This document shows, one piece after another, positions 1-64,000 of a stretch of DNA of 64,000 nucleotides. Origin of the DNA: Minisyncoccota bacterium (GTDB lineage: Bacteria > Patescibacteriota > Minisyncoccia > Phycocordibacterales > UBA9973); the NCBI GenBank assembly GCA_036405895.1, contig DASWWS010000001.1, positions 71,864-135,863 of the forward strand. Direction: 5' to 3'. Each line of letters begins with the position of its first letter. Positions within the stretch are counted from its first letter, which is position 1. The position numbers and the translations under genes were made by a program. The notes beneath the pieces were generated by a model that had not been told where the DNA came from, did not search any database, and saw only the letters and a list, made by a program, of their open reading frames with translations.

Positions 1-519
1 GTTTCTGGTATACAGGCTGCATTTATTGGCTTTATTATTGTCGCCCTCTTCCTTATCCTGTGGTATCGATTGCCGGGGTTGGTGGCAGTCTTGGCGCTTG
101 GAATTTATGTAGTGATGACGCTCACCCTCTACAAGCTTATTCCAGTGACACTTACGGCAGCCGGAATTGCAGGCTTCATTATTTCAATCGGTATTGCGGT
201 GGATGCAAATATTCTTATCTTCGAGCGCTTCCGCGAAGAGCGCGCTCGAGGCAAGAAAAATGCCGATGCGCTTGACGACGGTTTTGCGCGGGCATGGCAC
301 TCTATCCGCGACGCAAACATTGCGGCAGTAATCATTGCTGTTATCTTATTCTGGTTTGGATCATCGTTGATCAAGGGATTTGCGCTCACGCTCGGCCTCG
401 GTGTCGTGGTAAGCCTTATCAGTGCAATCACTATTACCAAACTCTTTCTCTCTGCGCTTCCAAAAATGGAGGACAGTCGAATCGGTCGGTTTCTCTTTAG
501 TAGCGGCGTTCGGTCATAA
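1..519 (+). CDS. secD: Protein-export membrane protein SecD, C-terminal part; the 5' end lies outside the window
   Basis: Frame 1 is open from position 1 (VSGIQAAFIGFIIVALFLILWYRLPGLVAV...). The C-terminal TM bundle is typical of SecD. It is immediately followed by secF. Confidence 0.75.
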   Translation, partial: VSGIQAAFIGFIIVALFLILWYRLPGLVAVLALGIYVVMTLTLYKLIPVTLTAAGIAGFIISIGIAVDANILIFERFREERARGKKNADALDDGFARAWHSIRDANIAAVIIAVILFWFGSSLIKGFALTLGLGVVVSLISAITITKLFLSALPKMEDSRIGRFLFSSGVRS

Positions 520-536
520 TCAATTCAGTTTTTATC

Positions 537-1436
537 ATGTTTATCATTCAATACAGAACATTTTTCATTTGGCTCTCAGTTGCACTGTGCACGATTTCAC
601 TCGCTGCGGTTGCAATGTTCGGCCTTCCGCTTGGCATTGATTTCAAGGGGGGATCATCTATTGAGCTTGCGTACAGCACTCCTCGCCCTGAAGTTTCAGT
701 TATTCACTCCGCACTTACTACTGCTGGATATGAAGATGCAGTAGTACAGCCAGTAGGTGACGACAGTATTGTCATTAAAAGCAGCGAACTGAGCGAAGAA
801 GAGCGCGCGGCAATTGTAGAAGCAGTGGGAACAACTGGCAGCGTTGAACAGCGTGGATTTACCACTATCGGCCCGTCAGTGGGAGCGGAGCTTAAGAATA
901 AAGCGATTCTTTCAATCGTTCTGGTACTCATCGCAATTATTTTCTTTGTTGCCTATGCATTTCGAAAAGTTTCCGAGCCAGTTTCCTCATGGAAGTTTGG
1001 ACTTGCGGTGATAATTGCTTTGATTCACGATATTATTATTCCGCTTGGCGCATTTGCAATCATTTCGCATATTACCGGTGCCGAGCTCGATACATTGTTT
1101 ATTGTTGCATTGCTTACAACGCTTGCACTCTCAATTTCAGACACGATTGTTGTGTTTGACCGTGTGCGCGAACATTTGGGCAGCGACAAAAAACAGCCGT
1201 TTCCCGAGCTTGTAGGAGAGAGTCTTAGAGAAACATTTGGGCGCTCTATCAATACATCCTTGATGGTGTTGGTGATGATTGTTGCGCTTGCAGTGTTTGG
1301 TCCTGCAAGTACACAGCTCTTCGCAACCATTCTCGCTATCGGAACATTCTTCGGTATTTACTCTTCAATTTTCTTGGCGAGCCCTATCCTAGTGATGATG
1401 GAGCAGTCTCAAAAGAAGGAAAAAAGCGAAAAATAG
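537..1436 (+). CDS. secF: Protein-export membrane protein SecF
   Basis: 299 aa. N-terminal TM, then periplasmic-type domain (GIDFKGGSSIELAY), then a C-terminal RND-like TM bundle. Classic secD-secF adjacency. Confidence 0.85.
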   Translation: MFIIQYRTFFIWLSVALCTISLAAVAMFGLPLGIDFKGGSSIELAYSTPRPEVSVIHSALTTAGYEDAVVQPVGDDSIVIKSSELSEEERAAIVEAVGTTGSVEQRGFTTIGPSVGAELKNKAILSIVLVLIAIIFFVAYAFRKVSEPVSSWKFGLAVIIALIHDIIIPLGAFAIISHITGAELDTLFIVALLTTLALSISDTIVVFDRVREHLGSDKKQPFPELVGESLRETFGRSINTSLMVLVMIVALAVFGPASTQLFATILAIGTFFGIYSSIFLASPILVMMEQSQKKEKSEK

Positions 1437-1440
1437 CCAT

Positions 1441-1500
1441 TTCAGAAGGACGGTCCTTCTGAAATCCCCCTAGCAAGGACCGTCCTTGCTAGGGGGATTT
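1441..1500. repeat. Palindromic intergenic repeat element, copy A. Two perfect hairpins, TCAGAAGGACGGTCCTTCTGA and CCCCCTAGCAAGGACCGTCCTTGCTAGGGGG, followed by a T-run. It doubles as the secF intrinsic terminator.
   Basis: Perfect inverted repeats read directly. The same hairpin units recur at 23181-23262 and 34497-34548. Confidence 0.8.
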
Positions 1501-1542
1501 TTGCTTCTTTGCGGGTTTTGGTGCGCGTGCTATGCTGACTAT

Positions 1543-2094
1543 ATGACATGGATAATAATTGCAATTGTAGCTGTTCTGGTACTGTGGTTTATCATTACCT
1601 ATAACGGTTTTGTCACCATTCGAAATCGCGTAGAAGAAGCGTGGGCTGATATTGAGGTTCAGCTTAAGCGCCGCTATGACTTGATTCCCAACCTTATCAA
1701 TACCGTCAAAGGATATGCCGCCCATGAAGCGAGTGTGTTCGAAAAGGTGACAGCAGCGCGATCGACTGCAATGCAGGCAGGAACTGCGGCCGAGCATTCA
1801 AAGGCAGAAGGGGAGCTTTCTGGAACACTCAAGAGCCTCTTCGCGATTGCAGAGGCATACCCGGACCTCAAGGCGAACACCAACTTCCTTGAACTCCAGC
1901 GCGAGCTCTCTGACACTGAAAACAAGATTCAGGCAGCACGCCGCTTTTACAACGGCAATGTGCGCGACTACAACACCAAGCTTGAAACAGCGCCTTCAAA
2001 CGTTGTGGGCAAGATGTTTTCATTCACTTCAAAAGAATACTTTGATATTCCGGACGATGGAGTTGAATCAAAGCCAGTGGAAGTGAAGTTCTAA
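1543..2094 (+). CDS. lemA: LemA family membrane protein
   Basis: MTWIIIAIVAVLVLWFIITYNGF... then the conserved LemA core EEAWADIEVQLKRRYDLIPNLINTVKGYAAHE. Start moved to the ATG at 1543; the ORF-track extension overlaps the upstream palindromic element. Confidence 0.8.
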   Translation: MTWIIIAIVAVLVLWFIITYNGFVTIRNRVEEAWADIEVQLKRRYDLIPNLINTVKGYAAHEASVFEKVTAARSTAMQAGTAAEHSKAEGELSGTLKSLFAIAEAYPDLKANTNFLELQRELSDTENKIQAARRFYNGNVRDYNTKLETAPSNVVGKMFSFTSKEYFDIPDDGVESKPVEVKF

Positions 2095-2107
2095 TTCAAT
2101 TTACTCA

Positions 2108-3013
2108 ATGGCTACAATCTATACGCACAAAGCTGAAAATGTCACAAAAACATGGCTCCTTGTCGGAGTGTTTGTGGCAGTTGTGCTCGCCATTGGATAT
2201 TTCTTGGCAGCGTACTACAACAACCCCGGCATCGTAACGATTGCAATCATCTTCGCAGTGGTGATGAATATCACGAGCTACTGGTTTTCTGACAAAATTG
2301 CGCTCCGCCTTGCGCATGCGGTGCCGGCTCGAGTGGAGCAGTATCCGGAGCTTCACCGCATTGTCGAAAACCTCTCTATCACGGCCGGCCTTCCAAAGCC
2401 TGGTGTATATATTATTCCTGATGCTGCGCCAAATGCCTTTGCCACAGGCCGAAATGCAAAGCACGCTTCAGTTGCAGTGACAGAAGGCTTGCTCGCACTG
2501 CTTGAAAGAAATGAGCTTGAAGGGGTGATTGCGCATGAGCTTGCACACATCGGCAACAAAGACATTTTGCTCCAAAGTATGGTTGCGGTACTTGTTGGAT
2601 TTATTTCTATTATTGCGGATATGGTCTCACGAAGCTTATTGTTCGGTGGCATGTCTAATAACCATGGCGACAGCGACAACAAGGGCGCAAATATTATTGC
2701 GATCATCGGTATTATTTTTGTCATCCTCTCGCCGATCATTGCGATGATGATACAGCTTGCTATCTCACGCCGTCGCGAATATTTAGCTGACGCAACAGGA
2801 GCACTGCTTACGCGCTATCCTGAAGGCTTGGCAAATGCACTTGCAAAGATTTCAAGCTATGGCAGGCCTATGGCAAATGCAACGAATGCAACCGCGCACA
2901 TGTATATCAGTAACCCGTTTGGCGGAAAGGCTGCAAGCGGTATTGCGCACTTGTTCATGACACATCCACCGGCTGAGAAACGCATTGCTCGCTTACACGA
3001 AATGGCGCAGTAA
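2108..3013 (+). CDS. htpX: Zn-dependent membrane protease HtpX (M48 family)
   Basis: HELAHIGNKD zinc motif and TM segments. The C-terminal region matches the HtpX pattern (FMTHPP..RI). Confidence 0.85.
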   Translation: MATIYTHKAENVTKTWLLVGVFVAVVLAIGYFLAAYYNNPGIVTIAIIFAVVMNITSYWFSDKIALRLAHAVPARVEQYPELHRIVENLSITAGLPKPGVYIIPDAAPNAFATGRNAKHASVAVTEGLLALLERNELEGVIAHELAHIGNKDILLQSMVAVLVGFISIIADMVSRSLLFGGMSNNHGDSDNKGANIIAIIGIIFVILSPIIAMMIQLAISRRREYLADATGALLTRYPEGLANALAKISSYGRPMANATNATAHMYISNPFGGKAASGIAHLFMTHPPAEKRIARLHEMAQ

Positions 3014-3015
3014 AA

Positions 3016-3537
3016 ATGAAAAACCGCGGATTCACTTTAATCGAACTCCTTGTCGTTATTGCAGTTATTGGCATTCTTGCATCAGTGGTGATGGCAAGTT
3101 TAAACAGTGCTCGAGTGAAAGCCCGAAACGCGCGAAGGACAAGCGATATAAAACAACTATCGAATGCATTTCATCTAGGGCTTGATGGAACCGGGTCACT
3201 TCCAAGCAGTAATGGCACGTGGGCATGCGTCAGTGCAACGTGTTATGACGGATGGAGCGTACAAGCCCCTGTTGCTGCAGTCGATACCTATCTCGCACCA
3301 TATCTTCCTACAAAGCCATCGGACCCAGTGGGAGGGTCCCGCGGATATGGCGGGTATTTATATCTTAGTGCTTGGGTAGGGAGCGTTCGCTATAACGGAC
3401 TCACCTATCCTGCAGGAGCATACCTTTATTGGAATGTTGAGATGCCTGCAACAGAAAGTTCATGCGCTCCAGGTGGAATTTTGAGCTTTGGCACAAGCGG
3501 AACCTATGCCTCTTGTATGCTCCAACTTAATACATAG
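3016..3537 (+). CDS. Type IV pilin-like protein (prepilin-type N-terminal cleavage/methylation domain), paralog 1
   Basis: MKNRGFTLIELLVVIAVIGILASVVMASLNSAR class III signal. Conserved Cys pair (WACVSATCY) and YLAPYLPxKPSDPVGGSRGYGGYLY block shared with the paralogs at 3793 and 11711. Confidence 0.8.
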   Translation: MKNRGFTLIELLVVIAVIGILASVVMASLNSARVKARNARRTSDIKQLSNAFHLGLDGTGSLPSSNGTWACVSATCYDGWSVQAPVAAVDTYLAPYLPTKPSDPVGGSRGYGGYLYLSAWVGSVRYNGLTYPAGAYLYWNVEMPATESSCAPGGILSFGTSGTYASCMLQLNT

Positions 3538-3574
3538 TTGCGAAATCTCTCTGAGCAAGTAGAATCTAGAACAC

Positions 3575-3661
3575 GGAGGATTCGCATAGCGGTCTAGTGC
3601 ACCATGTTGGAAACGTGGCAGGGTAGTAATGCCCTCGGGAGTTCGAATCTCCCATCCTCCG
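3575..3661 (+). tRNA. tRNA-Ser (anticodon GGA), type II with long variable arm
   Basis: Folded by hand. Acceptor GGAGGAT/ATCCTCC; D-stem GCAT/GTGC; anticodon stem CCATG/CGTGG with loop TTGGAAA (anticodon GGA); long variable arm CAGGGTAGTAATGCCCTCG; T-arm GGGAG-TTCGAAT-CTCCC; discriminator G. CCA is not encoded. Confidence 0.75.
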
Positions 3662-3792
3662 CAAAAATAGGAAGTCATCAAAGATGACGACCATATTTTT
3701 GCGCAGTGCATTATAAGGAGCCTTAACGACTATATAATGCCTCCGCAAAGCCTGAGCGATTCGAATCCCGTACCTTCTGTTATAATAAGGTA

Positions 3793-4314
3793 ATGAAAAA
3801 CCGCGGGTTTACCCTCATTGAACTTTTGGTAGTCATCGCGGTGATCGGCATTTTGGCAAGTGTTGTGATGGCAAGTTTAAACTCTGCGAGAGTGAAGGCC
3901 CGTAATGCTCGCCGAAGCAGCGACATCAAGCAGCTCTACAATGCCTTTCAGCTTGGTCTTGATACTACAGGAGCGCTTCCTAATAATGGAGCAGCATGGT
4001 CATGTGTGAGCGCAACGTGCTATGAAGGGTGGAGTGGTAACACAGCGCACGCAACAGTGGATGCATATCTTGCACCGTATCTTCCCAGCAAGCCGTCCGA
4101 CCCAGTTGGCGGAAGTCGGGGGCATGGAGGATATCTTTATAATGTTGCATGGCCCGGGAGTGTTGCATATGACGGCTACACATTTCCTGCAGGATCATAT
4201 ATCTACTGGCTCCCTGAAGCTCCGCTCGGGCCCAACTCATGCGCACCAGGGCGATTGTTGGCAGTTGCTTCGGGTGGTAACTACGCAGCATGCATGCTCC
4301 AGCTAGATCGCTAA
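3793..4314 (+). CDS. Type IV pilin-like protein, paralog 2 (tandem to 3016-3537)
   Basis: The first ~50 aa are near-identical to paralog 1. The C-terminal domain is divergent but keeps the same Cys positions. Confidence 0.8.
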   Translation: MKNRGFTLIELLVVIAVIGILASVVMASLNSARVKARNARRSSDIKQLYNAFQLGLDTTGALPNNGAAWSCVSATCYEGWSGNTAHATVDAYLAPYLPSKPSDPVGGSRGHGGYLYNVAWPGSVAYDGYTFPAGSYIYWLPEAPLGPNSCAPGRLLAVASGGNYAACMLQLDR

Positions 4315-4392
4315 TTATTTCTCCACAAAAAAACTAAAAAATCCTTTAGTAATATATGCAAATGTTGTAAAATAGAGCTATCTATTAGCTCG

Positions 4393-7305
4393 ATGCAATA
4401 CCACTTTTTTAAAAAACTTTTTTATGCACTGAGTATTCTCGCGATAGTATTTTCCGCAACTTCGCCTGTTGTTTTTGCGGCTCCGGGCGTACCAAACATT
4501 GTCAACTATCAAGGAAGGCTTACTGATAATGCAGGCAGACTTCTTGGTGGAAGCGGCACCAATTATTATTTTCGTTTTTCATTGTGGACTACTCCTACGG
4601 TAGGAGGCGGAAGCAAGCTGTGGCCTGCTGGCCAGCCGGGCACGGTAACTACAAACGTTGTCGATGGGGTGTTTAATGTAAACATTGGCGACACCGTAAA
4701 CGGCTATCCTGATGCGCTCGATTACAATTTCAACGATAGTGATGCGGTGTACCTACAAATCGAAGTATCAAGCAACGGATCTTCATTTGAAACACTTGGT
4801 CCTCGCCAGCGCATCGTTTCGAGTGGGTACGCGATTAATGCGCAGACGGTCGCTGGTCTTGCTCCCGGAACTAGTGCAAACAATATCCTCACGCTCGGCG
4901 CAGACGGAGAGATAGTGCTTTCAAGCACTGGCGTTTCAACGCTTGGGGATATTGCTGCGGGAGTCATTTCAGCCGGTACATGGAATGGGTCTGCTATTGA
5001 AGACACATATTTTGTGAAGACAGGAGATTGGACGGGGTTGTTTGACGGAAACGAGGGAAGCTATTATTTGGACGCAAACAATCTCACAAACTTTGATACA
5101 CGCATTGCAACCGCAGTCGCAAGCCTCACCACCGACGACATCGCAGAGGGCGACAACAATTTTTATTTCAGCAACACGCTTGCGCGCGGAGCGCTTTCGG
5201 CGGGGAGTGGTATAACGTATGACAACACGAGTGGCGTCATTTCAAACAGTGGAGCGCTTTCATTCAATACGCGAACAGGGGACATCACGCTTGTTTCCGG
5301 CGACGTGACGGACGCGCTCGGCTTTGCGCCAATGAACCCATCAGGAACGACGGCGCAGTATTTCCGGGGAAACGGCACGCTTGCAACATTTCCAACAACA
5401 GTGTCATCGTTTACTAACGATAGCGGGTTTATAACAGGCAACCAAACGATTACTCTTTCAGGAGATATTTCAGGGTCGGGCACCACCGCAATCACTACTG
5501 CCATAGGTGCAGGGAAGGTGACCAATACCATGCTGGCAGGCTCTATTGCAGCATCAAAACTTGTTGGTACTGATATTGTCACTGTTGGGACAATCGGGGC
5601 GGGTACATGGAATGGCACAGTAATTACTCCTGCATATGGTGGAACAGGAGTGAGCACTATTACGGGAATCGTAAAAGGAAACGGTACCTCGGCATTTACG
5701 GCTGCAGTTGCCGGTACAGACTATGAAGTCCCTTTGACATTTTCGACCGGGCTCACGCGCTCTACAAATACAATAACAATTGATAACACTGTGGTGACCC
5801 TGACAGGGAGCCAGGCACTTTCGAATAAGACTGGGAATATTTCACAGTGGACCAACGATGTCGGATATGCGACAGGGGGCGGAACTGCTTCTGGAACAAA
5901 TACCGGAGACATTACGCTTGGAACAATTGGTTCATCTCCTAACACAAGCGGCGCAAGCCTGGTAGGGCAAGTACTGACCTTGCAGCCCGCAGATGCAACG
6001 CGCGGAGGAGTGTTGACGGCAACGGCACAGGAGATTTTAGGAGAAAAAAAATTCCTCAATCGAATCGTCATTGAAAAGTCAGTCGACTCGTCTTTTATTG
6101 CAAACTCTACAACCGGGCGCTCGGTGGCAGTGGTGTCTGGCGCATTGAAGTCATCGTTTCTTTTTGATAACGGCGGGCCTTTCTCAATTCAAACCAATAC
6201 AAAAGCAAATGTTAACAACGGAACGCCGAGCGGTGTTTCACTTCTTGAGCTCAGTGCCACAGGGGATATGTCAATCGGTACGACTACTGCAGCTGACCAG
6301 CCGCGCCTCGATGTTCTTGTAGCAACTGCAAGTATTACCACTGCAAGCCGTACTGTTATACGCGGACGCAACGCTGGCTCGTCATTTGTCACTTCAGGAC
6401 AAGCAAAGACAAACTATATCGCCGAGTTTATCAATACTGCCACTCGAAGTACCGGTGCAAACAATCTTACCAATGTGGCGCTCTATGCTTCTGCAAGCGG
6501 GGCACAGGTAAACTACGCGGGTATTTTTGCGGCAGGGAATGTGGGTATTGGGGATGTGACCCCGGACTACACGCTCGACGTGAAGGGGACAATTTGTCAG
6601 GACACTGATTCAGACGAAACCTGTGACGGGTCGGTTACTTCTGATGCGCGATTAAAAACAAATATCGAAACTATTCCTTCGGCCCTTGAAAAAATCAGAC
6701 AGCTTCGAGGGGTGTACTTTGATTGGGACGAAACGAACAGCCATACGGCATTTCTTGGACGCGGGACTCGGCAGGTAGGAGTAATCGCGCAGGAAATCGA
6801 AGCGGTATTTCCTTCGCTTATTTATCGAGACAGCAGCGGGTATCGAATGGTCGACTATCAAAAACTCACCGGGCCGTTGATTGAGGCGGTAAAAGAGCTT
6901 GATATACAGGTCCAAGCAATTCCTGTATATGAAGACGAAACATTCACAGAAAAAATTGCTGACTTTTTGCGAGGTATTGCCGAGCGCGGAGAAGCGATTA
7001 TCGATACGGTCCGCGCAAAGAAATTGTGCGCAGAAGACGTGTGCATCAACCGCGACCAGCTCCAAGAGATGATTGAGTACATCAACAACCAACAAGAACA
7101 GTCTTCCGGAGGATCTTCATCGAATCCTCCAGTAGATGAAGAAATTCCGCCAGGCGATGCAGAGCCTGAAGGAGATACTGTGCCGGAAGGGGGAGAAGAT
7201 ACTCCGCCTGCTGAAGAAGAGCTGGTACTGGAAGAAACACCCGAACCCGAACCTGTTCCCGAAGAAAGTCCTGAACCAGAACCTGAATCACCTCCAGTCG
7301 AATAA
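4393..7305 (+). CDS. Secreted tail-fibre-like surface protein with a C-terminal intramolecular chaperone auto-processing domain (peptidase S74-like) and an acidic Pro/Glu-rich tail
   Basis: Signal peptide. N-terminal IVNYQGRLTD...LW...GVFNVNIG motif. Long Gly/Thr/Ser-rich beta-type repeats. TSDARLKTNIETIPSALEKIRQLRGVYFDWDE...VGVIAQEIEAVFPSLI...GYRMVDYQKLTGPLIEAVKEL matches the S74 chaperone-of-endosialidase signature. The last ~70 aa are PE-rich. Confidence 0.75.
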   Translation: MQYHFFKKLFYALSILAIVFSATSPVVFAAPGVPNIVNYQGRLTDNAGRLLGGSGTNYYFRFSLWTTPTVGGGSKLWPAGQPGTVTTNVVDGVFNVNIGDTVNGYPDALDYNFNDSDAVYLQIEVSSNGSSFETLGPRQRIVSSGYAINAQTVAGLAPGTSANNILTLGADGEIVLSSTGVSTLGDIAAGVISAGTWNGSAIEDTYFVKTGDWTGLFDGNEGSYYLDANNLTNFDTRIATAVASLTTDDIAEGDNNFYFSNTLARGALSAGSGITYDNTSGVISNSGALSFNTRTGDITLVSGDVTDALGFAPMNPSGTTAQYFRGNGTLATFPTTVSSFTNDSGFITGNQTITLSGDISGSGTTAITTAIGAGKVTNTMLAGSIAASKLVGTDIVTVGTIGAGTWNGTVITPAYGGTGVSTITGIVKGNGTSAFTAAVAGTDYEVPLTFSTGLTRSTNTITIDNTVVTLTGSQALSNKTGNISQWTNDVGYATGGGTASGTNTGDITLGTIGSSPNTSGASLVGQVLTLQPADATRGGVLTATAQEILGEKKFLNRIVIEKSVDSSFIANSTTGRSVAVVSGALKSSFLFDNGGPFSIQTNTKANVNNGTPSGVSLLELSATGDMSIGTTTAADQPRLDVLVATASITTASRTVIRGRNAGSSFVTSGQAKTNYIAEFINTATRSTGANNLTNVALYASASGAQVNYAGIFAAGNVGIGDVTPDYTLDVKGTICQDTDSDETCDGSVTSDARLKTNIETIPSALEKIRQLRGVYFDWDETNSHTAFLGRGTRQVGVIAQEIEAVFPSLIYRDSSGYRMVDYQKLTGPLIEAVKELDIQVQAIPVYEDETFTEKIADFLRGIAERGEAIIDTVRAKKLCAEDVCINRDQLQEMIEYINNQQEQSSGGSSSNPPVDEEIPPGDAEPEGDTVPEGGEDTPPAEEELVLEETPEPEPVPEESPEPEPESPPVE

Positions 7306-8612
7306 TGACTTCCTTTCCGTATAAAAAAAGTATCATAGCGTTTGCCTTAAGCATATCTCTTGGAGTACTGATGCATCCCGAGAATGGCTTTGGTATTACG
7401 CCAACCTCTTCAAGTTACACTGTACATAACCCGGTCATTACCAGTGGCTTTGCCTCAATGGCATCCGGAAATTTTGGATTAGGCCAGTCATTTGGTCAAT
7501 CGGTTATCGGCAAGTCGCTTTCATCATCATTTGCAGTGTGGAGCGGATTTCAATATTTTGCCAGTGCGGGAACATTCACCCTTTCCGGGGTGGGGGGATC
7601 AAGTCAGGCGCAACTTTCTTGGACAATACCCGAGGTATTTAACGGAGCAGTTATTTCCGGGTATGAAGTGGGAATCGGGACAACATCGGGCTCGTATACG
7701 TTTCAGGATGTTGGGAATGTCACTTCGTTTACAAAAACAGGGCTCAATAACAATACGCCGTACTATTTTTTAGTGAAAGCGCACACTGCTTCAGGTGCAC
7801 CATTGTCGTTTTCCAATGAAGTGAGTATTACTCCAACAGGAACTATTACCCCGCCAGGCGGCGGTGGTGGTGGAGGGGGAGGAGGCAGTTCAACGGGGAC
7901 GGGGAGCGTTATTGTTTCAGGAATCGCATATCCGGGAGCGACAGTCGTTATTCTTAAAGACGGCAAGATTGAAACACAAACCACTGCCGACCCCGGAGGC
8001 GCATTTAACGTGCTTCTCTCAAGCCTTCGCGCAACCCACTATGCAATCGGCGTGTATGCCGAGGATACTGCAGGAAGAAAATCTCCTCCATACAGTTTTC
8101 CGGTCACGCTTGCAGACCAAGTCACAATTACTATTGCCAACGTATTTCTTGCGCCAACTATCGGCGTTGATAAGTCGGTCGTTGCGCAAGGAGAGCCGAT
8201 TGGAATTTTCGGTTCTTCCGCACCTAATACGCAGGTGAATATTTATGTGCACTCCGCGCAAGAGTTTGTGGAGAAGGTGACTTCAACTACCACCGGTGCG
8301 TGGTTTAAGCAGTTCGACACCACCTTTCTTGAAATAGGAGACCATAGTACATTTTCTCGCGCTGTGCTTTCTGACCAAGTAACGAATACCAGTGTGACAG
8401 TACCGTTCGTTGTGGGTACAACATCAGTTCCGATAGAGACGCTCGGTCGGAGCGACTTGAACAACGACGGGCGCGTGAACATTACCGACTTTTCCATGCT
8501 CTTGTACTATTGGCAAGGAACCCCGCCGCCCGGTTCAAAGGTGGATATTATAAAAGACGGCATTGTTAACAGTACAGACCTCTCAATCATGCTCTATGAT
8601 TGGACTGGATAA
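7305..8612 (+). CDS. Secreted FN3-domain protein with a poly-Gly linker and a C-terminal dockerin (two Ca-binding repeats)
   Basis: The start overlaps the previous stop (TAATG). FN3-like block (GYEVGIGTTSGSYTFQDVGNVTSFTKTGLNNNTPYYFLVKAHT). G10 linker. C-terminal DLNNDGRVNITDFSMLLYYW ... DIIKDGIVNSTDLSIMLYDW matches DxNxDGxVNxxD twice. Confidence 0.7.
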   Translation: MTSFPYKKSIIAFALSISLGVLMHPENGFGITPTSSSYTVHNPVITSGFASMASGNFGLGQSFGQSVIGKSLSSSFAVWSGFQYFASAGTFTLSGVGGSSQAQLSWTIPEVFNGAVISGYEVGIGTTSGSYTFQDVGNVTSFTKTGLNNNTPYYFLVKAHTASGAPLSFSNEVSITPTGTITPPGGGGGGGGGGSSTGTGSVIVSGIAYPGATVVILKDGKIETQTTADPGGAFNVLLSSLRATHYAIGVYAEDTAGRKSPPYSFPVTLADQVTITIANVFLAPTIGVDKSVVAQGEPIGIFGSSAPNTQVNIYVHSAQEFVEKVTSTTTGAWFKQFDTTFLEIGDHSTFSRAVLSDQVTNTSVTVPFVVGTTSVPIETLGRSDLNNDGRVNITDFSMLLYYWQGTPPPGSKVDIIKDGIVNSTDLSIMLYDWTG

Positions 8613-8616
8613 AATT

Positions 8617-9729
8617 ATGAAAATACTTTTGCAAAAAATTATCAGTACAATTATTTTTAGTGTATCTCTCTGCGTTCTTTTCGCAACGCCAAGCAGTGCT
8701 GCCACCCTTTCAGCAAGTGCGGCCCAACAGCAAGTGTATGCGGGAGATACGTTTGCAGTGGAATGGTTTCTCGATACAGAAAATCAATCAATCAATTTGA
8801 TTGACGCAGTGCTAACGTATTCATCAGAAACACTAGAAGTCATTGAACTCTCAACGGGTGTTTCCTCGTTTACGCTGTGGCCAAACCAGCCATATGTTCT
8901 CCGTGCTGGAACTATTAGCCTTACCGGAGGTATCCCTGCCGGAATTACAGGCGCGCGCGTGCGAGTACTGCGCACCGTATTTCGCGCAACTGCTCCCGGA
9001 ACTGCGACCATTGCCACCGCAGCTCCTTCACAGGTACTGCTTAACGACGGAATTGCAAGTGCACGGCCTCTTGGTGTGACACCTGTGGTTTTTGAAGTAC
9101 TGCCGGGCGACAGCGCGCCGTACAGCATCTACTCAACCACGCATCCGCTGGAAAACGTCTGGTACAAAAATACGCATGTGGAAATTGATTTTACACAAAT
9201 AAAGGGAGAAGAATACAGCTACAGCTTCAGCACAAATGCAGAACTTATTCCCGACGCTGTGCCGGACAAAGCAAGGACGCCGATTGTGTACGACAATATG
9301 CCAGACGGCGTGTATTACTTTACCCTGGCAAGCCGCTCTGGTGGCGGAGCGTGGCACGAAGCGCGCGTTTTTCGCGTACAGATCGATACCCAAGCTCCCG
9401 AATTTATTGATGCAAACATAGCGACAGATGAATCTCTGTTTGAAGGAAAAGCATTTGCAACATTTGCGGCAGTGGATAAGACTTCCGGTATTGAAAAGTA
9501 TGCAATAAAGAGCGGATGGTTTGGAACGTATAAGACTGCGACAACACCGTTTGAACTTCGCCGGCCGATTGTGGGAGATACGACATACATCCGTGCAATT
9601 GATAGGGCAGGAAATGTACAAACAACTGCGATCAATTTCCCTGGATACAGTAGACCGTTGTATGCGTATGTTGTTATACTATTGATACTAATAATTGTCG
9701 CTCTACGAATTCGACGAATACATTCATGA
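8617..9729 (+). CDS. Membrane-anchored cohesin-like domain protein
   Basis: Signal peptide (start moved to the ATG at 8617; the alternative upstream start is 8563). The N-terminal ~150 aa follow the cohesin-like pattern (ATLSASAAQQQVYAGDTFAVEWFLDTENQSINLIDAVLTYSSETLEVIELSTG...GITGARVRVLRTVFRATAPGTATIA...VLLNDG). Second beta-rich domain. C-terminal TM helix. Confidence 0.55.
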   Translation: MKILLQKIISTIIFSVSLCVLFATPSSAATLSASAAQQQVYAGDTFAVEWFLDTENQSINLIDAVLTYSSETLEVIELSTGVSSFTLWPNQPYVLRAGTISLTGGIPAGITGARVRVLRTVFRATAPGTATIATAAPSQVLLNDGIASARPLGVTPVVFEVLPGDSAPYSIYSTTHPLENVWYKNTHVEIDFTQIKGEEYSYSFSTNAELIPDAVPDKARTPIVYDNMPDGVYYFTLASRSGGGAWHEARVFRVQIDTQAPEFIDANIATDESLFEGKAFATFAAVDKTSGIEKYAIKSGWFGTYKTATTPFELRRPIVGDTTYIRAIDRAGNVQTTAINFPGYSRPLYAYVVILLILIIVALRIRRIHS

Positions 9730-10511
9730 AAAAAATTACGTTCTCTTTTTTGATAGTTCTTATTGCATGGTTTTGTGCAAGCGCTCCTGCAACAGCAGCT
9801 ACGCTTGTTGTGACTCCTCCGAGCGCGAGTGTTACCGAGGGTTCGACATTCTCCGTGAGCGTGCGAACTGATACGCAAGGACAGTCAGTCAATGTTGCCG
9901 AAGCGACTGTCGGGTTTTCAACAGACACCCTTGAAATAGTGAGCGTCAGTCCCGGCGCTACGTTTACCCTTCAGACCCCTGGCTCGCCAAGTAAAACCGC
10001 ATCAACGGCGTACTTTTCTGCGGGGATTCCTTCGGGCTACAACGGCTCGGCCGGGATGCTGGGCCGTATTACCTTCCGCGCAAAAAAGGCAGGGAAAGCA
10101 ACAATCAGCGTAACGTCCGGGAAAGTACTATTGAATGATGGAAATGCAACAAATGCGCTCAATGGAACTTCTGGTTCCGTAATCACTATCACGCCAAAAC
10201 CGGCTGTTGAACCGACAACTCCTATTAAAGAACCAGAAACCGCTGTTGTACCTCCTTCAATAGAAACACAGCCAGTAGTGGAAATGCCGATTGTTGTTAC
10301 TCCAACGCCTGTTCCAGAACCTGCGACCACGACTATTAGAACAAAAGATCTCTTCACTCTTATTTACATACTGATCGGCATTATCTTTATCCTTCTCGGG
10401 GTAATAATCGCACTCATTGCCGTGATTGCTCATAGAAAACCACTACCTCCCGTTGTACGAAAACCTCGCGCGAAAAAAGCAAAAGAAGAAGTACGGCTTT
10501 CGGATATCTAA
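9726..10511 (+). CDS. Membrane-anchored cohesin-like domain protein (paralog of 8617-9729)
   Basis: ATGA overlap with the upstream gene. Signal peptide. The domain is homologous to the previous gene's (ATLVVTPPSASVTEGSTFSVSVRTDTQGQSVNVAEATVGFSTDTLEIVSVSPG ... KVLLNDG). Pro/Thr linker, a C-terminal TM helix and a basic tail. Confidence 0.55.
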   Translation: MKKITFSFLIVLIAWFCASAPATAATLVVTPPSASVTEGSTFSVSVRTDTQGQSVNVAEATVGFSTDTLEIVSVSPGATFTLQTPGSPSKTASTAYFSAGIPSGYNGSAGMLGRITFRAKKAGKATISVTSGKVLLNDGNATNALNGTSGSVITITPKPAVEPTTPIKEPETAVVPPSIETQPVVEMPIVVTPTPVPEPATTTIRTKDLFTLIYILIGIIFILLGVIIALIAVIAHRKPLPPVVRKPRAKKAKEEVRLSDI

Positions 10512-10512
10512 T

Positions 10513-11001
10513 ATGAAGAACCGAGGATTCACTCTTATCGAACTTTTGGTGGTAATCGCAATCATCGGTATCTTGGCGTCAGTTGTTTTAGCTTCTCTTA
10601 ACAGTGCAAGGAAAAAAGCGCAAGACACAAAAATCAGAGCAGAGCTAAAGCAGTTAGCAACTGCCCTTGAATTCTATTTTGATAAATACGGTACCTATGT
10701 TGTTGCTGCTAGTGGGTGGAATGACTGTGGATGCGGGTATGTGACAAGCGATGCTGGACCAAGTGGAAGGACGATAGTACAAGCTCTTGTTGCAGAAGGA
10801 TTCATGTCAACAGATTTTGATGAGCCGGGCGGCATCAATTATATGCTCTATAATTGCGGTACCGAGCGTTATGCGCTCTCTGCAACCTTAAACAACCCCA
10901 CCGCACAGGATATTGCGTATGCTCAAACGACTTGTAATGCAACCGGAGGAAACGGCACCTATTCCCATTATGGGAAAAACTTTTCCATAGAAAAGCTCTA
11001 G
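10513..11001 (+). CDS. Type IV pilin-like protein, paralog 3
   Basis: MKNRGFTLIELLVVIAIIGILASVVLASLNSARKKAQDTK... Start moved to the ATG at 10513, two bases after the previous stop. Confidence 0.8.
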   Translation: MKNRGFTLIELLVVIAIIGILASVVLASLNSARKKAQDTKIRAELKQLATALEFYFDKYGTYVVAASGWNDCGCGYVTSDAGPSGRTIVQALVAEGFMSTDFDEPGGINYMLYNCGTERYALSATLNNPTAQDIAYAQTTCNATGGNGTYSHYGKNFSIEKL

Positions 11002-11023
11002 AAAACTGCGCTATACTATATAT

Positions 11024-11704
11024 ATGAAAAAAACAATCACTTGGATTATTGTACTTTTGGCTATTGGGGCGGGAGCATTTTTGTACTTGACTCGACCGGT
11101 AAAGGTAGAGGATAGCAGCACTACAGCGGGAGTTGAATCCGAGCTTTCTGCGGACAATAAAAAGGGAGAAACACTCTATCGAATCAACAAAGAGCAGTCG
11201 ACCGCAAAGTTCACGATTAAAGAAGATCTTCGCGGTGAGCCATTTACTGTTGTAGGAACAACCAATGATATAAGCGGGGATGTTGTTCTTAAGACGGAAG
11301 GAAAGGCAGAGCTTACGATTGGAACAATTCTTATCGACGTTCGCACCTTCAAAACTGACAATGCAAATCGGGACGGCGCAATCAATCGCCTCATTGTGCA
11401 GACCGGTACAGAGGGTCATGAATATGCAGTACTTACGAACACTTCTGTTTCCGGTCTTCCTGAAACGATTACTGTAGGCACCCCATTTACGTTTGAGGTA
11501 ACAGGAGACCTAATGCTTGCAGGAATAAAGAAACCGGCAACCTTTGCAGTAACTGCAACACAGAACGAGGGTTCATTGTCGGGAACATTGAGCTCAACCT
11601 TGAAGCGCTCTGACTACAAACTCGTTATTCCGAACATTCCGTTTGTTGCAAATGTGTCTGACGACTTTGTTGTCAGCGCGGACTTTGTTGCAGTAGCGCA
11701 ATAA
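11024..11704 (+). CDS. Secreted YceI-like domain protein
   Basis: Signal/TM. The core ...KFTIKEDLRGEPFTVVGTTNDISGDVVL...IDVRTFKTDNANRDGAINRLIV... resembles the YceI family. Confidence 0.55.
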   Translation: MKKTITWIIVLLAIGAGAFLYLTRPVKVEDSSTTAGVESELSADNKKGETLYRINKEQSTAKFTIKEDLRGEPFTVVGTTNDISGDVVLKTEGKAELTIGTILIDVRTFKTDNANRDGAINRLIVQTGTEGHEYAVLTNTSVSGLPETITVGTPFTFEVTGDLMLAGIKKPATFAVTATQNEGSLSGTLSSTLKRSDYKLVIPNIPFVANVSDDFVVSADFVAVAQ

Positions 11705-11710
11705 TACATA

Positions 11711-12232
11711 ATGAAAAACCGAGGCTTCACCTTAATAGAGCTCCTTGTTGTTATTGCAGTGATTGGCATTTTAGCATCTGTTGTTTTAGCGAGCTTGAAT
11801 AGTGCTCGCGTTAAGGCTCGTAATGTTCGTCGCAATGCGGACATCCGGGAATTGCAAAGTGCCTTTGCTTTGGCAGCAAGCGATACAGGATCGATGCCGA
11901 GCTCTGCCGGAAACTTTGAGGGGTGGGCATGCGTCAGTGCTACATGCTATCAAGGATGGAGTATATATAGTGCCAACAGCACAGTGGATACCTTTATCGC
12001 AACAACGATGCCGTCAAAACCTATTGACCCTCCGGGCGGTCGCGGATACGGCGGATATTTGTACCATAGTTCATCATTGGGAGCCACTAACTATGATGGA
12101 AGTGTTACCACTGCAGGCCCCGTATTACACTGGCTGTTGGAGCCACCCTACAAAGTTGGGATGTGTGGTGCCGGAAATGCAAACGCTGTAAATTCAAACT
12201 ATGTCGCCTGTGTTATTTCGATAGGAAGATAA
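11711..12232 (+). CDS. Type IV pilin-like protein, paralog 4
   Basis: The same N-terminus plus the WACVSATCYQGWS and PPGGRGYGGYLY blocks shared with paralogs 1 and 2. Confidence 0.8.
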   Translation: MKNRGFTLIELLVVIAVIGILASVVLASLNSARVKARNVRRNADIRELQSAFALAASDTGSMPSSAGNFEGWACVSATCYQGWSIYSANSTVDTFIATTMPSKPIDPPGGRGYGGYLYHSSSLGATNYDGSVTTAGPVLHWLLEPPYKVGMCGAGNANAVNSNYVACVISIGR

Positions 12233-12233
12233 T

Positions 12234-12268
12234 AAAAAAACCCACCGTTTGGCGGGTTTTTTTATTAT
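12234..12268. terminator. Bidirectional intrinsic terminator (A-run, GC hairpin CCCACCG/GGCGGG, T-run) between convergent genes
   Basis: aaaaaaacccaccgtttggcgggttttttt. Confidence 0.7.
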
Positions 12269-13377
12269 TGGGTTTTGAAAGTAATAACAACAAGTTCAGG
12301 CGAATTGAATGTGCGGAATGGGGGACCGAATGTTCCAACTCCGCTCGTGGTCAAAACCTGCATGGTATTGAAGAGATTGAGTCCGTAATAATATGCTCCG
12401 TATATTGGGCGGACGACATAGGTCATTGGCCAAAACTGTCCGTTGTGGGTATGACCCGAAACCATAAGGTTCACTCCGGCATTTTCAGCTTCAGCCAGAG
12501 AAGTAGGCGGGTGATTGATAAGGATGGCAGTTTTATTTTTGTCGAGAGAAAGATTCTCTAAAGCACTGTTTGCAGCAGTCTTACTCTCTGCATTGGTACC
12601 ATAATAGGTAAGGCCCGCAATCTGTACGCCCTTATGTTCAACCATTCTGTTATCAAGCACGGTTACGCCTGCATTTCGCACGGAGTTTACAAACATTTCA
12701 TAATCGCCGTATGTTTCATGATTTCCTGGTGCGTAAAATACTGGAATTTTTTCTGCAAGGCGCTTCCAGGAAACAGTAATGGGAGCAGTTTCAACTCTCG
12801 GTCCGTCATAAAAGTCTCCGGCATGAAGGACGAGATCGGGGTTGAGCGTGAGAATGTTATTGATAACTTTATCGGAAAACTTGGCATGGTTTACTAGCCC
12901 GAAGTGCGTGTCAGAAACAAGCACTGCACGCACACCATTCCACTCTTGCGGCAGGTTCGCAAGTGTTACCGAATATTCGACCGTTACGAAAGAACGGGAC
13001 TGAATAAGGCCTGTAATGCCAAGTAGTAGTGAGATGCTTAAAAAAGTAATTGGGATAAATAGTGGAAGTGCGGTTTTTGCAAGAGAAAAGCCAAGCATTA
13101 CCACCGAAAGGGCAAGTCCTCCAAGAAAGAGATAAAACCCAAAGCCCGCAATAATATTTATTGCACTATAGAGGGTTGGATGAAGCGATTGAGCGCTTCG
13201 GCCCATTGTCATGCCAAGAATAAAGCCCCCAAGGACAAGGAGGCCAGACGCCATTGCAGCTTTTGACCAGGCAGGAGAAAGGCGAAATGCTACAGCGTAC
13301 ATTTTCCCTGAGAGAATAATAAGGCCGATAAATCCGGCGAATACCAAGATACCGAGGAGCATTTTTGTTGAAATCAT
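12265..13377 (-). CDS. Membrane-anchored metallophosphoesterase (calcineurin-like)
   Basis: N-terminal TM helices followed by the GDxHG / GDxxD / GNHE / GHxH motif series (VLVSDTHFG, HAGDFYDGP, APGNHE, VSGHTHNGQ). Start trimmed to MISTKML (ATG at 13377) because the ORF-track extension overlaps the divergent helicase gene. Confidence 0.75.
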   Translation of the reverse strand: MISTKMLLGILVFAGFIGLIILSGKMYAVAFRLSPAWSKAAMASGLLVLGGFILGMTMGRSAQSLHPTLYSAINIIAGFGFYLFLGGLALSVVMLGFSLAKTALPLFIPITFLSISLLLGITGLIQSRSFVTVEYSVTLANLPQEWNGVRAVLVSDTHFGLVNHAKFSDKVINNILTLNPDLVLHAGDFYDGPRVETAPITVSWKRLAEKIPVFYAPGNHETYGDYEMFVNSVRNAGVTVLDNRMVEHKGVQIAGLTYYGTNAESKTAANSALENLSLDKNKTAILINHPPTSLAEAENAGVNLMVSGHTHNGQFWPMTYVVRPIYGAYYYGLNLFNTMQVLTTSGVGTFGPPFRTFNSPELVVITFKTQ

Positions 13378-13429
13378 GTGTGTCAGTATAGCAGGAAAAG
13401 GATGCGAAACAGCGTGATACAATGAAGCT

Positions 13430-16384
13430 ATGGATACCTTTGGAGAGGCGTATAAGACCTTAAACACCAAGCAAAAGCAGGCGGTGGATGCTATTGAAGG
13501 GCCGGTCATGGTGATTGCGGGCCCGGGTACCGGCAAGACACAGGTTTTGAGCCTTCGCATTGCGAACATTTTAACCAAGACCGATACTCCGCCTGACGGC
13601 ATACTGTGTCTGACATTTACCAATGCCGGCGTCAAAGCGATGCGCGAACGCTTGATGCGCTATATCGGACCCGCGGCCCTTCGTGTGAAGGTAAACACTT
13701 TTCATAGTTTCGCACTTTCTTTAATCGAAGAGTTTTATCACGCACTCGATTATGATATGGTGCCGATGCTTTTGGAAGACACCTCAACGGTGGCACTGTT
13801 TGACGAATTGCTTCACATGCGCGAGTGGCACCATGTGCGCCCCCGCTCGAACCCTTCGATGTACTTTCGCGATCTCAAATCCCTCATTTCAACTCTCAAG
13901 CGCGACCGTATTACCCCCGCTGCTTTTATTGAAAGCATAGAGCGCGAAATGGAGACACTGCGAAATGATCCTGCAAGCATCTCTTCTCGGGGAGAGACAA
14001 AGGGGCAGATAAAAAAAGACGTTGAAAAGAAATTGGAGAGCTTTGAGAGAAGTCTTGAAGCCGGAGCTTTTTATGCACTGTACGAAGAAGTGAAAAACGA
14101 ACGCGGGCTGATTGACTACAATGATGTGTTGGAGCATTTGGTAAAGCTTGTGGAAGTATCAGACGATGTGCGAGACACGATTCGGGAGCGATACTTGTAT
14201 GTATTGGTTGATGAGCACCAGGATTCAAGTGGTATTCAAAACGAATTCTTGCGGTTGGTATGGGCCGATACGGAACAACCAAACCTCTTTGTGGTGGGGG
14301 ATGATAGGCAGCTGATTTATGGATTTGGCGGTGCATCGCTTTCGCACTTTGAAGCATTCACGCGCGGCTTCGGTGAAGTTGCGCTTATTACCCTTACCGA
14401 GAACTACCGCTCCACACAAACAGTATTGGATATGGCAGAGGCGCTCTTGCAGAGTGATATGGCCGAAGGCAAGCTTACGGGAAATACGCTTGAAGCTCAC
14501 TCTCTGAAGCTGGTTGAAGCAAGCTATCCTCGTGACGAAATTATTCTCGCCGGCCTTTTCATGCAGGAAAAAATAGCAGCAGGGACAGACAGTAATGACT
14601 GTGCAATCTTGGTGCCCAAAAACCGCCAGGTAAAAAGTGCAATGCAAACGCTTCGCGATATGGGATTGCCGGTTGCTGCGAGTACAACATTGCAGTTGTT
14701 TGAGCTACCCGAAGCGCAGTCCTTGTTGAACGTGCTTCGCGTGGTTGCGAATCCGTTTGACAGTGTTTCACTGGTCCATTCGCTCCTTGACCCGCTCTCG
14801 AGCATCCCACCCCTGATTGCACACCGCTTTCTTTCTGCTCACAAAAAACCAACACTTGAAACACTCCTTCAGTCTGAAGATGAACCAGTACACAAATGGG
14901 CGATGAGCATTTCTGTATGGCTTTCTGTTGCACAGACAACAGACGCATACGGGCTTATTCAGCACATTGCCGAAGACTGTTTTCTTGTGGCAGAAGCGGG
15001 GGACGACGTAGTACGTCGGCGTGTTGAAATTGTCCGTACATTTTTGCATCTTGCGCTTTCGCAAAGCGAGCGTGGGACAAAGGTAACTGTCAGCGACTTT
15101 CTTTCATTTATTGCGCGCTTGGAAGAGTACAACGAAGACATTCCGCTTGCGGTGTTTGGTGCAGGCCATGGAATAAAAGTCCTCACATTACACGGCTCAA
15201 AAGGGCTTGAATTTGATGCGGTATGGATTGCGCATATGGACGAGCGCTCACTGATGGGAAGCAAGCGTCAGGCTTTTGCACTGCCTGAGGACTTATTAAA
15301 AGAAGAAGCGCTCCACGACGAATCGGTAAAAAAGCGCGAGCTCTATGTTGCAATCACTCGCGCAAAGCGGTTTTGCACTATTTCTTCTGCACGCCATAGT
15401 TATAGTGGGGCAGACCAAGTGCTTGCAAGCGTAGTGTCTGCACTACCAAGCGAACTCTTTGAAAAAAGCACAGCCGAAGAATCAGAGGCTCTTATTCTCA
15501 GTACTGCCCCGCGCTTGTACATCGACGCAGTACCGCCTGAAAAAACCGAAACGCATGATGTATTGCAAGAATTGGTGCGGGAAGAATATGCAAAACGCCG
15601 CGTATCGGTGACGATGCTCAATAACTTTTTTGAATGCACCTGGAAGTGGTATTTTAGAAACCTTCTGCAATTGCCGGAGCCAGAAAACGAGTCTCTCCAT
15701 GTTGGTACGGTAGTGCACGGCGCGATTGAGGCAGTGCTTAAAAACGGCGTTGTTGGTCTTGAAGAAACAATAGAGACGCTCGCGCTTCGCGAGGCACGCT
15801 ATGACGAAGTGCATGCAAGCCGGCTGGTTGCTCAAGCAACGCCGATTGTGAATTCATGGATTAAAACCACGCTTCCGGATATTGTAGCGCCGTATAGTAC
15901 AGAGCGTGCACTTTCGTATGTTGACCCCGACTTCGCGCATCTTACGTTGTTTGGAAAAATCGACTTGGTGGAAGAAATCATTACCGACGAAGTGCGCGTG
16001 ACAGACTGGAAAACAGGGAGTACAAAAACAAAGGCCGACATTGAAAAAGTCGATGAAGAGGGGCGAATGTCAGCGTATCTCCGCCAGCTCGCGATGTATT
16101 CGTATCTGTTGCAAGGCATGACGCGCGACAATACAAGTGTGTCAGAGTCCCGATTGGTCTTTCTTGAAGCAAAGGCGGGGGATAAGAACGCCATTGTATC
16201 TCGGCGCATCGCAGGAGAGGAGGTTGCAAAATTGCGCCAGGATATCCGGGATTATGATGAATTGGCAAAAACAGGAGCGTGGATGGCGCGTCCGTGCCGC
16301 GCGAAACTCTATAGAGAGGGGGACGTGTGCGAATACTGCGCTATGGCCCATAAATACGGGGTTTTACAGCGTATTAGCGAGTAA
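13430..16384 (+). CDS. UvrD/PcrA-family DNA helicase fused to a C-terminal PD-(D/E)XK nuclease with a Cys4 (Cas4/AddB-like Fe-S) cluster
   Basis: Walker A (AGPGTGKT). UvrD motifs (DEHQDSS, VVGDDRQLIYGF, TENYRS). C-terminal FFECTW (Cys1) ... IDLVEE...DWKTG (D/E-K) ... YLRQLAMYSYL ... CRAKLYREGDVCEYCAMA (Cys2-4). Confidence 0.8.
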   Translation: MDTFGEAYKTLNTKQKQAVDAIEGPVMVIAGPGTGKTQVLSLRIANILTKTDTPPDGILCLTFTNAGVKAMRERLMRYIGPAALRVKVNTFHSFALSLIEEFYHALDYDMVPMLLEDTSTVALFDELLHMREWHHVRPRSNPSMYFRDLKSLISTLKRDRITPAAFIESIEREMETLRNDPASISSRGETKGQIKKDVEKKLESFERSLEAGAFYALYEEVKNERGLIDYNDVLEHLVKLVEVSDDVRDTIRERYLYVLVDEHQDSSGIQNEFLRLVWADTEQPNLFVVGDDRQLIYGFGGASLSHFEAFTRGFGEVALITLTENYRSTQTVLDMAEALLQSDMAEGKLTGNTLEAHSLKLVEASYPRDEIILAGLFMQEKIAAGTDSNDCAILVPKNRQVKSAMQTLRDMGLPVAASTTLQLFELPEAQSLLNVLRVVANPFDSVSLVHSLLDPLSSIPPLIAHRFLSAHKKPTLETLLQSEDEPVHKWAMSISVWLSVAQTTDAYGLIQHIAEDCFLVAEAGDDVVRRRVEIVRTFLHLALSQSERGTKVTVSDFLSFIARLEEYNEDIPLAVFGAGHGIKVLTLHGSKGLEFDAVWIAHMDERSLMGSKRQAFALPEDLLKEEALHDESVKKRELYVAITRAKRFCTISSARHSYSGADQVLASVVSALPSELFEKSTAEESEALILSTAPRLYIDAVPPEKTETHDVLQELVREEYAKRRVSVTMLNNFFECTWKWYFRNLLQLPEPENESLHVGTVVHGAIEAVLKNGVVGLEETIETLALREARYDEVHASRLVAQATPIVNSWIKTTLPDIVAPYSTERALSYVDPDFAHLTLFGKIDLVEEIITDEVRVTDWKTGSTKTKADIEKVDEEGRMSAYLRQLAMYSYLLQGMTRDNTSVSESRLVFLEAKAGDKNAIVSRRIAGEEVAKLRQDIRDYDELAKTGAWMARPCRAKLYREGDVCEYCAMAHKYGVLQRISE

Positions 16385-16441
16385 AAGGACTATTCGTCAA
16401 CTCGCTCTCACTCTATAAAAATGCTATAATTTGCAGACTAA

Positions 16442-18523
16442 ATGGCAAAATCTGAAGCGGAAAAAAAGAAAGGCGGAAGCTATGGAGCAGACCAAATCTC
16501 AGTCCTTGAAGGACTTGAGCCGGTGCGCCGCCGACCGGGTATGTACATTGGCTCTACAGGGCCGACTGGTCTTCACCACCTTGTATGGGAAATTTTCGAT
16601 AACTCACGCGACGAGGCGATGGGCGGCTTTGCCGACCATGTTGAACTCACCCTTTTGCCGAACAACCAAGTGCGCGTTGTCGACAACGGTCGAGGGATTC
16701 CTGTAGGTATTCATCCAAAAACAAAAGTATCCGCCCTTGAAACGGTGATGACTACGCTTCACGCGGGAGGAAAATTCGGAGGAGATGACTCGGGGTACAA
16801 GGTGTCCGGAGGTCTTCACGGCGTGGGCGCGTCAGTGGTAAATGCGCTCTCTGACTATACGCGCGCAGAAGTGCACAAAGAAGGTGCGGTGTGGGTGCAG
16901 GAATATTCGCAAGGGAATAAAAAGGCTGCGGTAAAGAAAATCGGCACGACAAAAAACAACGGAACGATCATTACTTTCCAGCCGGACCCGACTATTTTTA
17001 AAGAAGGAATCGTGTTTGATTGGAAAACCATCGTCGACCACCTTCGCCAGCAGGCATACCTCGTCAAGAAACTTCGTGTCACTATTATTGATGCTCGAAA
17101 CGTTGAAGAGTCATTTGATGCAACAAAAGCATTTTGGTTTACCGAGCTTGCCATTGAAGCGCCTTCCATTACGTACTACTTTGAAGGAGGGATACAGTCT
17201 ATGGTGCGCCATTACAACCAGCATCAAAAGCCGATCCACGACACCGTATTTTATTGCGAAAAGGATCAGGACAATGTCGGCATTGAAATTGCACTCCAGT
17301 ATGTTGACGATATTTCAGCGCGCATCGTGCCGTTTGCAAACAACATCTACAACCCCGAGCAGGGAACACATGTTACCGGTTTTAAAACAGCGCTTACCCG
17401 TGTGCTCAATACATACGGCAAGAAAAACAACCTCATCAAAGACGCTGACGGCCCGTTTACCGGAGACGACGTTTTGGAGGGCCTCACTGTAGTGATTTCT
17501 GTAAAGCTCGCTGAAATTCAATTTGAAGGACAGACGAAAGCAAAGCTCGGAAGCATGGAAGCACAGGGTGCGACTACCACTGTCTTTGGTGACGCGTTCT
17601 CAACATTTTTGGAAGAGAATCCTGACCAGGCAAAGGCTATCATTATGAAAGGCCTTTTGGCACTGCGTTCACGAAAAGCTGCGAAAGCTGCAAAGGATAA
17701 TATTCTTCGCAAGGGCGCGCTAGAAGGAATGACACTGCCGGGCAAGCTCGCTGACTGCCAGACCAAAGATGCTTCTGAGAGCGAGCTGTTTATCGTTGAG
17801 GGTGACTCTGCTGGCGGTACGGCAAAGATGGGGCGTGACCGCCGTACCCAAGCTATTTTGCCGCTTCGAGGAAAAATCCTTAACGTTGAGCGCGCTCGAC
17901 TCGACCGCATGCTCGGAAGTCAGGAGATTAAGAACCTTGTCATTGCAATGGGGACTTCAATCGGAGACACCTTTGATCTTGAAAAGATGCGCTACCACAA
18001 GATTGTGCTTGCAACGGACGCGGACACTGACGGCGGGCACATCCGCACACTTATCCTCACGCTCTTCTATCGCTACTTCCGAGCAGTGATTGAGGCGGGC
18101 TATGTTTACATTGCGCAGCCGCCACTCTACAAAATCAAAAAAGGGAAAGAGCTTTTTTATGCGTACAACGATACTGAAAAAGAGGCAGTGCTCAAGCAAA
18201 TCGGAGGAGGCGATGTGCCCGAGGTGGTCTTAGAAGAAGGAGAAGAGGCGATGTCTGAAGAAGAGGAGGATGGAGAAGGCGAAGAGACAAAGAAGAAGCG
18301 CGCAACCAAAATCTCTATCCAGCGATACAAAGGTTTGGGTGAAATGAACTCAGACGAATTGTGGGAAACCACCATGGACCCAGCGCGCCGAGTGATGAAG
18401 CAAATCACGATTGACGATGCTGTAGAAGCCGACAATATCTTCGATGTCCTGATGGGCTCAGAAGTTGCTCCGCGAAAGAGCTTCATCCAGGCTAATGCCA
18501 AGCTCGCAAACCTCGATATATAA
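16442..18523 (+). CDS. gyrB: DNA gyrase subunit B (type IIA topoisomerase ATPase subunit)
   Basis: GHKL ATPase motifs (GLHHLVWEIFDNSRDE, GLHGVGASVVNALS). Toprim EGDSAGG. PLRGKILNVE. Acidic insertion near the C-terminus. Confidence 0.85.
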   Translation: MAKSEAEKKKGGSYGADQISVLEGLEPVRRRPGMYIGSTGPTGLHHLVWEIFDNSRDEAMGGFADHVELTLLPNNQVRVVDNGRGIPVGIHPKTKVSALETVMTTLHAGGKFGGDDSGYKVSGGLHGVGASVVNALSDYTRAEVHKEGAVWVQEYSQGNKKAAVKKIGTTKNNGTIITFQPDPTIFKEGIVFDWKTIVDHLRQQAYLVKKLRVTIIDARNVEESFDATKAFWFTELAIEAPSITYYFEGGIQSMVRHYNQHQKPIHDTVFYCEKDQDNVGIEIALQYVDDISARIVPFANNIYNPEQGTHVTGFKTALTRVLNTYGKKNNLIKDADGPFTGDDVLEGLTVVISVKLAEIQFEGQTKAKLGSMEAQGATTTVFGDAFSTFLEENPDQAKAIIMKGLLALRSRKAAKAAKDNILRKGALEGMTLPGKLADCQTKDASESELFIVEGDSAGGTAKMGRDRRTQAILPLRGKILNVERARLDRMLGSQEIKNLVIAMGTSIGDTFDLEKMRYHKIVLATDADTDGGHIRTLILTLFYRYFRAVIEAGYVYIAQPPLYKIKKGKELFYAYNDTEKEAVLKQIGGGDVPEVVLEEGEEAMSEEEEDGEGEETKKKRATKISIQRYKGLGEMNSDELWETTMDPARRVMKQITIDDAVEADNIFDVLMGSEVAPRKSFIQANAKLANLDI

Positions 18524-18553
18524 AAACTCCCACAACAGTGGGAGTTTTTATAT
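18524..18553. terminator. Bidirectional intrinsic terminator after gyrB
   Basis: aaaaactcccacaacagtgggagtttttat. Confidence 0.7.
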
Positions 18554-18741
18554 TAGAGAGCGTTTTTGATAAGTGTGCGGAGGTCTTCGATATGCTTTTC
18601 TTTATCTTCCATCAAAGTACTCCAGAATGCTTTTACTTCTTCAGTGTCCGCTTCGGGGAGGTAATTGTTTTTAATGCGCCAGAGGCTTTTTGATTCTTGT
18701 GTGAGCTGGGTCATCAGGTTGTATGTGTTGTTGTTTTCCAT
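18553..18741 (-). CDS. Hypothetical small protein (62 aa)
   Basis: ORF only. It lies downstream of and co-oriented with thrS. No recognisable domain. Confidence 0.35.
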   Translation of the reverse strand: MENNNTYNLMTQLTQESKSLWRIKNNYLPEADTEEVKAFWSTLMEDKEKHIEDLRTLIKNAL

Positions 18742-18748
18742 AAATATA

Positions 18749-20506
18749 TTATATATCCTTTCGGTTTGTTATTTCGCCGATAATGCGGGTGATGAAATCT
18801 TCAGTTGAAATATTCTCAAGCTTAAGTTCTTTTCTCCCTTCAACGGTAAGGGTATTGCTCTCTATTTCCTTGTTTCCAATGATAATTTGGTAAGGAATTT
18901 TCTCTGTCTTTGCAGAGCGGATGCGTTTGCCGAGGCTGTCGTCCGTAAGAATGGTTGCACGAATGTCGCGCGCGCGAAGCGCTGCAAGAACACCCTGCGC
19001 ATACTCATTGTGAGCTTCCGCTACAGGGATAATCGCAACCGCTGTGGGTGCAAGCCACACAGGGAAGCTTCCTGCAAAGTGTTCAATCATCACGCCCATA
19101 AAGCGCTCAAGCGACCCGCTGATTGCGCGGTGAATCACTACCGGGCGCTCCTTCTCACCTTTTTCGTTGGTAAATGAAAGGTCAAAGCGTTCAGGCAGGT
19201 TAAAGTCGCATTGAATGGTTGCAAGCTGCCACTCGCGTCCGATTGCGTCTTTGAACATAAAGTCGAGCTTTGGTCCGTAAAATGCAGCCTCGTCTTTTGC
19301 GGGAGTATAAGGAAGATTTTCCGCAATACACACTTCAGTAAGTGCGCTCTCTGCCATATTCCATACTTCATCGCCCCCAAGATATTTTGAAGTATCGTCT
19401 CCCCGAAGAGAAAGACGCACCCAGTACCCCTCAATCATGCCCATGGTCGTATAAAATGACTTGATGATAGAGACGATTGTTTTGATTTCTTCCCCAATTT
19501 GCGTTGTGCGGCAGAAGAGGTGTCCGTCATCTTGCGTGATTGAGCGCACACGGGTAAGCCCGCCAAGCTGTCCGGTCTTTTCGTCGCGGTATACAGTAGC
19601 GGGTTCAAAGTAGCGTACCGGCATGTCTCGGTACGAGAATTGGTTGTCCGCAAAGATTTGCATGTGATGCGGACAGTTCATCGGCTTTACATAAAAATCT
19701 TCTTTAGAGCTCCCACCCTTAACGGCGAACATATCGTCCATATAGTGGCCGGCGTGCCCCGATACTTCATAGAGGCTTTCTTTTGCAAGGTGTGGAGTCC
19801 AGACGCGGTCGTACCCTTTGTCTTTGTGCAATTCCCATAAATAGTCTTCTACTGCCTTTCGTACAATCATGCCGTTGGGCTGAAAGAGCGGGAGACCTGC
19901 TCCGACAAGGTCGGAAATGGTAAAGAGCTTTAATTCTTTACCAAGCTTTCGGTGGTCGCGTTTTTTTCCTTCCTCAAGCTGCCACTCATGTTTTGCAAGG
20001 TCTTCTTTTGTGGAGAAGGCGAGACCGTAGATGCGGGTGAGCATAGGATTTTTTTCGCTGCCGCGCCAGTAGGCTCCGGCAACGCGGTCGAGCTTGAAAC
20101 TTTCTGCATCAATAACACTGAGGTCTTCAGTATGTCCGCCTCGACACAGGTCGGTGAAGTTGCCCATTGTGTAGAGAGTAATAACTTCACCCTTTGCGGC
20201 GATTTCATTGATAAGTTCTTCTTTGAATTGATTTCCCTTGAAGTGCTCCAATGCTTCTTCTTTGGTCACCCGCCTGTGGGTAATAGTGGTCCAGGTAGGG
20301 AGGAGTTCGCGCATACGCATTTCAATTGCAGGGAGTTCATTGGTGCCGATGGTGCCCGCAAACTTGATGTCGTAGTAAAAGCCGTCATCAACTGCAGGTC
20401 CGAGCGTGAGCTGTGCGTCAGGATAGAGCTCCATGACCGCAGCACCAAGGAGGTGGGCGAGGGAGTGGCGGGTGTGTTCAATAGTATTGGGATTGGTGTC
20501 AGACAT
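18749..20506 (-). CDS. thrS: Threonyl-tRNA synthetase, apparently lacking the N-terminal TGS domain
   Basis: HTRHSLAHLLGAAVMELYP (editing/SAD domain HxxxH). Class II motifs. The C-terminal anticodon-binding domain ends ...VAIIPV. Start trimmed to MSDTNPN (ATG at 20506), since the upstream 56 aa of the track ORF read through the promoter. Confidence 0.8.
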   Translation of the reverse strand: MSDTNPNTIEHTRHSLAHLLGAAVMELYPDAQLTLGPAVDDGFYYDIKFAGTIGTNELPAIEMRMRELLPTWTTITHRRVTKEEALEHFKGNQFKEELINEIAAKGEVITLYTMGNFTDLCRGGHTEDLSVIDAESFKLDRVAGAYWRGSEKNPMLTRIYGLAFSTKEDLAKHEWQLEEGKKRDHRKLGKELKLFTISDLVGAGLPLFQPNGMIVRKAVEDYLWELHKDKGYDRVWTPHLAKESLYEVSGHAGHYMDDMFAVKGGSSKEDFYVKPMNCPHHMQIFADNQFSYRDMPVRYFEPATVYRDEKTGQLGGLTRVRSITQDDGHLFCRTTQIGEEIKTIVSIIKSFYTTMGMIEGYWVRLSLRGDDTSKYLGGDEVWNMAESALTEVCIAENLPYTPAKDEAAFYGPKLDFMFKDAIGREWQLATIQCDFNLPERFDLSFTNEKGEKERPVVIHRAISGSLERFMGVMIEHFAGSFPVWLAPTAVAIIPVAEAHNEYAQGVLAALRARDIRATILTDDSLGKRIRSAKTEKIPYQIIIGNKEIESNTLTVEGRKELKLENISTEDFITRIIGEITNRKDI

Positions 20507-20540
20507 GAAAAAACTATAGCATTTATATGACTCCTTTGAC

Positions 20541-21182
20541 ATGCTTGACAAAATCCAGAATGTATTACAAGATGACATAAATAACTCTGATATGGTAACT
20601 AAAACAAACGAGTTTGATTTCATCACAACCGATGAATCGCTCACTGTGTACCTTTCAAATTTACCCCCAAACATTCAAATCCGATATCCTGCCTTTACTT
20701 CTTTAGACGGGTTACGGGGCGTTGTTTCTATCGTTCCACATAAAGAGAGAAAAGATTATTTTCTTACGGTTCCGTACGACCTATTAAAGGCATATCTGAC
20801 CTCTAAAAGAGTTACCGGGTATACTCGTGAGACCGTGCGAACTATCACCGCAAAAGGTCTTTTAAAAGAAACTTTTCTGCGACTTGTGGATATGACATTG
20901 CTGGGCACTATTCCTGTGTCTAATACACTGCCGGGAGCTACCGAAGACCATGTAAAAAGCACGGTGTTGGTAACAAAGTATTTTCGTAGAGACGAAAAAG
21001 AACCGTATGACTATCCTCTAAAAACCGGAACTCCGGTATGGATGCACAAGGATTTGCTCGGTCAAATATTTAAGAAGGTTGTGGAAGTCAATGGGGAGAA
21101 AAAATATCACCCCCATGCAAGGCAATATAAGCAATATCTCGATTATTTGGATTTAAAGCAGATAGAAGAATCGTTTGGGTGA
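20541..21182 (+). CDS. Hypothetical protein (213 aa)
   Basis: ORF with no recognisable motif, followed by a hairpin terminator. Confidence 0.5.
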   Translation: MLDKIQNVLQDDINNSDMVTKTNEFDFITTDESLTVYLSNLPPNIQIRYPAFTSLDGLRGVVSIVPHKERKDYFLTVPYDLLKAYLTSKRVTGYTRETVRTITAKGLLKETFLRLVDMTLLGTIPVSNTLPGATEDHVKSTVLVTKYFRRDEKEPYDYPLKTGTPVWMHKDLLGQIFKKVVEVNGEKKYHPHARQYKQYLDYLDLKQIEESFG

Positions 21183-21197
21183 TAAGTGATGAAGGGT

Positions 21198-21230
21198 AAA
21201 GCCACTGTAGGGATACAGTGGCTTTTTATT
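21198..21230. terminator. Intrinsic terminator
   Basis: aaagccactgtagggatacagtggcttttta. Confidence 0.65.
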
Positions 21231-21266
21231 TGCATATTTGGGGAAATAGGGTATGATGAGTCCATT

Positions 21267-21485
21267 ATGGTAGTTCGAATGAGACACACACGTGCGCATA
21301 CGGCAAATCGCCGCAGCCACCATGCCCTAAAAGACCCAGCGCTTTCCAAAGACAATGATGGCACACTGCACATCCGTCACCGCGCAAGTCTTGATGGCAT
21401 GTACAAGGGAAAGTCAGTAATTGGCGACCCGGTAAAAGCTGTTGAGAAAAAGCAGGCGAAAAGCGTGGGTAAAAAGACTAAATAG
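21267..21485 (+). CDS. rpmF: 50S ribosomal protein L32
   Basis: MVVRMRHTRAHTANRRSHHALKDPALSKDNDGTLHIRHRASLDGMYKGKSVI matches the E. coli-type L32 (MAVQQNK..R..RRSHDAL....S.D...GE.HLRHH...DGYYRGRKVI). Confidence 0.7.
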   Translation: MVVRMRHTRAHTANRRSHHALKDPALSKDNDGTLHIRHRASLDGMYKGKSVIGDPVKAVEKKQAKSVGKKTK

Positions 21486-21500
21486 TATATAATAGTATCC

Positions 21501-22406
21501 ATGGCAAACCGCCACCTCTCGAGGTCAATTGTTCTTCAATCACTGTTCGAATGGGATTTCTCCGGCCATCCGGAGGAGCTTAAGAGTGTGATTGATCGGG
21601 ACATTGCGGAGTTCGCTCCGGGGCACAACGATACTGCATTTATCTACGAACTCGCGGAGACTGTTCAGCGCAAGCAGACAGTCATCGATGACATCATCAT
21701 GAAGGCCGCTCCCGAGTGGCCGCTCGAAAAAATTTCAAACGTTGACCGCAATGTCCTTCGCATGGGCCTTGCGGAATTATTGTTTGGCGACCGCGAACAG
21801 GTTCCTCCAAAGGTTGCAATCAACGAAGCAATCGAGCTTGCAAAAACATTCGGCGGAGAAAACTCCGGCAAGTTCGTCAACGGCGTACTCGGTGCGGTGT
21901 ATAAAGAGATCGGCGAACCGGGCAAAGATCAGGCAAGCGCACCGCGCGGAAAGAAAGTCGAAGAGCCTGTAGATCCAAGCACGCTTGTTGTGGAAGCAAA
22001 GGCGGGAGGAATCGTGCACGCGCGCCATGACGGCGTGGACTATGTTGCACTTGTCCATGATGTCTTTGGATATTGGACGCTTCCAAAAGGCGGACTTGAA
22101 GAAGGTGAGACAAACGAAATTGCCGGCAAGCGCGAGATTGAAGAGAAGCTTGGTATCGAAGTAGAGCTCGGTCCGGAGATTGGGTCTATTGATTATGTGG
22201 CATCGCATCCTGAAAAAGGGAAGATTCGCAAGGTGGTAACCTTCTATTTGGCGCAAGCACAATACCAAGAACTCGACATGCACTCAAACGGCGGACTTGA
22301 CCGCGCTGCATGGTTCCAGCTGCACGAGGTGGTTGACCTGACGATATATGATGATATATTGCCACTGATTGCGAAAGCAATCGAGCATATTACCAAGAAA
22401 GACTAG
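21501..22406 (+). CDS. nusB: NusB (N-terminal ~140 aa) fused in frame to a NUDIX hydrolase domain
   Basis: The N-terminal VLQSLFEWDFSG...VDRNVLRMGLAELLFGD..VPPKVAINEAIELAKTFGGENSGKFVNGVLGAV is NusB. The C-terminus carries the Nudix box GGLEEGETNEIAGKREIEEKLGI. The reading frame is continuous, with no stop between the two halves. Confidence 0.75.
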   Translation: MANRHLSRSIVLQSLFEWDFSGHPEELKSVIDRDIAEFAPGHNDTAFIYELAETVQRKQTVIDDIIMKAAPEWPLEKISNVDRNVLRMGLAELLFGDREQVPPKVAINEAIELAKTFGGENSGKFVNGVLGAVYKEIGEPGKDQASAPRGKKVEEPVDPSTLVVEAKAGGIVHARHDGVDYVALVHDVFGYWTLPKGGLEEGETNEIAGKREIEEKLGIEVELGPEIGSIDYVASHPEKGKIRKVVTFYLAQAQYQELDMHSNGGLDRAAWFQLHEVVDLTIYDDILPLIAKAIEHITKKD

Positions 22407-22484
22407 GCTTTAGCTTATAGGCTAGCTCAGCATACCCATGCTGTAGTTTATAAACTGAATCCTACGAACTAATTACTACTATAT

Positions 22485-23177
22485 ATGATAGATTTTACTC
22501 CTTTTGAACAGTCACTCGGCATCAGCTTTGCCGATAAGTCACTGCTCCAGCGTGCGTTCACCCACCGTTCTTTTATCAATGAAAATCCAAAAAGCGGACT
22601 TGAGCACAATGAGCGTTTTGAATTTTTGGGCGACGCCGTAATTGAGTTGATTGTTACGGACTATTTGTTTCGTGCCTACCCAAACTCTGCCGAAGGCGAG
22701 CTTACAGCGTACCGAAGCGCATTGGTGAACGCTGTTATCATGGGCGAAGTTGCAGGCGTGATCAAGATGAACGACTACCTCCTCCTTTCAAAGGGCGAGA
22801 CCAAAGACACGGGTCGTGCACGCCAGACGATTCTTGCGAACACGTATGAGTCGTTTGTCGGGGCGCTCTATCTCGATCAGGGGTATGAAGTATGCAATAC
22901 CTTTGTTACTAGCACACTCCTTCCGCGCCTAGAAGACATCATCAAGATGAAGAGTTGGAAAGACCCAAAGAGTCAGGTACAAGAAGAAGCACAGGAACGC
23001 GTGGGCGTGACGCCTTCGTACCATGTCGTTGCCGAAAGCGGACCCGACCATGACAAGCATTTCACAATCGCCATCTTCTTTGGCGAGAAGAAAATCGCCG
23101 AAGGTAAGGGCCGAAGCAAGCAAGAAGCGCAGCAGGCAGCAGCGCAGGCAGCACTCGTGGCAAAAGGCTGGGCGTAA
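22485..23177 (+). CDS. rnc: Ribonuclease III
   Basis: ERFEFLGDAVIEL catalytic signature and a C-terminal dsRBD (GPDHDKHFTIAIFFGEKKIAEGKGRSKQEAQQAAAQAAL). Confidence 0.85.
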   Translation: MIDFTPFEQSLGISFADKSLLQRAFTHRSFINENPKSGLEHNERFEFLGDAVIELIVTDYLFRAYPNSAEGELTAYRSALVNAVIMGEVAGVIKMNDYLLLSKGETKDTGRARQTILANTYESFVGALYLDQGYEVCNTFVTSTLLPRLEDIIKMKSWKDPKSQVQEEAQERVGVTPSYHVVAESGPDHDKHFTIAIFFGEKKIAEGKGRSKQEAQQAAAQAALVAKGWA

Positions 23178-23180
23178 TAA

Positions 23181-23290
23181 CTAGCAAGGACGGTCCTTGC
23201 TAGGACCTAACGAGGACCGTCCTCGTTAGAATTTTTCAGAAGGACGGTCCTTCTGAAATAAAAAATCTCGTTACAGGACGAGGTTTTTTT
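23181..23290. repeat. Palindromic intergenic repeat element, copy B (three hairpin units plus a terminal hairpin with T-run = rnc terminator)
   Basis: CTAGCAAGGACGGTCCTTGCTAGG, TAACGAGGACCGTCCTCGTTA and TCAGAAGGACGGTCCTTCTGA, then ctcgttacaggacgaggttttttt. Confidence 0.8.
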
Positions 23291-23315
23291 GTGTGCGTAC
23301 GATATACTATTGTGT

Positions 23316-25592
23316 ATGCGTCTGCAGCACATAGAGATTGCCGGATTCAAGTCGTTTGCTAAAAAGAGCACGCTTGCTTTTACGGCACCTGTGACTGCAG
23401 TGGTGGGGCCGAACGGCTCGGGAAAAAGCAATGTCGTTGAAGCGTTTCGTTTTGTACTCGGCGAGCAGTCAATGAAAAGCATGCGCGGGAAAAGCGGGGC
23501 GGACCTTATTTTCCGCGGAGGCACCGGCACAAGCAAGCTCTCTCGTGCATCAGTTTCTATTACTTTCGACAACTCCGACAAAGTGTTTGCCTTTGCGCCA
23601 AGCAGTACTGAAAGCACTGTGCGCTCACCACTATTGTTTGAGAGCGTAACATTCACGCGCGAGCTTTATGCCGACGGTACGAGCAAGTACTTGATGAATG
23701 GCGCGGAAATTCGCCTCAAGCAAATGGCTGAACTCCTGTCATCGGTGAACATTGGTTCGTCTGGTCACCATATTATTTCGCAAGGGGAAGCTGATGGTAT
23801 TTTGCGCGCGTCCCCGCGCGAACGCCGTGAAATGCTCGAAGATGCGCTCGGACTAAAGATTTACCACTACCGCATCAAGGAAAGTGAGACGAAGCTTGCC
23901 CGTGCACTCGACACCCTTAAAGAAGTGCAGTCACTGCGCCGAGAAATCGTTCCTCATTTGAAATTCTTGGCTAAGCAAGTTGAGAAAGTCGAGAAAGGCC
24001 GTGCTATCCGTGTAGAACTCGAAGGTGCTCTTATACAATATTTGGCAACAGAACGAACACATCTTGGAGAAGAAGACGCACGCATTGGTAGTGCGGAGCA
24101 ATTAATCCGCACGCGCCATGCTGACCTCTCTGCACTGTTGGAAACATTGCCCGAAGAAGGTGCTGTGCACGACACAACTGTAACCGAGCGCGCAATGCTT
24201 TCAAACACCTTAAGAGAAATTCGCGATAAGCGCCGAACACTTGAAAGTCGCATCAGCCGATTGGAGGGAATGCTCGAGGCACACCGACAAATGATTGCAC
24301 GGCAGGCTGCTGTTCCTACAACGAGCGCAAGTATTTCTTTTGCAGCAACTGAATATGGGCAGCTTGTGAGCGATATCGAATTTTTCTTAAGTAATTTGCG
24401 CAGTGCCGAGAGCATTGATGCCGTGCGTGCAACACTTAGCCAGCTTGAAAGCCTGCTTGCTCGGTTGAAGACTCGCGAGAACAAACCTGTTGCGCAGGAA
24501 AATCACAACAGCCTTTCATACGATACGCTGAAAGACACGGCTCTTGAAATGGAAGGATTGCAAAAAGACCTTATCGCACTGTTGGGACAGGAAGATGAAG
24601 TAGTGGCGCGCATCAACACGCTTGAGCTTGCGCGTGAAGCGCTCTTAACCGGCAACCAAGAGAGCACTCGCAAGCGATACGAACTGCAAAGCGATATCCG
24701 CCAATGCGAAGCTGAGCTTCAAATTTTGGCCGTTTCTAAAAGCGCATTTCTTGAGCGCAAAGAATATTTTGATGCAGAGCTCAAGGAAGCAGGCTTTCTT
24801 TTCGGGCCGTCATTTATTCATGCTCTTCAGGCGGCGCAAGCGCTTCCGGAACTGAATTTGCACGACATGAAGCGGAGTATTGACCGCTTGAAGATTCGCC
24901 TTGATGAGCATTCAGGAATAGGTAACGACGTAACGGCAGAATACGAAGCGACAAAAGAGCGCGACGAATTCCTTGCTCGCGAAGTGACCGATATCGAAGC
25001 AAGCATTCGCAACCTCGAGTCGCTCATTATTGATTTGAAAAAGCTCTTGGATGAAAAGTTCACGACAGGGGTGACAGTAATCAACGAGCGCTTTGGAGAA
25101 TTCTTTAAAACAATGTTTGGAGGGGGAAGCGCATTCCTTTCAGTGACTATTGAAAAAAAGCGAAAGAAAAGAACGGACGAATCGCTCGATGATATGGACG
25201 GGGAACCAATGGATGAAAATGATGACCGATTCTTTGAGCGAGGTATTGACGTGCATGTAAATTTGCCGGAGAAAAAGGTGAAAGAGCTTCATATGCTCTC
25301 AGGGGGCGAGCGATCACTTGTTTCTATTGCGCTCCTCTTCGCGATCTCCCAAGTGAACCCACCACCATTTTTAGTGCTCGACGAAACCGATGCAGCACTC
25401 GATGAAGCAAACTCTCGCCGTTATGGAGACATGATAGAACTGTTGGCTGCCTATTCACAACTTATTGTGGTGACCCACAACCGCGAAACGATGTCGCGTG
25501 CAAGCGTGCTCTATGGAGTTACTCTTGGTGCAGACAGCGCTTCAAAACTCCTCTCGATTAAGTTCGATGATGCAGTGAAGGTAGCGAAATAA
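23316..25592 (+). CDS. smc: SMC-family chromosome condensation ATPase, short form (~758 aa)
   Basis: N-terminal head (IEIAGFKSFAKKST..VVGPNGSGKSNVVEAF). Long coiled-coil middle. C-terminal LSGGERSLVSIALLFAI signature and Walker B (FLVLDETDAALDE). It sits directly after rnc, as in the conserved rnc-smc(-ftsY) arrangement. ATG at 23316; the track ORF starts at TTG 23289. Confidence 0.7.
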   Translation: MRLQHIEIAGFKSFAKKSTLAFTAPVTAVVGPNGSGKSNVVEAFRFVLGEQSMKSMRGKSGADLIFRGGTGTSKLSRASVSITFDNSDKVFAFAPSSTESTVRSPLLFESVTFTRELYADGTSKYLMNGAEIRLKQMAELLSSVNIGSSGHHIISQGEADGILRASPRERREMLEDALGLKIYHYRIKESETKLARALDTLKEVQSLRREIVPHLKFLAKQVEKVEKGRAIRVELEGALIQYLATERTHLGEEDARIGSAEQLIRTRHADLSALLETLPEEGAVHDTTVTERAMLSNTLREIRDKRRTLESRISRLEGMLEAHRQMIARQAAVPTTSASISFAATEYGQLVSDIEFFLSNLRSAESIDAVRATLSQLESLLARLKTRENKPVAQENHNSLSYDTLKDTALEMEGLQKDLIALLGQEDEVVARINTLELAREALLTGNQESTRKRYELQSDIRQCEAELQILAVSKSAFLERKEYFDAELKEAGFLFGPSFIHALQAAQALPELNLHDMKRSIDRLKIRLDEHSGIGNDVTAEYEATKERDEFLAREVTDIEASIRNLESLIIDLKKLLDEKFTTGVTVINERFGEFFKTMFGGGSAFLSVTIEKKRKKRTDESLDDMDGEPMDENDDRFFERGIDVHVNLPEKKVKELHMLSGGERSLVSIALLFAISQVNPPPFLVLDETDAALDEANSRRYGDMIELLAAYSQLIVVTHNRETMSRASVLYGVTLGADSASKLLSIKFDDAVKVAK

Positions 25593-25595
25593 TCT

Positions 25596-26774
25596 ATGCA
25601 AGAACACTTTCCTCATTCAGATAGCCACTCTCTCGAATCGCGAATAGATGCAATTGTTGAACGACAGCTGCGTGAAATCGAACTTCAGCAAGAAGGGGTG
25701 CAGCCGGAGCAATTGGCAGTATATCGAGAAAAAGCAAACGAGTTCAAAAAAAGATTACCCGAAATGATGGATGATGAAGCTAAAGAATATTTAGCGGGCG
25801 TAAATGATGAAGAGTTCGGAGCATTAGTATTGCCAGCCCTTGCACGGCAGCATGAAAGAGGAAAAGAACATGTTCCGTTGACGAAAATCCAACTTCAAAA
25901 CATACTTTTATACCGAAAGGTATACGGGTATGGACATCCTGACTTGGAAAAACGAATCGAGCAGCATCCCATGCCTACAGCTGCAGAACTATTGCTTGGC
26001 TGCTACGCCGAACAACTTGAAGAACAGACTCGTGATGCTGTATTACTGATGAGAAAAAAAGGATATGATACTGTTCAATCTGGTTTTCACGATACATTGA
26101 AAGGTTCGCAATTTTTTGATATTTATGAAGCGAATCAAACAATGGTACCCCAAGAAATCATTGATGAAATGAAGAGTCGGTTTGGAGTGGATGTAACCAG
26201 TAAACGTCACAAGTCATCCGAGAGGACGGATATTGATCTCGTACCTACGGGGTTCAAAGATATTGCGGACTGGAAGGAAACCCTTAATCACTTCGCTGCA
26301 ATTATGCCGACGAAAGAAGAACAAGGTTTGGGTCAATACGGTATGGGTGTTGATTTTATCTATGATGCTATAAAGACATATAAGAAGGAGGATATATTGG
26401 AAACTGCTGAAACAGATCAGCAGCGTGTGTTAGTTGAGCGTTTATATGAATGCAAAAATAAGGAAGAGGTGATTTTGTTGTTACATAAAGAATCTGATTC
26501 GGCTGAACAAAGAGTGGTAGAGGAAAGACTAAAAGAAGAAGCTAAAAAAGATTTCTCGCCGGATACTGTTGAAGCTATTAATCAAATAATAAGTGAATTC
26601 ATCTCAGCATCTTTTGTTATCGATAAAGAAGATATTGAAGCCGGGTTGCAGATAATCCGGGATCAGTGCACTCACATTGGAGAAATTTATACTGACGATG
26701 CGTCTCATGGCAAGCTTTTCGCAATAATTAATCAAGCGATTCAGTATCTTGAAAACCGCTTGGAGAAAAAATAA
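25596..26774 (+). CDS. Hypothetical acidic alpha-helical protein (392 aa)
   Basis: ORF 4 nt after smc. No GTPase or other recognisable motif, so not ftsY. AT-richer than its neighbours. Confidence 0.5.
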   Translation: MQEHFPHSDSHSLESRIDAIVERQLREIELQQEGVQPEQLAVYREKANEFKKRLPEMMDDEAKEYLAGVNDEEFGALVLPALARQHERGKEHVPLTKIQLQNILLYRKVYGYGHPDLEKRIEQHPMPTAAELLLGCYAEQLEEQTRDAVLLMRKKGYDTVQSGFHDTLKGSQFFDIYEANQTMVPQEIIDEMKSRFGVDVTSKRHKSSERTDIDLVPTGFKDIADWKETLNHFAAIMPTKEEQGLGQYGMGVDFIYDAIKTYKKEDILETAETDQQRVLVERLYECKNKEEVILLLHKESDSAEQRVVEERLKEEAKKDFSPDTVEAINQIISEFISASFVIDKEDIEAGLQIIRDQCTHIGEIYTDDASHGKLFAIINQAIQYLENRLEKK

Positions 26775-26806
26775 AAACCTATCTTTATGATAGGTTTTTA
26801 TTTTTT
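26774..26806. terminator. Bidirectional intrinsic terminator
   Basis: aaaacctatctttatgataggtttttatttttt. Confidence 0.7.
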
Positions 26807-27487
26807 CTCAATTTTCTCTAAATCTTCAAACGAATTGCATGGCTGCCAGAAGGTGAGACGGTGGGCGAAGAGTGGGTAGGTGTCGACTTGTTTCAAAAGC
26901 GTTTGCGGCAAGCCGAATTCGTTGTCTATTTGCTCAACAGCAGGAAAAGAAAAAATGCGGCTGTCGAGAAGGTACATGCCGTTGGCGAATGTATCCTCTA
27001 CAAGCTCTTCTCTGTTTTCTTGAGGGTGCCGCTCCAAGCCCTCAACGTTTCCCTCGCGTGAGATTTTTATACTGTGATATTTTGCAGGCATGGTGGTTGC
27101 TGTCACACCCATTCCTATTTTTTTGCTCTCTACCACTGTTTCAAGTTCGCTCTTGGTGAAGAGGTCATCGCAATTGAGTACAAGAAATTGTTCACCTTCT
27201 TCAAATAGATCCTTTGCACAATAGACTGAGGGCCAGGTCCCGCAGATAGCAACTGGCTGAGGAACATAGATAACTTTTTTGTTGTTGTAGAGAGTGCCAA
27301 TACGCTCTTCAATCAAAGCACTTAAGTATTTTGTTGTGATGATAACAGTGTCGATGCTCTCGGGGAGGGAATTGAGAACTTCTTCCAAAAGAGTGCTTTT
27401 TCCAACCGGTATCAAGGCTTTTGGGACGCTGTCAGTGAGGGGTTGTAGTCGTGTACCTTTTCCGCCGGCGAGAATAATAGCTTTCAT
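26798..27487 (-). CDS. Sugar-phosphate nucleotidyltransferase (NTP_transferase family)
   Basis: MKAIILAGGKGTRLQPLTDSVPKALIPV N-terminal signature. Start trimmed to the ATG at 27487. Confidence 0.7.
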   Translation of the reverse strand: MKAIILAGGKGTRLQPLTDSVPKALIPVGKSTLLEEVLNSLPESIDTVIITTKYLSALIEERIGTLYNNKKVIYVPQPVAICGTWPSVYCAKDLFEEGEQFLVLNCDDLFTKSELETVVESKKIGMGVTATTMPAKYHSIKISREGNVEGLERHPQENREELVEDTFANGMYLLDSRIFSFPAVEQIDNEFGLPQTLLKQVDTYPLFAHRLTFWQPCNSFEDLEKIEKK

Positions 27488-27546
27488 TGCAATTAATACT
27501 ACCGTAAAAAAATAAAAAGCTATAGCGGGTGCCGCTATAGCTTTAG

Positions 27547-28101
27547 TTACTTTTTCTTGGAGAAATACTTTTTCCGTTTCCAGAAGCGTCTTTCGTAGAG
27601 CAATCCTTCCTGGATTTCTCTTGTTTCTTGAAACTTTAGATAGGTGAAGTACATCCATAATGCCCCTGAAGAGAAATCCCTCCAGTTCTCCATGATTTCT
27701 TTGTGAAAAAAGAACCGAGAGTCCGTGTGGTCATGACTAAGCGTGACTGTGGGGCGCTTTCCGGGTAAATTGCAATAATACAAGAACAGAGAACCATATT
27801 GAATGCCGCCAAACTCATCAGACGTTTCGATGTGAAGGCGTTGTCCTAAGACTGCATAGAGTCGCAGTTTTTTCTCTGAAATTTTAACCCCTGCTTCTTC
27901 TTCGATTTCTCGAATCAGAACCCCTTTGTGCTTGAACTCATCATTGTTGGTTCCGCCTCCAGAAAGTTCCCACAGGCCATTGTCTTCGCGCTTGAGCCAT
28001 AAGCTCTGCTCCTCGTGCCGGATTAGTCCGAACGAGCTGTTAATGGAGCGTTCTATATGAGGTCGTACCATATGTATATTTTTTTGAAACAGTACTACCA
28101 T
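27547..28101 (-). CDS. NUDIX hydrolase
   Basis: Nudix box SGGGTNNDEFKHKGVLIREIEEEAGV. The alternative start MVRPH lies 10 codons downstream. Confidence 0.65.
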   Translation of the reverse strand: MVVLFQKNIHMVRPHIERSINSSFGLIRHEEQSLWLKREDNGLWELSGGGTNNDEFKHKGVLIREIEEEAGVKISEKKLRLYAVLGQRLHIETSDEFGGIQYGSLFLYYCNLPGKRPTVTLSHDHTDSRFFFHKEIMENWRDFSSGALWMYFTYLKFQETREIQEGLLYERRFWKRKKYFSKKK

Positions 28102-28259
28102 TTGTCAATAAAAGCAAACTGCTTTTATTCTGAAAAGAAAAAGAAGGAAGGGGCACATTTTCTAGAGGGATTATCCTTGAACAAGCCTAGTTCCAAAAGC
28201 CCTTAAAACAGGGGATTTTTTGCTGGAAAAAGGCTCAAAAAAGCCTTGTGAACAAATGC

Positions 28260-28287
28260 TTGACTTTGATTTTCAGGTGTATATAAT
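28260..28287 (+). promoter_or_regulatory. Sigma70-like promoter upstream of the 16S rRNA gene (TTGACT, 16 bp spacer, TATAAT)
   Basis: ttgactttgattttcaggtgtatataat lies ~190 bp upstream of the mature 16S 5' end. Confidence 0.5.
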
Positions 28288-28479
28288 AGGGGTCGCTCTG
28301 GAGATAGGGCTGTGTTGTTTGAAAATCTATTGTTAAGAATTAAAATGAACGCAAATATCTATTAAAGAAACCTAACTATTCCAAGTTAATTAAGTAAGGA
28401 GGCAAGCATACGGAGATTCGGAAATACCAATTTTCTCTTGCCTCAGTCTAAGATGTAGTTTTAAACTTATCTTTTAAGA

Positions 28480-30189
<1,710 letters not shown>

Positions 30190-30395
30190 CAAATTGAGAT
30201 GTTTTCTCATTGTCCCTCGTGGATGGTGATAAGATTGATACGGTTGAACCGGCGCAAGTCGGAAAAAGGTTGTGGTATGTGACTTAATACATACTCCCTG
30301 TGCAAGGGTTAGAGCACAAAAATCCTCTCGTACGTATCTATAGAGCGTATGAGCGGTAGACTGAGGCAAAAGAAAGTTGATATACTTTACTGGTA

Positions 30396-30869
30396 ATGGC
30401 ATTCATTCAAAACAATAGATTTTTTATACTACTAGGAATTGCACTCCTTTCATTAGGGGTGCTTTTTCTATTGTTGGGCCAGGGCACCCGTACTATAGTG
30501 CCCGGCTTTACTGATGGCACCCTGGTGAGCGGCAGTACCCGCATAGCGGTAAGCATTGCCGACAGCGAGTCTGAGCGCGTGCAGGGCTTATCCAATACCG
30601 ATCCGCTGCCGAAAGGTGTGGGCAAGTTTTTTATCTTCGATACGCCTGAAATGCATGGGTTTTGGATGAAGGATATGCGCTATGCAATAGATATTATATG
30701 GCTTGATGCGCAGATGAGGGTTGTTTCAATAAAAACGGGCGCCGCCCCTGAAAGCTATCCAGAAACATTCTACCCAAGCGCTGAATCTCTCTACGTACTC
30801 GAGGTGCCGTCCGGGTTTTCCACAGCAAAGAGCATTGAAGTGGGGCAAACGTTCACACTTCTGAAATAA
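30396..30869 (+). CDS. DUF192 (COG1430) family secreted protein
   Basis: N-terminal TM/signal. GLSNTDPLPKGVGKFFIFD...GFWMKDMRYAIDIIWLD...YVLEVPSGF matches the DUF192 pattern. Confidence 0.6.
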   Translation: MAFIQNNRFFILLGIALLSLGVLFLLLGQGTRTIVPGFTDGTLVSGSTRIAVSIADSESERVQGLSNTDPLPKGVGKFFIFDTPEMHGFWMKDMRYAIDIIWLDAQMRVVSIKTGAAPESYPETFYPSAESLYVLEVPSGFSTAKSIEVGQTFTLLK

Positions 30870-31053
30870 TTTATTTCGCCCCCGATTGGCCGCTGGTCAG
30901 AGAGATTGATGTATAACACTCTCTGGACAGAAGTCTTTACAAGAAAAAATTTTTATATCATTGCGCCAAAAAATGGAACAGAACTTCGTTGTTATCCTCG
31001 TATTTTTGTATACTATACGAAGTTTTAATTAATAGGTAAGCGGGGGAAACGAG

Positions 31054-32325
31054 GTGGCAATTACACTCATCAAGAAAAGAAGTGGCTCTATTACTGATTT
31101 TGATCGGTCTCGTATTGAGGTCGCAATAACCCGCGCTTATGAAGCGTCTAAGATGTTTATCGACATCGTATCCCTCTCCGAACTGGTCGATAAAATCGTT
31201 GCAGTACTTGAGGAAACCTACAATGAGCACAATATTCCGGAAGTTGAAGACATCCAAAACGTTGTCGAAAAAGAAATTGCATTGAAAGGGGATTTCGAGG
31301 TTGCAAAAGCTTATGTATTGTACCGAGAGGAAAGGAATCAAGAGCGAAAACGCGATATCTTCAAAAAAAGAGTGCATCTCAAGCCCTATGAATACCCAGA
31401 ACTCTATGAATACGTAAGCGCTGTTCGCCATTCGTACTGGATTCATACAGAGTTTAACTTTGTCAGCGACGTACAGGACTTTCAGGTAAATGTGGACGAG
31501 AAAGAGCGAAATGTCATCAAAAACGCAATGCTTGCCATTGCGCAAATAGAAGTCACCATCAAAACATTTTGGGGGGATATTTATAAGCGCCTGCCAAAGC
31601 CTGAGATCGGGGCAGTGGGAGCAACATTTGCAGAAAGCGAAGTGCGCCACACGGACGCCTATGCCCACCTTTTGGAAATTTTAGGACTCAATGAAGTATT
31701 CAAGACAATTGATGAGATACCGGCCCTGATGAAGCGGGTGAACTATTTGGAAAAATCCTTGGCAAATGCCCGCAGTGAAGATAATCGAGAATATAGTCAA
31801 TCAATATTACTCTTCTCGTTGTTTATAGAGCATGTGTCACTCTTCTCCCAGTTCCTTATCATGATGTCCTTTAATAAAAATAAGAATTTGTTCAAAGGCA
31901 TATCAAACGCTGTTGAGGCCACCTCGAAAGAAGAGCAAATTCACGGATTGTTTGGGATCGAGATCATCAACATCATCAAAACCGAGCATCCGGAATGGTT
32001 TGATGCAGAGTTTGAAGAGAGTGTGGTGAAACTATGCGAGGAAGCGTTTGAGTCGGAAACGGCTGTCGTAGAATGGATTTTTGAAAAAGGAGAGCTCGAA
32101 TTCATTTCAAAGGAAGTTGTTCTTGAATTTATTAAGACCCGCTTCAACAACTCGCTGCAAAGTATCGGTATTGCCAAGATATTCACCACGAATGAAGCCC
32201 TGGTGAAGGAATCAGAATGGTTTTATGACGAAGTAATCGCCACCAAGCACGGAGACTTCTTCAATAAAAAGTCGATCAACTACAACAAAAAAAGCAAGAG
32301 TATAACGAGCGATGACCTCTTTTAG
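31054..32325 (+). CDS. nrdB: Class I ribonucleotide reductase small (radical-generating) subunit with an N-terminal ATP-cone
   Basis: The N-terminal LIKKRSGSITDFDRSRIEVAITRAYE is an ATP-cone. Ferritin-like diiron ligands follow: ESEVRHTDAY (E-x2-H plus Tyr at H+4), EEQIHGLFG (E-x2-H) and FELSHxxxx-type helices. Confidence 0.8.
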   Translation: MAITLIKKRSGSITDFDRSRIEVAITRAYEASKMFIDIVSLSELVDKIVAVLEETYNEHNIPEVEDIQNVVEKEIALKGDFEVAKAYVLYREERNQERKRDIFKKRVHLKPYEYPELYEYVSAVRHSYWIHTEFNFVSDVQDFQVNVDEKERNVIKNAMLAIAQIEVTIKTFWGDIYKRLPKPEIGAVGATFAESEVRHTDAYAHLLEILGLNEVFKTIDEIPALMKRVNYLEKSLANARSEDNREYSQSILLFSLFIEHVSLFSQFLIMMSFNKNKNLFKGISNAVEATSKEEQIHGLFGIEIINIIKTEHPEWFDAEFEESVVKLCEEAFESETAVVEWIFEKGELEFISKEVVLEFIKTRFNNSLQSIGIAKIFTTNEALVKESEWFYDEVIATKHGDFFNKKSINYNKKSKSITSDDLF

Positions 32326-32346
32326 CAGACTAAATAAACAACAGAC

Positions 32347-34074
32347 ATGTATTGGTTAAATGAAAACAGCAGAAAATTTTTATCAAAAGGCTACCTTGTA
32401 GGAAACATTACTGCAGAGGAGCGTATTCGCGAAATCGCAGAGATTGCAGAGAAGTATCTTCAGAAGCCCGGTTTTGCCGATAAGTTCTACGACTACATGT
32501 CTCGAGGGTTCTACTCGCTCGCAAGCCCTATTTGGTCTAACTACGGCCAGACCCGCGGGCTTCCCATCAGCTGTTTTGGGAGCTACGTCGGAGATGACAT
32601 GTCTCGAATTCTCTACACCCATGCCGAAGTTGGCATGATGACAAAAAACGGCGGCGGCACGTCCGTGTATCTTGGAGCACTTCGCCCTCGCGGAGCGGTG
32701 ATTAAAGACAATGGGCACTCATCAGGCTCAGTGCACTTTTTGGAACTCTTCGACAATCTCATTAATATTGTTTCGCAAGGCACCGTTCGCCGCGGGCACT
32801 GCGCACCGTATTTACCCGTTGAGCATGGCGATATCGAAGAATATTTGAACATTGGAACAGAAGGCCACCCAATTCAGGAATCAACCTACGCTGTTACTGT
32901 GGGCGATGCATGGCTTAAGGCTATGGTGGATGGCGACCAGGACAAGCGAAAGATCTGGGCAAAGATTATCCAGCGCCGTACTGAAATTGGCTACCCGTAC
33001 ATTCTTTTCAGTGATACCGTGAATAACAACACTGTGGACGTCTACAAGGACAAGGGAATGAAAATCAACAACAGCAACCTTTGTTCCGAAATCTGCCTTC
33101 CGACTGCAGACGATATCTCATTCGTTTGCTGCCTCTCTTCCATGAATGTTCGCCATTACCACGAATGGAAGGACACTGATGCGGTTGAAGTCTTGACCAT
33201 GTTCCTCGATACAGTTATCTCAGACTTTGCTGCGCGCCTCGAAAGCTTCCGCGACAGTGAGGACCCTCAAAAGCAGTCAGCGTTCTACTTTATGCAACGC
33301 GCGCACAAGTTTGCTGTAGAGCATCGCGCTTTGGGTCTTGGCGTACTCGGTTGGCACACCTTCCTTCAGGAAAGCAATATTGCATTTGAAAGCCCTGAAG
33401 CAACTGCGCTCAACGAAGAGATTTTCAAGCTTATCAAAGAAAAGGCATACAAGGCATCCGAAGATATGGCAAAAGAATACGGCGAGCCTGAAGTATTGAA
33501 AGGCTATGGCCGCCGCAATACAACGCTCTTGGCCGTTGCGCCGACCACTTCTTCTGCATTTATTCTCGGGCAGGTATCTCAAAGTATCGAACCGTTGATG
33601 TCCAACTGTTTTGTAAAAGATGTCGATAAGATGAAGGTGACTATCAAAAACCAGACCCTTGAAGCATTGCTTGAAGAGAAGGGGCAGAATACTGCAGAAG
33701 TATGGGGTAATATTCGCGATAATGATGGATCGGTTCAACACCTCGACTTCCTGACAGCTCATGAAAAAGAAGTGTTTAGAACATTTAGTGAAATCGACCA
33801 GAAGGCAATTGTGGACCAGGCAGCAGACCGCCAAAAGTACATTGATCAGGCTCAGTCATTAAACATCATGATTGACCCGGCGATTTCTACAAAAGAACTC
33901 AATGCTCTGTATCTGTATGCATGGGAGAAAGGAATCAAAACCCTCTATTACCAGCACAGCATGAATGCTGCTCAGCAGTTTGGGCGAAAGAAGCTTCAGG
34001 AGAATGCAGAAGCAAAAAAGCCAAAAGTGATTTTTGTCGGCGAAGACAACATGTGCGTTAACTGCGAAGCATAA
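32347..34074 (+). CDS. nrdA: Class I ribonucleotide reductase large subunit, short form without an ATP-cone
   Basis: NLCSEI active-site Cys-Glu loop. The ten-stranded barrel GYPYILF and CCLSSMN motifs. C-terminal Cys pair (CVNCEA). 575 aa. Confidence 0.8.
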   Translation: MYWLNENSRKFLSKGYLVGNITAEERIREIAEIAEKYLQKPGFADKFYDYMSRGFYSLASPIWSNYGQTRGLPISCFGSYVGDDMSRILYTHAEVGMMTKNGGGTSVYLGALRPRGAVIKDNGHSSGSVHFLELFDNLINIVSQGTVRRGHCAPYLPVEHGDIEEYLNIGTEGHPIQESTYAVTVGDAWLKAMVDGDQDKRKIWAKIIQRRTEIGYPYILFSDTVNNNTVDVYKDKGMKINNSNLCSEICLPTADDISFVCCLSSMNVRHYHEWKDTDAVEVLTMFLDTVISDFAARLESFRDSEDPQKQSAFYFMQRAHKFAVEHRALGLGVLGWHTFLQESNIAFESPEATALNEEIFKLIKEKAYKASEDMAKEYGEPEVLKGYGRRNTTLLAVAPTTSSAFILGQVSQSIEPLMSNCFVKDVDKMKVTIKNQTLEALLEEKGQNTAEVWGNIRDNDGSVQHLDFLTAHEKEVFRTFSEIDQKAIVDQAADRQKYIDQAQSLNIMIDPAISTKELNALYLYAWEKGIKTLYYQHSMNAAQQFGRKKLQENAEAKKPKVIFVGEDNMCVNCEA

Positions 34075-34080
34075 CAATAT

Positions 34081-34113
34081 AAAAAAACCTCATATTGCAT
34101 GAGGTTTTTTTAT
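34081..34113. terminator. Intrinsic terminator after nrdA
   Basis: aaaaaaacctcatattgcatgaggtttttttat. Confidence 0.7.
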
Positions 34114-34123
34114 ATGCATAATG

Positions 34124-34463
34124 GAGGGGTTGTACCGCTCGATCGCTCTTGATTCAGTAATTGAGTCAGGGGAGGAAAGTCCGAACACACAACGATTCAA
34201 TTCGTACAGGTAGCGGGTAATTCCCGTCTGGCGCAAGCCACGAGGTGCGAACAGAGACGCCCGCGCAGAAATGCAAAGGATTCCTCCTCTCTTGTAGATG
34301 AGGAATAGCTCCTTTGGTAACAAAGGAGTTGAAACGGCTAAATCCTTACTTGTGTGCAAGGCCGTGCCCCGCAAAGCCGGGGAGTGCTGCTAGAGGGAGT
34401 TGGCAACAACTCTCCCAGATAAATGATCGATAGAACAGAATTCGGCTTACGAGTACAACACAT
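34124..34463 (+). ncRNA. rnpB: RNase P RNA (bacterial type A-like)
   Basis: GGAGGAAAGTCCGAACAC (P4 5' strand). ACAGGTAGCGGGTAATTCCCG. The CAGAAATGC...ACAGAATTCGGCTTA P4 3' strand near the 3' end. P1 pairing GTTGTAC/GTACAAC. Followed by the hairpin aaaaaacatcctgaaacggatgtttttt. Confidence 0.75.
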
Positions 34464-34496
34464 GAAAAAACATCCTGAAACGGATGTTTTTTCTTA

Positions 34497-34548
34497 CCCT
34501 AGCAAGGACCGTCCTTCTGAAATTCAGAAGGACGGTCCTTGCTAGGGG
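34497..34548. repeat. Palindromic intergenic repeat element, copy C (a chimeric long palindrome built from halves of units 1 and 2)
   Basis: CCCTAGCAAGGACCGTCCTTCTGAAATTCAGAAGGACGGTCCTTGCTAGGGG. Confidence 0.8.
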
Positions 34549-34567
34549 ATTTGGTATACTGCTACGC

Positions 34568-35908
34568 ATGAATCACTCACCATGGATAGTCCAACTCAAA
34601 CGAACCCGCCCGGTCGAACCGCTTTCATCAAATCTTACCGCTGACGTTGCTGTTGTAGGAGGCGGGATTGCCGGAATAACAACCGCATATTTCCTTCTTA
34701 CAAAAACCACGCAATCAGTAATACTTTTGGAAGCAGGGAAAGTTGCACATGGTGCAACTGGGCACAATGCAGGACAGATTACGAGCTATTTTGAAAAGTC
34801 CTTTACCGAGCTCGCTGAACGCTACGGCATAGTGCAGACAACCGCAGCTCACCGAGCAATAGAAGAAGATGCACGCGCGCTCCTTGAACATATTTTTGCA
34901 CATGCCGAGCTTTCGACCCCGTTCTCGCAATTTATTGGGTATGACGGACTCGCGCTTGAAAGTCAGGTTCTTCAGGCGCTGCATGATCTCTATCTCAAGG
35001 CAAAAGCGGGCCTTCGCGTGCGCCCTTTGTTGATAGCAAAAGAGTGGGTAGCGCACGGGGTGATTCCGCATGAGTACACGCCGTACACACTGGTGGTTGC
35101 TCAAGAGAATATTCTCTCGCTTTTGGAAACAAGCGACACGCAGTATATTGCCGCTTTGCCATTTCTTTCCGGATGCATGAACAGCGCGCTTTTTACTGAA
35201 GAGCTTACGGGGTATTTGCTCGCAACATTTCCTGAGCGGTTTACCTTGAAAGAGCATACCCCTGTGTCACGTGTTGTGTTGGGTTCTGAAGAAGTTCTGC
35301 TCCACGCCGGTATTAATATAGTGACGACAAGTCATGTTGTGCTGTGCACGAACGGCTTTGAGTCTATACAGATTGATAATCCAGGGGGCGCTGATATTGA
35401 TACGGCATTTCACATGGAAGTTGAAGGGGTGGTAGGGTACATGGCAGCCTATAAAGAAGAACTCAATAAGGCGCCCTTTGCTGGAATTTATTCTCACGCT
35501 TTGGTCAGCGAAGCCAATCCGTATTTCTACACGACACGCCGTCCGTTTGAAGACGAAAGCAATGCAACGCATAATCTTGTATGTGTGGGAGGACCCGAAG
35601 TCTATCTGCCGGACCGCGCAACGTACGATGCGCACAAAGAATATCCGCTTGAGATTAGTGATGCAATTGGAACGTTTTCGTCACTGCATTACCAGCATCA
35701 CCCGCATATGGACTACTACTGGCACGGGCTTATGGGGTACACAAAAAGCTGGGTGCGTATGGTGGGATTTGAACCAAAAAACAAACGACTGTTGTATAAC
35801 CTCGGTTGTAACGGCGTCGGCATTCTTACCAGCGTGTACGGTTCGGAGCGCATCGCCCGACTCTTAAACGGAGAATTGCTCGCACACACTATCTTTGATC
35901 CGCAATAA
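34568..35908 (+). CDS. FAD-dependent oxidoreductase (DAO/glycine oxidase-like)
   Basis: Rossmann DVAVVGGGIAGITTAYFL...GATGHNAGQI. Start trimmed to the ATG at 34568, downstream of the repeat element. Confidence 0.7.
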   Translation: MNHSPWIVQLKRTRPVEPLSSNLTADVAVVGGGIAGITTAYFLLTKTTQSVILLEAGKVAHGATGHNAGQITSYFEKSFTELAERYGIVQTTAAHRAIEEDARALLEHIFAHAELSTPFSQFIGYDGLALESQVLQALHDLYLKAKAGLRVRPLLIAKEWVAHGVIPHEYTPYTLVVAQENILSLLETSDTQYIAALPFLSGCMNSALFTEELTGYLLATFPERFTLKEHTPVSRVVLGSEEVLLHAGINIVTTSHVVLCTNGFESIQIDNPGGADIDTAFHMEVEGVVGYMAAYKEELNKAPFAGIYSHALVSEANPYFYTTRRPFEDESNATHNLVCVGGPEVYLPDRATYDAHKEYPLEISDAIGTFSSLHYQHHPHMDYYWHGLMGYTKSWVRMVGFEPKNKRLLYNLGCNGVGILTSVYGSERIARLLNGELLAHTIFDPQ

Positions 35909-36111
35909 GTGTTGTAACAGAAAATAAACGCAAACGATTTGCATTTACATTTTTTCAAAAAAACACGAGTTATCCACAGTTTTTTATAAAAAAATATTGC
36001 TTGTGCATCACGCGCGAGAGATAATGTATGTACATGTGGTGATAACGCGTTCAATCACAATCAGTGGTCGATCATCACAGATGTATTACAAGTAAACTTA
36101 CGCATAAATTT

Positions 36112-36252
36112 ATGGCAGCAAAAAGAAAGGTAGCCAAGAAAGCTGTGAAGAAGGCTGTTAAAAAGACAGTTAAGAAAGCAGTTAAGAAGGTTGCTAAAAA
36201 AGCAGTAAAGAAAGCAGCAAAGAAAAAGGTTGCTAAAAAGAAAAAGAAATAA
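36112..36252 (+). CDS. Lys/Ala-rich histone H1-like small basic protein (46 aa)
   Basis: MAAKRKVAKKAVKKAVKKTVKKAVKKVAKKAVKKAAKKKVAKKKKK. Followed by the hairpin accgcgacaacaaggccgcggtttt. Confidence 0.5.
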   Translation: MAAKRKVAKKAVKKAVKKTVKKAVKKVAKKAVKKAAKKKVAKKKKK

Positions 36253-36367
36253 TCTTTTTCTTACTCACTCTCTTTCCACTTACACAAAACCGCGACAACA
36301 AGGCCGCGGTTTTGTGCTATTGGGGCATCTTTTAAAGAGGGTGTTTTTGTGGTAAAATCATGTTCTT

Positions 36368-38689
36368 ATGGCATTCACATTTCTTCAGGGGCTCTTCGAT
36401 AAGGGGGCAATAAAGCAATACGAAAAAAGGGTAAAAAACATCAATGATTTGGAGGAATCAGTTGCCGCTTTGGGCGACCAGGACTTTCCCAATGAAACTG
36501 CAGCTCTCAAAGCCCGCCTCACGGCTGGAGAGTCGCTCGACGATATCTTGCCTCGCGCATTTGCGCTTGTTCGAGAAGCCGCAAAGAGGACTTCAGGCAA
36601 ACGCCACTATGACGTGCAGCTGATTGGAGGAATGGTCCTCAATGGAGGCAATATCGCCGAGATGCGAACAGGTGAAGGGAAGACATTGGTAGGAACGCTC
36701 CCAGTGTATTTAAATGCGCTTACAGGGCGCGGGGTGCACGTAGTAACCGTCAACGACTACCTTGCTCGCCGTGACGCGACATGGATGGGGCAAATCTATA
36801 ACTTTCTTGGCCTTTCTATTGGCGTTATCAACGACCAGTCAAAATCATTTGTATACGACCCGACACATCAAGAACTCGATGAAGAGCGCGATGAAGAAGG
36901 GTCATTTAAAGTGGTGCAGCAATTTTTGCGCCCGGTGAGCCGCCGCGATGCCTATGCCGCCGACATCACGTACGGGACGAACAGCCAGTTCGGCTTTGAC
37001 TACCTGCGCGACAACCTTGTCAGCAACAAGAGCGATATTGTGCAGCGAGGACACTACTTCGCCGTTGTCGACGAAGTGGACTCTATCTTGATTGATGAAT
37101 CCCGCACACCGCTTATTATTTCAAGTGCGGTTGCGGATTCTGCAGCCCTCTATAAAACCGTCGCCGGAGTCGCGACTAAGCTTGTTGTAGGGACCGATTA
37201 TACTGTGGACGAAAAGCTCAAGGCCATTCAGTTGACCGATGAAGGAATCACCAAGGCTGAAAAAATGCTCGGCATTACGGACATGTATACCGAAAAGGGT
37301 ATCAAGTACGTGCACTATCTCGAAACTGCCATCCGTGCCCGCGCACTGTTTGTAAAAGACAAAGACTATGTAATTAAAGACGGAGAGGTAATTATTGTGG
37401 ACCCCTTTACTGGGCGCATGCAGCCGGGCCGACGATGGTCTGAGGGCTTGCACCAGGCAATTGAGGCAAAAGAAGGAGTAAAGATTGAGCAGGAAACCCG
37501 TTCGATTGCTTCTATTACGTACCAAAACTATTTTAAATTCTACGAAAAGCTCTCGGGTATGACCGGTACCGCAAAAACCAGCGAAGAGGAATTCACCAAG
37601 GTGTACGGCCTTTCAGTTGTCTCCGTACCGACCCACCGAAAGACGCAGCGTATCGACCACAACGACCTCATCTTCCAGACTGAAGAAGGAAAGTTCAAAG
37701 CGATAGCGAGAAAAGTAAAAGAGCTCCACGAAAAAGGACAGCCAGTGCTGATCGGTACAGTCTCTGTTGAGAAAAACGAACTCTTGGGGGCGTATTTGAA
37801 ACGCGAAGGCATTCCGCATCAAATCCTTAATGCGAAAAACCATGAACAAGAAGGAACGGTGACTGCGCAAGCGGGCCGCAAAGGCTCTGTAGTGATTGCT
37901 ACGAACATGGCTGGCCGCGGAGTGGATATTATCCTCGGCGGTAACCCATCAACCCCGGAAGAGCAGGAAGAAGTGAAGTCTCTCGGAGGATTGTTCGTTA
38001 TCGGTACCGAACGCCATGAAGCGCGCCGAATCGACAACCAGCTTCGCGGACGCGCTGGTCGTCAGGGCGACCCGGGCGAAACGCAGTTTTACGTTTCTCT
38101 TGAGGATGAATTGATGCGCGTATTCGGAAGCGAACGCATCAAGACCATGATGACGCGCCTTGGCTTGCCTGAAGATGAAGCGATTCAAAACGGCATCGTG
38201 TCGCGCGCCCTTGAAAGCGCTCAGAAAAAAATCGAAGGCTTCCACTTTGATGCCCGCAAGCACACGCTTGAATACGACACCATTCTTTCGTACCAGCGAG
38301 AACAGGTCTACGGCCGCCGCCGCGCGATGGTGGAAGGGGACCGCGGACATGTGATCAGCACATTCTATACCTTGGGTGAGCAAGGAAATCTTGAGGCAAT
38401 CGTAAAAGAAAAGACCGAGCTCGTAGGGGAAGATGCATTTTGGGAGAATGTCCGACGCGTCATCCTCTTTACTACCGACACACTGTGGGTAGAACACATC
38501 GACACCATGGAATACCTTCGCCAGTCGGTTGGGCTTCGGGCATACGGGCAGCGCGAACCGCTTGTTGAATACAAAAAAGAGTCAACTCGACTCTTTAAGG
38601 AGATGGAAGAGCGCCTGAAAGACCAAGTAATTAGCCTTGCCAGCGGGATTACCAAACTCACAGCGGGAGTAAGCGACAAAGCTCAGTAA
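36368..38689 (+). CDS. secA: Preprotein translocase ATPase SecA (short form lacking the C-terminal Zn-finger tail)
   Basis: MAFTFLQGLFDKG... and the DEAD-like motor motifs (MRTGEGKTLV, VDEVDSILIDE, TNMAGRGVDI). 773 aa. Confidence 0.9.
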   Translation: MAFTFLQGLFDKGAIKQYEKRVKNINDLEESVAALGDQDFPNETAALKARLTAGESLDDILPRAFALVREAAKRTSGKRHYDVQLIGGMVLNGGNIAEMRTGEGKTLVGTLPVYLNALTGRGVHVVTVNDYLARRDATWMGQIYNFLGLSIGVINDQSKSFVYDPTHQELDEERDEEGSFKVVQQFLRPVSRRDAYAADITYGTNSQFGFDYLRDNLVSNKSDIVQRGHYFAVVDEVDSILIDESRTPLIISSAVADSAALYKTVAGVATKLVVGTDYTVDEKLKAIQLTDEGITKAEKMLGITDMYTEKGIKYVHYLETAIRARALFVKDKDYVIKDGEVIIVDPFTGRMQPGRRWSEGLHQAIEAKEGVKIEQETRSIASITYQNYFKFYEKLSGMTGTAKTSEEEFTKVYGLSVVSVPTHRKTQRIDHNDLIFQTEEGKFKAIARKVKELHEKGQPVLIGTVSVEKNELLGAYLKREGIPHQILNAKNHEQEGTVTAQAGRKGSVVIATNMAGRGVDIILGGNPSTPEEQEEVKSLGGLFVIGTERHEARRIDNQLRGRAGRQGDPGETQFYVSLEDELMRVFGSERIKTMMTRLGLPEDEAIQNGIVSRALESAQKKIEGFHFDARKHTLEYDTILSYQREQVYGRRRAMVEGDRGHVISTFYTLGEQGNLEAIVKEKTELVGEDAFWENVRRVILFTTDTLWVEHIDTMEYLRQSVGLRAYGQREPLVEYKKESTRLFKEMEERLKDQVISLASGITKLTAGVSDKAQ

Positions 38690-38949
38690 TAGCTCAATAA
38701 TAAGACAATTTATTTGCCAAGTTGGCAAATAATGTCCTCTAAAATACCCTTATAAAATAAGGGTATTTTATGTTTGACACTAGTATTTTCCATTGTATAA
38801 CTATTGACAAAAATAAACGTTTGTGATACTATGTAGCTACTTCCTTAGCACGTAATTGTATAAGGAATTTTCATTTGAAGGCTGATCTATCAGACATTCA
38901 GTGTGGAAATATACTGCTGCGAAGTTCCCCCGGAGCTCAACCGGGAACT

Positions 38950-39534
38950 ATGAGTTCAATAAAACTATATTCAATAACAAAATCCTTTATTATCGTACCG
39001 TTAGTAGCAACTGCAATCTCAATGAACGCCTTTACGGCCTCAGTGAACAATGCAATTGCACCAATCATCGCACCACAAACAGAAGTTTCTCCAGAAGAAG
39101 CGAAGCTCCAATTGGAAAGAGAGGAAAAAGCTGCCAAAATCGATGCGTACTTTGCAGAGCGTAATATGCCCCTTGCAGGTACAGGTATGAAAATGGTGAC
39201 TGAAGCTGAAAAAAACAACATTGACTGGCGTCTTATCCCAGCTCTCGCAGTTCGCGAAAGTACTGGCGGTAAGCATGCTTGCAAAAGTGTAACCTATAGT
39301 CCATTTGGATTCGGTTCATGTAAAATCAACTTTAAGAGCTGGGACCATGCGATTGAGATTGTTGCAACCAACCTTGGTGGTAACAATCCCCGCACAGCCC
39401 GCGCTTATGGCGGAAAGACGCTTCGCGGTAAACTCGAAGCCTACAACCCTCCATCAGTCGTACCAACATACGCTAATGAAGTGATTGCACTGATGAATAA
39501 AATTGAAGCAACAGTGGTAATCGCTGAAGCCTAA
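38950..39534 (+). CDS. Hypothetical secreted protein, possibly a lysozyme/transglycosylase-like fold
   Basis: Signal peptide after MSSIKLY. ALAVRESTGG resembles an SLT-type ES motif (weak). Start trimmed to the ATG at 38950. Confidence 0.45.
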   Translation: MSSIKLYSITKSFIIVPLVATAISMNAFTASVNNAIAPIIAPQTEVSPEEAKLQLEREEKAAKIDAYFAERNMPLAGTGMKMVTEAEKNNIDWRLIPALAVRESTGGKHACKSVTYSPFGFGSCKINFKSWDHAIEIVATNLGGNNPRTARAYGGKTLRGKLEAYNPPSVVPTYANEVIALMNKIEATVVIAEA

Positions 39535-39544
39535 ATAGTATTCC

Positions 39545-39577
39545 AAAAATCCCTGACCGAAAGGTCAGGGATTTTTG
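39545..39577. terminator. Intrinsic terminator
   Basis: aaaaatccctgaccgaaaggtcagggattttt. Confidence 0.7.
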
Positions 39578-39633
39578 TTATGAAAGATAAGGGGAATAAA
39601 AAAGAACGGCGCAACTGCCGTTCTTAATCGTTG

Positions 39634-39954
39634 TCAGGTCATTGAAATTCTTTCAGACCATGATGAGGGAAAGAGTTCTCCTTGGACTACTCGTGAAATA
39701 GTGCTTTTTATAACTGCTACTTTTTCTATAGAGGGAGAGGGGGTTTCCAGCTCTCTTTCTTTTTTATACGCCTTACGGTCTTTTCCGATAGCGCTTTTAA
39801 ATTCTTTAAAATCAGGATAGTGTTGCTGAGCTAATTGATAGACATGGTTACAAGCAATCTCCCAGTCATTATTAGTCTTCTTTCTCCCTGCTTCATTTCG
39901 TAGTCCAAAATAATAATTAAGGACACTAATCGTGAAATCTCTTAACGTATTCAT
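39634..39954 (-). CDS. Hypothetical protein (106 aa)
   Basis: ORF with its own downstream hairpin (gaacggcgcaactgccgttc). No motif recognised. Confidence 0.45.
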   Translation of the reverse strand: MNTLRDFTISVLNYYFGLRNEAGRKKTNNDWEIACNHVYQLAQQHYPDFKEFKSAIGKDRKAYKKERELETPSPSIEKVAVIKSTISRVVQGELFPSSWSERISMT

Positions 39955-40028
39955 AGAACTATAGGTTGGTTGTTTCTATAATACCAAAACATATTTAAAA
40001 GTCAAGTCAAGAGTGGGGAAGAGGAATA

Positions 40029-43000
40029 TTACGAAAGGATTTTGATGTCGTCAATCAGTACGCTTCGGCGCTCTTCGCGGTCGGCAACGGTGCATTTCAT
40101 TGCAGCAATGGCACCTTCTCTAATTAGTGGACCGATGGTCTTAAATGTCTCAGGGAATACGACGCCTTCTATTGTTCCGGTTTTGTCGGTAAGCGACAAA
40201 AATGCCATCTTCAGGCTCGTCGCTTTTGTCATAATGACCTTTGCTGTATCAATATGGGCGACAAGCAGGTAGGACTGCTTCTTTTTTGTAAATCGCTCGC
40301 GGGCTGGAACAGGAGGCTCGTTAAGGAGTTTTTTGATAGTGGTTCCGGCCTTTTGAATCTTCTCCAGAAAGCTATCGAGTGGGTGGCCTGAAATATAAAG
40401 CCCAAGGAGTTCTTTTTCCCAGATAAGCTTCTGTGCAATAGGGGCATCAGGTGCGTCGCGAAGCGTCAGTGTTGCAGTGGGGTTCGAGTCCAGACCAGCA
40501 AAGAGGGAGTCTTGCGCCGCACCGTTGTGCGTCTTGAGCCCCTTGTGAAATGCCAAGAGTACTTCGATATTTGCACACAATACGCCGCGCTCGCCAAACG
40601 CATCCATCGCTCCGCACATAATCAATGCTTCAAGGGATTTTTTGTTCATGTTTTTGTGCTGTACGCGCTCCAAAAAGTCCTCAATTGTTTTAAACCGCCC
40701 ATTGGCTTTGCGCTCGGCAATGATTGCTTTTCCAATCTCTTCTCCGAAGTTTTTTACATTACGCAGCCCGAATCGGATTTTCTTGGTAACGACGCCTTCT
40801 TCAACGACTACAGTAAAGTCTGAAAAGGATTCGTTGACGTCAGGCGGCAAAATAGTAAAGCCCATGCGCTTCGCTTCATTGATGTATTCGCTGCACGTTT
40901 CAATGTCGCCACTCTCGGCTGTCATACAGGCGCTTAAGTATTCGGCAGGATAGTTTGCCTTGAGGTAGGCCGTCTTGTACGCCACCATGCCGTAGCTTGC
41001 AGCGTGGGCCTTGTTGAATCCGTACGCTGCAAACGGCTCAATCAAGTGCCACAACTCGTCGATCTTTTCGACGCCGAGCCCTCCGTACTCCATGCATCCT
41101 TTGTAGAACTTTTCTTTCTGTTCTGCCATTTCAGCGGGAATTTTTTTACCCATGGCTTTGCGGAACTTGTCAGCATCAAGCCAGGTGTAGCCTGCGAGAC
41201 GGATAGAAGTAATCAACACGTCATCTTGGTACACCAAGAGGCCGTAGGAGGCCTCCAAGTCATCTTTGAGGCGAGGGTCAGGATACTTTATCAGTCGAGG
41301 ATTTTCTTTTCGGCGGATATATTCCGGGATTACTTCCATGGGCCCTGGGCGGTAGAGTGCAACCATTGCCATGAGGTCTTCAAGTTTTGAAGGCTTGAGC
41401 TCTTTGAGATAGCGCGTCATGCCGTCGCCCGCCATTTGGAACACCCCCATTGTCTCGCCGCGCGCAAGCATTTCAAACACTTTTTTGTCATCGAGCGGAA
41501 TAGTATCGATGTCGATTTCAATGCCGTAGATTTTTTTGATGCGATCAAGCGTTCCGGAAATGAACTGCAGGTTGCGGATTCCAAGCATGTCGAACTTCGG
41601 CAGGTTCACCACGCCATCGCGGCCGCCGGAGAACATGTCGTACTGGGTAATGATTTTTGTTTCTCCTTTCGGGTCATACTGGATGGGAGTGTAGTCCGAA
41701 ACGTCGGGTGTCGGCGCAATGATGACGCCGGCAGCGTGCACTGAAATATGACGGACATTCCCTTCGATTTTTTTTGCCATGTCGATGATTTCTTTTGTCC
41801 CACGGTCATTGTCGTACTCTTCCTTAAGCTCAGGAATAATTTCAAGCGCGTGATCGATTGTCATTGGAAATCCTTGCGAACCCATAGGAATCATTTTTGA
41901 GATTTTGTCGCCCACTGCATACGGGTAGCCAAGCGCGCGCGCAACGTCGCGAACGGACCCTCGTGCAGCCATTGTTCCAAAAGTACAGATTTGGGCCACC
42001 GCCATGGCGCCGTACTGTTCTCGAATGTAATTGATAAGGTCGTCGCGGCGGTCGTCTGCGATGTCCAGATCAATATCAGGAATACCAGGGCGAAGCGGGT
42101 TTAAGAAGCGCTCAAAGGGGAGCTTGTATTTGATTGGGTCAACGGTCGTGATGCGCATGGCATACGACACTAAAGAGCCCGCGGCACTTCCTCGGGTGTT
42201 TGTCTGGATGCCCATACGGCGAGCCGCCTGCACCAAGTCGGCTTCCACTAAAAAGTAGGAAGAGAATCCTTTGTTCTTGATAATGTCGAGCTCAAAGTCT
42301 ACGCGCTCTTTAATAATGCCATCATAGGTGTAGCCAATATCGGGCAATCCTGCGAGAACGCCGGCACGCAATTCGTCGTCGTAGTTAGAGCCTTCGGGAA
42401 TAGGGTAGGTAGGGAATTTCCAGGGAGCAAGCTCGATTTCAAGGTCAATCGTTTCAGCGAGCTTCACGGTGTTTTCTATTGCACCAGGAATGTCCTTGAA
42501 AATTTCTTTTGCTTCGTCAGGGGAAATAAAAGAATAGTTTCCCGCTTTCATTGAGATTTTGCTGTTGCCTACTTCGGTGCCGGTATTAATCGCCACAAGC
42601 GTATCTTGCGCATCAGCATCCTCTTTGTTGATGTAGTGCGAGTCCCAGGTAGCCACTACAGGGAGATCCATTTTCTGCGCAATTTCGATAATTGCGGGAA
42701 CAAGCGGAATATACCAGTCCACTTCTTTGTGATACATCACTTCGACATACACGTTTTCTTTGCCGAAGATATCGATATATTCCAGCAGAAGCTTTTCTGC
42801 TTCTTCTCTATTTCCGTTTTTGAGGTGAGTGATGAAGCGGCTTCCGGGACATCCTGAAAGGCAAATGATTCCGTCACCGTGTTCGCGCAACAACTCCATA
42901 TCCATGCGCGGCTTGTAGTAGAAGCCCTCAAGGTTGCTCTTGGTGACGAGCTTCATCATGTTTTTGTACCCCGCATTGTTTTTTACCAAGAGCGTGAGGT

Positions 43001-43259
43001 GGTAGCGCTTCGAGTCTATTCCCGGTTCTTTGTCAAAACGCGTACGCTCGGCAATGTACGCTTCAACGCCGATAATCGGCTTGATGTCGGCTTTTTTGCA
43101 GGCATTGTAAAACTCAATCGCGCCGTACATGGCGCCGTGGTCGGTCAGCGCAAGCGCCGGCATGCCAAACTCTTTCGCTTTTTTTACGAGCTGAGGAATT
43201 TTCGAGAGCCCGTCGAGCAGCGAGTAGTGGGAGTGGGTGTGGAGGTGGACGAAGCTCAT
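40029..43259 (-). CDS. dnaE: DNA polymerase III alpha subunit
   Basis: PHP domain MSFVHLHTHSHYSLLDGLSKI... Polymerase core motifs (GRGSAAGSLVSY, NPLRPGIPDIDLD). OB fold at the C-terminus. Start trimmed to the ATG at 43259. Confidence 0.9.
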   Translation of the reverse strand: MSFVHLHTHSHYSLLDGLSKIPQLVKKAKEFGMPALALTDHGAMYGAIEFYNACKKADIKPIIGVEAYIAERTRFDKEPGIDSKRYHLTLLVKNNAGYKNMMKLVTKSNLEGFYYKPRMDMELLREHGDGIICLSGCPGSRFITHLKNGNREEAEKLLLEYIDIFGKENVYVEVMYHKEVDWYIPLVPAIIEIAQKMDLPVVATWDSHYINKEDADAQDTLVAINTGTEVGNSKISMKAGNYSFISPDEAKEIFKDIPGAIENTVKLAETIDLEIELAPWKFPTYPIPEGSNYDDELRAGVLAGLPDIGYTYDGIIKERVDFELDIIKNKGFSSYFLVEADLVQAARRMGIQTNTRGSAAGSLVSYAMRITTVDPIKYKLPFERFLNPLRPGIPDIDLDIADDRRDDLINYIREQYGAMAVAQICTFGTMAARGSVRDVARALGYPYAVGDKISKMIPMGSQGFPMTIDHALEIIPELKEEYDNDRGTKEIIDMAKKIEGNVRHISVHAAGVIIAPTPDVSDYTPIQYDPKGETKIITQYDMFSGGRDGVVNLPKFDMLGIRNLQFISGTLDRIKKIYGIEIDIDTIPLDDKKVFEMLARGETMGVFQMAGDGMTRYLKELKPSKLEDLMAMVALYRPGPMEVIPEYIRRKENPRLIKYPDPRLKDDLEASYGLLVYQDDVLITSIRLAGYTWLDADKFRKAMGKKIPAEMAEQKEKFYKGCMEYGGLGVEKIDELWHLIEPFAAYGFNKAHAASYGMVAYKTAYLKANYPAEYLSACMTAESGDIETCSEYINEAKRMGFTILPPDVNESFSDFTVVVEEGVVTKKIRFGLRNVKNFGEEIGKAIIAERKANGRFKTIEDFLERVQHKNMNKKSLEALIMCGAMDAFGERGVLCANIEVLLAFHKGLKTHNGAAQDSLFAGLDSNPTATLTLRDAPDAPIAQKLIWEKELLGLYISGHPLDSFLEKIQKAGTTIKKLLNEPPVPARERFTKKKQSYLLVAHIDTAKVIMTKATSLKMAFLSLTDKTGTIEGVVFPETFKTIGPLIREGAIAAMKCTVADREERRSVLIDDIKILS

Positions 43260-43310
43260 ACTGACACTAGTATAGCAGTGGAGAGATTCGTTTGTTATAT
43301 TGACATACAT

Positions 43311-43925
43311 ATGACAAACAAGCCCAAAAAGCCCCTGTGGGTGATAGGGATAGATGAAGTGGGACGCGGGCCGCTTGCTGGCCCTGTTACGGTGTGCGCG
43401 GTTGCAGTGCCGTATAGGGGGTATAGTGCGAGCTTGTGGCCCGGACTCACCGACTCTAAAAAAATGACCGCACCCGCTCGAGCGAAGTGGTATAAAGAGG
43501 CTCTCCGGCTTGAGCGCTCCGGAATATTGCGCTACGCGCTTTCAAGCAGAAGCGCACAAACGATTGATACCAAAGGAATAGCGCCGTGCATCCGCGAGTG
43601 CATTGTGAGTATTTTGAAAAAAATCGCATTGCCACCCGAAGAGTGTCTGGTGCTCCTCGACGGGGGACTAAAGGCTCCGGCCCAATACGCTTTTCAGCAA
43701 ACGATTATTAAAGGCGACAGCAAAGAACCTGTTATTTCGTACGCCTCGGTCATCGCAAAAGTTCATCGCGATATGTATATGACCAAGGCGCACCGCAAAA
43801 ATCCCGAATACGGATGGGACAAAAACAAGGGGTACGGCACGCAGGACCACCAAAATACCCTTATAATACAAGGTGTAACAGCACTTCACCGCAAGAGTTT
43901 TCTTCGCCGCATACTTGACAAATAG
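43311..43925 (+). CDS. rnhB: Ribonuclease HII
   Basis: VIGIDEVGRGPLAGPVTVCAV signature. Divergent from dnaE, with a 51-bp gap. ATG at 43311. Confidence 0.85.
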   Translation: MTNKPKKPLWVIGIDEVGRGPLAGPVTVCAVAVPYRGYSASLWPGLTDSKKMTAPARAKWYKEALRLERSGILRYALSSRSAQTIDTKGIAPCIRECIVSILKKIALPPEECLVLLDGGLKAPAQYAFQQTIIKGDSKEPVISYASVIAKVHRDMYMTKAHRKNPEYGWDKNKGYGTQDHQNTLIIQGVTALHRKSFLRRILDK

Positions 43926-43969
43926 TCAATAAACATATATACTATAGAAAATTCACAAATCTATAAGCA

Positions 43970-44614
43970 ATGAAAATAAGACTAACAATAGTTGTGTTGC
44001 TGGCAATAGTTGCCTGCAGCAGTGCACAAGCGCAATTTTTGGGAAAGAAAACTCCCCCACAGCAAGAAAAACCAAATTTCATGCGTTTGTATATTGTGGA
44101 TATTCCACGGACAGACGATATGATTTTCAACAATGTATTACCCAGCACTCATAAAATAATTGGTGTGGGAGATATTAATGGTGAAGGGCAGTTTCTTCTT
44201 GTGAATGCCGCGGCATTCGATACTATCCAAGCCTTGTTCAAAGGATACAAGGAACAGTATGCCATTTCGAAAAATGCGCTTTCAGACCGTTTTATTGGAA
44301 TGGATGTATCGGTAAGCTATATCGGCAAACTCTCTCTTGTTTCAGAAAAAGAAATAAGAAACATGAACAATGAGGATAAAGAGCTCGCACGCACACTCAA
44401 TGCGTACGAAAAATTTACTCTTATTGGAGAGAGTCCTAAGCCGATATTGATGAGGCGTACAACTGCTGGGAAATTTGTTCCGGATTTCAATTCGCCTTTG
44501 TCATCATCTGGTAACGAAGCGAGGACTAAACCTGGGAACAATTCTCAAAACAATACTCCGCCTTCCAATGAGTCTCCCTTCTTTGAAGAATTGAGGAGGA
44601 AAGGTAAATTGTAA
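43970..44614 (+). CDS. Hypothetical lipoprotein
   Basis: Signal peptide with lipobox-like IVAC. No further motif. Confidence 0.5.
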   Translation: MKIRLTIVVLLAIVACSSAQAQFLGKKTPPQQEKPNFMRLYIVDIPRTDDMIFNNVLPSTHKIIGVGDINGEGQFLLVNAAAFDTIQALFKGYKEQYAISKNALSDRFIGMDVSVSYIGKLSLVSEKEIRNMNNEDKELARTLNAYEKFTLIGESPKPILMRRTTAGKFVPDFNSPLSSSGNEARTKPGNNSQNNTPPSNESPFFEELRRKGKL

Positions 44615-44660
44615 AAAACACATGTACTCAAAGGACCCGATTATTCGGGTTCTTTTTTAT

Positions 44661-45410
44661 TTATATAAACAACAGAACAAGAATGCCGAGCGCGATGCGG
44701 TACCACCCAAACCAAGAGAGCGGTTTTTTTGTTAAGAGAGTAATGAAAAAGCGGATAGAGAGAAGTGCTACAGCAAATGCCACCACACTTCCAAGAGCAA
44801 CGAGTTGCCACTCGTTCGCACTCAGCATTGGCGCATTTTTAAGCTCTACTGCGCTTGCGCCCACAATAGTGGGAATCGCAATAAGGAATGAAAAGCCAAT
44901 AATGATTTGCCGAGGAATTTGTACGAGCGTTCCGCCAATCAGGGTTGAGCCCGCTCTCGAAAGCCCTGGAATGAAGGCGAAGATTTGCATCAGCCCGATA
45001 GCAAGTGCTTGCTTGTAGGAGATGGATTCTACCGGCGCTTGTGTGTCGTGCGGGCGAATAAGAATGAGAAGGATTCCTCCAATGATAAGAGCCCAGGCAA
45101 TCACTAAAGAGCTTGAAAGAAGCGGTTTGATGAGGGGATAAAAGAGCACTCCGGCAATGGCAGTGGGGATGAATCCGACAATCACTTTTGGAATAAGAGA
45201 GCGGTTGTTCCAGACGGTGCCCCAAAAATACCACGCCGCGGCGAGGATTGCCCCGCTTTGAATGCTGATAGAGAGAACTTCAAGAAATGCTTGAGGCACT
45301 GTAATGATTCGCCCCGCCAAGAGAAGGTGGGCCGTGGAGGACACAGGGATAAATTCCGTAAGTCCTTCGATGATTCCTAGAATAATTGTATGAAAGGTTA
45401 GGAGTGCCAT
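44661..45410 (-). CDS. uppP: Undecaprenyl-diphosphatase
   Basis: GIIEGLTEFIPVSSTAHLLL and 8 TM segments. BacA/UppP family. Confidence 0.85.
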   Translation of the reverse strand: MALLTFHTIILGIIEGLTEFIPVSSTAHLLLAGRIITVPQAFLEVLSISIQSGAILAAAWYFWGTVWNNRSLIPKVIVGFIPTAIAGVLFYPLIKPLLSSSLVIAWALIIGGILLILIRPHDTQAPVESISYKQALAIGLMQIFAFIPGLSRAGSTLIGGTLVQIPRQIIIGFSFLIAIPTIVGASAVELKNAPMLSANEWQLVALGSVVAFAVALLSIRFFITLLTKKPLSWFGWYRIALGILVLLFI

Positions 45411-46093
45411 AGCAGGGTGTATGCTCCGATAATAGCCGCAGTTTCAGTACGAAGAACCTTCTCGCCGAGCTTCAGTCGGGTGATGCTGTATTGTTCAAAT
45501 ACCGCTTCGTCAGAGAGGCTCCATCCGCCCTCAGGCCCCACATACAAGACCGCTGTTTCGGGTACTATTGCAACAGAGTCACCCTCATAGCCGTCGCAGA
45601 CAAATGCACTGTGAGGGAATGTGGCAAAGCATTCTTCGAGCGTCATCGGCTCGTGAATCGTGACCCGTGTATTTCCGCCGGAGAGCTCAAGTGCTTCATT
45701 GCTGATTTTTTGCAGACGGTCGAGACGCACTGCGGTTTTCACTGTGCGCTCTGAAAGAATCGGGACAATAGCACTTACTCCTATTTCGGTGAGCTTTTGT
45801 ACGGCAAGTTCAAAGCTTGCACCCTTTGCAATACTGATAGCCGCAATAATAGTTCGCGGAAGTGCGGGTGTGGAAACCTCTTTTATTTTTTTAACGGTCA
45901 TACTACGCTTATCGCGGTCAATCAGTTCAACTGTTATGTCCGGGCCTTTGTCGGCAAACACAATGAATGATTCTCCGATTTTGAACTTCAGTATTGAAAG
46001 CCCTTGATGTACAACATGCTCGTCATCAAGCACCCAACTGTCGGATGAGGGAATTTTCTCTATAAGAAATCGGTGAAGTTTTTTTGGCGTCAT
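45398..46093 (-). CDS. rsmE: 16S rRNA (uracil-N3)-methyltransferase RsmE-like
   Basis: PUA-like N-terminus plus a SPOUT knot region (AISIAKGASFELAVQKLTEIGVSAIVPI). Confidence 0.7.
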   Translation of the reverse strand: MTPKKLHRFLIEKIPSSDSWVLDDEHVVHQGLSILKFKIGESFIVFADKGPDITVELIDRDKRSMTVKKIKEVSTPALPRTIIAAISIAKGASFELAVQKLTEIGVSAIVPILSERTVKTAVRLDRLQKISNEALELSGGNTRVTIHEPMTLEECFATFPHSAFVCDGYEGDSVAIVPETAVLYVGPEGGWSLSDEAVFEQYSITRLKLGEKVLRTETAAIIGAYTLLWHS

Positions 46094-46575
46094 GAAAGTT
46101 TATTAATAGCGAGCTTCGTCATTGCGACCACTCGGCGGTATTCTTGAATCACTAAAATAATGACAACAGTGTTGAACAATAAAAATGCCGTCACGACAGG
46201 AGAGAACTGCACGCTAATTTCGTAGAGCTGATACAGGCTGAAGCCGCTGAGGAATACAATTGATACAGGGTATGCCCAGAGTTTCGTCTTCCATAGCCCC
46301 CAGACTAACAGAAGTTTCACTGCGCCATGGCTGAAGAAATAAAATGCGCCGATGAGCTGTACGCGCCCCGACATGTCGATAACCAACTGCGAGAGGGCTG
46401 CAATAAATCCGCCGTACTGCATGAGTCCCAGAAGATAGACGTCAATGCTCGGCTTAAAGACAAAAAAGAATCCCGCAAGGATATCGAGTACTGCAATAAC
46501 GCCGTTCATAATAACGGTTGCGATAAATGCTCGATGCAAGTGCTTCTGTACTTTCGTTTCTTCGGGAGGATTCAT
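46090..46575 (-). CDS. DUF2127-like membrane protein
   Basis: Four TM helices. ATGA overlap with rsmE. Confidence 0.5.
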   Translation of the reverse strand: MNPPEETKVQKHLHRAFIATVIMNGVIAVLDILAGFFFVFKPSIDVYLLGLMQYGGFIAALSQLVIDMSGRVQLIGAFYFFSHGAVKLLLVWGLWKTKLWAYPVSIVFLSGFSLYQLYEISVQFSPVVTAFLLFNTVVIILVIQEYRRVVAMTKLAINKLS

Positions 46576-47169
46576 TTAGGAGAGGATAAAGCGACGATAC
46601 CAATATCGCAGTAATGATATCACAATGATAATGGCAAATCCGATAAGAATGACATTTCGAATAATATCGACGCTGTCGATGATGCGAACGATGCGGCTTT
46701 GGAAATAGTAGCCGATCCATACAAACAAGGGTACATAAACGACGAGAGCAGCGAGCTCGTAGGTGATGAATTTTCGCACCGGCACTTTTAGATGGCCGGC
46801 CATAAACGGTCCGATAAAACGCAGTTGCACCATAAAGCGGGAATAGAAGATTACTTTTTCCATATGGTGCTCTATCCACTCTTGTTTGGCTTCAAGGCGG
46901 TGTGCAAAGAATTTGTCGTAAAATCCTTGCACCCACTTGTTTCCCGCGCGTGCGAGGAAATACATGATTAAGTCGCTGACCAAAAGGCCAGCAATGATGA
47001 CAGGAATGATGATAAATACTGAGGCATGTCCGCTTCCAGCCAAGTATCCCAGTGCGAGAAGGACAATTTCCTCAGGGACAGGGATAACAATATTTGCCAA
47101 GAGCGATACCCCGAATATGCCGAGGTAGGAGAAGGTGCCCAATTCATTGATAATTGCTTGTGTTTCCAT
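46576..47169 (-). CDS. DedA/VTT-domain membrane protein
   Basis: GIFGVSLLANIVIPVPEEIVLLALGYLAG. Confidence 0.7.
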   Translation of the reverse strand: METQAIINELGTFSYLGIFGVSLLANIVIPVPEEIVLLALGYLAGSGHASVFIIIPVIIAGLLVSDLIMYFLARAGNKWVQGFYDKFFAHRLEAKQEWIEHHMEKVIFYSRFMVQLRFIGPFMAGHLKVPVRKFITYELAALVVYVPLFVWIGYYFQSRIVRIIDSVDIIRNVILIGFAIIIVISLLRYWYRRFILS

Positions 47170-47180
47170 AGTAGTGCTTT

Positions 47181-48287
47181 TTACAGTGTACCGTGTTTAC
47201 TTCCGCTATACACCCATAGCTTGGAAGCGACGAAATTCCAGACAAATGTTACTGCTGTTGCAATAATGACACCGATACTGTCGGGGATATTGAAAAGACT
47301 GATGCAGGCCGAGAGGGTAGCGATATTGATACCCATGCCAATGCCCACTGTCAGATAAAATCGTACCAATTCGCCATAGCGGATGCGGGAAACATTGTTG
47401 AAAGTCCATGCACGGTTCCCAAAAAAGCTTGAAAGCGTCCCTGCTCCAAACGAGAATGCTTTGGCAACCAGCAGGTGCGCCGCAAAGAACTCACTGCTTC
47501 GCGTAAGAATAAAGTACAGCCCGATATCAATTGCAGTATTAAGCACGCCGACAGCGGCAAATCGAATGAGCTGAATTCTTGAAACTCGTCCAAGCTGCCC
47601 TCGGTAGAGCGAAACAAGATCCCGTACTGCTCGAGCAATGACACGGGGATGCGCACCTGTTGCGGTGCCTTGTGTGCGCGGAAAATGAGTGACGGGAATT
47701 TCCTTGAAGGCAACGCCTCGATGCTGCAGATGAATCAGCATCTCCGCGCTCATCATGGCTCCGCGCGTTTGCAAGGGAAGCCCAGCGACAAGCTTTCTAT
47801 CAAGAAGCTTGAAGGCGCAGTCAATATCGCACACCCGCAATCCAAAGAGAATGCGGTTTGCAATATTCCAGATCTTCGCATTGATAAGGCGAATGAGTGG
47901 GTCGTTTCGTTTTGCGCGATATCCGAGCACTGCTTTATATTCTTCGGCAAACGGCAAAAGAAGGGCGAGTTCGGACAAATCAAACTGCAAATCCGCGTCT
48001 GTAAAAAACACATAGTCATGCTGCGCGGATTGGATGCCGGTCCATACTGCTGCGCCATAGCCTTGGTTTTTTTCATGGTGCACCACTCGAACACTCTCAT
48101 GGATTTCTGCAAGACGGTCAGAAATTGTGCCCGTATTATCGGTAGACCCGTCGTTTACGATGATGATTTCGTAGGTATCGACAAGCTCTTTCACGGCCGT
48201 AATTGCTTTGGTGACTGCCTTTTCAATAGTATGCGCTTCATTATAGGCTGGAAAAAAAACCGAGAGAGATACCGGGCGGTTATTCAT
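47181..48287 (-). CDS. Family 2 glycosyltransferase (polyprenyl-phosphate sugar transferase type) with a C-terminal GtrA-like membrane domain
   Basis: FPAYNEAHTIEK...IIVNDGSTDNT...FFTDADLQFD (GT2 DXD). C-terminal RFAAVGVLNTAIDIGLYFIL (GtrA). Confidence 0.8.
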   Translation of the reverse strand: MNNRPVSLSVFFPAYNEAHTIEKAVTKAITAVKELVDTYEIIIVNDGSTDNTGTISDRLAEIHESVRVVHHEKNQGYGAAVWTGIQSAQHDYVFFTDADLQFDLSELALLLPFAEEYKAVLGYRAKRNDPLIRLINAKIWNIANRILFGLRVCDIDCAFKLLDRKLVAGLPLQTRGAMMSAEMLIHLQHRGVAFKEIPVTHFPRTQGTATGAHPRVIARAVRDLVSLYRGQLGRVSRIQLIRFAAVGVLNTAIDIGLYFILTRSSEFFAAHLLVAKAFSFGAGTLSSFFGNRAWTFNNVSRIRYGELVRFYLTVGIGMGINIATLSACISLFNIPDSIGVIIATAVTFVWNFVASKLWVYSGSKHGTL

Positions 48288-48340
48288 GCACTGTACAATA
48301 TCATATTTTTAGAGAGTGCTCTATGGTACGATAGGGTGCA

Positions 48341-48955
48341 GTGGAACAATTTTCTATCATCATAACGGAGCTCTTTTTTGCGCTTACGCCCCTTTTGCGA
48401 GGTGTGCTTATTTTCCTTTTTGCCTATGGCGAAGGGTTGCCCGTTATCGGCTCAATCTTGCCGGGAGGCACCATTGCGCTTTTGGTCGGAAGCCTTTCAG
48501 TGGCCGGATTCATTGCACCGTGGAGCGCTGTTCTTATCATTACAATCGGAAGCTTTTTGGGGGACATGACCGGATTTTTTATCGGCAAGAAATTCAAGCA
48601 CTGGAAGTGGGTGCAGCGCCTTGTCGTACAGAGCAAGCATCAAAAGTCGTGGGATCTCTTTGACCGCCACCTGGCGCTTATTGTCATTTTTGGAAAACTT
48701 ATTCCGGTCGTGCGATCGACTCCGTCATTTTTTGCGGGCGCCCGCAATGTAAAGGTGCGCACGTATATAGGCTTAAGTTTTGTCGGCAGCATGCTCTGGG
48801 CAGTCGTCGGCATTTATGGAGGCAATGCGCTCGCACGGGTTGCACCAAGTGCGGCAATTCCTGTTATTGTCGGCATACTTATTATCAGTGGCATCGCAGC
48901 AGTAGTTGCCAAGCGCCACAACGCTCGAAAAAAACAAAAACTTCAAAATTCATAA
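48341..48955 (+). CDS. DedA/VTT-domain membrane protein (second copy, divergent from the first)
   Basis: GEGLPVIGSILPGGTIALLVG. Confidence 0.7.
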   Translation: MEQFSIIITELFFALTPLLRGVLIFLFAYGEGLPVIGSILPGGTIALLVGSLSVAGFIAPWSAVLIITIGSFLGDMTGFFIGKKFKHWKWVQRLVVQSKHQKSWDLFDRHLALIVIFGKLIPVVRSTPSFFAGARNVKVRTYIGLSFVGSMLWAVVGIYGGNALARVAPSAAIPVIVGILIISGIAAVVAKRHNARKKQKLQNS

Positions 48956-49048
48956 CACCGTTCTTTATTGTTCTGTCAACGTAAGTGCCGCTCTTTCTCC
49001 TCGTCTCTATGTATGTCGCTTATAAGAAATAATAGTAAAATAATACAT

Positions 49049-49861
49049 ATGATTTCAAAGAAACTCGCCGCAATGGCCCTTATCGCTTTGGTATGTTCAG
49101 CAACTGCTGTGCATGCGGAGAGTGGTACTGATAAAGACACTACAAAATGGAACGGTTTTCGAACATCGTTTGGATTGAATGCTCGCATTGACGCTGATAA
49201 TCGTGAGGATGACAACAAGAATGGATGGGGTGACCGCAAGCAGGACAAGGATACTATGAATGAAAAGCGTTCATACGACCCAGGCGTGCTTGGCACCGTA
49301 ACCGCAAAAAGCTCTACTACTATTACAGTGAAAGCTGGCAAGGACGGCACTCTTTACACAGTTGCTACAGCGGACGCAAAAATCCGCACCCCCGGCAAAG
49401 GGGAAGCAACTCTTGCTGATATCGTGGTAGGAGACACCGTGCTCGTGCAGGGCGATATTGATGGGACTTCTATCGACGCAAGCATGATTATCGATGCTCG
49501 CCTTCCAAAAGGCACTGTCATTAAAAAAGACATGTCAGGAATTGCCGGCACTGTAACTGCTGTAACAGGAACAACTATCACTGTAAAAGGAAAGAATGAT
49601 GTAACGTACACAGTAGACGCCGACCAGGCACGCATCCGCCACGAGGGCGATGACGAGGCAACAGTTTCTGATATTGCTGTAGGAGACACCGTTATCGTAC
49701 AGGGAGCAGTAAACAGCACCTCTGTTGACGCAACCGCAATCATTGCAGTTGATGCAGACACCAAAGCCGAATTGAAGGCAGACTTGAAGGCTGAGGGGAA
49801 AACAGGATTCTTCCATAAAATTGGACTTTTCTTCAAAGGATTCTTTGGTAAGAAAGAATAA
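49049..49861 (+). CDS. Secreted protein with two ~70-aa internal tandem repeats
   Basis: Signal peptide MISKKLAAMALIALVCSATAVHA. Repeats GTVTAKSSTTITVKAGKDGTLYTV...DIVVGDTVLVQGDIDGTSIDASMIIDA and GTVTAVTGTTITVKGKNDVTYTV...DIAVGDTVIVQGAVNSTSVDATAIIAVDA. Confidence 0.55.
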   Translation: MISKKLAAMALIALVCSATAVHAESGTDKDTTKWNGFRTSFGLNARIDADNREDDNKNGWGDRKQDKDTMNEKRSYDPGVLGTVTAKSSTTITVKAGKDGTLYTVATADAKIRTPGKGEATLADIVVGDTVLVQGDIDGTSIDASMIIDARLPKGTVIKKDMSGIAGTVTAVTGTTITVKGKNDVTYTVDADQARIRHEGDDEATVSDIAVGDTVIVQGAVNSTSVDATAIIAVDADTKAELKADLKAEGKTGFFHKIGLFFKGFFGKKE

Positions 49862-49896
49862 TTCAACAATTCTCGGAATATATTCTCCCATTCCCT

Positions 49897-49928
49897 AAAA
49901 GAACCCGATTCTAGAATCGGGTTCTTTT
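49897..49928. terminator. Intrinsic terminator
   Basis: aaaagaacccgattctagaatcgggttctttt. Confidence 0.7.
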
Positions 49929-49981
49929 GCTATGAAAATACACATAGCGTATACTAGTCTTATTATAATAACTCTTATTTT

Positions 49982-50290
49982 ATGGAATCAGACACCACCC
50001 TTGAAGCTTTTGTAGAACGCCTTATTACTGAAAAGCAATTTGAAAATCTTGAACCCGAAGTGCGCGAGCAGCTCAAAAGCGACCTTGTCAGCCGGGCAGA
50101 GGACCACGTAAATGCGTCTGTGATTGCAGCGCTTTCTGAAACCGATCTTGCAGCCTTCCAAACAATGCTTGCAGAGGATAAGGATGCGGCAGCACTCCAG
50201 GCATTTCTTTCAGAGCATGTAAAAGATATGGACCAAGTAGTAGCGGGAGCATTGATAGCATTCCAACAGACCTATCTCGGTAAAGAATAG
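49982..50290 (+). CDS. Hypothetical small helical protein (102 aa)
   Basis: ORF 5 nt upstream of the giant ORF. Probable operon partner. Confidence 0.45.
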   Translation: MESDTTLEAFVERLITEKQFENLEPEVREQLKSDLVSRAEDHVNASVIAALSETDLAAFQTMLAEDKDAAALQAFLSEHVKDMDQVVAGALIAFQQTYLGKE

Positions 50291-50295
50291 TATTC

Positions 50296-53200
50296 ATGGA
50301 AAAGAATCACGATATTAACAAATCTTTGGAACACACAGCGCCGGAAGTCGTGCCTGTTGTAGAGGGTGAGACAGTGGATGTAGAGCACGAGCTGGTAGAA
50401 GCACCACAAGAACAAGAACAAGAACCGCAAACGACAGAACAAGAATCAGAACAGGTGCAGCCAGAGCAAGCGGCAGAACCCGTACCGGAATCCGCAGTAA
50501 AGGAGACTAAGAGCCCCGAAGAATTGCAGAAAGAATTTGAAGCCCAAATCAAACAAATCGCTTTTGTAAACGTGGCCCAGCTTGCTGAAAACGAAGCGCG
50601 CGATGTTGCCGAAGAGCGCCTTACCGAGGAGCGCGAAAAGTCTACTGGCGTAAAAAATTTCTTTAAGCGCGTATGGAAGCACAACATTGCGCGAGAGTAT
50701 TACCGCCAAAGAGAAATCGCGGACGTGAAAGATGCGATTTATTCTCAGCAGAATATTTTTGCCGGGGAGGCCTTGGAAAAAAAGAGCCACCAGTCTGCAA
50801 TGGATGCAGTAACCGAGCGTTTTTTGAGCGAATACGATGGCGTGATTCGAGAAGATGCGGGTGAAAAAAAGGCTTTGCTTGAAGAAGAAAACCCGGAGGT
50901 GAAAACGCTGAAGGGTGAAATCACCGAAATGATTAAAGGATATGCCAATGGAAGCATTGATGATGCGACATTTGATGTTGAGCGCGACAGAATCCTTGAG
51001 AGTGTGGGTGCTGTGGGCAAAGAAACGGTGGGTGAAGGCCGATTGTATGCGGACAACCTCAAGCGCGTTGCCGAACAATTAAAGCATGCACTTAATCATG
51101 GCGTATCACTTGAGAATCTTGATATGAAATTTGATCTTAAGGTGGGGCGCGCCGTGTCAGGTGTTAAAACCGAAGCCAATACAAACAAGGTAGACAGGGC
51201 AATTGAGTGGATTAACAAAAAAACAAAAGGGGGAAGCAGTATTCTTATAAATGAAACCACTGTCGCAGCCGGTGTTTCTATTGCGACCGCTTTCGGCGCC
51301 GCTGCACTGAAAGGCGCTGCACGTACTACTGCGCAAGTCGGCGGATTTATGGGGGGAGCTGCGCTTGCCGGCACCATGAGCGCATTTAAGGAAAACAGCC
51401 GCCTTAAAAATGAGCGCGCGCAGCATGCCCGCGACCGCGCAAAAGGGCGTGTGATTGATGAAGATTCTCCGCGCCGGGAAAAGATGGAAGCGTTTCAATA
51501 CAAGACCAAGACAGCGCAAGAGCTTCGCAGCGGACTCCTTTCAACGCTCTATACCGACAATGACCCAAGCAAAGGTATTAGCGAAGAAATGAAGTCGCCG
51601 GAGAAATTCAAGGCTGCCCTTGCCGCACTTGCAGAAGTGGAGGGGCGCATCAGTGTTTCCAATAAAGCGCGCATTGACCTGATTTCTTTTTCTGATGCAA
51701 AGGCGGTTGAAGTTGAGCGAACGGCGCTTGAAATAGAGCATGCCCGCGCAAAGACGCTGCTTCGAAACTATTACGACAGCACTCCTGCAATCAACGAGTC
51801 AATTCGGGAAAAATTTGATTCACTGCTTGCCAAGGACGCCGGCGCATACGAAAAGTCTCTTTTTGATGGAGATCTCAGCGAAAAAGACAAGGCATTTCGT
51901 GCAATGAAGCAAAAAGCCGTGGGCCGCGCATTGGTCAAGGGTGCACTTTCAAGTGTTGTTGTGGGAGGTGTTGTGCAAGAAGGCATGGCATTTGCACAGA
52001 GCAACACGGAAGGATTTGTTGAAGGTTTAACAGTCGGAAATCCGACAGCAGAACATGCAACCCCCCTTGAATCTCTTCGAGTATGGATCTCGGGTAAGTT
52101 CGGCGAGAAGGCGGCAGATGCAGTGGAAGTTTCAAACCTCCATCTTAAAGAAGTGCAGTGGAGCAATCTCAGAGAACACCTTCGTTTTCCAGAAGGAACA
52201 GAACTTACTGAAAATGGGGACGGAAGCGTAACAATCACCCAAGGAGGCACAGTGCTTGCAGACCACATACCGTTTGAGTTTGGAGCCGACCATATTCCGA
52301 CAGCAGAAACGCTTGCATCGCTGAGTGCGCACAAGATTATTCCCGGAGATGTGACGGTTGATTCCATTACAGAAATGATAGAAGGAGCGCCGCTTTCTCC
52401 AAAAGAATATGTTGACCAAAACCTTGAAGATACGCAGGCTATCAAGCGAGACCTGTGGTATGACAACAATACAACAGCGCCTGTATTTGAGAAAAACGAA
52501 TTACAGGCCGACTGGGGCGGAGAAAATGCTACGGGTATTGATGAGAAAGGAAATTATGTATTCAGTACGGCCGAGATGTCCAAAGATGGCTCGACCCAGG
52601 GCGCATTTTCTGCTGATGCAAAAGCACTTGCGGAGAAAGGGGAACTGAAGATGCTTCTGTCGCTCTCCAAAGACACGCAAAACCAAGTGTTTGAAGTTCC
52701 TATCGATGCAAATGGTAATGCTGTTATCGACCCAAACAGCGAAGTGGGCAAGCTATTCTTTACGACAGTGGACGGCAAGGCCGTATTCAACGGAAAGTAT
52801 GCTGAAGTTGCCCAGATAATGAAGGGCGCCGAGGGGGAAGCGGAGCATGTTCGCGTGCTGAGCACTGTTGTTGGAAAAGGAATTGATACGCTGCCCGGAA
52901 TGAAAGAAAGTGTTGTTGAGGAAGCAACCCATGACTTTACCTTCGATACTGCGCCCGCTGACCTGCCGCGAGACACTGATTTGCCGCCGACAATTCCCTT
53001 GGTAGGGCGTATTCCGCTTGAGCCGATGAAAGGACCCGCAGAAGAAAAGAAAGAAGAAAAACCTCTTGTCGATATACCTTCAATGATTCCGACAGCAGAA
53101 CAACCACCAATCGCTCCTCCCGCTGTAACGGTAATGGATGTAGCTCCAGACGGAACATTGATGAAAGAAAATGTGCAAACAGGAGAAAGCGAACCTGTTG

Positions 53201-53790
53201 TTGCAAAGAATGGACAATGGAATGGAGAGGTGGAAGTCGATACTCCTGAACAAAAAAAGACTGAAGCAATTTCGCAAGCTGACTACGATGCCCTTCGAAA
53301 AGACCTTGATCTTATAAATGCAAAAATACAGGGGCACGATGGCATAATCACGGTGAACGAAAACGACTTTGCGTCGACCTTGGGGCGCCGCCGCTACCTT
53401 GATCTTAATCGGGTGCCTGACGGAAAACCGGTATCATTTAATAAAGAAGAATTGCGCGCAATAGGAGACTCTCTTGAGAAGACTCTTTCAGAAAGCCATA
53501 TCGACAGCACGCTCAAGCCCGGAGAAAAAGAGCGCATGCTCAGAGAAGGGATAGCGCTTGCAGAGTACAATATGCTTCGCGCGGACATGGAGAAAATCAA
53601 TAAAGAATATGCCCAAGGACGCAACATTCTCAGCATGAATCCAGATGAGTTCCAATCAGCATATGCAAAGCTTCGCCTCTTTGAACTCAAGCAAGAAGAG
53701 CGAGCTCGCCCCGCATTGTATCGAGGAGAGCTTCGTACTATCGGAGACGAGGTAGAAGACCTGCTCGTGCGAGGAACAATAAAAAATTAA
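50296..53790 (+). CDS. Giant hypothetical protein (1164 aa). Acidic QE-rich N-terminus, coiled-coil stretches, and two Gly/Ala-rich hydrophobic segments.
   Basis: Long uninterrupted ORF. No catalytic motif recognised. Hydrophobic stretches SILINETTVAAGVSIATAFGAAAL and VGGFMGGAALAGTMSAF. Confidence 0.6.
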   Translation: MEKNHDINKSLEHTAPEVVPVVEGETVDVEHELVEAPQEQEQEPQTTEQESEQVQPEQAAEPVPESAVKETKSPEELQKEFEAQIKQIAFVNVAQLAENEARDVAEERLTEEREKSTGVKNFFKRVWKHNIAREYYRQREIADVKDAIYSQQNIFAGEALEKKSHQSAMDAVTERFLSEYDGVIREDAGEKKALLEEENPEVKTLKGEITEMIKGYANGSIDDATFDVERDRILESVGAVGKETVGEGRLYADNLKRVAEQLKHALNHGVSLENLDMKFDLKVGRAVSGVKTEANTNKVDRAIEWINKKTKGGSSILINETTVAAGVSIATAFGAAALKGAARTTAQVGGFMGGAALAGTMSAFKENSRLKNERAQHARDRAKGRVIDEDSPRREKMEAFQYKTKTAQELRSGLLSTLYTDNDPSKGISEEMKSPEKFKAALAALAEVEGRISVSNKARIDLISFSDAKAVEVERTALEIEHARAKTLLRNYYDSTPAINESIREKFDSLLAKDAGAYEKSLFDGDLSEKDKAFRAMKQKAVGRALVKGALSSVVVGGVVQEGMAFAQSNTEGFVEGLTVGNPTAEHATPLESLRVWISGKFGEKAADAVEVSNLHLKEVQWSNLREHLRFPEGTELTENGDGSVTITQGGTVLADHIPFEFGADHIPTAETLASLSAHKIIPGDVTVDSITEMIEGAPLSPKEYVDQNLEDTQAIKRDLWYDNNTTAPVFEKNELQADWGGENATGIDEKGNYVFSTAEMSKDGSTQGAFSADAKALAEKGELKMLLSLSKDTQNQVFEVPIDANGNAVIDPNSEVGKLFFTTVDGKAVFNGKYAEVAQIMKGAEGEAEHVRVLSTVVGKGIDTLPGMKESVVEEATHDFTFDTAPADLPRDTDLPPTIPLVGRIPLEPMKGPAEEKKEEKPLVDIPSMIPTAEQPPIAPPAVTVMDVAPDGTLMKENVQTGESEPVVAKNGQWNGEVEVDTPEQKKTEAISQADYDALRKDLDLINAKIQGHDGIITVNENDFASTLGRRRYLDLNRVPDGKPVSFNKEELRAIGDSLEKTLSESHIDSTLKPGEKERMLREGIALAEYNMLRADMEKINKEYAQGRNILSMNPDEFQSAYAKLRLFELKQEERARPALYRGELRTIGDEVEDLLVRGTIKN

Positions 53791-53801
53791 TGTATAAAAA
53801 T

Positions 53802-53836
53802 AATTACACCGCAGGCTCTGTGGTGTAATTATTTTT
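53802..53836. terminator. Intrinsic terminator
   Basis: aattacaccgcaggctctgtggtgtaattattttt. Confidence 0.7.
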
Positions 53837-53857
53837 CCACTCCGTTGAGCATGGTGC

Positions 53858-56800
53858 ATGTTATATAATAGAAAGATGATGAAGTACACCACACCACTGT
53901 TCTTGATAGCATTTTTATTTCTTATCAGTCCGTTTTCTGCGCATGCTGCATTTAGTGATACGCCTCAAGCTCGTTATGTAGGCACTACAGCGGGGTCATA
54001 TTATACGATGGCGCAAAATGCGGATACGATTTATGTCGGGGGCGAGTTTCCCGATATTGCTGTTACCAATAGCGTGCTCTCGCTCAATCTTGCAAATCAA
54101 ACAATAGCTGACAGAGAACTTCCGCTTGTCGTCGCAGCATCAGAAGGAATTATGGCAACTGCAGTTGATGCAGACGGCAATATATATCTTGCGGGGGACC
54201 CAATTGAAGTTGACGGAGTTGATAGAGGAAGGGTTGTTCGCATTCTTGCGAATGGAACGCTTGATGAGTCCTTTTCCATAGAAACAACCCAAGGAATTCG
54301 CGCACTGGCACTTTCAGGGGATACTCTGTATGCCGGAGGTGATGGGGAGCTGATTGCCATTGATTTGGACACCGCTGAGCAGGATGTTGTAGGAACGGAT
54401 ATGCTCGGAATCCTTTCTCTTGCAGTTTCAGGAAATATTCTGTATGTCGGAGGGCAGTTTTCCGATGCTGATGCTGACTCGGGGAATCCGGAAGTCTATA
54501 AATATCTCGCCGCATTTGATATGAGTGTTCCGGGCGGCGCACTGGTAACAGCTTTCAATCCTATTATTGACGGAGGAGCAGTGCGTGCTCTTGTTGTGTC
54601 TGGAGGCACGGTGTATGCAGGAGGATCGTTTACAGAAGTGGATGGCGACACTGCGCACAATGCAGTAGTTGCGCTGAGTACGACCGACGGAAGCATTGTT
54701 GAAAGTTTTGCCGCATCAGTGGATACAGGCGGGGTAGTGCTCGACCTCCTTCTTGAAGGCACAACACTCTATGTTGCAGGAAATTTCAACGGCATAAATA
54801 GCGAAGCTCGATTAGGTGTTGCAGCAGTGTCTACCATAGATGGCTCCGTTATTACTGCATTTGATGCAGATCTTACGGGGACTGCTCGCTCTGTAGTGTT
54901 GCATAACAGCACTCTTTACATGGGGGGAGAATTTATGGCTCTCAACGGGGACATGAACCATAATTATTTTGGAGCATTTGATGCTGCAACAGGAGAAATG
55001 CAAGCACTGAAAGCTTCTGTAGGGGCAAATGTAAATTCACTTTTTCTTTTGGGAGAGAGGTTGTATATAGCGGGAGAGTTCACCTCTACATCATTTTTTA
55101 GAAATGGGATTGCTGCTTTTGAAAAAGAATCAGGAGCCTTGACCTTCTTTGACCCTGGAATTGAAACATCTGCACCTGTCTATGCATTAATGCTTGATGG
55201 CACCACGCTGTATGCGGGTGGAGGGTTTTCGGGTATGGGCCCGGACGCTGAGCACAACTTTCTTGCAGCATTCGACAGTACGACAGGTGCTCTGATAGAG
55301 AGCTTCAAGCCTATTATTGAAAATACTGTCTGGAGTATTGCACTCGACGGCACCACAATCTATGCCGGAGGAGAGTTTACTGCAGTAGGAGGCAATGCGG
55401 CACACAATCGTCTTGCGGCATTCAATACTGCAGATGGCAGCTTAGTGGGGACACTTGCTCCGGACTTGGATTTTGAGGTGTGGACACTGTTTGTTGATGG
55501 TCAAAATGACCGACTCTATGTTGGGGGTGTATTTACTGATGTCGACGGAGATCCAGATTTGGATTATCTGGTGGCGTTTGACACAGTTACGGGAGCCCTT
55601 ATTCCAAGCTTTAATCCGATTGTTAATGGTGACGTCTATTCATTTGCACTTGACGGCACTACGCTTTATGTAGGAGGAACCTTTACTGCGGTAGGAGGCA
55701 ATGCGGCACACAATCGTCTTGCGGCATTCAGCACTGCTGACGGATCAGTAATTGGGTCCTTTGTTCCTAATCTTGAAACAAGCAATCCAAACTCTCTCGT
55801 GCTCGACGGTGACACGCTCTATGCGGCAGGGTATTTTACAGCAGTCAATGGCGACAGCGACTACGCGTATCTTGCAGCGCTTGATACTACAGACGGCTCT
55901 CTTGTGTCTGGCTTCAATCCTGTAATGAATGCTGACGTGTTGGCAATCCAAAGTGATGACGATGCATTATATGCGGCCGGATCCTTTAGTTCTGTAGGAG
56001 GAGAGGATCATAGTCATATTGCAGCCTTTCCTTTCGCTGTTCTTACCCCAACCGTTACTACCCAAGCCGCTTCTTCTATCACCCAAACCACTGCGACTCT
56101 CAACGGCACAATCGCCGATACAGGAGGTGAGAATGCAACTGCTCGCGGATTCAATTACGGTCTTACAACAGGGTATGGATCTACAGCGTCTACGAGCGGT
56201 TCATACTCAGCCGGCGCCTATACTGCAAGTATTACAGGCCTTACCTGCGGCACCCTTTATAACTTCCGCGCATTTGCGACCAATTCTGAAGATACTGGCA
56301 CTGGAGCAAACCAAACATTCACCACAAGTGCCTGTGACGGAGGGTCGGATGCCCCCACTGTAACAACAGAGGACACTTCTTCTCTCAACAGAACCACTGC
56401 TACAGTAAACGGAACCATTACTGCAACAGGAGGAGAAACTGTGACTGCTCGCGGATTCAATTATGGAATTACGACAAGTTACGGCAGCACCGTTTCTGAA
56501 ACGGGTACGTACTCAACCGGCGCATTTTCAGCACAGATTGAGGGTCTTGAGTGTGAGACTGAGTATCACTATCGTGCATTTGCAACCAATACTGAGGGTA
56601 CCAGCTATGGATCCGATGAGGTATTCACGACTTCAGACTGTACACGAAGCGGAGGAGGATCATCCTCAAGCGGGCCGCGCAATGATGCGTCTGCTCCCGC
56701 TGAAACTCCCACCCCTTCAACCGACACAACAGCGTGCCGCCCTGGAGACAATTTTAGCGCCGCAACGGGAGCGAGATGTTCTGGAACGGCAACGCCACCA

Positions 56801-57133
56801 GGCACCACCACTCCTCCCGGTACAACACCGGGCACCCCAGCTACTCCGGGAACCACAACCCCTGTCCCTCCTGCAACAAAATCAGCAGTGACGCTTGCTC
56901 CAACGCTTTCACTCAACAAAGACGATGTTGCGGTTAAATCCCTCCAACAGATTCTTAATGCTCTTGGCTACACCGTCTCAACAGAGGGAGCGGGTGCACC
57001 AGGAAAAGAAACCACCACCTTTGGGCCTAAAACAAAGGCTGCGCTTATTAAGTTCCAAGCAGCAAACGCTCTTGTTGCAGACGGAATCTTTGGACCGAAG
57101 ACGAAGGCTTCACTCTTGTTGCTTGTGCAATAA
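53858..57133 (+). CDS. Secreted beta-propeller repeat protein (delta-60/LYVGG-type repeats), followed by two Ig/FN3-like domains, a Thr/Pro-rich linker and a C-terminal peptidoglycan-binding domain
   Basis: Signal peptide. More than 12 repeats of the form TLYAGGEFTAVGGNAAHNRLAAF(D/N)TADGS. Duplicated TTATLNGTI...ARGFNYG...YHYRAFATN modules. C-terminal LSLNKDDVAVKSLQQILNALGYTV...FGPKTKAALIKFQAANALVADGIFGPKT (PG_binding_1-like). The alternative start MMKYTT lies 6 codons in. Confidence 0.65.
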   Translation: MLYNRKMMKYTTPLFLIAFLFLISPFSAHAAFSDTPQARYVGTTAGSYYTMAQNADTIYVGGEFPDIAVTNSVLSLNLANQTIADRELPLVVAASEGIMATAVDADGNIYLAGDPIEVDGVDRGRVVRILANGTLDESFSIETTQGIRALALSGDTLYAGGDGELIAIDLDTAEQDVVGTDMLGILSLAVSGNILYVGGQFSDADADSGNPEVYKYLAAFDMSVPGGALVTAFNPIIDGGAVRALVVSGGTVYAGGSFTEVDGDTAHNAVVALSTTDGSIVESFAASVDTGGVVLDLLLEGTTLYVAGNFNGINSEARLGVAAVSTIDGSVITAFDADLTGTARSVVLHNSTLYMGGEFMALNGDMNHNYFGAFDAATGEMQALKASVGANVNSLFLLGERLYIAGEFTSTSFFRNGIAAFEKESGALTFFDPGIETSAPVYALMLDGTTLYAGGGFSGMGPDAEHNFLAAFDSTTGALIESFKPIIENTVWSIALDGTTIYAGGEFTAVGGNAAHNRLAAFNTADGSLVGTLAPDLDFEVWTLFVDGQNDRLYVGGVFTDVDGDPDLDYLVAFDTVTGALIPSFNPIVNGDVYSFALDGTTLYVGGTFTAVGGNAAHNRLAAFSTADGSVIGSFVPNLETSNPNSLVLDGDTLYAAGYFTAVNGDSDYAYLAALDTTDGSLVSGFNPVMNADVLAIQSDDDALYAAGSFSSVGGEDHSHIAAFPFAVLTPTVTTQAASSITQTTATLNGTIADTGGENATARGFNYGLTTGYGSTASTSGSYSAGAYTASITGLTCGTLYNFRAFATNSEDTGTGANQTFTTSACDGGSDAPTVTTEDTSSLNRTTATVNGTITATGGETVTARGFNYGITTSYGSTVSETGTYSTGAFSAQIEGLECETEYHYRAFATNTEGTSYGSDEVFTTSDCTRSGGGSSSSGPRNDASAPAETPTPSTDTTACRPGDNFSAATGARCSGTATPPGTTTPPGTTPGTPATPGTTTPVPPATKSAVTLAPTLSLNKDDVAVKSLQQILNALGYTVSTEGAGAPGKETTTFGPKTKAALIKFQAANALVADGIFGPKTKASLLLLVQ

Positions 57134-57134
57134 A

Positions 57135-57173
57135 TAAAAAAACTCCGGACATCGAATGTCCGGAGTTTTTTTA
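57135..57173. terminator. Bidirectional intrinsic terminator
   Basis: aaaaaaactccggacatcgaatgtccggagttttttt. Confidence 0.75.
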
Positions 57174-57185
57174 TTACGCGCTGTA

Positions 57186-57320
57186 TTATGCAGCTGCTTC
57201 TTCAGAAGGAGTTTCCTCTGCAGGAGCTTCTTCTGAAGTGCCTTCAGTAGCTTCTTGTGCAGCGAGGGCAGCCTTTTCTTCTTCAGTGAGTTCTACGTTT
57301 GTTGTTTCGTCTGGATTCAT
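57186..57320 (-). CDS. Small acidic protein (44 aa) not present in the ORF track
   Basis: ATG...TAA ORF on the minus strand, MNPDETTNVELTEEEKAALAAQEATEGTSEEAPAEETPSEEAAA. It sits between two terminators. Confidence 0.3.
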   Translation of the reverse strand: MNPDETTNVELTEEEKAALAAQEATEGTSEEAPAEETPSEEAAA

Positions 57321-57388
57321 AGTATATATCTGTTTAACTGGTATCTATTCATCATAGCATATGTGTTGTGTAATAGATAGGTGCAAGT

Positions 57389-57414
57389 AAAAAGCCTCCG
57401 AAAGGAGGCTTTTT
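57389..57414. terminator. Bidirectional intrinsic terminator
   Basis: aaaaagcctccgaaaggaggcttttt. Confidence 0.7.
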
Positions 57415-57641
57415 ACAGAAGGTGGCACCGAGAAAACTTTCATAGCGGTTGAGCGCTCATTCGTATATGGATTGCATATACGATGAAGTGTATACAATCC
57501 AAACCCCTGAGGCCTCCAAAGATGTGAGTAACAAAAAGGTAAAACCTTATAGATACAATAGCACTGAGTCTGGGGAATAGATAGTATCGCGGGCGGGAAT
57601 GTGTGTTGTAACACTATCCTCTGTTATTCGTCTTAATAATC

Positions 57642-58127
57642 ATGAATACATCACACACCATAAAGCTCAGCATTGCCGCAATAGCGCTTCTCGTGACGGC
57701 AATTCTTATTTATTCGTTTACTGCAACACCTCAAAACCCTCCCCGCGAAGCAGTAGTGAAAAATACCTCAGAAGAATCAATTGAGGGGTGCTATGTACTG
57801 CGAAGAGACAAGGATGTGTATACCCTGAAAATCGATTCACACGACGAAGGAAAGGTTGCGGGAACGCTTGCGTATAAAAACTTCCAAAAGGACAGCTCGT
57901 CCGGAAGTTTTGAGGGAACCTATGAGGGAGAGACACTGCGCGGATACTATTCTTTTACTTCTGAAGGGACGGATTCAGTGCGTGAAGTGATATTCAAGAA
58001 AACGGACAACAGCTTTATTCAAGGCTTCGGCCCAGCCCAAACCATAGAAGGGAAGGAAGTGTTTGTTGACCCCACCGACATCACCTATGAGGGAACACTT
58101 ATCTTTGTTTCCGAACCATGTTCGTAA
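57642..58127 (+). CDS. Hypothetical membrane-anchored or secreted protein (161 aa)
   Basis: N-terminal TM segment IAAIALLVTAILIYSF. ORF followed by the terminator aaaaaaagcgcccaagggcgctttttt. Confidence 0.5.
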   Translation: MNTSHTIKLSIAAIALLVTAILIYSFTATPQNPPREAVVKNTSEESIEGCYVLRRDKDVYTLKIDSHDEGKVAGTLAYKNFQKDSSSGSFEGTYEGETLRGYYSFTSEGTDSVREVIFKKTDNSFIQGFGPAQTIEGKEVFVDPTDITYEGTLIFVSEPCS

Positions 58128-58175
58128 AGTTGTTGATACAAAAAAAGCGCCCAAGGGCGCTTTTTTCTTTTGCAT

Positions 58176-58574
58176 TTAGCTTCGATTGTTCAACAGTTGC
58201 TGGTATGCAGAGCGGTTTTGCCAGAGGAAGTACAGATTGAGTGCAAAAAGCACATTTCCCATTATCGCACCCGCAGTCAAAAGTCCGCCATCGAGGAATA
58301 GGTGGAAAGCTATGATGTTGATCGTGACCGGCAAGAGAAGGAGGGCTGCAAGCGCCATCCGCTTCATGATGATAAGGACAAGTGCAATCGCAAAGACAAG
58401 TGCGATCATTGCCGTGAGGTATCCGGTGGCAGAGAGCGCTTCAATAAATGCAAATGCCTCAGGGGTGTTGTACATTTCCGCAGTAGGAGCTGGGAAAAAT
58501 CCAAGCGCTCCAGCGATAGGGCTTACCAACAAAAAGCACAAAAGAACTTTTAAAATGATATTAATTATTTTCAT
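58176..58574 (-). CDS. Hypothetical small membrane protein
   Basis: Four predicted TM helices. Start trimmed to MKIINIIL. Confidence 0.45.
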   Translation of the reverse strand: MKIINIILKVLLCFLLVSPIAGALGFFPAPTAEMYNTPEAFAFIEALSATGYLTAMIALVFAIALVLIIMKRMALAALLLLPVTINIIAFHLFLDGGLLTAGAIMGNVLFALNLYFLWQNRSAYQQLLNNRS

Positions 58575-58678
58575 AAAGGTATTATTGCACAAATGAACCA
58601 CCAAGATATAGCGGTGTTGATTGACAAAGGGGGTGAGTAGGGTAGAGTGAAAAAAACCTTACCTTAAATAACAATATC

Positions 58679-59485
58679 ATGGAAGATAAAACAAAGACTG
58701 TAATGGCCCTGGGAAAGGCGCTTTTTCAGAGTATGAAATACCTCTCCAGTGACCAGCTTATGTATTGGGGGCGCAATGATGTAGCACTCTACAGAACACT
58801 CAGTGGAGCAACCGAACAAGAAGCAAAGCCACTATTTTTCGGACCCTGCATGAATTTGCATTCCCAAGACGGAACAAGTACGGTGGCGGGGAAATTTGCA
58901 GAAACATTTTTTCGCGTTGTGCAGGTATTGCCTGACAGGCATATTGCGCATTGGGCGAAGAACGAACAAAAGCTTAAAAAAATTCTTTCAACAAAAGCGC
59001 TTCCTGTTATAGGTGACATTCTTGATACCGTTTCGATTGGGGCGCAAGAAGCAAACACACTTCGGCATGTTTTATTGAAAAAGCCCTTTAGGACAAATAA
59101 TTTGTCTGTGGATATTCAGTCAAAATTGCCTGACATGGTTATGCGCACGCCTGCGCGCACCGCACTGTGCGCTCCGATCAATTGCTATCTTTCCTCAGAA
59201 GAAGCCATCAATCAGTTGGAGCAGTTGGTATCACTTGAACACAACGGACTGAGCGTTCAGCAAATACGCGTGCTTGCTCAAAAACAGAACCAAAAAGGCA
59301 AACAAGGATTACTGTCTCATGATGGGTATAATCATTTTTTGATGAGGTGTACAGACCACGCATTATTGTTTATGACCCTGCTGTGGCGCAGGTATGAGCG
59401 TGCACATAGCACTTCCGCAGCAGGGTCATGGGACTATTTTATCCATGATGATCTCAAACCCGGACGCTTGTTCATTTTGGAATAG
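58679..59485 (+). CDS. Hypothetical protein (268 aa)
   Basis: ORF followed by the hairpin terminator aaaacacgaccgtgaggccgtgttttttt. Confidence 0.5.
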   Translation: MEDKTKTVMALGKALFQSMKYLSSDQLMYWGRNDVALYRTLSGATEQEAKPLFFGPCMNLHSQDGTSTVAGKFAETFFRVVQVLPDRHIAHWAKNEQKLKKILSTKALPVIGDILDTVSIGAQEANTLRHVLLKKPFRTNNLSVDIQSKLPDMVMRTPARTALCAPINCYLSSEEAINQLEQLVSLEHNGLSVQQIRVLAQKQNQKGKQGLLSHDGYNHFLMRCTDHALLFMTLLWRRYERAHSTSAAGSWDYFIHDDLKPGRLFILE

Positions 59486-59526
59486 CGTACTGTAAAACAC
59501 GACCGTGAGGCCGTGTTTTTTTATTT

Positions 59527-59745
59527 TTATATACTCTTATATTCGAGGATATCTCCGGGCTGACAGTCGAGTGCTTTGCAAATCGCCTCAAGTGTTGAAA
59601 GCCGTATTGCTTTTGCCTTTCCGTTTTTAAGAATAGAGAGGTTGGACATCGTAATGCCGACACGTTCGGAGAGTTCGGTCACGCTCATTTTTCGCTTTGC
59701 GAGCATGACGTCTATGTTTATGATGATTCCCATACAATTAAACAA
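59527..59745 (-). CDS. XRE-family HTH transcriptional regulator (YozG-like)
   Basis: MSVTELSERVGITMSNLSILKNGKAKAIRLSTLEAICKALDCQPGDILEY fits the YozG-type pattern. Confidence 0.75.
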   Translation of the reverse strand: MFNCMGIIINIDVMLAKRKMSVTELSERVGITMSNLSILKNGKAKAIRLSTLEAICKALDCQPGDILEYKSI

Positions 59746-60235
59746 CTAAATCGTTCTCAGCTTTTATATCGATCGCATTTTGCAGGAGTTTTCGAAGCAC
59801 TGCTGCAAATGCCGCAACCACAAGGGGAGCGCACACAATGACCATGCCCATAATGATAAGCCCTGGAGCATCGTCCTTTTGCGCAATCATAAACATCACC
59901 GGCATTCCCGCTGCAAATGCCGCACTGATTGCAACCGCACAGTAGGTGATGTATTTGAGCGCTTTGATCGACTGTGCTGAAAAGGCATTGTTCTGATCGA
60001 TGTAATTGAGGAGCCTGAAGGCTTCGGCCACCGCAACAAAAAAGACTGCCACTGTCAGGTACGCTCCGAGCATAATAGGGTACTGCAAAGAAGGAAGTTC
60101 AATAAATTCCGAAACATCCCACGCTATGGAAGGAACGCCAAAAACGCACAGAGCAAGTACTATAGCGATGATAACAATGAGGGCGGCGCGCAGGAACCAC
60201 GTTGAACCTTTTTTAAATACTATTTCTTTATTCAT
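59738..60235 (-). CDS. DUF2975-like membrane protein, partner of the YozG-like regulator
   Basis: Four TM helices. It overlaps the regulator gene by 8 nt, which is the typical two-gene module arrangement. Confidence 0.55.
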   Translation of the reverse strand: MNKEIVFKKGSTWFLRAALIVIIAIVLALCVFGVPSIAWDVSEFIELPSLQYPIMLGAYLTVAVFFVAVAEAFRLLNYIDQNNAFSAQSIKALKYITYCAVAISAAFAAGMPVMFMIAQKDDAPGLIIMGMVIVCAPLVVAAFAAVLRKLLQNAIDIKAENDLVV

Positions 60236-60329
60236 ACAGCGATTCTAGCACTTTATTTATCGTTTTACAATAAATAAGTATCGTTTAATTAATAAAGAGC
60301 CCGTAGAGGCTCTTTATAGAGTGCGAGTA

Positions 60330-60881
60330 TTATTTAAATCTTGTAGGGTGGCACCAGTGGATTTTGTTACCATTCGGAAGCTCTTCCTCAGTTTCATAAC
60401 TGCTGATGTAGTTATAGGTTGATTTCAGTCCCACATCAAGATGTTGGTTTCCTTCGCTGTCGAGGACGATGTTGTGCACGGGGTACTTTTTCCCTTCTTT
60501 TAGTGGAGGACCGATTTCATTTCCCGGCAGAGGAGAAGCATTTACGCAGACAACTTCTTGGTCTATGGTAAACTTTTTTCTGCGAATACCGGTAATAAGT
60601 TCTTGCAAGAGAATGTTTTTAACGTTGTAGTGCGTGATACTATCCTCTCCAGTTTCCCTTTGGGGAAACTGTTCCCAGAGCACCTTCAGTGCAGTCTCCT
60701 GGTCACACCTTACTGCGGCTGCAACTTTTTCATTGTATTCTCTTAGTTCCCGGCGATAGTGGGTCTGAAGAGAATTTTCCTCATCGATGAATCCTGAGTG
60801 AGGAGGAGGGGTTGGCTTGTACAAGCCGGAAACAGCAAATATTTCCTGATTCGGATGTACCAATAATGCTACTGTTCTCAT
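60330..60881 (-). CDS. Hypothetical protein (183 aa)
   Basis: ORF only. Confidence 0.45.
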   Translation of the reverse strand: MRTVALLVHPNQEIFAVSGLYKPTPPPHSGFIDEENSLQTHYRRELREYNEKVAAAVRCDQETALKVLWEQFPQRETGEDSITHYNVKNILLQELITGIRRKKFTIDQEVVCVNASPLPGNEIGPPLKEGKKYPVHNIVLDSEGNQHLDVGLKSTYNYISSYETEEELPNGNKIHWCHPTRFK

Positions 60882-60936
60882 ATTCTTCTTTTTAAGGGTT
60901 TAACGATTTTTCCTTACCTTACTCTGAATTAGGGTT

Positions 60937-61275
60937 TTGTCAATTAATTGCTACAATAATTTTATGCCTATAAAAAGAATTTCCGGTGGTACTGCACATA
61001 CACTCCCGGGCGATTTGCGAAAAGCGCTTTCGTCTTCTGTAAAGGCGCTTTCTGTGTGGGAAGACATAACGCCCTTGGCGCGCAATGAGTGGATCTGTTG
61101 GACGATATCCGTTAAAACCCTTGAAACACGAAAGCACCACGTTGTACGAGCAGTTGAGGAGCTCGCAGACGGGAAGCGCCGTCCGTGCTGCTGGATTGGA
61201 TGCGTGCACCGTACAGACAAGCCAATCAACGCAACACAGAAGTTTATTCTCGGTAAAAAATCTACTAAGAAATAA
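60937..61275 (+). CDS. YdeI/OmpD-associated (DUF1905/OmdA-like) family protein
   Basis: ISVKTLETRKHHVVRAVEELADGKRRP resembles the OmdA C-terminal motif. Confidence 0.45.
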   Translation: MSINCYNNFMPIKRISGGTAHTLPGDLRKALSSSVKALSVWEDITPLARNEWICWTISVKTLETRKHHVVRAVEELADGKRRPCCWIGCVHRTDKPINATQKFILGKKSTKK

Positions 61276-61343
61276 AAGGGAAAGGTGTTCGAACTGAATT
61301 GCAGGAGGTATAATTATATTGTTATAAGTCATAGTATATTTTT

Positions 61344-61793
61344 ATGGAAAAACTACACATGTCAGTCACAATAAACGCACCGCGCGAAAAAGTATGGGAT
61401 ACAATGCTCAGTGTCGATACTTATCCTCAGTGGACCACTGCATTTCACCCGGGGTCATACTATAAAGGTACTTTGGCGCAAGGAGAAAAATTTCTTTTCC
61501 TTGGTCCTGATGAAGAAGGAGGAGAAATGGGGATGGTAAGCCGGGTGGCAGAAATTCGCCCCCATGAGTTCATCTCATTTGAACATCTCGGCATTGTAAA
61601 AAACGGCGTTGAAGATACTGAGAGCGAAGAGGCAAAAAAGTGGGCGCCTGCATTTGAGAATTATACCTTTAATGAAGTAGAGGGTGGCACAGAGGTGGTC
61701 ATTGATCAGGATATAGAATCCGGCTACAAAGCGGAGTTTGAAAAAATGTGGCAAGAAGCGCTAGTGCTTTTGAAAGAGCTTGCGGAGAAATAG
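61344..61793 (+). CDS. SRPBCC (AHSA1/Bet v1-like) family protein
   Basis: MSVTINAPREKVWDTMLSVDTYPQWT... The fold pattern is typical of Activator-of-Hsp90-ATPase-like bacterial proteins. Confidence 0.6.
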   Translation: MEKLHMSVTINAPREKVWDTMLSVDTYPQWTTAFHPGSYYKGTLAQGEKFLFLGPDEEGGEMGMVSRVAEIRPHEFISFEHLGIVKNGVEDTESEEAKKWAPAFENYTFNEVEGGTEVVIDQDIESGYKAEFEKMWQEALVLLKELAEK

Positions 61794-61877
61794 TATTGGC
61801 CAGAATTCCTGGGAATATTGAAAAATAGCAGCTAAAATGCTATAGTTTTCCGGTCATTTGATAATAGAATAGTGTGT

Positions 61878-61949
61878 TCCCCTGTGGCGCAGCGGTAGCG
61901 CAGTTGCCTGTTAAGCAATTGGTCGTAGGTTCGAATCCTACCGGGGGAG
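61878..61949 (+). tRNA. tRNA-Asn (anticodon GTT)
   Basis: Acceptor TCCCCTG/CGGGGGA. D-stem GCGC/GCGC. Anticodon stem GTTGC/GCAAT with loop CTGTTAA. T-arm GTAGG-TTCGAAT-CCTAC. Discriminator G. Confidence 0.8.
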
Positions 61950-62092
61950 CACACTATTTTAGAAATGATAATAAGAAATCGCTGTAATGGCGGTTTTTTA
62001 TTTTGCCATAGGATTCGAACCGTGGTGCCTGTTTTTAAGGAGCAGTGCGACTATAAAAACAGCGCATTTCGACCGAAGGGAGAGGCGAAGAA

Positions 62093-62117
62093 TACCGGGG
62101 GAGCACACTATTTTAGA
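62093..62117 (+). repeat. 25-bp direct repeat of the tRNA-Asn 3' end and downstream sequence (the first copy is at 61939-61963). The two copies bracket a 129-bp mini-insert.
   Basis: TACCGGGGGAGCACACTATTTTAGA occurs twice. The insert contains a 9-bp inverted repeat CTGTTTTTA/TAAAAACAG and a tRNA T-arm-like fragment GGATTCGAACC. Confidence 0.7.
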
Positions 62118-62125
62118 TGATGGCT

Positions 62126-62157
62126 AAACAAAAACACCCGAAAGGGTGTTTTTGTTG
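62126..62157. terminator. Bidirectional intrinsic terminator
   Basis: aaacaaaaacacccgaaagggtgtttttgtt. Confidence 0.7.
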
Positions 62158-62158
62158 T

Positions 62159-62413
62159 TTAGCGTCTTAAAGCAAAATCGCCCTTTTGCACGCTTCGGCC
62201 GGTTGCAGGCGGAGTGTTCCAAAAATCAAAGCGAAACCATCCATATCCTTCAGGCGGGGTAGCGAGGAGCTCACGCGTGCCTGAAGGCGCGTATTCAAAC
62301 GCCCAGTGCCCATACGGTGCCGCTGTAGGTGCGAGCCACTCGCCACGCGCAATATGGGGCACTGCCACCCATACAAACAACACGAGGAATATAATTGCCA
62401 AAACCTTCTCCAT
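62159..62413 (-). CDS. Hypothetical small secreted or membrane protein (84 aa)
   Basis: N-terminal hydrophobic segment. ORF only. Confidence 0.4.
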   Translation of the reverse strand: MEKVLAIIFLVLFVWVAVPHIARGEWLAPTAAPYGHWAFEYAPSGTRELLATPPEGYGWFRFDFWNTPPATGRSVQKGDFALRR

Positions 62414-62461
62414 AAGGCTATACTACACTGCATTTTTTACAAATCAATCAATACACTCCAT

Positions 62462-63526
62462 ATGAACACACATCCCCGAAAAACAAAAATTGTCGCTACA
62501 ATCGGCCCTCGCTCTGAAAAACCTGAACGCTTTGCCGAGCTCCTTCATGCAGGTATCAATGTAGCCCGCACAAATATGAGCCATGACGACCAGGCTGTGC
62601 ACCAGGCCCGCATCGATACTATCCGTGAAGTTGCAGCTCAAGAAGGGAAGTCTATCGCCATCCTCCAAGACCTTTCAGGGCCAAAGATTCGCATCGGCGA
62701 CTTTGAAGACGGCTCTATCGAGCTTATCCCGGGGCACGAATTTATTCTCAGCGGTACAAAAGCAAGCGGGAATGCGTACAAAGTGTATTTCAACTATCCA
62801 AACATCGACAGCGACATCAAGCCGGGGCAGTTGCTCATGATTGACGACGGACGTCGAAAGCTTCGCGTAGACAAGGTAGAGAACGGAGATATCTACACCA
62901 CTATTTTGGTAGGAGGTGTTATTAAAAGCCGCCGAGGAGTAAATATTCCGAACGCCTTTCTTTCTATTTCTGCAATCACCGAAAAAGACAAGAGCGATCT
63001 TGAGTTTGGCATCAAGGCCGGAGTTGATTATGTCGCACTTTCATTTGTGCGCACTGCAAAAGACATTGAAGAATTGCGCGAACTAATCAAAAGCCACGGA
63101 GGCAACCAGATGATAATTGCAAAAATTGAAACACCGGAAGCGGTGGAAAAAATCGATGAGATTATTGAAGCGGTTGACGGCATTATGGTTGCCCGAGGCG
63201 ACCTTGCAATTGAAATCGGCCACGCAAAAGTGCCGGCAGTGCAGAAAATGCTCATTCGCAAGTGCAATGCGGCAGGCAAGCCTGTCATCGTTGCAACCCA
63301 AATGCTTGAAAGCATGATCAACGCTCCTGTACCTACCCGGGCTGAAGTATCCGATATCGCTCACTCTGTGTACGACGGAGCGGACGCAGTGATGCTCTCT
63401 GAAGAGAGCGCATTGGGGGAAAATGCACTTGAAGCGGTAACTATCATGGTGGAAACAATTGTTGAGACCGAGCGCGACATGGGTATTGACGCAAGCGCTC
63501 AAAAAGAGTGGAAAAGCCGGGCGTAA
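62462..63526 (+). CDS. pyk: Pyruvate kinase, short form (354 aa, no C-terminal regulatory domain)
   Basis: KIVATIGP...NVARTNMSHDD...LQDLSGPKIRIG...MVARGDLAIEI...VATQMLESM. Start trimmed to the ATG at 62462. Confidence 0.85.
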   Translation: MNTHPRKTKIVATIGPRSEKPERFAELLHAGINVARTNMSHDDQAVHQARIDTIREVAAQEGKSIAILQDLSGPKIRIGDFEDGSIELIPGHEFILSGTKASGNAYKVYFNYPNIDSDIKPGQLLMIDDGRRKLRVDKVENGDIYTTILVGGVIKSRRGVNIPNAFLSISAITEKDKSDLEFGIKAGVDYVALSFVRTAKDIEELRELIKSHGGNQMIIAKIETPEAVEKIDEIIEAVDGIMVARGDLAIEIGHAKVPAVQKMLIRKCNAAGKPVIVATQMLESMINAPVPTRAEVSDIAHSVYDGADAVMLSEESALGENALEAVTIMVETIVETERDMGIDASAQKEWKSRA

Positions 63527-63560
63527 CCCCACCTCTTTAATGGTGGTATACTATAAGAGT

Positions 63561-63917
63561 ATGACCATTTCAATCAAAGCAACAAATATGGAACTGACTG
63601 AGGCGTTGAAAGATTACGCTGAGAAACGGCTCTCAAGCATTGCAAAGTATGGCGCTATAGCAACTGTGGAAGCGGAGCTTGGAAAAAGCACGAACCATCA
63701 CCGAAACGGAGACATCTTTATTGCAAACGTAAATGTGACGACCTCTCTGGGAAAGCTCTATCGTGCAGAAACTGAAAAGGCAGACCTCTATGAAGCAATC
63801 GATATTGTGCGCGACGAATTGGTGCGAGAACTGAAAAGCGCAAAAGGAAAAGAGCACTCGCTCTTTAAGCGCGGAGCACAGCGCGTAAAAAACATGCTCA
63901 AAGGATTTCGCTCCTAG
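63561..63917 (+). CDS. hpf: Ribosome hibernation promoting factor (RaiA/HPF family, short)
   Basis: MTISIKATNMELTEALKDYAEKRLSSIAKY...ADLYEAIDIVRDELVRELK. Confidence 0.8.
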   Translation: MTISIKATNMELTEALKDYAEKRLSSIAKYGAIATVEAELGKSTNHHRNGDIFIANVNVTTSLGKLYRAETEKADLYEAIDIVRDELVRELKSAKGKEHSLFKRGAQRVKNMLKGFRS

Positions 63918-63918
63918 G

Positions 63919-64000
63919 ATGAAACAAAAGGGATTTACTTTAATAGAACTTCTCGTTGTTATTGCGGTAATCGGTATTTTGGCTTCTGTCATTCTGGCAT
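63919..64000 (+). CDS. Type IV pilin-like protein, paralog 5; the 3' end lies outside the window
   Basis: MKQKGFTLIELLVVIAVIGILASVILA... starts 2 nt after hpf. Confidence 0.75.
   Translation, partial: MKQKGFTLIELLVVIAVIGILASVILA

Follow-up and report, generated by a model that had tools for sequence, protein, structure and literature searches.

The short palindromes of this genome are, in our reading, REP-type elements (repetitive extragenic palindromes), and their family has as its partner a RAYT-like Y1 HUH tyrosine transposase widespread in Paceibacteria/Parcubacteria, an interpretation to which we give a probability of roughly 0.78. The window, meaning the whole 64-kb stretch of DNA that was analysed, comes from a member of the Patescibacteria (CPR; Paceibacteria/Parcubacteria) and carries seven palindromes built on a GGAC-S-GTCC core at three intergenic sites: site A between secF and lemA, site B between rnc and smc, and site C between rnpB and a FAD oxidoreductase gene. 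The window's SecF is identical to one on record for a 'Candidatus Paceibacterota' MAG at NCBI. Beyond the window, our survey showed that the family exists across many genomes and flanks a transposase gene in a fixed architecture. A preliminary description had proposed a REP/MITE-like mobile palindrome, and this proposal is now well supported: the palindromes flank a Y1 transposase gene in many relatives and are absent or different at orthologous sites.

Within the window, GGACSGTCC occurs seven times against 0.15 expected from shuffled sequence (largest count 1; 0 of 100 shuffles reached seven). The palindromes are perfect and 23–51 nt long each, three arm variants (X, Y and Z) coexist, and all seven units lie outside genes. 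The units and the terminators beside them are:

1439–1465, unstranded: unit X of site A, ATTTCAGAAGGACGGTCCTTCTGAAAT; a 27-nt perfect palindrome with centre G 1452, 3 nt past the secF stop codon.
1462–1500, plus strand: unit Y of site A, AAATCCCCCTAGCAAGGACCGTCCTTGCTAGGGGGATTT; a 39-nt perfect palindrome with centre C 1481 and a C5/G5 stem extension, then a T-run (TTTTT).
23181–23203, unstranded: unit Y of site B, CTAGCAAGGACGGTCCTTGCTAG; immediately 3′ of the rnc stop codon.
23207–23229, unstranded: unit Z of site B, CTAACGAGGACCGTCCTCGTTAG; then AATTTTT, terminator-like by the terminator scan.
23234–23258, unstranded: second copy of unit X, at site B; third of the Y-Z-X row.
23259–23290, plus strand: rnc terminator, not of the family; an A-run, a CTCGT/ACGAG stem and T7.
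34464–34493, plus strand: rnpB terminator hairpin, not of the family; upstream of the site C palindrome and kept in the relatives L143 and L146.
34497–34547, unstranded: site C doublet; a 51-nt perfect palindrome between the rnpB terminator and the FAD-oxidoreductase promoter.

The same small hairpins were found at the three intergenic loci, next to secF, rnc and rnpB, where the preliminary description had placed them; the shared core that it gave as 15 nt, AGGAC(S)GTCCT, counts 11 nt. As single-stranded DNA, blocks A, B and C fold at −27, −29 and −31 kcal/mol (z = −9.8, −9.2 and −13.2 relative to shuffled sequence). Site C consists of two inverted chimeric units (Y-left/core/X-right, A, X-left/core/Y-right) whose 25-nt arms are 100% complementary and 1 nt apart (−31.1 kcal/mol, z = −13.2), which bears out its earlier portrayal as a mosaic palindrome joining the arms of two units; an alternative description is a Y unit that has received a circularly permuted 24-nt X unit immediately behind GTCCTT. 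Site C alone has the form of a REPIN, an inverted doublet that folds into one long hairpin, sites A and B being rows of separate hairpins. The X copies at 1439–1465 and 23234–23259 are identical over 26 nt, consistent with recent copying. An Rfam scan of the window at gathering thresholds returned only 16S rRNA, RNase P RNA and one tRNA, with nothing at sites A–C. The ~13 kb of additional flank that L151 and L154 supply from the same population contained no further unit, and unit density in this genome is modest, at three loci in ~77 kb.

For each of the three sites we found relatives that share the gene order, and every window site differs from them. At site B, a block of ~78 nt with three palindromes is missing from L104 (Rnc 89% identical) and from L109 and L111 (82%), where the rnc stop codon is followed by a terminator hairpin with its T-run, a TATACT or TATAAT −10 hexamer and the smc ATG. 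At site A, X and Y are missing from L147 (SecF 83% identical) and L149 (79%), which keep the lemA promoter and ATG and whose secF–lemA spacers each hold an unrelated, ordinary terminator of their own. At site C, L146 (95% identical) has a single Z unit at the exact position of the doublet, L143 (89%) has a decayed Z-like relic, and L144 and L145 (78%) have nothing. The window matches contigs of its own population exactly. Because the relatives have no palindrome or a different one and keep their own terminators and promoters, these comparisons show that the window copies are insertions or replacements, with turnover, relative to close relatives. Absence and replacement in relatives, identity among contigs of the population and the identical X copies together show that units were gained and replaced over a short evolutionary span. 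The comparison of orthologous spacers, a check put forward in the preliminary description, thus revealed sequences that relatives do not conserve, which speaks against ordinary conserved terminators.

We then consider the family at large. One genome per species was scanned with the pattern TMRSAAGGACSGTCCTTSYKA, which covers X and Y units and their mosaics. The scan yielded 98 loci, and all records bearing a taxon name were Patescibacteria MAGs (Nomura-, Taylor-, Zambryski-, Staskawicz- and Colwellbacteria, 'Paceibacterota' and Minisyncoccia); chance, estimated under uniform composition, would give ~17 matches scattered across all phyla. Viral contigs scanned for the motif gave no match. Counted in 8-kb chunks, palindromes matched at up to eight loci per MAG. 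The consensus is a 21-bp palindrome, T[A/C]GCAAGGAC-S-GTCCTTGC[G/T]A, and its arm, T[A/C]GCAAGGAC, holds also where the search pattern permitted other bases. The spacing of half-sites is strictly 1 nt, with 140 inverted AGGAC-N1-GTCCT in the 98 loci against 0–3 for any other spacing. Of 141 centre bases, 137 are C or G (G 74, C 63, A 2, T 2), and no consistent rule connected the choice of C or G with orientation to the transposase gene or to neighbouring units. Past 10 nt the arms are lineage-specific and often still self-complementary, up to 22 nt per side; that outer arms diverge yet stay self-complementary points to selection or copying of a hairpin and not to a fixed protein-binding site. 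Y is the common unit type, X and Z being minority arm variants whose arms were re-found only in the window's own lineage, in L146 and L087 (MAG JBMOIO01; SecF 79% identical).

Several further features of the units deserve mention. A variant core, AAGAAC-N-GTTCTT, replaces AAGGAC-S-GTCCTT upstream of the transposase genes in L004, L019, L055 and L066, with arms and position unchanged. Beside full palindromes there are also 'stuttered', progressively truncated direct copies of one arm, such as GTCCTTGCTACATT / CTTGCTACATT (L005 4650–4740; L034 2640–2700; L079 4190–4960; L057 2800–3620; L001 470–510; L065 1050–1085). Stutter lies within 75 nt of 32 of 135 units (24%), compared with 2 of 135 in a control region, and is absent from the window copies; possible sources are hairpin slippage and aberrant cleavage and joining. 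Breakpoints that cluster immediately outside the core (arm lengths of 5–7 nt, in by-catch copies) were considered as evidence of a cleavage site and set aside: some are simple point mutations, and they serve as a lead only.

Placement of the copies was biased towards spacers. Gene calls, which were crude, put no more than 20% of the copies in the 98 loci inside ORFs, against ~84% of DNA that is coding. The spacers are co-directional for 73 copies, convergent for 10 and divergent for 15, roughly in proportion to spacer length; among the co-directional ones, 51 copies are closer to the upstream 3′ end and 22 to the downstream 5′ end. Some 14 copies in other genomes lie inside genes judged real from their translations, always in an open frame, and encode LARTVLA, SQG[P/R]SLR or QKDGPSEK. 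Their hosts are TsaD (L087, 3800–5032), GatA (L031), SecA (L058 and L068), PyrF (L073), glycosyltransferases (L012 and L082), a gene in L076 (RAAC4_OD1) and a methyltransferase. When SecA C-termini were aligned, both Nomurabacteria SecAs proved to carry the copy in a variable linker. REPs have been described as extragenic and near gene 3′ ends, with some in-frame intragenic copies and with TAG stop codons supplied by the repeat (PMC3733652). The extragenic bias, the 3′-end preference, the in-frame copies and the palindrome-supplied TAG stop seen here match those reported features.

To find palindrome-associated genes, we clustered all ORFs of the 98 loci. The top family comprised 17 proteins of ~225 aa in 16 loci and carried the transposase motifs NHFH (HUH) and YIHLNP (tyrosine), ~60 residues apart. 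The protein passes the Pfam model PF01797 Y1_Tnp ('Transposase IS200 like') with 28.9 bits at a cut-off of 23. All 24 relatives tested matched the NCBIfam model REP_Tyr_transpos (RAYT, NF047646; best E = 5e-9), whose 80-bit cut-off the transposase misses (30.4 bits, E = 3e-7), and none of the 24 matched any other NCBIfam transposase model, IS200 TnpA included. The family is very large, a profile search having matched at least 7,990 of 8,000 scored candidates; among the best 120 of the 7,990, database names read 'transposase', 'Transposase IS200-like' or hypothetical. Searching the PDB with a profile of the transposase alignment produced nothing at E <= 1, and an AlphaFold2 model from a shallow 24-sequence alignment reached a pLDDT of 34, too poor for fold comparison.

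Palindromes flank the transposase gene on both sides in eight loci (L005, L026, L064, L066, L077, L085, L095 and L096), the REPtron arrangement known from REP/RAYT systems (PMC3733652). Gene and flanking palindromes form a compact unit of ~0.8 kb. Apart from L066, which has two tandem gene copies, MAGs have at most one transposase locus each in 8-kb chunks. The upstream unit is centred 39–41 nt before the ATG in eight of the nine genes with a core-bearing upstream unit; the downstream unit lies 8–31 nt past the stop codon, overlaps the stop or, in L077, sits within the 3′ end of the ORF. In two transposase loci the palindrome itself contributes the TAG stop codon. As a separate observation, the repeat encodes the C-terminus of the transposase in L072 and L077. 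The units beside the gene have Y-type arms or the GAAC-core variant only, X- and Z-type arms never having been seen there.

Upstream of the gene, an arm of the palindrome reading TTGC[TG]A lies 16–18 nt before a TAnnnT −10 hexamer in 12 of 13 cases, and the hexamer usually stands 6 nt (once 8) before the ATG. This −35 spacing of the arm indicates that the −35 element of the transposase promoter is built into the upstream repeat. In the loci examined, no tnpB adjoins the transposase gene. The 64-kb window itself has no transposase gene (tblastn E = 5.4), nor do the ~13 kb of extra flank in L151 and L154; an enzyme that mobilises the palindromes in trans is presumed for this genome.

Terminator function has to be weighed site by site. 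At site A, the terminator scan found a GC-rich hairpin of 19 pairs with a T tail (T5) at 1461–1501, the sole terminator-like hairpin after secF. Because nothing else there resembles a terminator and relatives carry a different one, the Y unit has plausibly replaced the ancestral secF terminator by co-option, to judge from sequence comparison. At site B, the rnc terminator that relatives conserve is the separate hairpin at 23259–23290, and the palindrome of site C stands behind the rnpB terminator and just before the next promoter, without a T-run. Of the features of an intrinsic terminator, hairpin plus T-run was found for site A Y and site B Z and not for site C, and conservation at orthologous positions was not found. 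The view that copies A and B are T-run terminators is thus only partly upheld: it is plausible for site A, where Y is the only such hairpin; at site B the final T-run belongs to a hairpin outside the family, and relatives keep that separate terminator without any palindromes.

It is very improbable, then, that the palindromes at large are ordinary intrinsic terminators resembling one another through a lineage-specific preference for one hairpin. The T-runs behind site A Y and site B Z, both flagged by the scan, fit such an account, as do the 51 co-directional copies closer to an upstream 3′ end against 22, and the GC-rich 19-bp stem and T5 of site A Y right after secF are those of a Rho-independent terminator. 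Yet orthologous spacers hold their own terminators without palindromes, site C follows an existing terminator and has no T-run, the three units of site B precede a conserved terminator, 15 copies sit in divergent spacers and ~14 in frame inside real genes, and units also occur upstream of the transposase gene. Unlike Rho-independent terminators, the palindromes are not conserved at orthologous sites, and most copies either have no T-run or stand in places where transcripts do not end, such as divergent spacers, coding regions and the stretch before the transposase gene. We see just as little prospect for double-stranded sites bound by a dimeric protein (an operator, or a nucleoid or segregation site) or for DNA-uptake sequences. 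The exact 1-nt spacing and a 17-bp symmetric core very conserved across genomes would suit a dimer, and binding at the unit that overlaps the −35 hexamer before the transposase gene could regulate it; elsewhere, however, units keep no fixed distance to promoters, sites differ between near-identical relatives, and arms that vary by lineage while staying self-complementary to 22 nt fit hairpin formation and not a fixed protein site. These points, and the intragenic copies in other genomes, give no support to a general role as the operator of one shared DNA-binding factor, which had been suggested earlier. Type IV pilin-like genes are abundant in the window, as an uptake role might favour, but known uptake sequences (DUS/USS) occur about once per kb, have one fixed motif per species and are common inside genes, against seven units at three loci in 64 kb, none intragenic and in three arm variants.

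A closer competitor, though still an unlikely one, takes the palindromes for the ends of an IS200-like insertion sequence and the solo copies for miniature derivatives (PATE/MITE-like) or solo ends, with no domesticated REP/RAYT system. IS200/IS605 elements and PATEs likewise have a Y1 HUH transposase (PF01797) and hairpins at both gene ends, and a single-strand, hairpin-guided mechanism is presumed by analogy. The passed Pfam model 'Transposase IS200 like', the records named 'transposase' or 'Transposase IS200-like', the tandem gene pair of L066 and the compactness of gene plus palindromes at ~0.8 kb all favour it. Both flanking hairpins are nevertheless the same palindrome, without distinct left and right ends, and solo palindromes outnumber the gene, MAGs having at most one transposase locus against palindromes at up to eight loci (8-kb chunks). 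IS200 TnpA is ~130–150 aa long, whereas the protein here has ~225 aa with a conserved C-terminal extension; RAYT is its only consistent NCBIfam match, with no match to the IS200 TnpA model, no tnpB lies adjacent, and the promoter architecture is fixed. The difference between this account and the REP/RAYT reading is partly one of wording.

The REP/RAYT reading that we prefer draws on likeness to the E. coli REP/BIME and TnpA-REP system and to Pseudomonas REPINs. As there, the repeats are short hairpins, mostly extragenic and near gene 3′ ends, that occur singly, in clusters or as an inverted doublet; the same repeats lie on both sides of a single HUH/Tyr transposase gene; some copies are intragenic and in frame, TAG stops are supplied by the repeat, and orthologous sites differ by presence and absence. 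The differences are equally clear. In the Patescibacteria, each unit is a perfect palindrome of 21 bp (up to 45 bp) around an odd C/G centre, and the 17-bp core is conserved over several candidate-phylum-level Parcubacteria lineages instead of being species-specific. The protein falls below the NCBI RAYT cut-off, the host is an ultra-small CPR bacterium, and the −35 hexamer lies inside the upstream repeat. Where canonical RAYTs have the WQ motif (Table 1, PMC6006769), the Patescibacteria protein has GALFGG. The GTAG and CGTC REP superfamilies (Di Nocera et al. 2013) are defined by an unpaired GTAG or CGTC tag at one end of the hairpin (PMC3733652). No such unpaired tag was found among the palindromes: T[A/C]G is paired in the stem, position −11 is mixed (A 52, C 85, G 45, T 78), and CGTC occurs only inside the symmetric core. 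With a RAYT score below cut-off, no GTAG/CGTC tag and no transposase in the window or its ~13 kb of flank, the system is filed as one that works like REP/RAYT and stands outside the described GTAG and CGTC families.

Rickettsia palindromic elements (RPE) offer a further parallel, in that related genomes carry units in frame within conserved genes (GatA, SecA, PyrF, TsaD and glycosyltransferases). RPE-1 elements, at ~100–150 bp, are longer than the Patescibacteria units, and in contrast to RPEs, none of the seven window units is inside a gene.

Hairpin-guided single-strand cleavage and joining is established for IS200/IS605 and for E. coli TnpA-REP, and by analogy with both each palindromic unit would fold into a hairpin on single-stranded DNA, with single-stranded TAGCAAGGACSGTCCTTGCTA as a candidate substrate form. 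The transposase would recognise the conserved GCAAGGAC-S-GTCCTTGC stem, nick beside it and rejoin strands. Nicking and rejoining of this kind would copy units to new, mostly intergenic places and would recombine units with one another; the interchangeable outer arms and the 51-nt doublet of site C would follow from exchange at the core/arm boundary. Once inserted, a unit may be co-opted, as the Y of site A appears to have been for termination of secF.

Other features of the window were recorded alongside. A −10 hexamer, TATGCT or TATACT, stands 6–7 nt before the ATG of lemA, smc and the FAD oxidoreductase gene (1531–1545, 23303–23318 and 34555–34570), and so short a distance suggests that these mRNAs are leaderless; the layout is conserved in relatives and is shared by 12 of 13 transposase genes. 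The 16S rRNA gene (28473–30194) measures 1,722 nt against a model of 1,533 positions. Its insertion at 29631–29814 holds three tandem hairpin repeats of ~56–63 nt, each with the loop AGTATTTATAT, which are unrelated to the GGACSGTCC family. The whole gene is enclosed by a 27-nt inverted repeat (28424–28450 and 30357–30383; 89% complementary), a possible processing stem.

Five paralogous type IV pilin-like genes start at 3016, 3793, 10513, 11711 and 63919 and share the N-terminal signal MKNRGFTLIELLVVIAVIGILA; their number and placement differ among relatives, with three between RNR and the FAD oxidoreductase gene in L144, for example. Between the FAD oxidoreductase gene and secA, a tiny ORF at ~36112–36252 encodes a Lys/Ala-rich peptide (MAAKRKVAKKAVKKAVKKTVKK...) with 12-nt periodic repeats, and relatives hold small ORFs of 46–58 aa at that position. 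The last 32 nt of a tRNA-Asn (61878–61950), spanning its 3′ end, recur at 91% identity 154 nt downstream (62086–62117). This repeat could be the scar of an integrated element; no integrase gene lies nearby, the next gene being pyruvate kinase.

A wider proposal, which we advance tentatively and at somewhat less than even odds, is that Paceibacteria hold an old, class-wide REP–transposase partnership of a new subclass. It would combine a 17-bp core, constant over candidate-phylum-level lineages, in a perfectly symmetric 21-bp hairpin, a divergent Y1 enzyme whose −35 element lies inside the upstream repeat, making self-regulation possible, strand exchange at the core/arm boundary that yields chimeric arms and doublets like that of site C, and regular recruitment of repeats as terminators and in-frame linkers in genomes below 1 Mb. 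In the literature searched, we found no paper linking RAYT/REP elements with Patescibacteria, and a literature search with the palindrome sequence as a string returned unrelated mouse qPCR primers only. To our knowledge, descriptions of REP/RAYT systems come almost wholly from Proteobacteria, along with a few other cultured phyla.

For genome annotation, the palindromes can mislead both gene callers, with ORFs extended through units in several databases, and terminator prediction in CPR MAGs. The FAD-oxidoreductase frame of the window is open upstream through the palindrome: its mechanical ORF starts at 34484, and the database entry P0001 has 466 aa against a protein of 446 aa. Promoter position and orthologues place the true start at 34568.

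Collectively, the palindromes and their transposase represent a clearly related but structurally distinct version of the REP/RAYT system, found throughout a large group of ultra-small, gene-poor bacteria, which combines a perfect palindrome lacking the GTAG tag with a divergent enzyme and a repeat-borne promoter. Whether REP/RAYT systems are parasites or domesticated helpers is still debated, and ultra-small genomes offer a natural test because streamlined genomes should shed useless repeats. If the partnership is indeed old and class-wide, its retention in such reduced genomes would argue for a benefit to the host over mere selfishness.

Follow-up and report, generated by a model that had tools for sequence, protein, structure and literature searches.

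In the cellulosome of Clostridium thermocellum, anchoring depends on two module families, the jelly-roll cohesin and the type I dockerin, the latter built from symmetric repeats with a duplicated Ca2+-loop. Position 17 of these repeats is listed among the recognition positions (PMC3413522), and a dual binding mode has been described for type I dockerins (PMC12484212). The same pair is used outside cellulose degradation, as in the cohesin of Archaeoglobus fulgidus (2xdh) and in the cohesin-FN3 of Clostridium perfringens GH84C (2w1n) and related toxin complexes, and has been repurposed for other surface tasks in the amylosome and the mucinolysome. A different kind of surface protein is represented by the mosaic adhesive trimer (MAT) fibres of Bdellovibrio bacteriovorus (PMC10769870). 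They carry a conserved, beta-rich N-domain of ~130 aa immediately behind the signal peptide, then a stalk of mosaic composition and an exchangeable tip, with an S74 ending carrying SDxxxK in a subset. Peptidase_S74 is also the chaperone of phage tailspikes and endosialidases. No description of a dockerin-cohesin surface tether operon was found in the searchable literature. The locus described here, in a Patescibacterium represented by a Candidatus Paceibacterota MAG, combines relatives of these systems. We propose, with a probability of about 0.6, that three of its genes (G2, G3 and G4) encode a non-enzymatic, membrane-tethered dockerin-cohesin surface stalk, to which a fibre adhesin has been added in this lineage.

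The locus lies in the window, i.e. the whole stretch of 64,000 nucleotides that was analysed, and consists of seven ORFs (G1 to G7) at 4393-12232, all on the + strand (Table 1). G1 and G2 share a single base at 7305 (TAATG), AATT separates the G2 stop from the G3 ATG, G3 and G4 overlap by ATGA at 9726-9729 and one T stands between the G4 stop and the G5 ATG, followed by intergenic gaps of 22 nt (G5/G6) and 6 nt (G6/G7). The ORFs, junctions and translational coupling given in a preliminary description of this DNA thus read as it described them, and its S74, dockerin, pilin and YceI calls all have Pfam matches. The sole likely terminator of the seven-gene run follows G7 and is composed of an A-run, a hairpin (CCCACC-GTTT-GGCGGG, one mismatch) and a T-run; a strict pattern scan passes over it because of this mismatch. 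GC content is even across the region, and housekeeping genes surround the locus (SecF, LemA, HtpX, UvrD, GyrB, ThrRS).

Table 1. Coordinates of the genes, predicted domains and other features of the locus
Feature	Position (nt)	Residues (aa)	Strand	Basis or remark
Type IV pilin paralog Pa, 173 aa (context)	3016..3537		+	N_methyl motif
tRNA-Ser(GGA)	3575..3662		+	ARAGORN; between upstream pilin genes Pa and Pb
Type IV pilin paralog Pb, 173 aa (context)	3793..4314		+	N_methyl motif
G1, 970-aa predicted secreted mosaic fibre	4393..7305		+	Pfam, PHROG, NF053851, coverage profile
G1 signal peptide		1-29		
G1 MAT_N-like conserved N-domain	4480-4917	~30-175		
G1 shared stalk repeats		~300-450		
G1 lineage-unique tip		~480-690		
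G1 S74 chaperone/protease	6640-7107	750-~905		SDARLK at aa 750
G1 acidic Pro-rich tail		906-970		
G2, 435-aa predicted secreted dockerin protein	7305..8612		+	Pfam, AF2, Foldseek, family alignment
G2 signal helix		6-22		
G2 conserved N-segment	7374-7568	24-88		Non-self-folding in prediction
G2 FN3		89-178		Gly-rich linker next
G2 two Ig-like domains		198-377		
G2 type I dockerin	8436-8609	378-435		Terminal WTG
G3, 370-aa predicted membrane-anchored divergent cohesin protein	8617..9729		+	With signal peptide
G3 cohesin	8689-9096	25-160		
G3 two beta-sandwich (Ig-like) spacer domains		170-340		
G3 C-terminal TM helix		~345-368		Short basic tail
G4, 261-aa predicted membrane-anchored cohesin protein	9726..10511		+	With signal peptide
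G4 cohesin	9783-10205	20-160		
G4 Pro/Thr-rich linker		~150-205		
G4 TM helix		~207-234		Hydropathy; basic cytoplasmic tail (predicted)
G5, type IV pilin-like, 162 aa, lineage-specific neighbour	10513..11001		+	N_methyl, TIGR02532
G6, YceI-like, N-terminal hydrophobic segment	11024..11704		+	PF04264
G7, type IV pilin paralog, 173 aa	11711..12232		+	N_methyl, TIGR02532
Likely bidirectional intrinsic terminator	12234..12263		.	Read from sequence; between G7 and convergent Metallophos gene

Within G2, Pfam identifies fn3, Big_6 and Dockerin_1 domains, the last (PF00404, aa 383-429) scoring 34.8 bits (cutoff 22.9). The dockerin consists of two tandem repeats of ~22 residues, each a 12-residue EF-hand-like loop of the general type D-x-N/D-x-D-G-...-D followed by a helix (393-401 and 423-431 in the AF2 model), with the Ca2+ loops DLNNDGRVNITD and DIIKDGIVNSTD. 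D384, D388, D395 and D425 never vary among 48 homologues, and N386 and D414 hardly do; at position 3 of the second loop G2 has Ile where the family consensus has Asn. This consensus (DLNxDGRVNLxDFSILLY..W / DINKDGxVDLxDFSIMLYDWTG) always stands at the extreme C-terminus, and the G2 dockerin matches the solved type I dockerins 1daq, 4fl4, 2y3n, 2vn5 and 1ohz in sequence. Foldseek retrieved only FN3/Ig arrays with the G2 model, neither Pfam nor Foldseek detected a catalytic domain, and the 64-kb window contains no second dockerin. The family is uniform (~425-445 aa, 40-58% identity across class-level lineages), apart from a Gly linker of varying length. According to the alignment and AF2, the N-segment is conserved to the same degree as the dockerin and is predicted to be unfolded as a monomer. 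The distal end of G2 is not universal, as ~30 related loci have short forms without N-segment and FN3.

The preliminary description had called both following gene products cohesin-like and membrane-anchored, and had counted failed cohesin HMMs, together with no predicted dockerin complex, as evidence against its reading. G4 passes PF00963 (30.6 bits, cutoff 24.1), but G3 gives no match to this model at E<=0.1, and only 10/55 members of the G3 family do so at E<=0.01. Despite the missed Pfam model, paralogy and predicted fold identify G3 as a divergent cohesin: aa 25-148 share 39% identity with the G4 cohesin (E 7e-20), the AF2 model (pLDDT 93.6) has nine strands in aa 29-154 arranged as a jelly-roll, and the top Foldseek matches are the solved cohesins 2w1n, 6kgc, 2jh2, 1g1k and 2xdh, with TM(target) of 0.64-0.80 and a probability of 1.00. 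Each protein carries one cohesin and neither CBM nor SLH. Hydropathy shows the expected hydrophobic helix at the C-terminus of both (aa ~342-370 in G3, ~204-244 in G4), giving the predicted membrane-anchored topology that had been claimed.

Relatives of G2 were retrieved from at least 380 candidate loci in the species-representative genome set, spanning ~15 named Patescibacteria lineages. In all 78 loci with downstream room, one or more cohesin genes directly follow the dockerin gene in the same orientation, with a median gap of 3.5 nt. The cohesin run comprises one to four genes (two in 58 loci, three in 17). The protein encoded first in the run has a C-terminal membrane anchor in 95% of the loci and at least one anchored cohesin is found in 76/78, whereas second-position proteins in relatives are anchored in 40%, so that the pair is perhaps not equivalent. 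Gene order therefore exceeds chance for the dockerin gene and its cohesins, but is not maintained for the pilin/YceI part: the conserved unit is G2-G3-G4 only, a module passed on vertically across the phylum, while the S74 fibre, pilins and YceI are lineage-specific additions.

The strongest inter-protein covariation links dockerin residues L400 and L430 to G105 on strand beta6 of G3. Both leucines occupy position 17 of their repeats and align with the Lys of the 'KR' pair in C. thermocellum; the other high-ranking columns of the cohesin map to strands 3, 5, 6 and 8. For the first cohesin (G105 column), dockerin Leu/Met is accompanied by cohesin Gly (15/15 operons) and dockerin Ala by cohesin Ile/Val/Met/Leu (66/66), and in the second cohesin the aligned beta6 column obeys the same size rule (14/14 and 59/63), although these operon counts are not statistically independent, as the covariation represents a single state change on the gene tree. 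The size complementarity is physically suggestive of binding, and the occurrence of the same change in both repeats would fit direct, dual-mode contact between dockerin and cohesin. Together, this compensatory covariation and the invariant synteny favour the previously suggested idea of a surface structure assembled by cohesin and dockerin.

In G1, Peptidase_S74 (PF13884) is found at aa 750-809 with 60.2 bits (cutoff 22), and SDARLK satisfies the catalytic S-D-x-x-x-K motif as defined in PMC10769870; the predicted chaperone should self-cleave at Ser750. The Bdello_MAT_N model NF053851 matches aa 69-158 (22-28 bits, E 1e-4 to 1e-6; curated cutoff 60 bits) and all 26 Patescibacteria homologues of the N-domain (best E 8.6e-11). 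Since every score stays under the curated cutoff, the G1 N-domain can be regarded as a remote relative, at most, of the Bdellovibrio MAT-fibre N-domain. A coverage profile of 120 homologues has the N-domain in common with 48, the stalk repeats with ~75, the S74 region with ~32 and aa 480-690 with the nearest relatives only, indicating a mosaic architecture with variable tips and both S74 and non-S74 termini. No dockerin is found in G1. The prepilin cleavage/methylation motif (G|FTLIE, PF07963) with its hydrophobic helix is present in G5, G7, Pa and Pb, with TIGR02532 over cutoff in G5 and G7; Pa shares 73% identity with Pb and 52-56% with G7. PF04264 scores 66.5 bits in G6 (cutoff 23.7).

In the proposed assembly, G3 and G4 would be exported via Sec and each retained by its single C-terminal transmembrane helix. 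A spacer would lift the single cohesin off the membrane, formed in G3 by the two Ig-like domains and in G4 by a Pro/Thr-rich linker of ~55 residues, which could span the wall. The C-terminal dockerin of secreted G2, with its symmetric Ca2+-loop/helix repeats, would dock into either cohesin by Ca2+-dependent binding of the known type. With the dockerin held by a membrane-anchored cohesin, the FN3-Ig-Ig stalk would therefore point outward and end in the conserved N-segment, which is predicted to be unable to fold alone and would presumably engage a partner there. G1 itself is a candidate adhesin resembling a phage tail fibre, presumably trimeric, that combines a MAT-like base domain with an exchangeable tip and an S74 chaperone; a role in host-cell attachment is plausible for it. 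As G1 and the pilins share the operon, the tether would here be expressed together with host-contact appendages. The strong conservation of the triad looks more like that of a general envelope component than of a host-specific adhesin.

The original reading took all seven genes as one integrated host-attachment apparatus, a cohesin-dockerin complex with an S74 fibre displayed alongside type IV pili. Their tight coupling on one strand up to the terminator agrees with this, as do the close relatives L086 and L087, in which pilin genes flank fibre-G2-G3-G4, downstream of the G4 orthologue in both and, in L086, also upstream of the fibre gene, like Pb here. Fibre genes are moreover enriched beside the triad, those of the G1 type adjoining it in five more, diverse loci where a rough estimate expects ~0.4. 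However, most related triads have no adjoining fibre gene: in 4/60 loci with room, the 3 kb upstream of G2 include an S74 fibre, and pilins are close to the triad in 3/83 non-duplicate related loci. L004/L005 have no pilin downstream of the G4 orthologue and pass directly to Metallophos/UvrD genes, the YceI gene is absent in L086, L087 and L004 and found only in the operon of this window, and the 64-kb window contains no type IV pilus assembly genes. A single conserved apparatus with pilus display is thus not borne out, and we consider such integration quite improbable. Alternatively, the triad might be an envelope or S-layer-like scaffold, housekeeping-structural rather than adhesive, in which G2 self-associates via its N-segment and the cohesins pin the lattice or sheath. 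S-layers are reported from some Patescibacteria (PMC13293708), Ig/FN3 beads like those of G2 occur in many S-layer proteins, and the unusual conservation and uniform length of G2 would suit this role, as would an N-segment that is conserved and predicted not to fold, as expected of an oligomerisation element. Yet the short G2 forms lack this segment, and a 435-aa protein with flexible, variable Gly linkers is not an obvious lattice former, so that this scaffold seems unlikely to us.

A further and likewise unlikely possibility is that the triad serves as a generic socket in the Patescibacteria envelope, in which the anchored cohesins carry the G2 stalk and the N-segment of G2 grips the conserved MAT-like base of trimeric fibres that, like G1, could be exchanged for one another. 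If so, swaps of the fibre tip would change host range while the anchor stays constant, and the question of what holds the Bdellovibrio MAT N-domain on the cell surface, which was left open, would receive a possible answer. Cohesins and type I dockerins of cellulosome kinds could also mean that G3 and G4 anchor dockerin-bearing hydrolases encoded elsewhere, with G2 as one of several ligands, and L002/L003 do have a second, different dockerin-bearing ORF upstream. Such an enzyme scaffold is very unlikely given the single cohesin per protein, the lack of CBM, SLH or catalytic domains and the one dockerin of the 64-kb window, while strict 1:1 operon linkage and matched covariation point to G2 as the cognate ligand. 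Finally, G1 matches PHROG tail-fibre and baseplate families and is labelled 'tail fiber domain-containing protein' by NCBI, as would be expected if the fibre and its neighbours were leftover tail genes of a prophage or tailocin. This is hardly credible: matches to PHROG families are limited essentially to the S74 region of G1 (mainly aa ~650-860), G2-G4 have none, the surroundings are housekeeping genes, GC content is flat across the region and the module shows vertical conservation throughout the phylum.

The membrane-tethered stalk that we favour can thus be compared with the known systems as follows. With phage tailspikes and endosialidases, G1 shares PF13884 and the Ser-Asp-x-x-x-Lys motif, but its gene is chromosomal, without other phage genes in the 64-kb window. 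It resembles the Bdellovibrio MAT fibres in domain order and in a carrier likely living on other cells, but this carrier is a monoderm-type Patescibacterium, the N-domain homology is remote and G1 has an acidic Pro-rich tail past the chaperone. G2-G3-G4 use the same module families as cellulosome anchoring, including direct dockerin matches and a covarying dockerin position that coincides with the recognition position 17. In contrast to the cellulosome, however, no dockerin-bearing enzymes are found in the 64-kb window, and the module has no CBM, SLH/sortase anchor or multi-cohesin scaffoldin; instead, each anchor combines a single cohesin with a TM helix at its C-terminus, the ligand is a single non-catalytic Ig/FN3 protein from the same operon and the carrier is a reduced-genome Patescibacterium rather than a fibre degrader. 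Amylosome and mucinolysome are likewise multi-enzyme complexes, whereas the present locus has no detectable enzyme component. Among non-cellulosomal pairs, the C. perfringens cohesin+FN3 tandem (2w1n) is the best structural match of G3, with 2xdh also matched; those pairs link enzymes or stand isolated, whereas here the cohesins are predicted to be anchored and belong to a conserved three-gene operon that occurs across a whole radiation of phylum level.

Seven open reading frames were found on the forward strand at exactly the coordinates given in the preliminary description, with the start of G3 placed at an ATG within a longer ORF that opens with TTG. All four junctions described there were confirmed, i.e. 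TAATG (G1/G2), TAA-AATT-ATG (G2/G3), ATGA (G3/G4) and TAA-T-ATG (G4/G5), and these are followed by gaps of 22 nt (G5/G6) and 6 nt (G6/G7). Direct reading of the sequence identifies an A-run, a hairpin and a T-run 3' of G7, facing a convergent gene. A promoter and terminator scan of the window performed no better than on shuffled sequence and missed this evident terminator. As mechanically called, the Metallophos ORF runs into the start of the divergent UvrD-type helicase gene (13430). Since its orthologues are 368–370 aa long, the true start probably lies ~260 nt further in.

Coordinates of the operon, its subregions and other features of the window
Feature	Position	Strand	Length	Remarks
Pilin paralogs (two)	3016-4314		173 aa each	either side of tRNA-Ser(GGA), just upstream of operon; 73% identical mutually, 52-57% to G7
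G1	4393-7305	+	970 aa	S74 fibre
G1 central/tip region	5830-6462			aa ~480-690
G1 tail	7108-7302			aa 906-970; strongly acidic, Pro/Glu-rich, after S74 chaperone region
G2	7305-8612	+	435 aa	dockerin protein
G2 N-segment	7374-7568			aa 24-88
G2 linker	7833-7898			ten-Gly run from mixed GGN codons; longest Gly run 0 to 11 among homologues
G3	8617-9729	+	370 aa	cohesin protein
G4	9726-10511	+	261 aa	cohesin protein
G5	10513-11001	+	162 aa	pilin
G6	11024-11704	+	226 aa	YceI-like
G7	11711-12232	+	173 aa	pilin
A-run/hairpin/T-run	~12234-12263			evident terminator
Metallophos ORF	12265-13635	-	456 aa	mechanical call
ORF	25596-26774		392 aa	immediately 3' of SMC gene; no Pfam match
ORF	50296-53790		1164 aa	no Pfam match; may be an additional surface protein
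ORF	53858-57133		1091 aa	adjacent to preceding ORF; DUF5122 beta-propeller repeat, C-terminal peptidoglycan-binding domain; may be an additional surface protein

A Pfam search returned the domains previously assigned to most of the proteins, namely Peptidase_S74 in G1 (aa 750–809), YceI in G6 and a prepilin motif in G5 and G7. For G2, described as a dockerin protein, fn3, Big_6 and Dockerin_1 all exceed the Pfam cutoff. Cohesin-like domains had been proposed for both G3 and G4. This holds by HMM for G4 (Cohesin, 30.6 bits; cutoff 24.1); G3 gave no HMM match and is assigned by paralogy and fold. Residues 25–148 of G3 share 39% identity with the G4 cohesin (E 7e-20). Searches of the PDB with the single sequences of G3 and G4 and with a G3-family profile gave matches at chance level only, so a fold comparison was required. 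The AlphaFold2 model of G3 (55 homologues, pLDDT 93.6) has a nine-stranded N-terminal domain, and its top PDB matches are cohesins: the C. perfringens cohesin-FN3 tandem 2w1n, C. acetobutylicum CohA2, C. cellulolyticum 1g1k and A. fulgidus 2xdh. G3 and G4 each carry a signal-peptide-like helix at the N-terminus and, at the C-terminus, a hydrophobic helix that leads into a short basic tail. According to a profile scan, they are the only cohesins and G2 is the only dockerin within the 64 kb.

The model of G2 (pLDDT 79) consists of a signal helix, a segment modelled at pLDDT <50 (aa 24–84), an FN3 domain, a Gly-rich linker, two Ig-like domains and a two-helix dockerin. The dockerin is canonical, with the consensus DLNxDGRVNLxDFSILLY..W followed by DINKDGxVDLxDFSIMLYDWTG, and G2 proteins always terminate in WTG. 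By sequence comparison alone it matches the solved type I dockerins 1daq, 4fl4, 2y3n, 2vn5 and 1ohz. Among 48 G2 homologues, the majority-residue fraction is 0.65 for the N-segment, 0.68 for the dockerin and 0.48–0.54 for the Ig domains; the N-segment consensus reads ..FTVxDPVI..G..SSSS.NFGLGQS..Q.AIGKSTS.SFQLWSGFQYY. Conservation at the level of the dockerin, yet with a low pLDDT, suggests that the N-segment may be an interaction element that requires a partner or oligomerisation in order to fold. Short G2 forms of 300–350 aa in ~30 related loci (L052-L085, e.g. L069:8671-9729) retain the paired Ig domains and the dockerin, without the conserved N-segment and the FN3 domain.

Next, homologue sets were gathered for G3, G2 and G1. 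At least 380 candidate loci encoding a G2 relative were found in species-representative genomes, from which 80 loci were taken via the G2 alignment and scanned with profiles made from the window's own domains. Their records name Doudna-, Uhr-, Nomura-, Kaiser-, Harrison-, Nealson-, Buchanan-, Giovannoni-, Yanofsky-, Magasanik-, Taylor-, Colwell- and Jorgensenbacteria, Minisyncoccia and Ca. Microsyncoccus archaeolyticus PMX.50. The core of the gene order is retained, as a dockerin gene is directly followed by one to four same-strand cohesin genes in all 78 loci with room downstream (two genes in 58, three in 17; median gap 3.5 nt); the full seven-gene set is not. The first cohesin protein always has the G3-type C-terminal domain and in 95% of loci a C-terminal membrane anchor, while the second is anchored in 40%. 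An S74 fibre lies upstream of the G2 gene in only 4/60 loci, and pilins were found near the triad in three. In the close relatives L086 and L087, pilins flank fibre-G2-G3-G4, without YceI, and in L004 and L005 the G4 orthologue is directly followed by the Metallophos and UvrD genes that come after G7 in the window. Based on these counts and layouts, the conserved unit comprises G2, G3 and G4, to which the pilins, YceI and G1 were added at differing evolutionary depths.

In one lineage (L002:3-686 and L003:3-575), a second, distinct ORF with a related dockerin at its end precedes the G2 orthologue by ~1.2 kb, and two small genes occupy the interval. Several operon-bearing third-party MAG records (L011, L013, L017, L027, L032, L054, L066 and many 'Saccharibacteria' records) bear the title 'uncultured Gammaproteobacteria' or 'Candidatus Saccharibacteria'; these labels appear unreliable, and no conclusion is based on them.

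The linkage in 78/78 loci speaks for a partnership of dockerin and cohesins; in addition, APC-corrected mutual information between dockerin and cohesin columns was calculated across 81 operons (the window and L001-L085). The top two pairs connect L400 and L430 of G2 with one and the same residue, G105 of G3, on strand β6. L400 and L430 each occupy position 17 of their dockerin repeat, are related by symmetry and, when aligned to solved dockerins, fall on the Lys of the 'KR' pair of C. thermocellum. Positions 10, 11, 17, 18 and 22 are listed as the putative recognition residues (PMC3413522). Where position 17 is Leu, Met or Ile, the first cohesin has Gly in the G105 column (15/15 operons); where it is Ala, the residue is Ile, Val, Met or Leu (66/66). 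The aligned column of the second, G4-type cohesin obeys the same size-swap rule in 14/14 and 59/63 cases. Other high-scoring cohesin columns lie on strands 3, 5, 6 and 8, the dockerin-binding sheet in known complexes. The maximum for dockerin-cohesin pairs is 0.35, against 0.27–0.30 for the controls (dockerin vs G3 C-domain; G2 Ig domains vs cohesin). A dual binding mode is described for type I dockerins (PMC12484212), and a dockerin of this kind would require just such a parallel change in its two repeats. In a neighbour-joining tree of the non-interface domains, the Leu/Gly versus Ala/Ile state changes once only. The covariation is one coordinated historical event dividing two ancient operon types, as opposed to a series of independent ones, a real signal that does not amount to statistical proof. 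The dockerin-cohesin pairing itself is judged quite probable. The two types among the 81 operons, dockerin Leu/Leu with cohesin Gly and dockerin Ala/Ala with cohesin Ile/Val, do not obviously track record-title lineages, Leu/Gly occurring in Nealson-, Giovannoni-, Yanofsky- and Doudnabacteria alike.

The fibre protein G1 has a signal peptide with cleavage around VFA|A and an acidic Pro-rich tail. At aa 750 it reads SDARLK, and SDxxxK is the catalytic motif of S74 domains (PMC10769870); on self-cleavage at Ser750, the acidic tail would leave together with the chaperone. The 120 homologues of G1 are mosaic: the first ~155 residues are common to ~48 of them (45–60% identity), the stalk repeats around aa 330–420 to ~75, the S74 region to ~32 and the central/tip region to the nearest relatives only. 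Relatives that are 70–77% identical at both ends differ in their middles and lengths (970–1346 aa), which looks like tip swapping. The N-domain of G1 and 26/26 Patescibacteria homologues match NCBIfam NF053851, the N-domain of the Bdellovibrio 'mosaic adhesive trimer' (MAT) fibres. The best E-value is 8.6e-11 and the scores are always under the curated cutoff; these sequence matches are read as a sign of distant homology and not of family membership. Fibre genes carrying such an N-domain lie immediately next to the triad in another five, diverse loci (L016, L039, L072, L042 and L034), where flank density predicts ~0.4 by a rough estimate. A functional link between fibre and triad is plausible, not general.

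Taken together, we favour, with a probability of about 0.6, a reading in which G3 and G4 would be type I membrane proteins with one cohesin each at the tip of a spacer. Secreted G2 would dock onto these via its Ca2+-dependent dockerin and form a membrane-tethered stalk, with the conserved N-segment facing outward. In the window's lineage, the operon would co-express pilins and a fibre that is trimeric, processes itself and can exchange its tip, both likely host-contact elements. The preliminary description had instead integrated all seven genes into one candidate surface attachment apparatus with type IV pili. The operon does encode two pilins beside the triad; no pilus assembly genes were found within the 64-kb window, and given the gene order in relatives such an apparatus is quite unlikely.

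Foldseek with the G2 model retrieved only FN3/Ig arrays and no enzyme. G2 might instead form an S-layer-like scaffold, which we consider unlikely. A scaffold for enzymes, their dockerin proteins being encoded elsewhere, is very unlikely. Finally, the phage similarity of G1 (PHROG) is centred on the S74 region, and G2-G4 have no PHROG matches. The rest of the window is housekeeping (SecF, LemA, HtpX, UvrD-type helicase, GyrB, ThrRS, NusB, SMC, ribonucleotide reductase, SecA, DnaE and pyruvate kinase), with a uniform GC content. Based on the PHROG results and these surroundings, prophage identity was rejected, a prophage remnant being extremely improbable; the locus is chromosomal.

A very large part of bacterial diversity belongs to the Patescibacteria (CPR), and those brought into cultivation to date live attached to other cells. 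To our knowledge, little is known of their surface organisation beyond type IV pili. If the tethered-stalk reading is true, the module, conserved across hundreds of species, would rank among the few surface assemblies that span the phylum and have a predictable architecture, and the Leu/Gly and Ala/Ile operon types would represent a natural specificity experiment. It would also be a possible handle for tagging, pull-down and cryo-ET interpretation in cultured relatives; the G2-G4 locus is present in PMX.50. Separately, the mosaic fibres of MAT type known from the predator Bdellovibrio appear to have remote relatives in Patescibacteria.

A literature search, incomplete in coverage so that a description elsewhere is possible, returned no relevant paper on Patescibacteria, CPR or Parcubacteria that also deals with cohesin or dockerin, and a 2026 review of the phylum is silent on both domains. 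The essential 'dockerin' protein SEML1_0315 of Southlakia (PMC10633639) was rejected as a counterpart, being a stand-alone 927-aa gene and not a G2-G4 operon. As the supplements of that paper also contain no cohesin or dockerin Pfam entries, the Southlakia Tn-seq data are not transferable to the operon. Neither dockerin nor cohesin is annotated in the accessible portion of Table S2 of PMC10936435 (expression data, Ca. Microsyncoccus PMX.50).

The modules themselves are genuine type I dockerin and cohesin, and the favoured reading would extend cohesin-dockerin biology to a non-enzymatic, membrane-anchored setting. The G2-G4 system lacks what defines a cellulosome, there being no dockerin enzymes within the window and no multi-cohesin scaffoldin, CBM, SLH or sortase anchor. 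Closest in spirit are the scattered non-cellulosomal cohesin-dockerin pairs; unlike these, G2-G4 is an operon of fixed three-gene make-up whose cohesins are TM-anchored, and it is conserved over a huge radiation.

Follow-up and report, generated by a model that had tools for sequence, protein, structure and literature searches.

The locus described here raises the question of whether a protein that ends like a phage tail spike is a stranded phage fibre or a component of the cell that encodes it. The gene (4393..7305, plus strand, ATG start, 970 aa) has exactly the coordinates given in the initial annotation. It lies within a window of 64 kb, the whole stretch of DNA analysed, from a bacterium that is ultrasmall and probably host-dependent, an epibiotic lifestyle being assumed from its phylum. 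The NCBI entry names the product 'tail fiber domain-containing protein'. In the reading that we consider likely, the protein is a cellular, Sec-exported and probably trimeric surface fibre of Patescibacteria (Paceibacterota), built on the plan of the Bdellovibrio MAT fibres and matured by self-cleavage.

From the N- to the C-terminus, the product comprises a signal peptide, an N-domain, a Gly/Thr/Ser-rich shaft, a variable segment, a pre-cleavage segment, a Peptidase_S74 domain, an extension, and an acidic tail. The predicted signal peptide (aa 1-29, 4393..4479, plus strand) begins MQYHFFKK. Reading by eye together with hydropathy identifies the pair K7K8, a hydrophobic core at aa 9-28, and a predicted cut between VFA and AP, so that the N-terminus still reads as the Sec signal peptide first proposed for the whole protein. 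The roughly 700 aa of Gly/Thr/Ser-rich beta repeats described earlier do not hold up as literal repeats, since self-BLAST found no internal repeats; the ~720 aa ahead of S74 consist of a distinct N-domain and, after it, Gly/Thr/Ser-rich shaft modules. The window contains no paralogue of the fibre, and phmmer with the full-length protein gave no match among PDB sequences.

The conserved N-domain (aa 30-165, 4480..4887, plus strand) points to a distant kinship. The only family that it matches is Bdello_MAT_N (NCBIfam NF053851), recognized in 34 of 35 relatives with a best E-value of 1.4e-10, and the target and its relatives jointly cover model positions 4-150 of 162. All scores (18-40 bits) fall below the curated NCBI cutoff of 60 bits. 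The homology is therefore distant, and the domain stands outside the curated Bdellovibrio subfamily. It is predicted to fold as a beta-sandwich and has no PDB homologues, in agreement with what was published for MAT. In the best 150 relatives, the domain starts at about aa 25-50, directly after the leader. Among 120 homologues of the fibre, it is present in 49, always at the N-terminus and with or without an S74 domain. We propose that it serves as the cell-proximal anchoring module.

At the other end of the protein, the Peptidase_S74 chaperone and auto-processing domain (aa 750-845, 6640..6927, plus strand) is identified by sequence, profile, and predicted fold. Pfam PF13884 matches aa 750-809 with 60.2 bits against a cutoff of 22 (E=2.4e-16), and PHROG tail-fibre C-termini match aa ~748-842. 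The domain starts with the SDARLK motif (S750-D-A-R-L-K755), which contains the S-D-x-x-x-K dyad. Ser750, Lys755, Gly796, and Ala799 are invariant across 28 aligned relatives, in which the motif variants include STRETK and SSQAYK. Comparison with the PDB required a profile of the C-terminal region, as phmmer with the full-length protein or the shaft alone returned nothing. With that profile, six solved S74 proteins were matched, including 8jov (1.6e-19), 6f45 (4e-18), MyRF 7dc3 (8e-13), T5 8hqz (3e-10), and phi29 3gud (4e-7). The AF2 models are monomers, and the S74 core is modelled with pLDDT 85-97. In Foldseek searches, the best structural match of this model is the MyRF ICA 7dc3 (probability 1.0, E=2e-5), with 3gw6 and 3gud weaker, and 356 viral S74 proteins are retrieved at E<=1e-3. 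The S74 chaperone domain recognized in the initial annotation is borne out, including the motifs quoted for it. By analogy with its homologues, the fibre may trimerise and cleave itself through Ser750 and Lys755, with the predicted cleavage between Thr749 and Ser750.

The segment ahead of the predicted cleavage site (aa 661-749, 6373..6639, plus strand) is 97-100% identical to that of the closest homologue, P0002. It contains a capping-loop-like motif, GNVGIGDVTPDYTLDV, at aa 715-730, as known from MAT fibres. The part of the C-terminal profile that precedes S74 matches the Bdellovibrio MAT structures Bd2133 (8ond, 3.6e-9) and Bd3182 (8ojn, 1.8e-6). A Cys735/Cys744 loop ends five residues ahead of the scissile bond, and this cysteine pair recurs in 16 of 28 relatives. 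A disulfide between the two could close a loop at the mature end.

Between the S74 core, which ends at about aa 845, and the tail lies a conserved segment of about 55 aa that had not been separated before. This extension (aa 846-900, 6928..7092, plus strand) consists of a helix, a Cys879/Cys884 beta-hairpin (KKLCAEDVCINRDQL), and a second helix, modelled at low confidence (pLDDT 54-78) as helix 850-864, hairpin 877-886, and helix 887-899. Alone, it has no match in Pfam or the PDB. The hairpin is found in 20 of 28 relatives and in none of six short-type S74 ends. Such confinement of paired cysteines to long-type C-terminal modules fits folding outside the cytoplasm. The tail (aa 901-970 plus stop, 7093..7305, plus strand) is of low complexity and is indeed the 70-aa Pro/Glu-rich stretch originally noted, with 29% Glu and 24% Pro (24 D/E, no K/R, 17 Pro). 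The tails of relatives are likewise rich in P/T/S/E/D and differ in sequence, and the tail region contains no DNA tandem repeat of note. Viral matches end at about aa 840 and include neither extension nor tail. No description of a pre-cleavage cysteine pair, a ~55-aa Cys-hairpin extension, or a low-complexity tail was found, either in the MAT paper or for the S74 proteins that have been solved.

This C-terminus also allows for an opposite polarity. Patescibacteria are generally regarded as monoderm, and in monoderm surface proteins, C-terminal segments that are charged and rich in Pro typically span the wall. The S74 domain might only trimerise and stay uncleaved, the C-terminus forming a cell-proximal stalk across the wall and the N-domain a distal adhesive head. 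The resemblance of the tail to such segments, the presence of a comparable linker before the membrane anchor of a neighbouring cohesin protein, and the occurrence of extension and tail in the long-type modules of relatives and in no short-type end are consistent with this arrangement. However, invariant Ser and Lys in 28 of 28 relatives would be unexpected if cleavage were dispensable, and all characterised S74 proteins cited here release the domain. The C-terminus, moreover, lacks a membrane anchor, an LPXTG motif, and any other sorting signal, and a conserved N-terminus followed by a variable distal part is the polarity of MAT and phage fibres. An uncleaved stalk is accordingly judged improbable.

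Between the conserved ends, the fibre is mosaic. The shaft (aa 166-499, 4888..5889, plus strand), delimited by composition, includes a shared fibre module of ~75 aa. This module (aa ~341-420, GNQTITLSGDISGSGTTAITT..KVTN.MLAGSIA.SKL) occurs in 90 of the 120 homologues, at differing positions in otherwise unrelated proteins. The S74 domain is present in 32, and the combinations of N-domain, shaft module, and S74 are independent. Tips are exchangeable, the N-domain being common to members with and without S74 as in MAT fibres, and at one homologue locus a non-S74 and an S74 paralogue stand side by side. PHROG tail-fibre families match the shaft weakly, and the shaft alone has no solved sequence homologue by phmmer against PDB sequences.

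The hypervariable distal segment (aa ~500-660, 5890..6372, plus strand) is the candidate ligand-binding region. Its identity to P0002 is 38-55%, compared with 90-100% elsewhere in the protein, and for aa 561-745 just 7 of the 120 homologues show any match. Over aa 561-714, dN is 0.24 and dS 1.57 against P0002, whereas dN is ~0.03 in the N-domain, S74, and extension. The high dS of the variable segment points to segment replacement, and the 20-fold spread of dS between modules indicates recombination. Positive selection on the segment was considered and found unsupported (dN/dS 0.15, and below 1 in every module).

A distal region without a fold that we could assign leaves room for a secreted enzyme of the tailspike kind, such as a polysaccharide depolymerase directed at host capsule or biofilm, instead of a cell-anchored adhesin. 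Endosialidase tailspikes were the first proteins on which S74 domains were described, and enzymatic beta-helices occur in several S74 proteins (PMC10769870). Nevertheless, Pfam, NCBIfam, PHROGs, and PDB sequences returned no glycosidase, lyase, or esterase match anywhere in the protein, and both the N-domain shared with MAT and the linkage to membrane-anchored cohesins point to attachment to the cell. We give the enzymatic reading little chance.

That linkage concerns three downstream genes. The first (7305..8612, plus strand), whose ATG overlaps the fibre stop codon (TAATG), encodes a secreted protein with fn3, Big_6, and C-terminal dockerin domains according to Pfam. The second (8596..9729, plus strand, start from the contig gene call) encodes a protein with a cohesin-like N-domain and a hydrophobic C-terminus that reads as a membrane anchor. 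It is a paralogue of the cohesin protein starting at 9726 and has a weak OmpL47-type domain match. The third (9726..10511, plus strand) comprises a cohesin (Pfam, 30.6 bits), a Pro/Thr/Glu linker, and a C-terminal membrane anchor. No cohesin or dockerin module was matched by Pfam in the fibre itself; these modules sit in the three downstream genes.

Orthologues of the cassette adjoin the fibre gene at six of seven homologue loci, in different neighbourhoods. Those of the first and second genes are found at the same loci (L005, L006, L008, L010, L011, and L012). The dockerin gene has a cohesin gene as its neighbour at 31 of the 32 metagenome loci that measure 8 kb or more. A fibre is present at five of these 32 dockerin-anchored loci, all of which belong to the ~10 closest orthologues. 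The linkage of fibre and cassette is not obligatory, being seen at 5 of the 13 genome loci whose N-domain ORF is complete; of the 80 genome loci listed, most end within the fibre gene and are therefore uninformative on what lies downstream. A fibre-scaffold interaction is suggested solely by this recurrent gene linkage, which makes the co-transcribed dockerin protein and the two membrane-anchored cohesins candidate parts of a platform that anchors the fibre.

Four prepilin-type genes also surround the locus (3016-3537, 3793-4314, 10510-11001, and 11711-12232). The fibre could thus be imagined as an accessory or tip adhesin of a type IV pilus, all the more as a pilin gene also lies directly upstream of the closest homologue. 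In cultivated Saccharibacteria, type IV pili mediate host binding (PMC11623550). Yet the leader is of Sec type and not a prepilin leader, and pilin adjacency is missing at L005, L006, L008, L010, and L011 and is seen at one of the 80 genome loci listed. With this adjacency not conserved, pilin linkage of the fibre was rejected, and a pilus adhesin is very unlikely.

The genomic surroundings address the phage question directly. An absence of phage genes nearby had been asserted, with upstream prophage genes named as the finding that would overturn it. The 64-kb window and the 4.5 kb upstream of it contain only cellular genes, with no phage structural, integrase, or lysis-cassette genes. The upstream check, which goes as far as the contigs reach, returned FtsW, PAP2, and SecD. 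The SecDF-LemA-HtpX ... AddA-GyrB neighbourhood is kept in a relative at ~50% identity in aligned parts. A tRNA-bounded island was also considered and rejected, as direct repeats were confined to the pilin paralogues and no att-like repeats were found; GC content shows no anomaly.

The distribution of the N-domain completes this picture. The domain was confirmed at 204 loci in cellular genomes, nearly all of them from Patescibacteria among the 80 listed, and at none in 2.9 million viral contigs scanned with the same peptide patterns, the sensitivity of the scan being bounded by the two patterns used. The cellular search was built on a nine-sequence alignment. The original proposal of a domesticated fibre is retained in that the protein appears to be cellular and not part of a prophage. 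It is revised in that this is no isolated, one-off domestication. The data support the fibre as one of many in an extensive cellular superfamily of fibres that has an N-terminal domain of its own and is related to the Bdellovibrio MAT fibres. A tail fibre of a prophage or degraded prophage, chromosomal by chance, is already largely refuted and extremely improbable, for although genes on viral contigs reach 55% identity to the S74 core, PHROG families match the C-terminus and weakly the shaft, the NCBI name is that of a tail fiber, and a tRNA-Ser lies 730 bp upstream, the surroundings just described are cellular and recur in a relative, att-like repeats and a GC anomaly were not found, the N-domain is confined to the cellular side of the scan, and a Sec signal peptide is something that phage fibres assembled in the cytoplasm do not need.

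Under the preferred reading of a self-cleaving cellular fibre, maturation can be outlined as follows. The signal peptide would be cut off after Ala29. Outside the membrane, three C-terminal S74 domains would associate and template the trimeric folding of the distal fibre. Ser750, activated by Lys755, would then cut the Thr749-Ser750 bond and free a 221-aa fragment that runs from the S74 core through the Cys-hairpin extension into the acidic tail. What remains, aa 30-749, would be the mature fibre, ending in the loop closable by a Cys735-Cys744 disulfide. The N-domain would keep it on the cell, and the variable distal segment would bind a ligand, which most likely sits on a host cell surface. 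By analogy with MAT, the protein is a candidate host-recognition fibre.

A broader proposal goes well beyond this reading, and we regard it as speculative and rather doubtful. MAT-like fibres may be a major means of host recognition in Patescibacteria that has so far gone undescribed. The N-domain would dock on the membrane-anchored cohesin/dockerin platform of the same operon, the cysteine loop, cysteine hairpin, and tail would suit an S74 domain that works extracellularly after Sec export, without a periplasm, and the recombining segment would set host range. If true, the anchor of MAT-type fibres would be identified, at least in the patescibacterial lineage.

Beyond type IV pili, little is known of how ultrasmall Patescibacteria locate their hosts and stay attached to them (PMC11623550). 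Modular, recombining surface fibres that occur across the phylum and are built like the prey-recognition fibres of Bdellovibrio give concrete candidates for host-range determinants, open to comparison between genomes and to tests in the few cultivated systems. The repeated operon association with a dockerin protein and membrane-anchored cohesins likewise gives a testable anchor candidate. Finally, the extension, cysteine pairs, and tail suggest how a chaperone of cytoplasmic phage assembly might adapt to extracellular folding.

Literature searches for S74, intramolecular chaperone, MAT, dockerin, or tail fibre in Patescibacteria/CPR found no prior description. Among known systems, non-cellulosomal cohesin-dockerin systems (Peer et al. 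2009, cited in PMC10066038) offer a parallel for the downstream genes, where one dockerin and two membrane-anchored cohesin-type proteins form a plausible surface docking pair, whereas the fibre carries neither module. MyRF ICA (7dc3) represents another cellular use of S74, with self-cleavage that depends on trimerisation. However, MyRF is a eukaryotic transcription factor bound to membranes, whose cleavage frees a DNA-binding trimer, and it shares with the target neither fibre, secretion, nor N-domain.

Phage S74 proteins (K1F endosialidase 3GW6, T5 pb1 4UW8/8hqz, phi29 gp12 3GUD, and S16 gp37 6f45) resemble the target in the domain itself by Pfam, profile, and predicted fold, in the spacing of the catalytic Ser and Lys, and in its C-terminal position after a fibre. 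In contrast, the phage proteins are assembled in the cytoplasm without a signal peptide and attach to the virion through unrelated N-terminal domains, and viral similarity stops at the S74 core, after which the target continues into its extension and tail.

The closest counterpart is the S74 subgroup of Bdellovibrio MAT fibres (Bd3182; NF053851; PDB 8ojn, 8ond). The MAT plan comprises a signal peptide, a beta-rich N-domain of ~130 aa, a mosaic fibre, and a tip, either S74 or another kind (Caulton et al. 2024, PMC10769870). MAT fibres act in prey recognition, and the question of what anchors them was left open (PMC10769870). In Bd3182, the SDxxxK motif self-cleaves experimentally, and S782A abolished cleavage (PMC10769870). 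The target shares a predicted signal peptide, followed by an N-domain that is probably a distant homologue of the ~130-aa MAT domain, the mosaic, tip-swapping fibre of ~1000 aa, the capping-loop motif, the C-terminal S74 with SDxxxK, and the existence of members with and without S74, and the genes are chromosomal and non-phage in both. It differs in its phylum, Patescibacteria being absent from the MAT-bearing lineages of PMC10769870 Table S3. Furthermore, it adds cysteine pairs in the pre-cleavage segment and the post-S74 extension, the ~55-aa extension itself, and the acidic tail, and it recurs beside a dockerin/cohesin operon.

The ORF at 4393-7305 (+) encodes a 970-aa protein that is already present in NCBI as an exact protein under a generic annotation. 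Our best-supported reading, likely as to molecular identity and held with less confidence as to biological role, is that of an exported, self-maturing surface fibre resembling the mosaic adhesive trimer (MAT) fibres of Bdellovibrio. Most features assigned to it by the initial annotation are borne out. The quoted motifs occur in the product, with SDARLK beginning at residue 750; Pfam Peptidase_S74 scores 60.2 bits over aa 750-809 (cutoff 22), and PHROG tail-fibre C-termini align to aa ~748-842. The N-terminus, comprising KK, a 20-residue hydrophobic core and VFA|AP, looks like a Sec signal peptide, and the acidic PE-rich tail contains 24 Asp/Glu, 17 Pro and no Lys/Arg in its final 70 residues. 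The ~700 aa described as beta repeats are indeed Gly/Thr/Ser-rich, but self-BLAST found no internal repeats in the protein, so "Gly/Thr/Ser-rich fibre modules" is the better wording.

Across 28 aligned C-terminal regions, Ser750, Lys755, Gly796 and Ala799 never vary. A profile built from this alignment matches solved S74 chaperones of phage fibres 8jov (1.6e-19), 6f45 (4e-18) and T5 8hqz (3e-10), together with MyRF 7dc3 (8e-13) and phi29 gp12 3gud (4e-7). AF2 modelling of aa 700-900 gives pLDDT 85-97 across aa 749-840, and Foldseek relates the model to the MyRF ICA domain (probability 1.0), more weakly to endosialidase and phi29 chaperones, and to 356 viral S74 proteins. The SDxxxK motif is common to the target and to the Bdellovibrio fibre protein Bd3182, in which it self-cleaves and S782A prevents cleavage (PMC10769870). 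In the best-supported reading, the target would be exported through Sec, trimerise outside the cell on the S74 template and self-cleave at Thr749|Ser750. If cleavage occurs, extension and tail would leave with the chaperone as a 221-aa fragment; the N-domain would retain the fibre, and the variable distal part may bind a ligand, probably on a host cell. A protein of reversed polarity that stays uncleaved, its Pro/Glu tail acting as a wall-spanning stalk, is unlikely given the invariant Ser/Lys dyad and a target devoid of any C-terminal anchor.

Beyond its S74 core, the putative self-cleaving fibre carries an extension of ~55 aa (aa 846-900), arranged as helix, hairpin and helix, with no match in Pfam or PDB. 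The only four cysteines of the target fall into two pairs: Cys735/Cys744 frame a loop ending five residues before Ser750, and Cys879/Cys884 sit in the predicted beta-hairpin of the extension. Of the 28 relatives, 16 have the first pair and 20 the second; both are absent from all six short-type S74 ends, which stop 91-103 residues past the catalytic Ser. Such pairing would fit extracytoplasmic folding. Tails of relatives are also low-complexity and differ in composition (P/E, P/T/D or S/T/N).

Modules combine independently across homologues. The closest homologue, P0002, is 85% identical to the target overall, with amino-acid identity of 90-100% outside aa ~500-660 and of 38-55% within that segment. 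While dN is ~0.03 in the N-domain, S74 and extension, it reaches 0.24 (dS 1.57) over aa 561-714, and dS ranges from 0.08 to 1.6 across modules. This uneven pattern of identity, dN and dS between modules indicates segment replacement by recombination in the fibre gene; as dN/dS lies under 1 throughout, positive selection is not demonstrated. MAT and phage fibres show the same polarity, with a conserved base and a variable distal part. The distal part of the target has no assigned fold, but no enzyme family matches the protein, and we consider a secreted tailspike-like enzyme improbable. One shaft module of ~75 aa (window 5410-5650, aa ~341-420; GNQTITLSGDISGSGTTAITT..KVTN.MLAGSIA.SKLVGTDI..VGTI..G.WNG) is conserved far more than the surrounding shaft and recurs at 55-85% identity in 90 of 120 large proteins that are unrelated in other respects; some of these carry a PF19264 annotation, and one is assigned by name to Bacteroidota. 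At homologue locus L012 (8001-15479), tandem N-domain paralogues of 944 aa (without S74) and 1292 aa (with S74) precede dockerin/cohesin genes, both tip types occurring at one locus.

Directly downstream of the target gene lie three further genes. The first (7305-8612) encodes a secreted protein with fn3, Big_6 and dockerin domains; the second (8596-9729), a cohesin-like protein anchored in the membrane at its C-terminus; and the third (9726-10511), a cohesin protein that has a Pro/Thr/Glu linker as well as a membrane anchor. The stop codon of the fibre gene and the dockerin-gene start overlap (TAATG), the ORFs after them overlap or adjoin one another, and there is no conspicuous terminator. 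Orthologues of all three genes lie beside fibre genes in 6/7 homologue loci, which otherwise differ in neighbourhood. A complete N-domain ORF is present at 13 genome loci, and five of them have cassette genes. Among 32 dockerin-anchored metagenome loci of at least 8 kb, cohesin genes adjoin the dockerin gene in 31 and a fibre gene is present in five, all belonging to the ~10 closest, full-length dockerin-protein orthologues. These counts identify the cohesin/dockerin operon as a widespread unit of its own; fibre linkage is not obligatory, and one subfamily repeatedly travels with a MAT-like fibre. The cassette is a candidate anchoring partner, a lead from gene linkage that is not evidence of interaction.

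The operon has 331 confirmed relatives in metagenome contigs, often with 3-7 tandem cohesin-like paralogues (e.g. L160, L175). In one relative (L006, 6768-14272; also L007), the entire cassette, consisting here of the genes for the dockerin protein, both cohesin-type proteins and the S74 fibre, is inserted inside the conserved ribosomal-protein operon between L5 and S8, an unusual site for accessory surface genes. Upstream of the cassette in L008 (4059-7155) are encoded two secreted proteins of ~330-350 aa, ending ...YSTVLTYEMTANY and ...YSTTLTYVATANF, together with a third protein of 325 aa that has a C-terminal anchor. We take these to resemble the WxL-type clusters of surface proteins in Firmicutes; in its N-terminal part, the first is homologous to the corresponding part of the window's dockerin protein (E=3e-16).

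Four prepilin-type (N_methyl) genes (3016-3537, 3793-4314, 10510-11001 and 11711-12232) flank the fibre cassette. Pilin genes take this position in the window and in P0002 and not in other relatives, and this lack of conserved linkage makes a pilus-associated adhesin very unlikely. Three of the four are 173-aa paralogues whose 5' parts share 68-80% DNA identity, and two of these bracket tRNA-Ser (3575-3662).

The window encodes SecF, LemA, HtpX, prepilins, YceI, an AddA-like helicase, GyrB, ThrRS, SMC, NusB, RNase III, ribonucleotide reductase, SecA, DnaE, pyruvate kinase and similar proteins, and the 4.5 kb upstream of its start, seen on contigs with the same SecF, encode FtsW, PAP2 and SecD. 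PHROG scans of the window's unassigned ORFs revealed no phage structural proteins. A relative of about 50% identity in aligned parts retains the SecDF-LemA-HtpX ... AddA-GyrB neighbourhood, and the fibre locus displays neither a GC anomaly nor, despite its tRNA-Ser, att-like repeats. With cellular genes only, kept synteny and no GC or att signs, the claim that phage genes are lacking nearby stands, and no upstream prophage appears within reach of the data. A prophage tail fibre, contradicted by this context and by a cellular-only N-domain, can be set aside as extremely improbable, and the earlier interpretation as a domesticated, non-phage fibre holds overall. Elsewhere in the window, 53858-57133 encodes a 1091-aa protein that combines DUF5122 beta-propeller repeats with a PG_binding_1 domain at the C-terminus. 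Its match to phrog_5490, a family of unknown function, is strong (E=1e-83), and phage endolysin families align to the PG-binding end; the protein probably sits on the cell surface, bound to the wall, and is unlikely to be of phage type. ORFs 50296-53790 (1164 aa) and 25596-26774 (392 aa) have no Pfam or PHROG match.

The N-domain of the MAT-like fibre (aa 30-165) matches no Pfam family. Among the 120 best homologues, 49 conserve it, in each case at the N-terminus and with or without an S74 end. Its profile retrieves 21,542 representative clusters at E<=1e-3, of which 574 reach E<=1e-30. In every one of the best 150 matches, proteins of up to about 5,000 aa, the domain directly follows the leader. 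Of 204 loci confirmed with two peptide patterns in one-genome-per-species contigs, nearly all of the 80 listed are from lineages of Patescibacteria, namely Paceibacterota, Parcubacteria groups, Doudna-, Taylor-, Harrison-, Niyogi-, Vogel- and Lloydbacteria, as well as MAGs carrying a Saccharibacteria label; the phylum Minisyncoccota includes class Patescibacteriia. The same two peptide patterns gave no confirmed N-domain in 2.9 million viral contigs. The S74 core shares up to 55% identity with viral genes, these matches ending at about aa 840.

NF053851, the NCBIfam model of the Bdellovibrio MAT N-domain, matches this domain in all but one of 35 relatives (34; best E=1.4e-10), with essentially no other match; model positions 71-150 are covered by the target and 4-87 by other relatives. 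All scores lie under the curated 60-bit cutoff, which points to a distant homologue of the MAT N-domain rather than a member of the Bdellovibrio subfamily. The pre-cleavage stretch, including GNVGIGDVTPDYTLDV at aa 715-730, matches MAT crystal structures 8ond (3.6e-9) and 8ojn (1.8e-6). MAT fibres combine a signal peptide, a conserved ~130-aa beta-rich N-domain, a mosaic trimeric fibre and a tip, which is S74 in 13 genes and another type in eight (PMC10769870); the target and its relatives follow the same plan. Cellular S74 fibres have already been an established type since the MAT study of 2024, whose Table S3 places MAT-like proteins in Oligoflexia, PVC, Micavibrio, Myxococcales, the FCB group and Omnitrophica, Patescibacteria being absent (PMC10769870). 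Full-text literature searches found no prior description of such fibres in Patescibacteria. What is new is the large-scale extension of MAT-like architecture to Patescibacteria, the recurrent operon link of the fibre to a cohesin/dockerin membrane scaffold, and the extra C-terminal module with cysteine pairs and a low-complexity tail; two cysteine pairs, the ~55-aa extension and the tail set the target apart from described S74 fibres.
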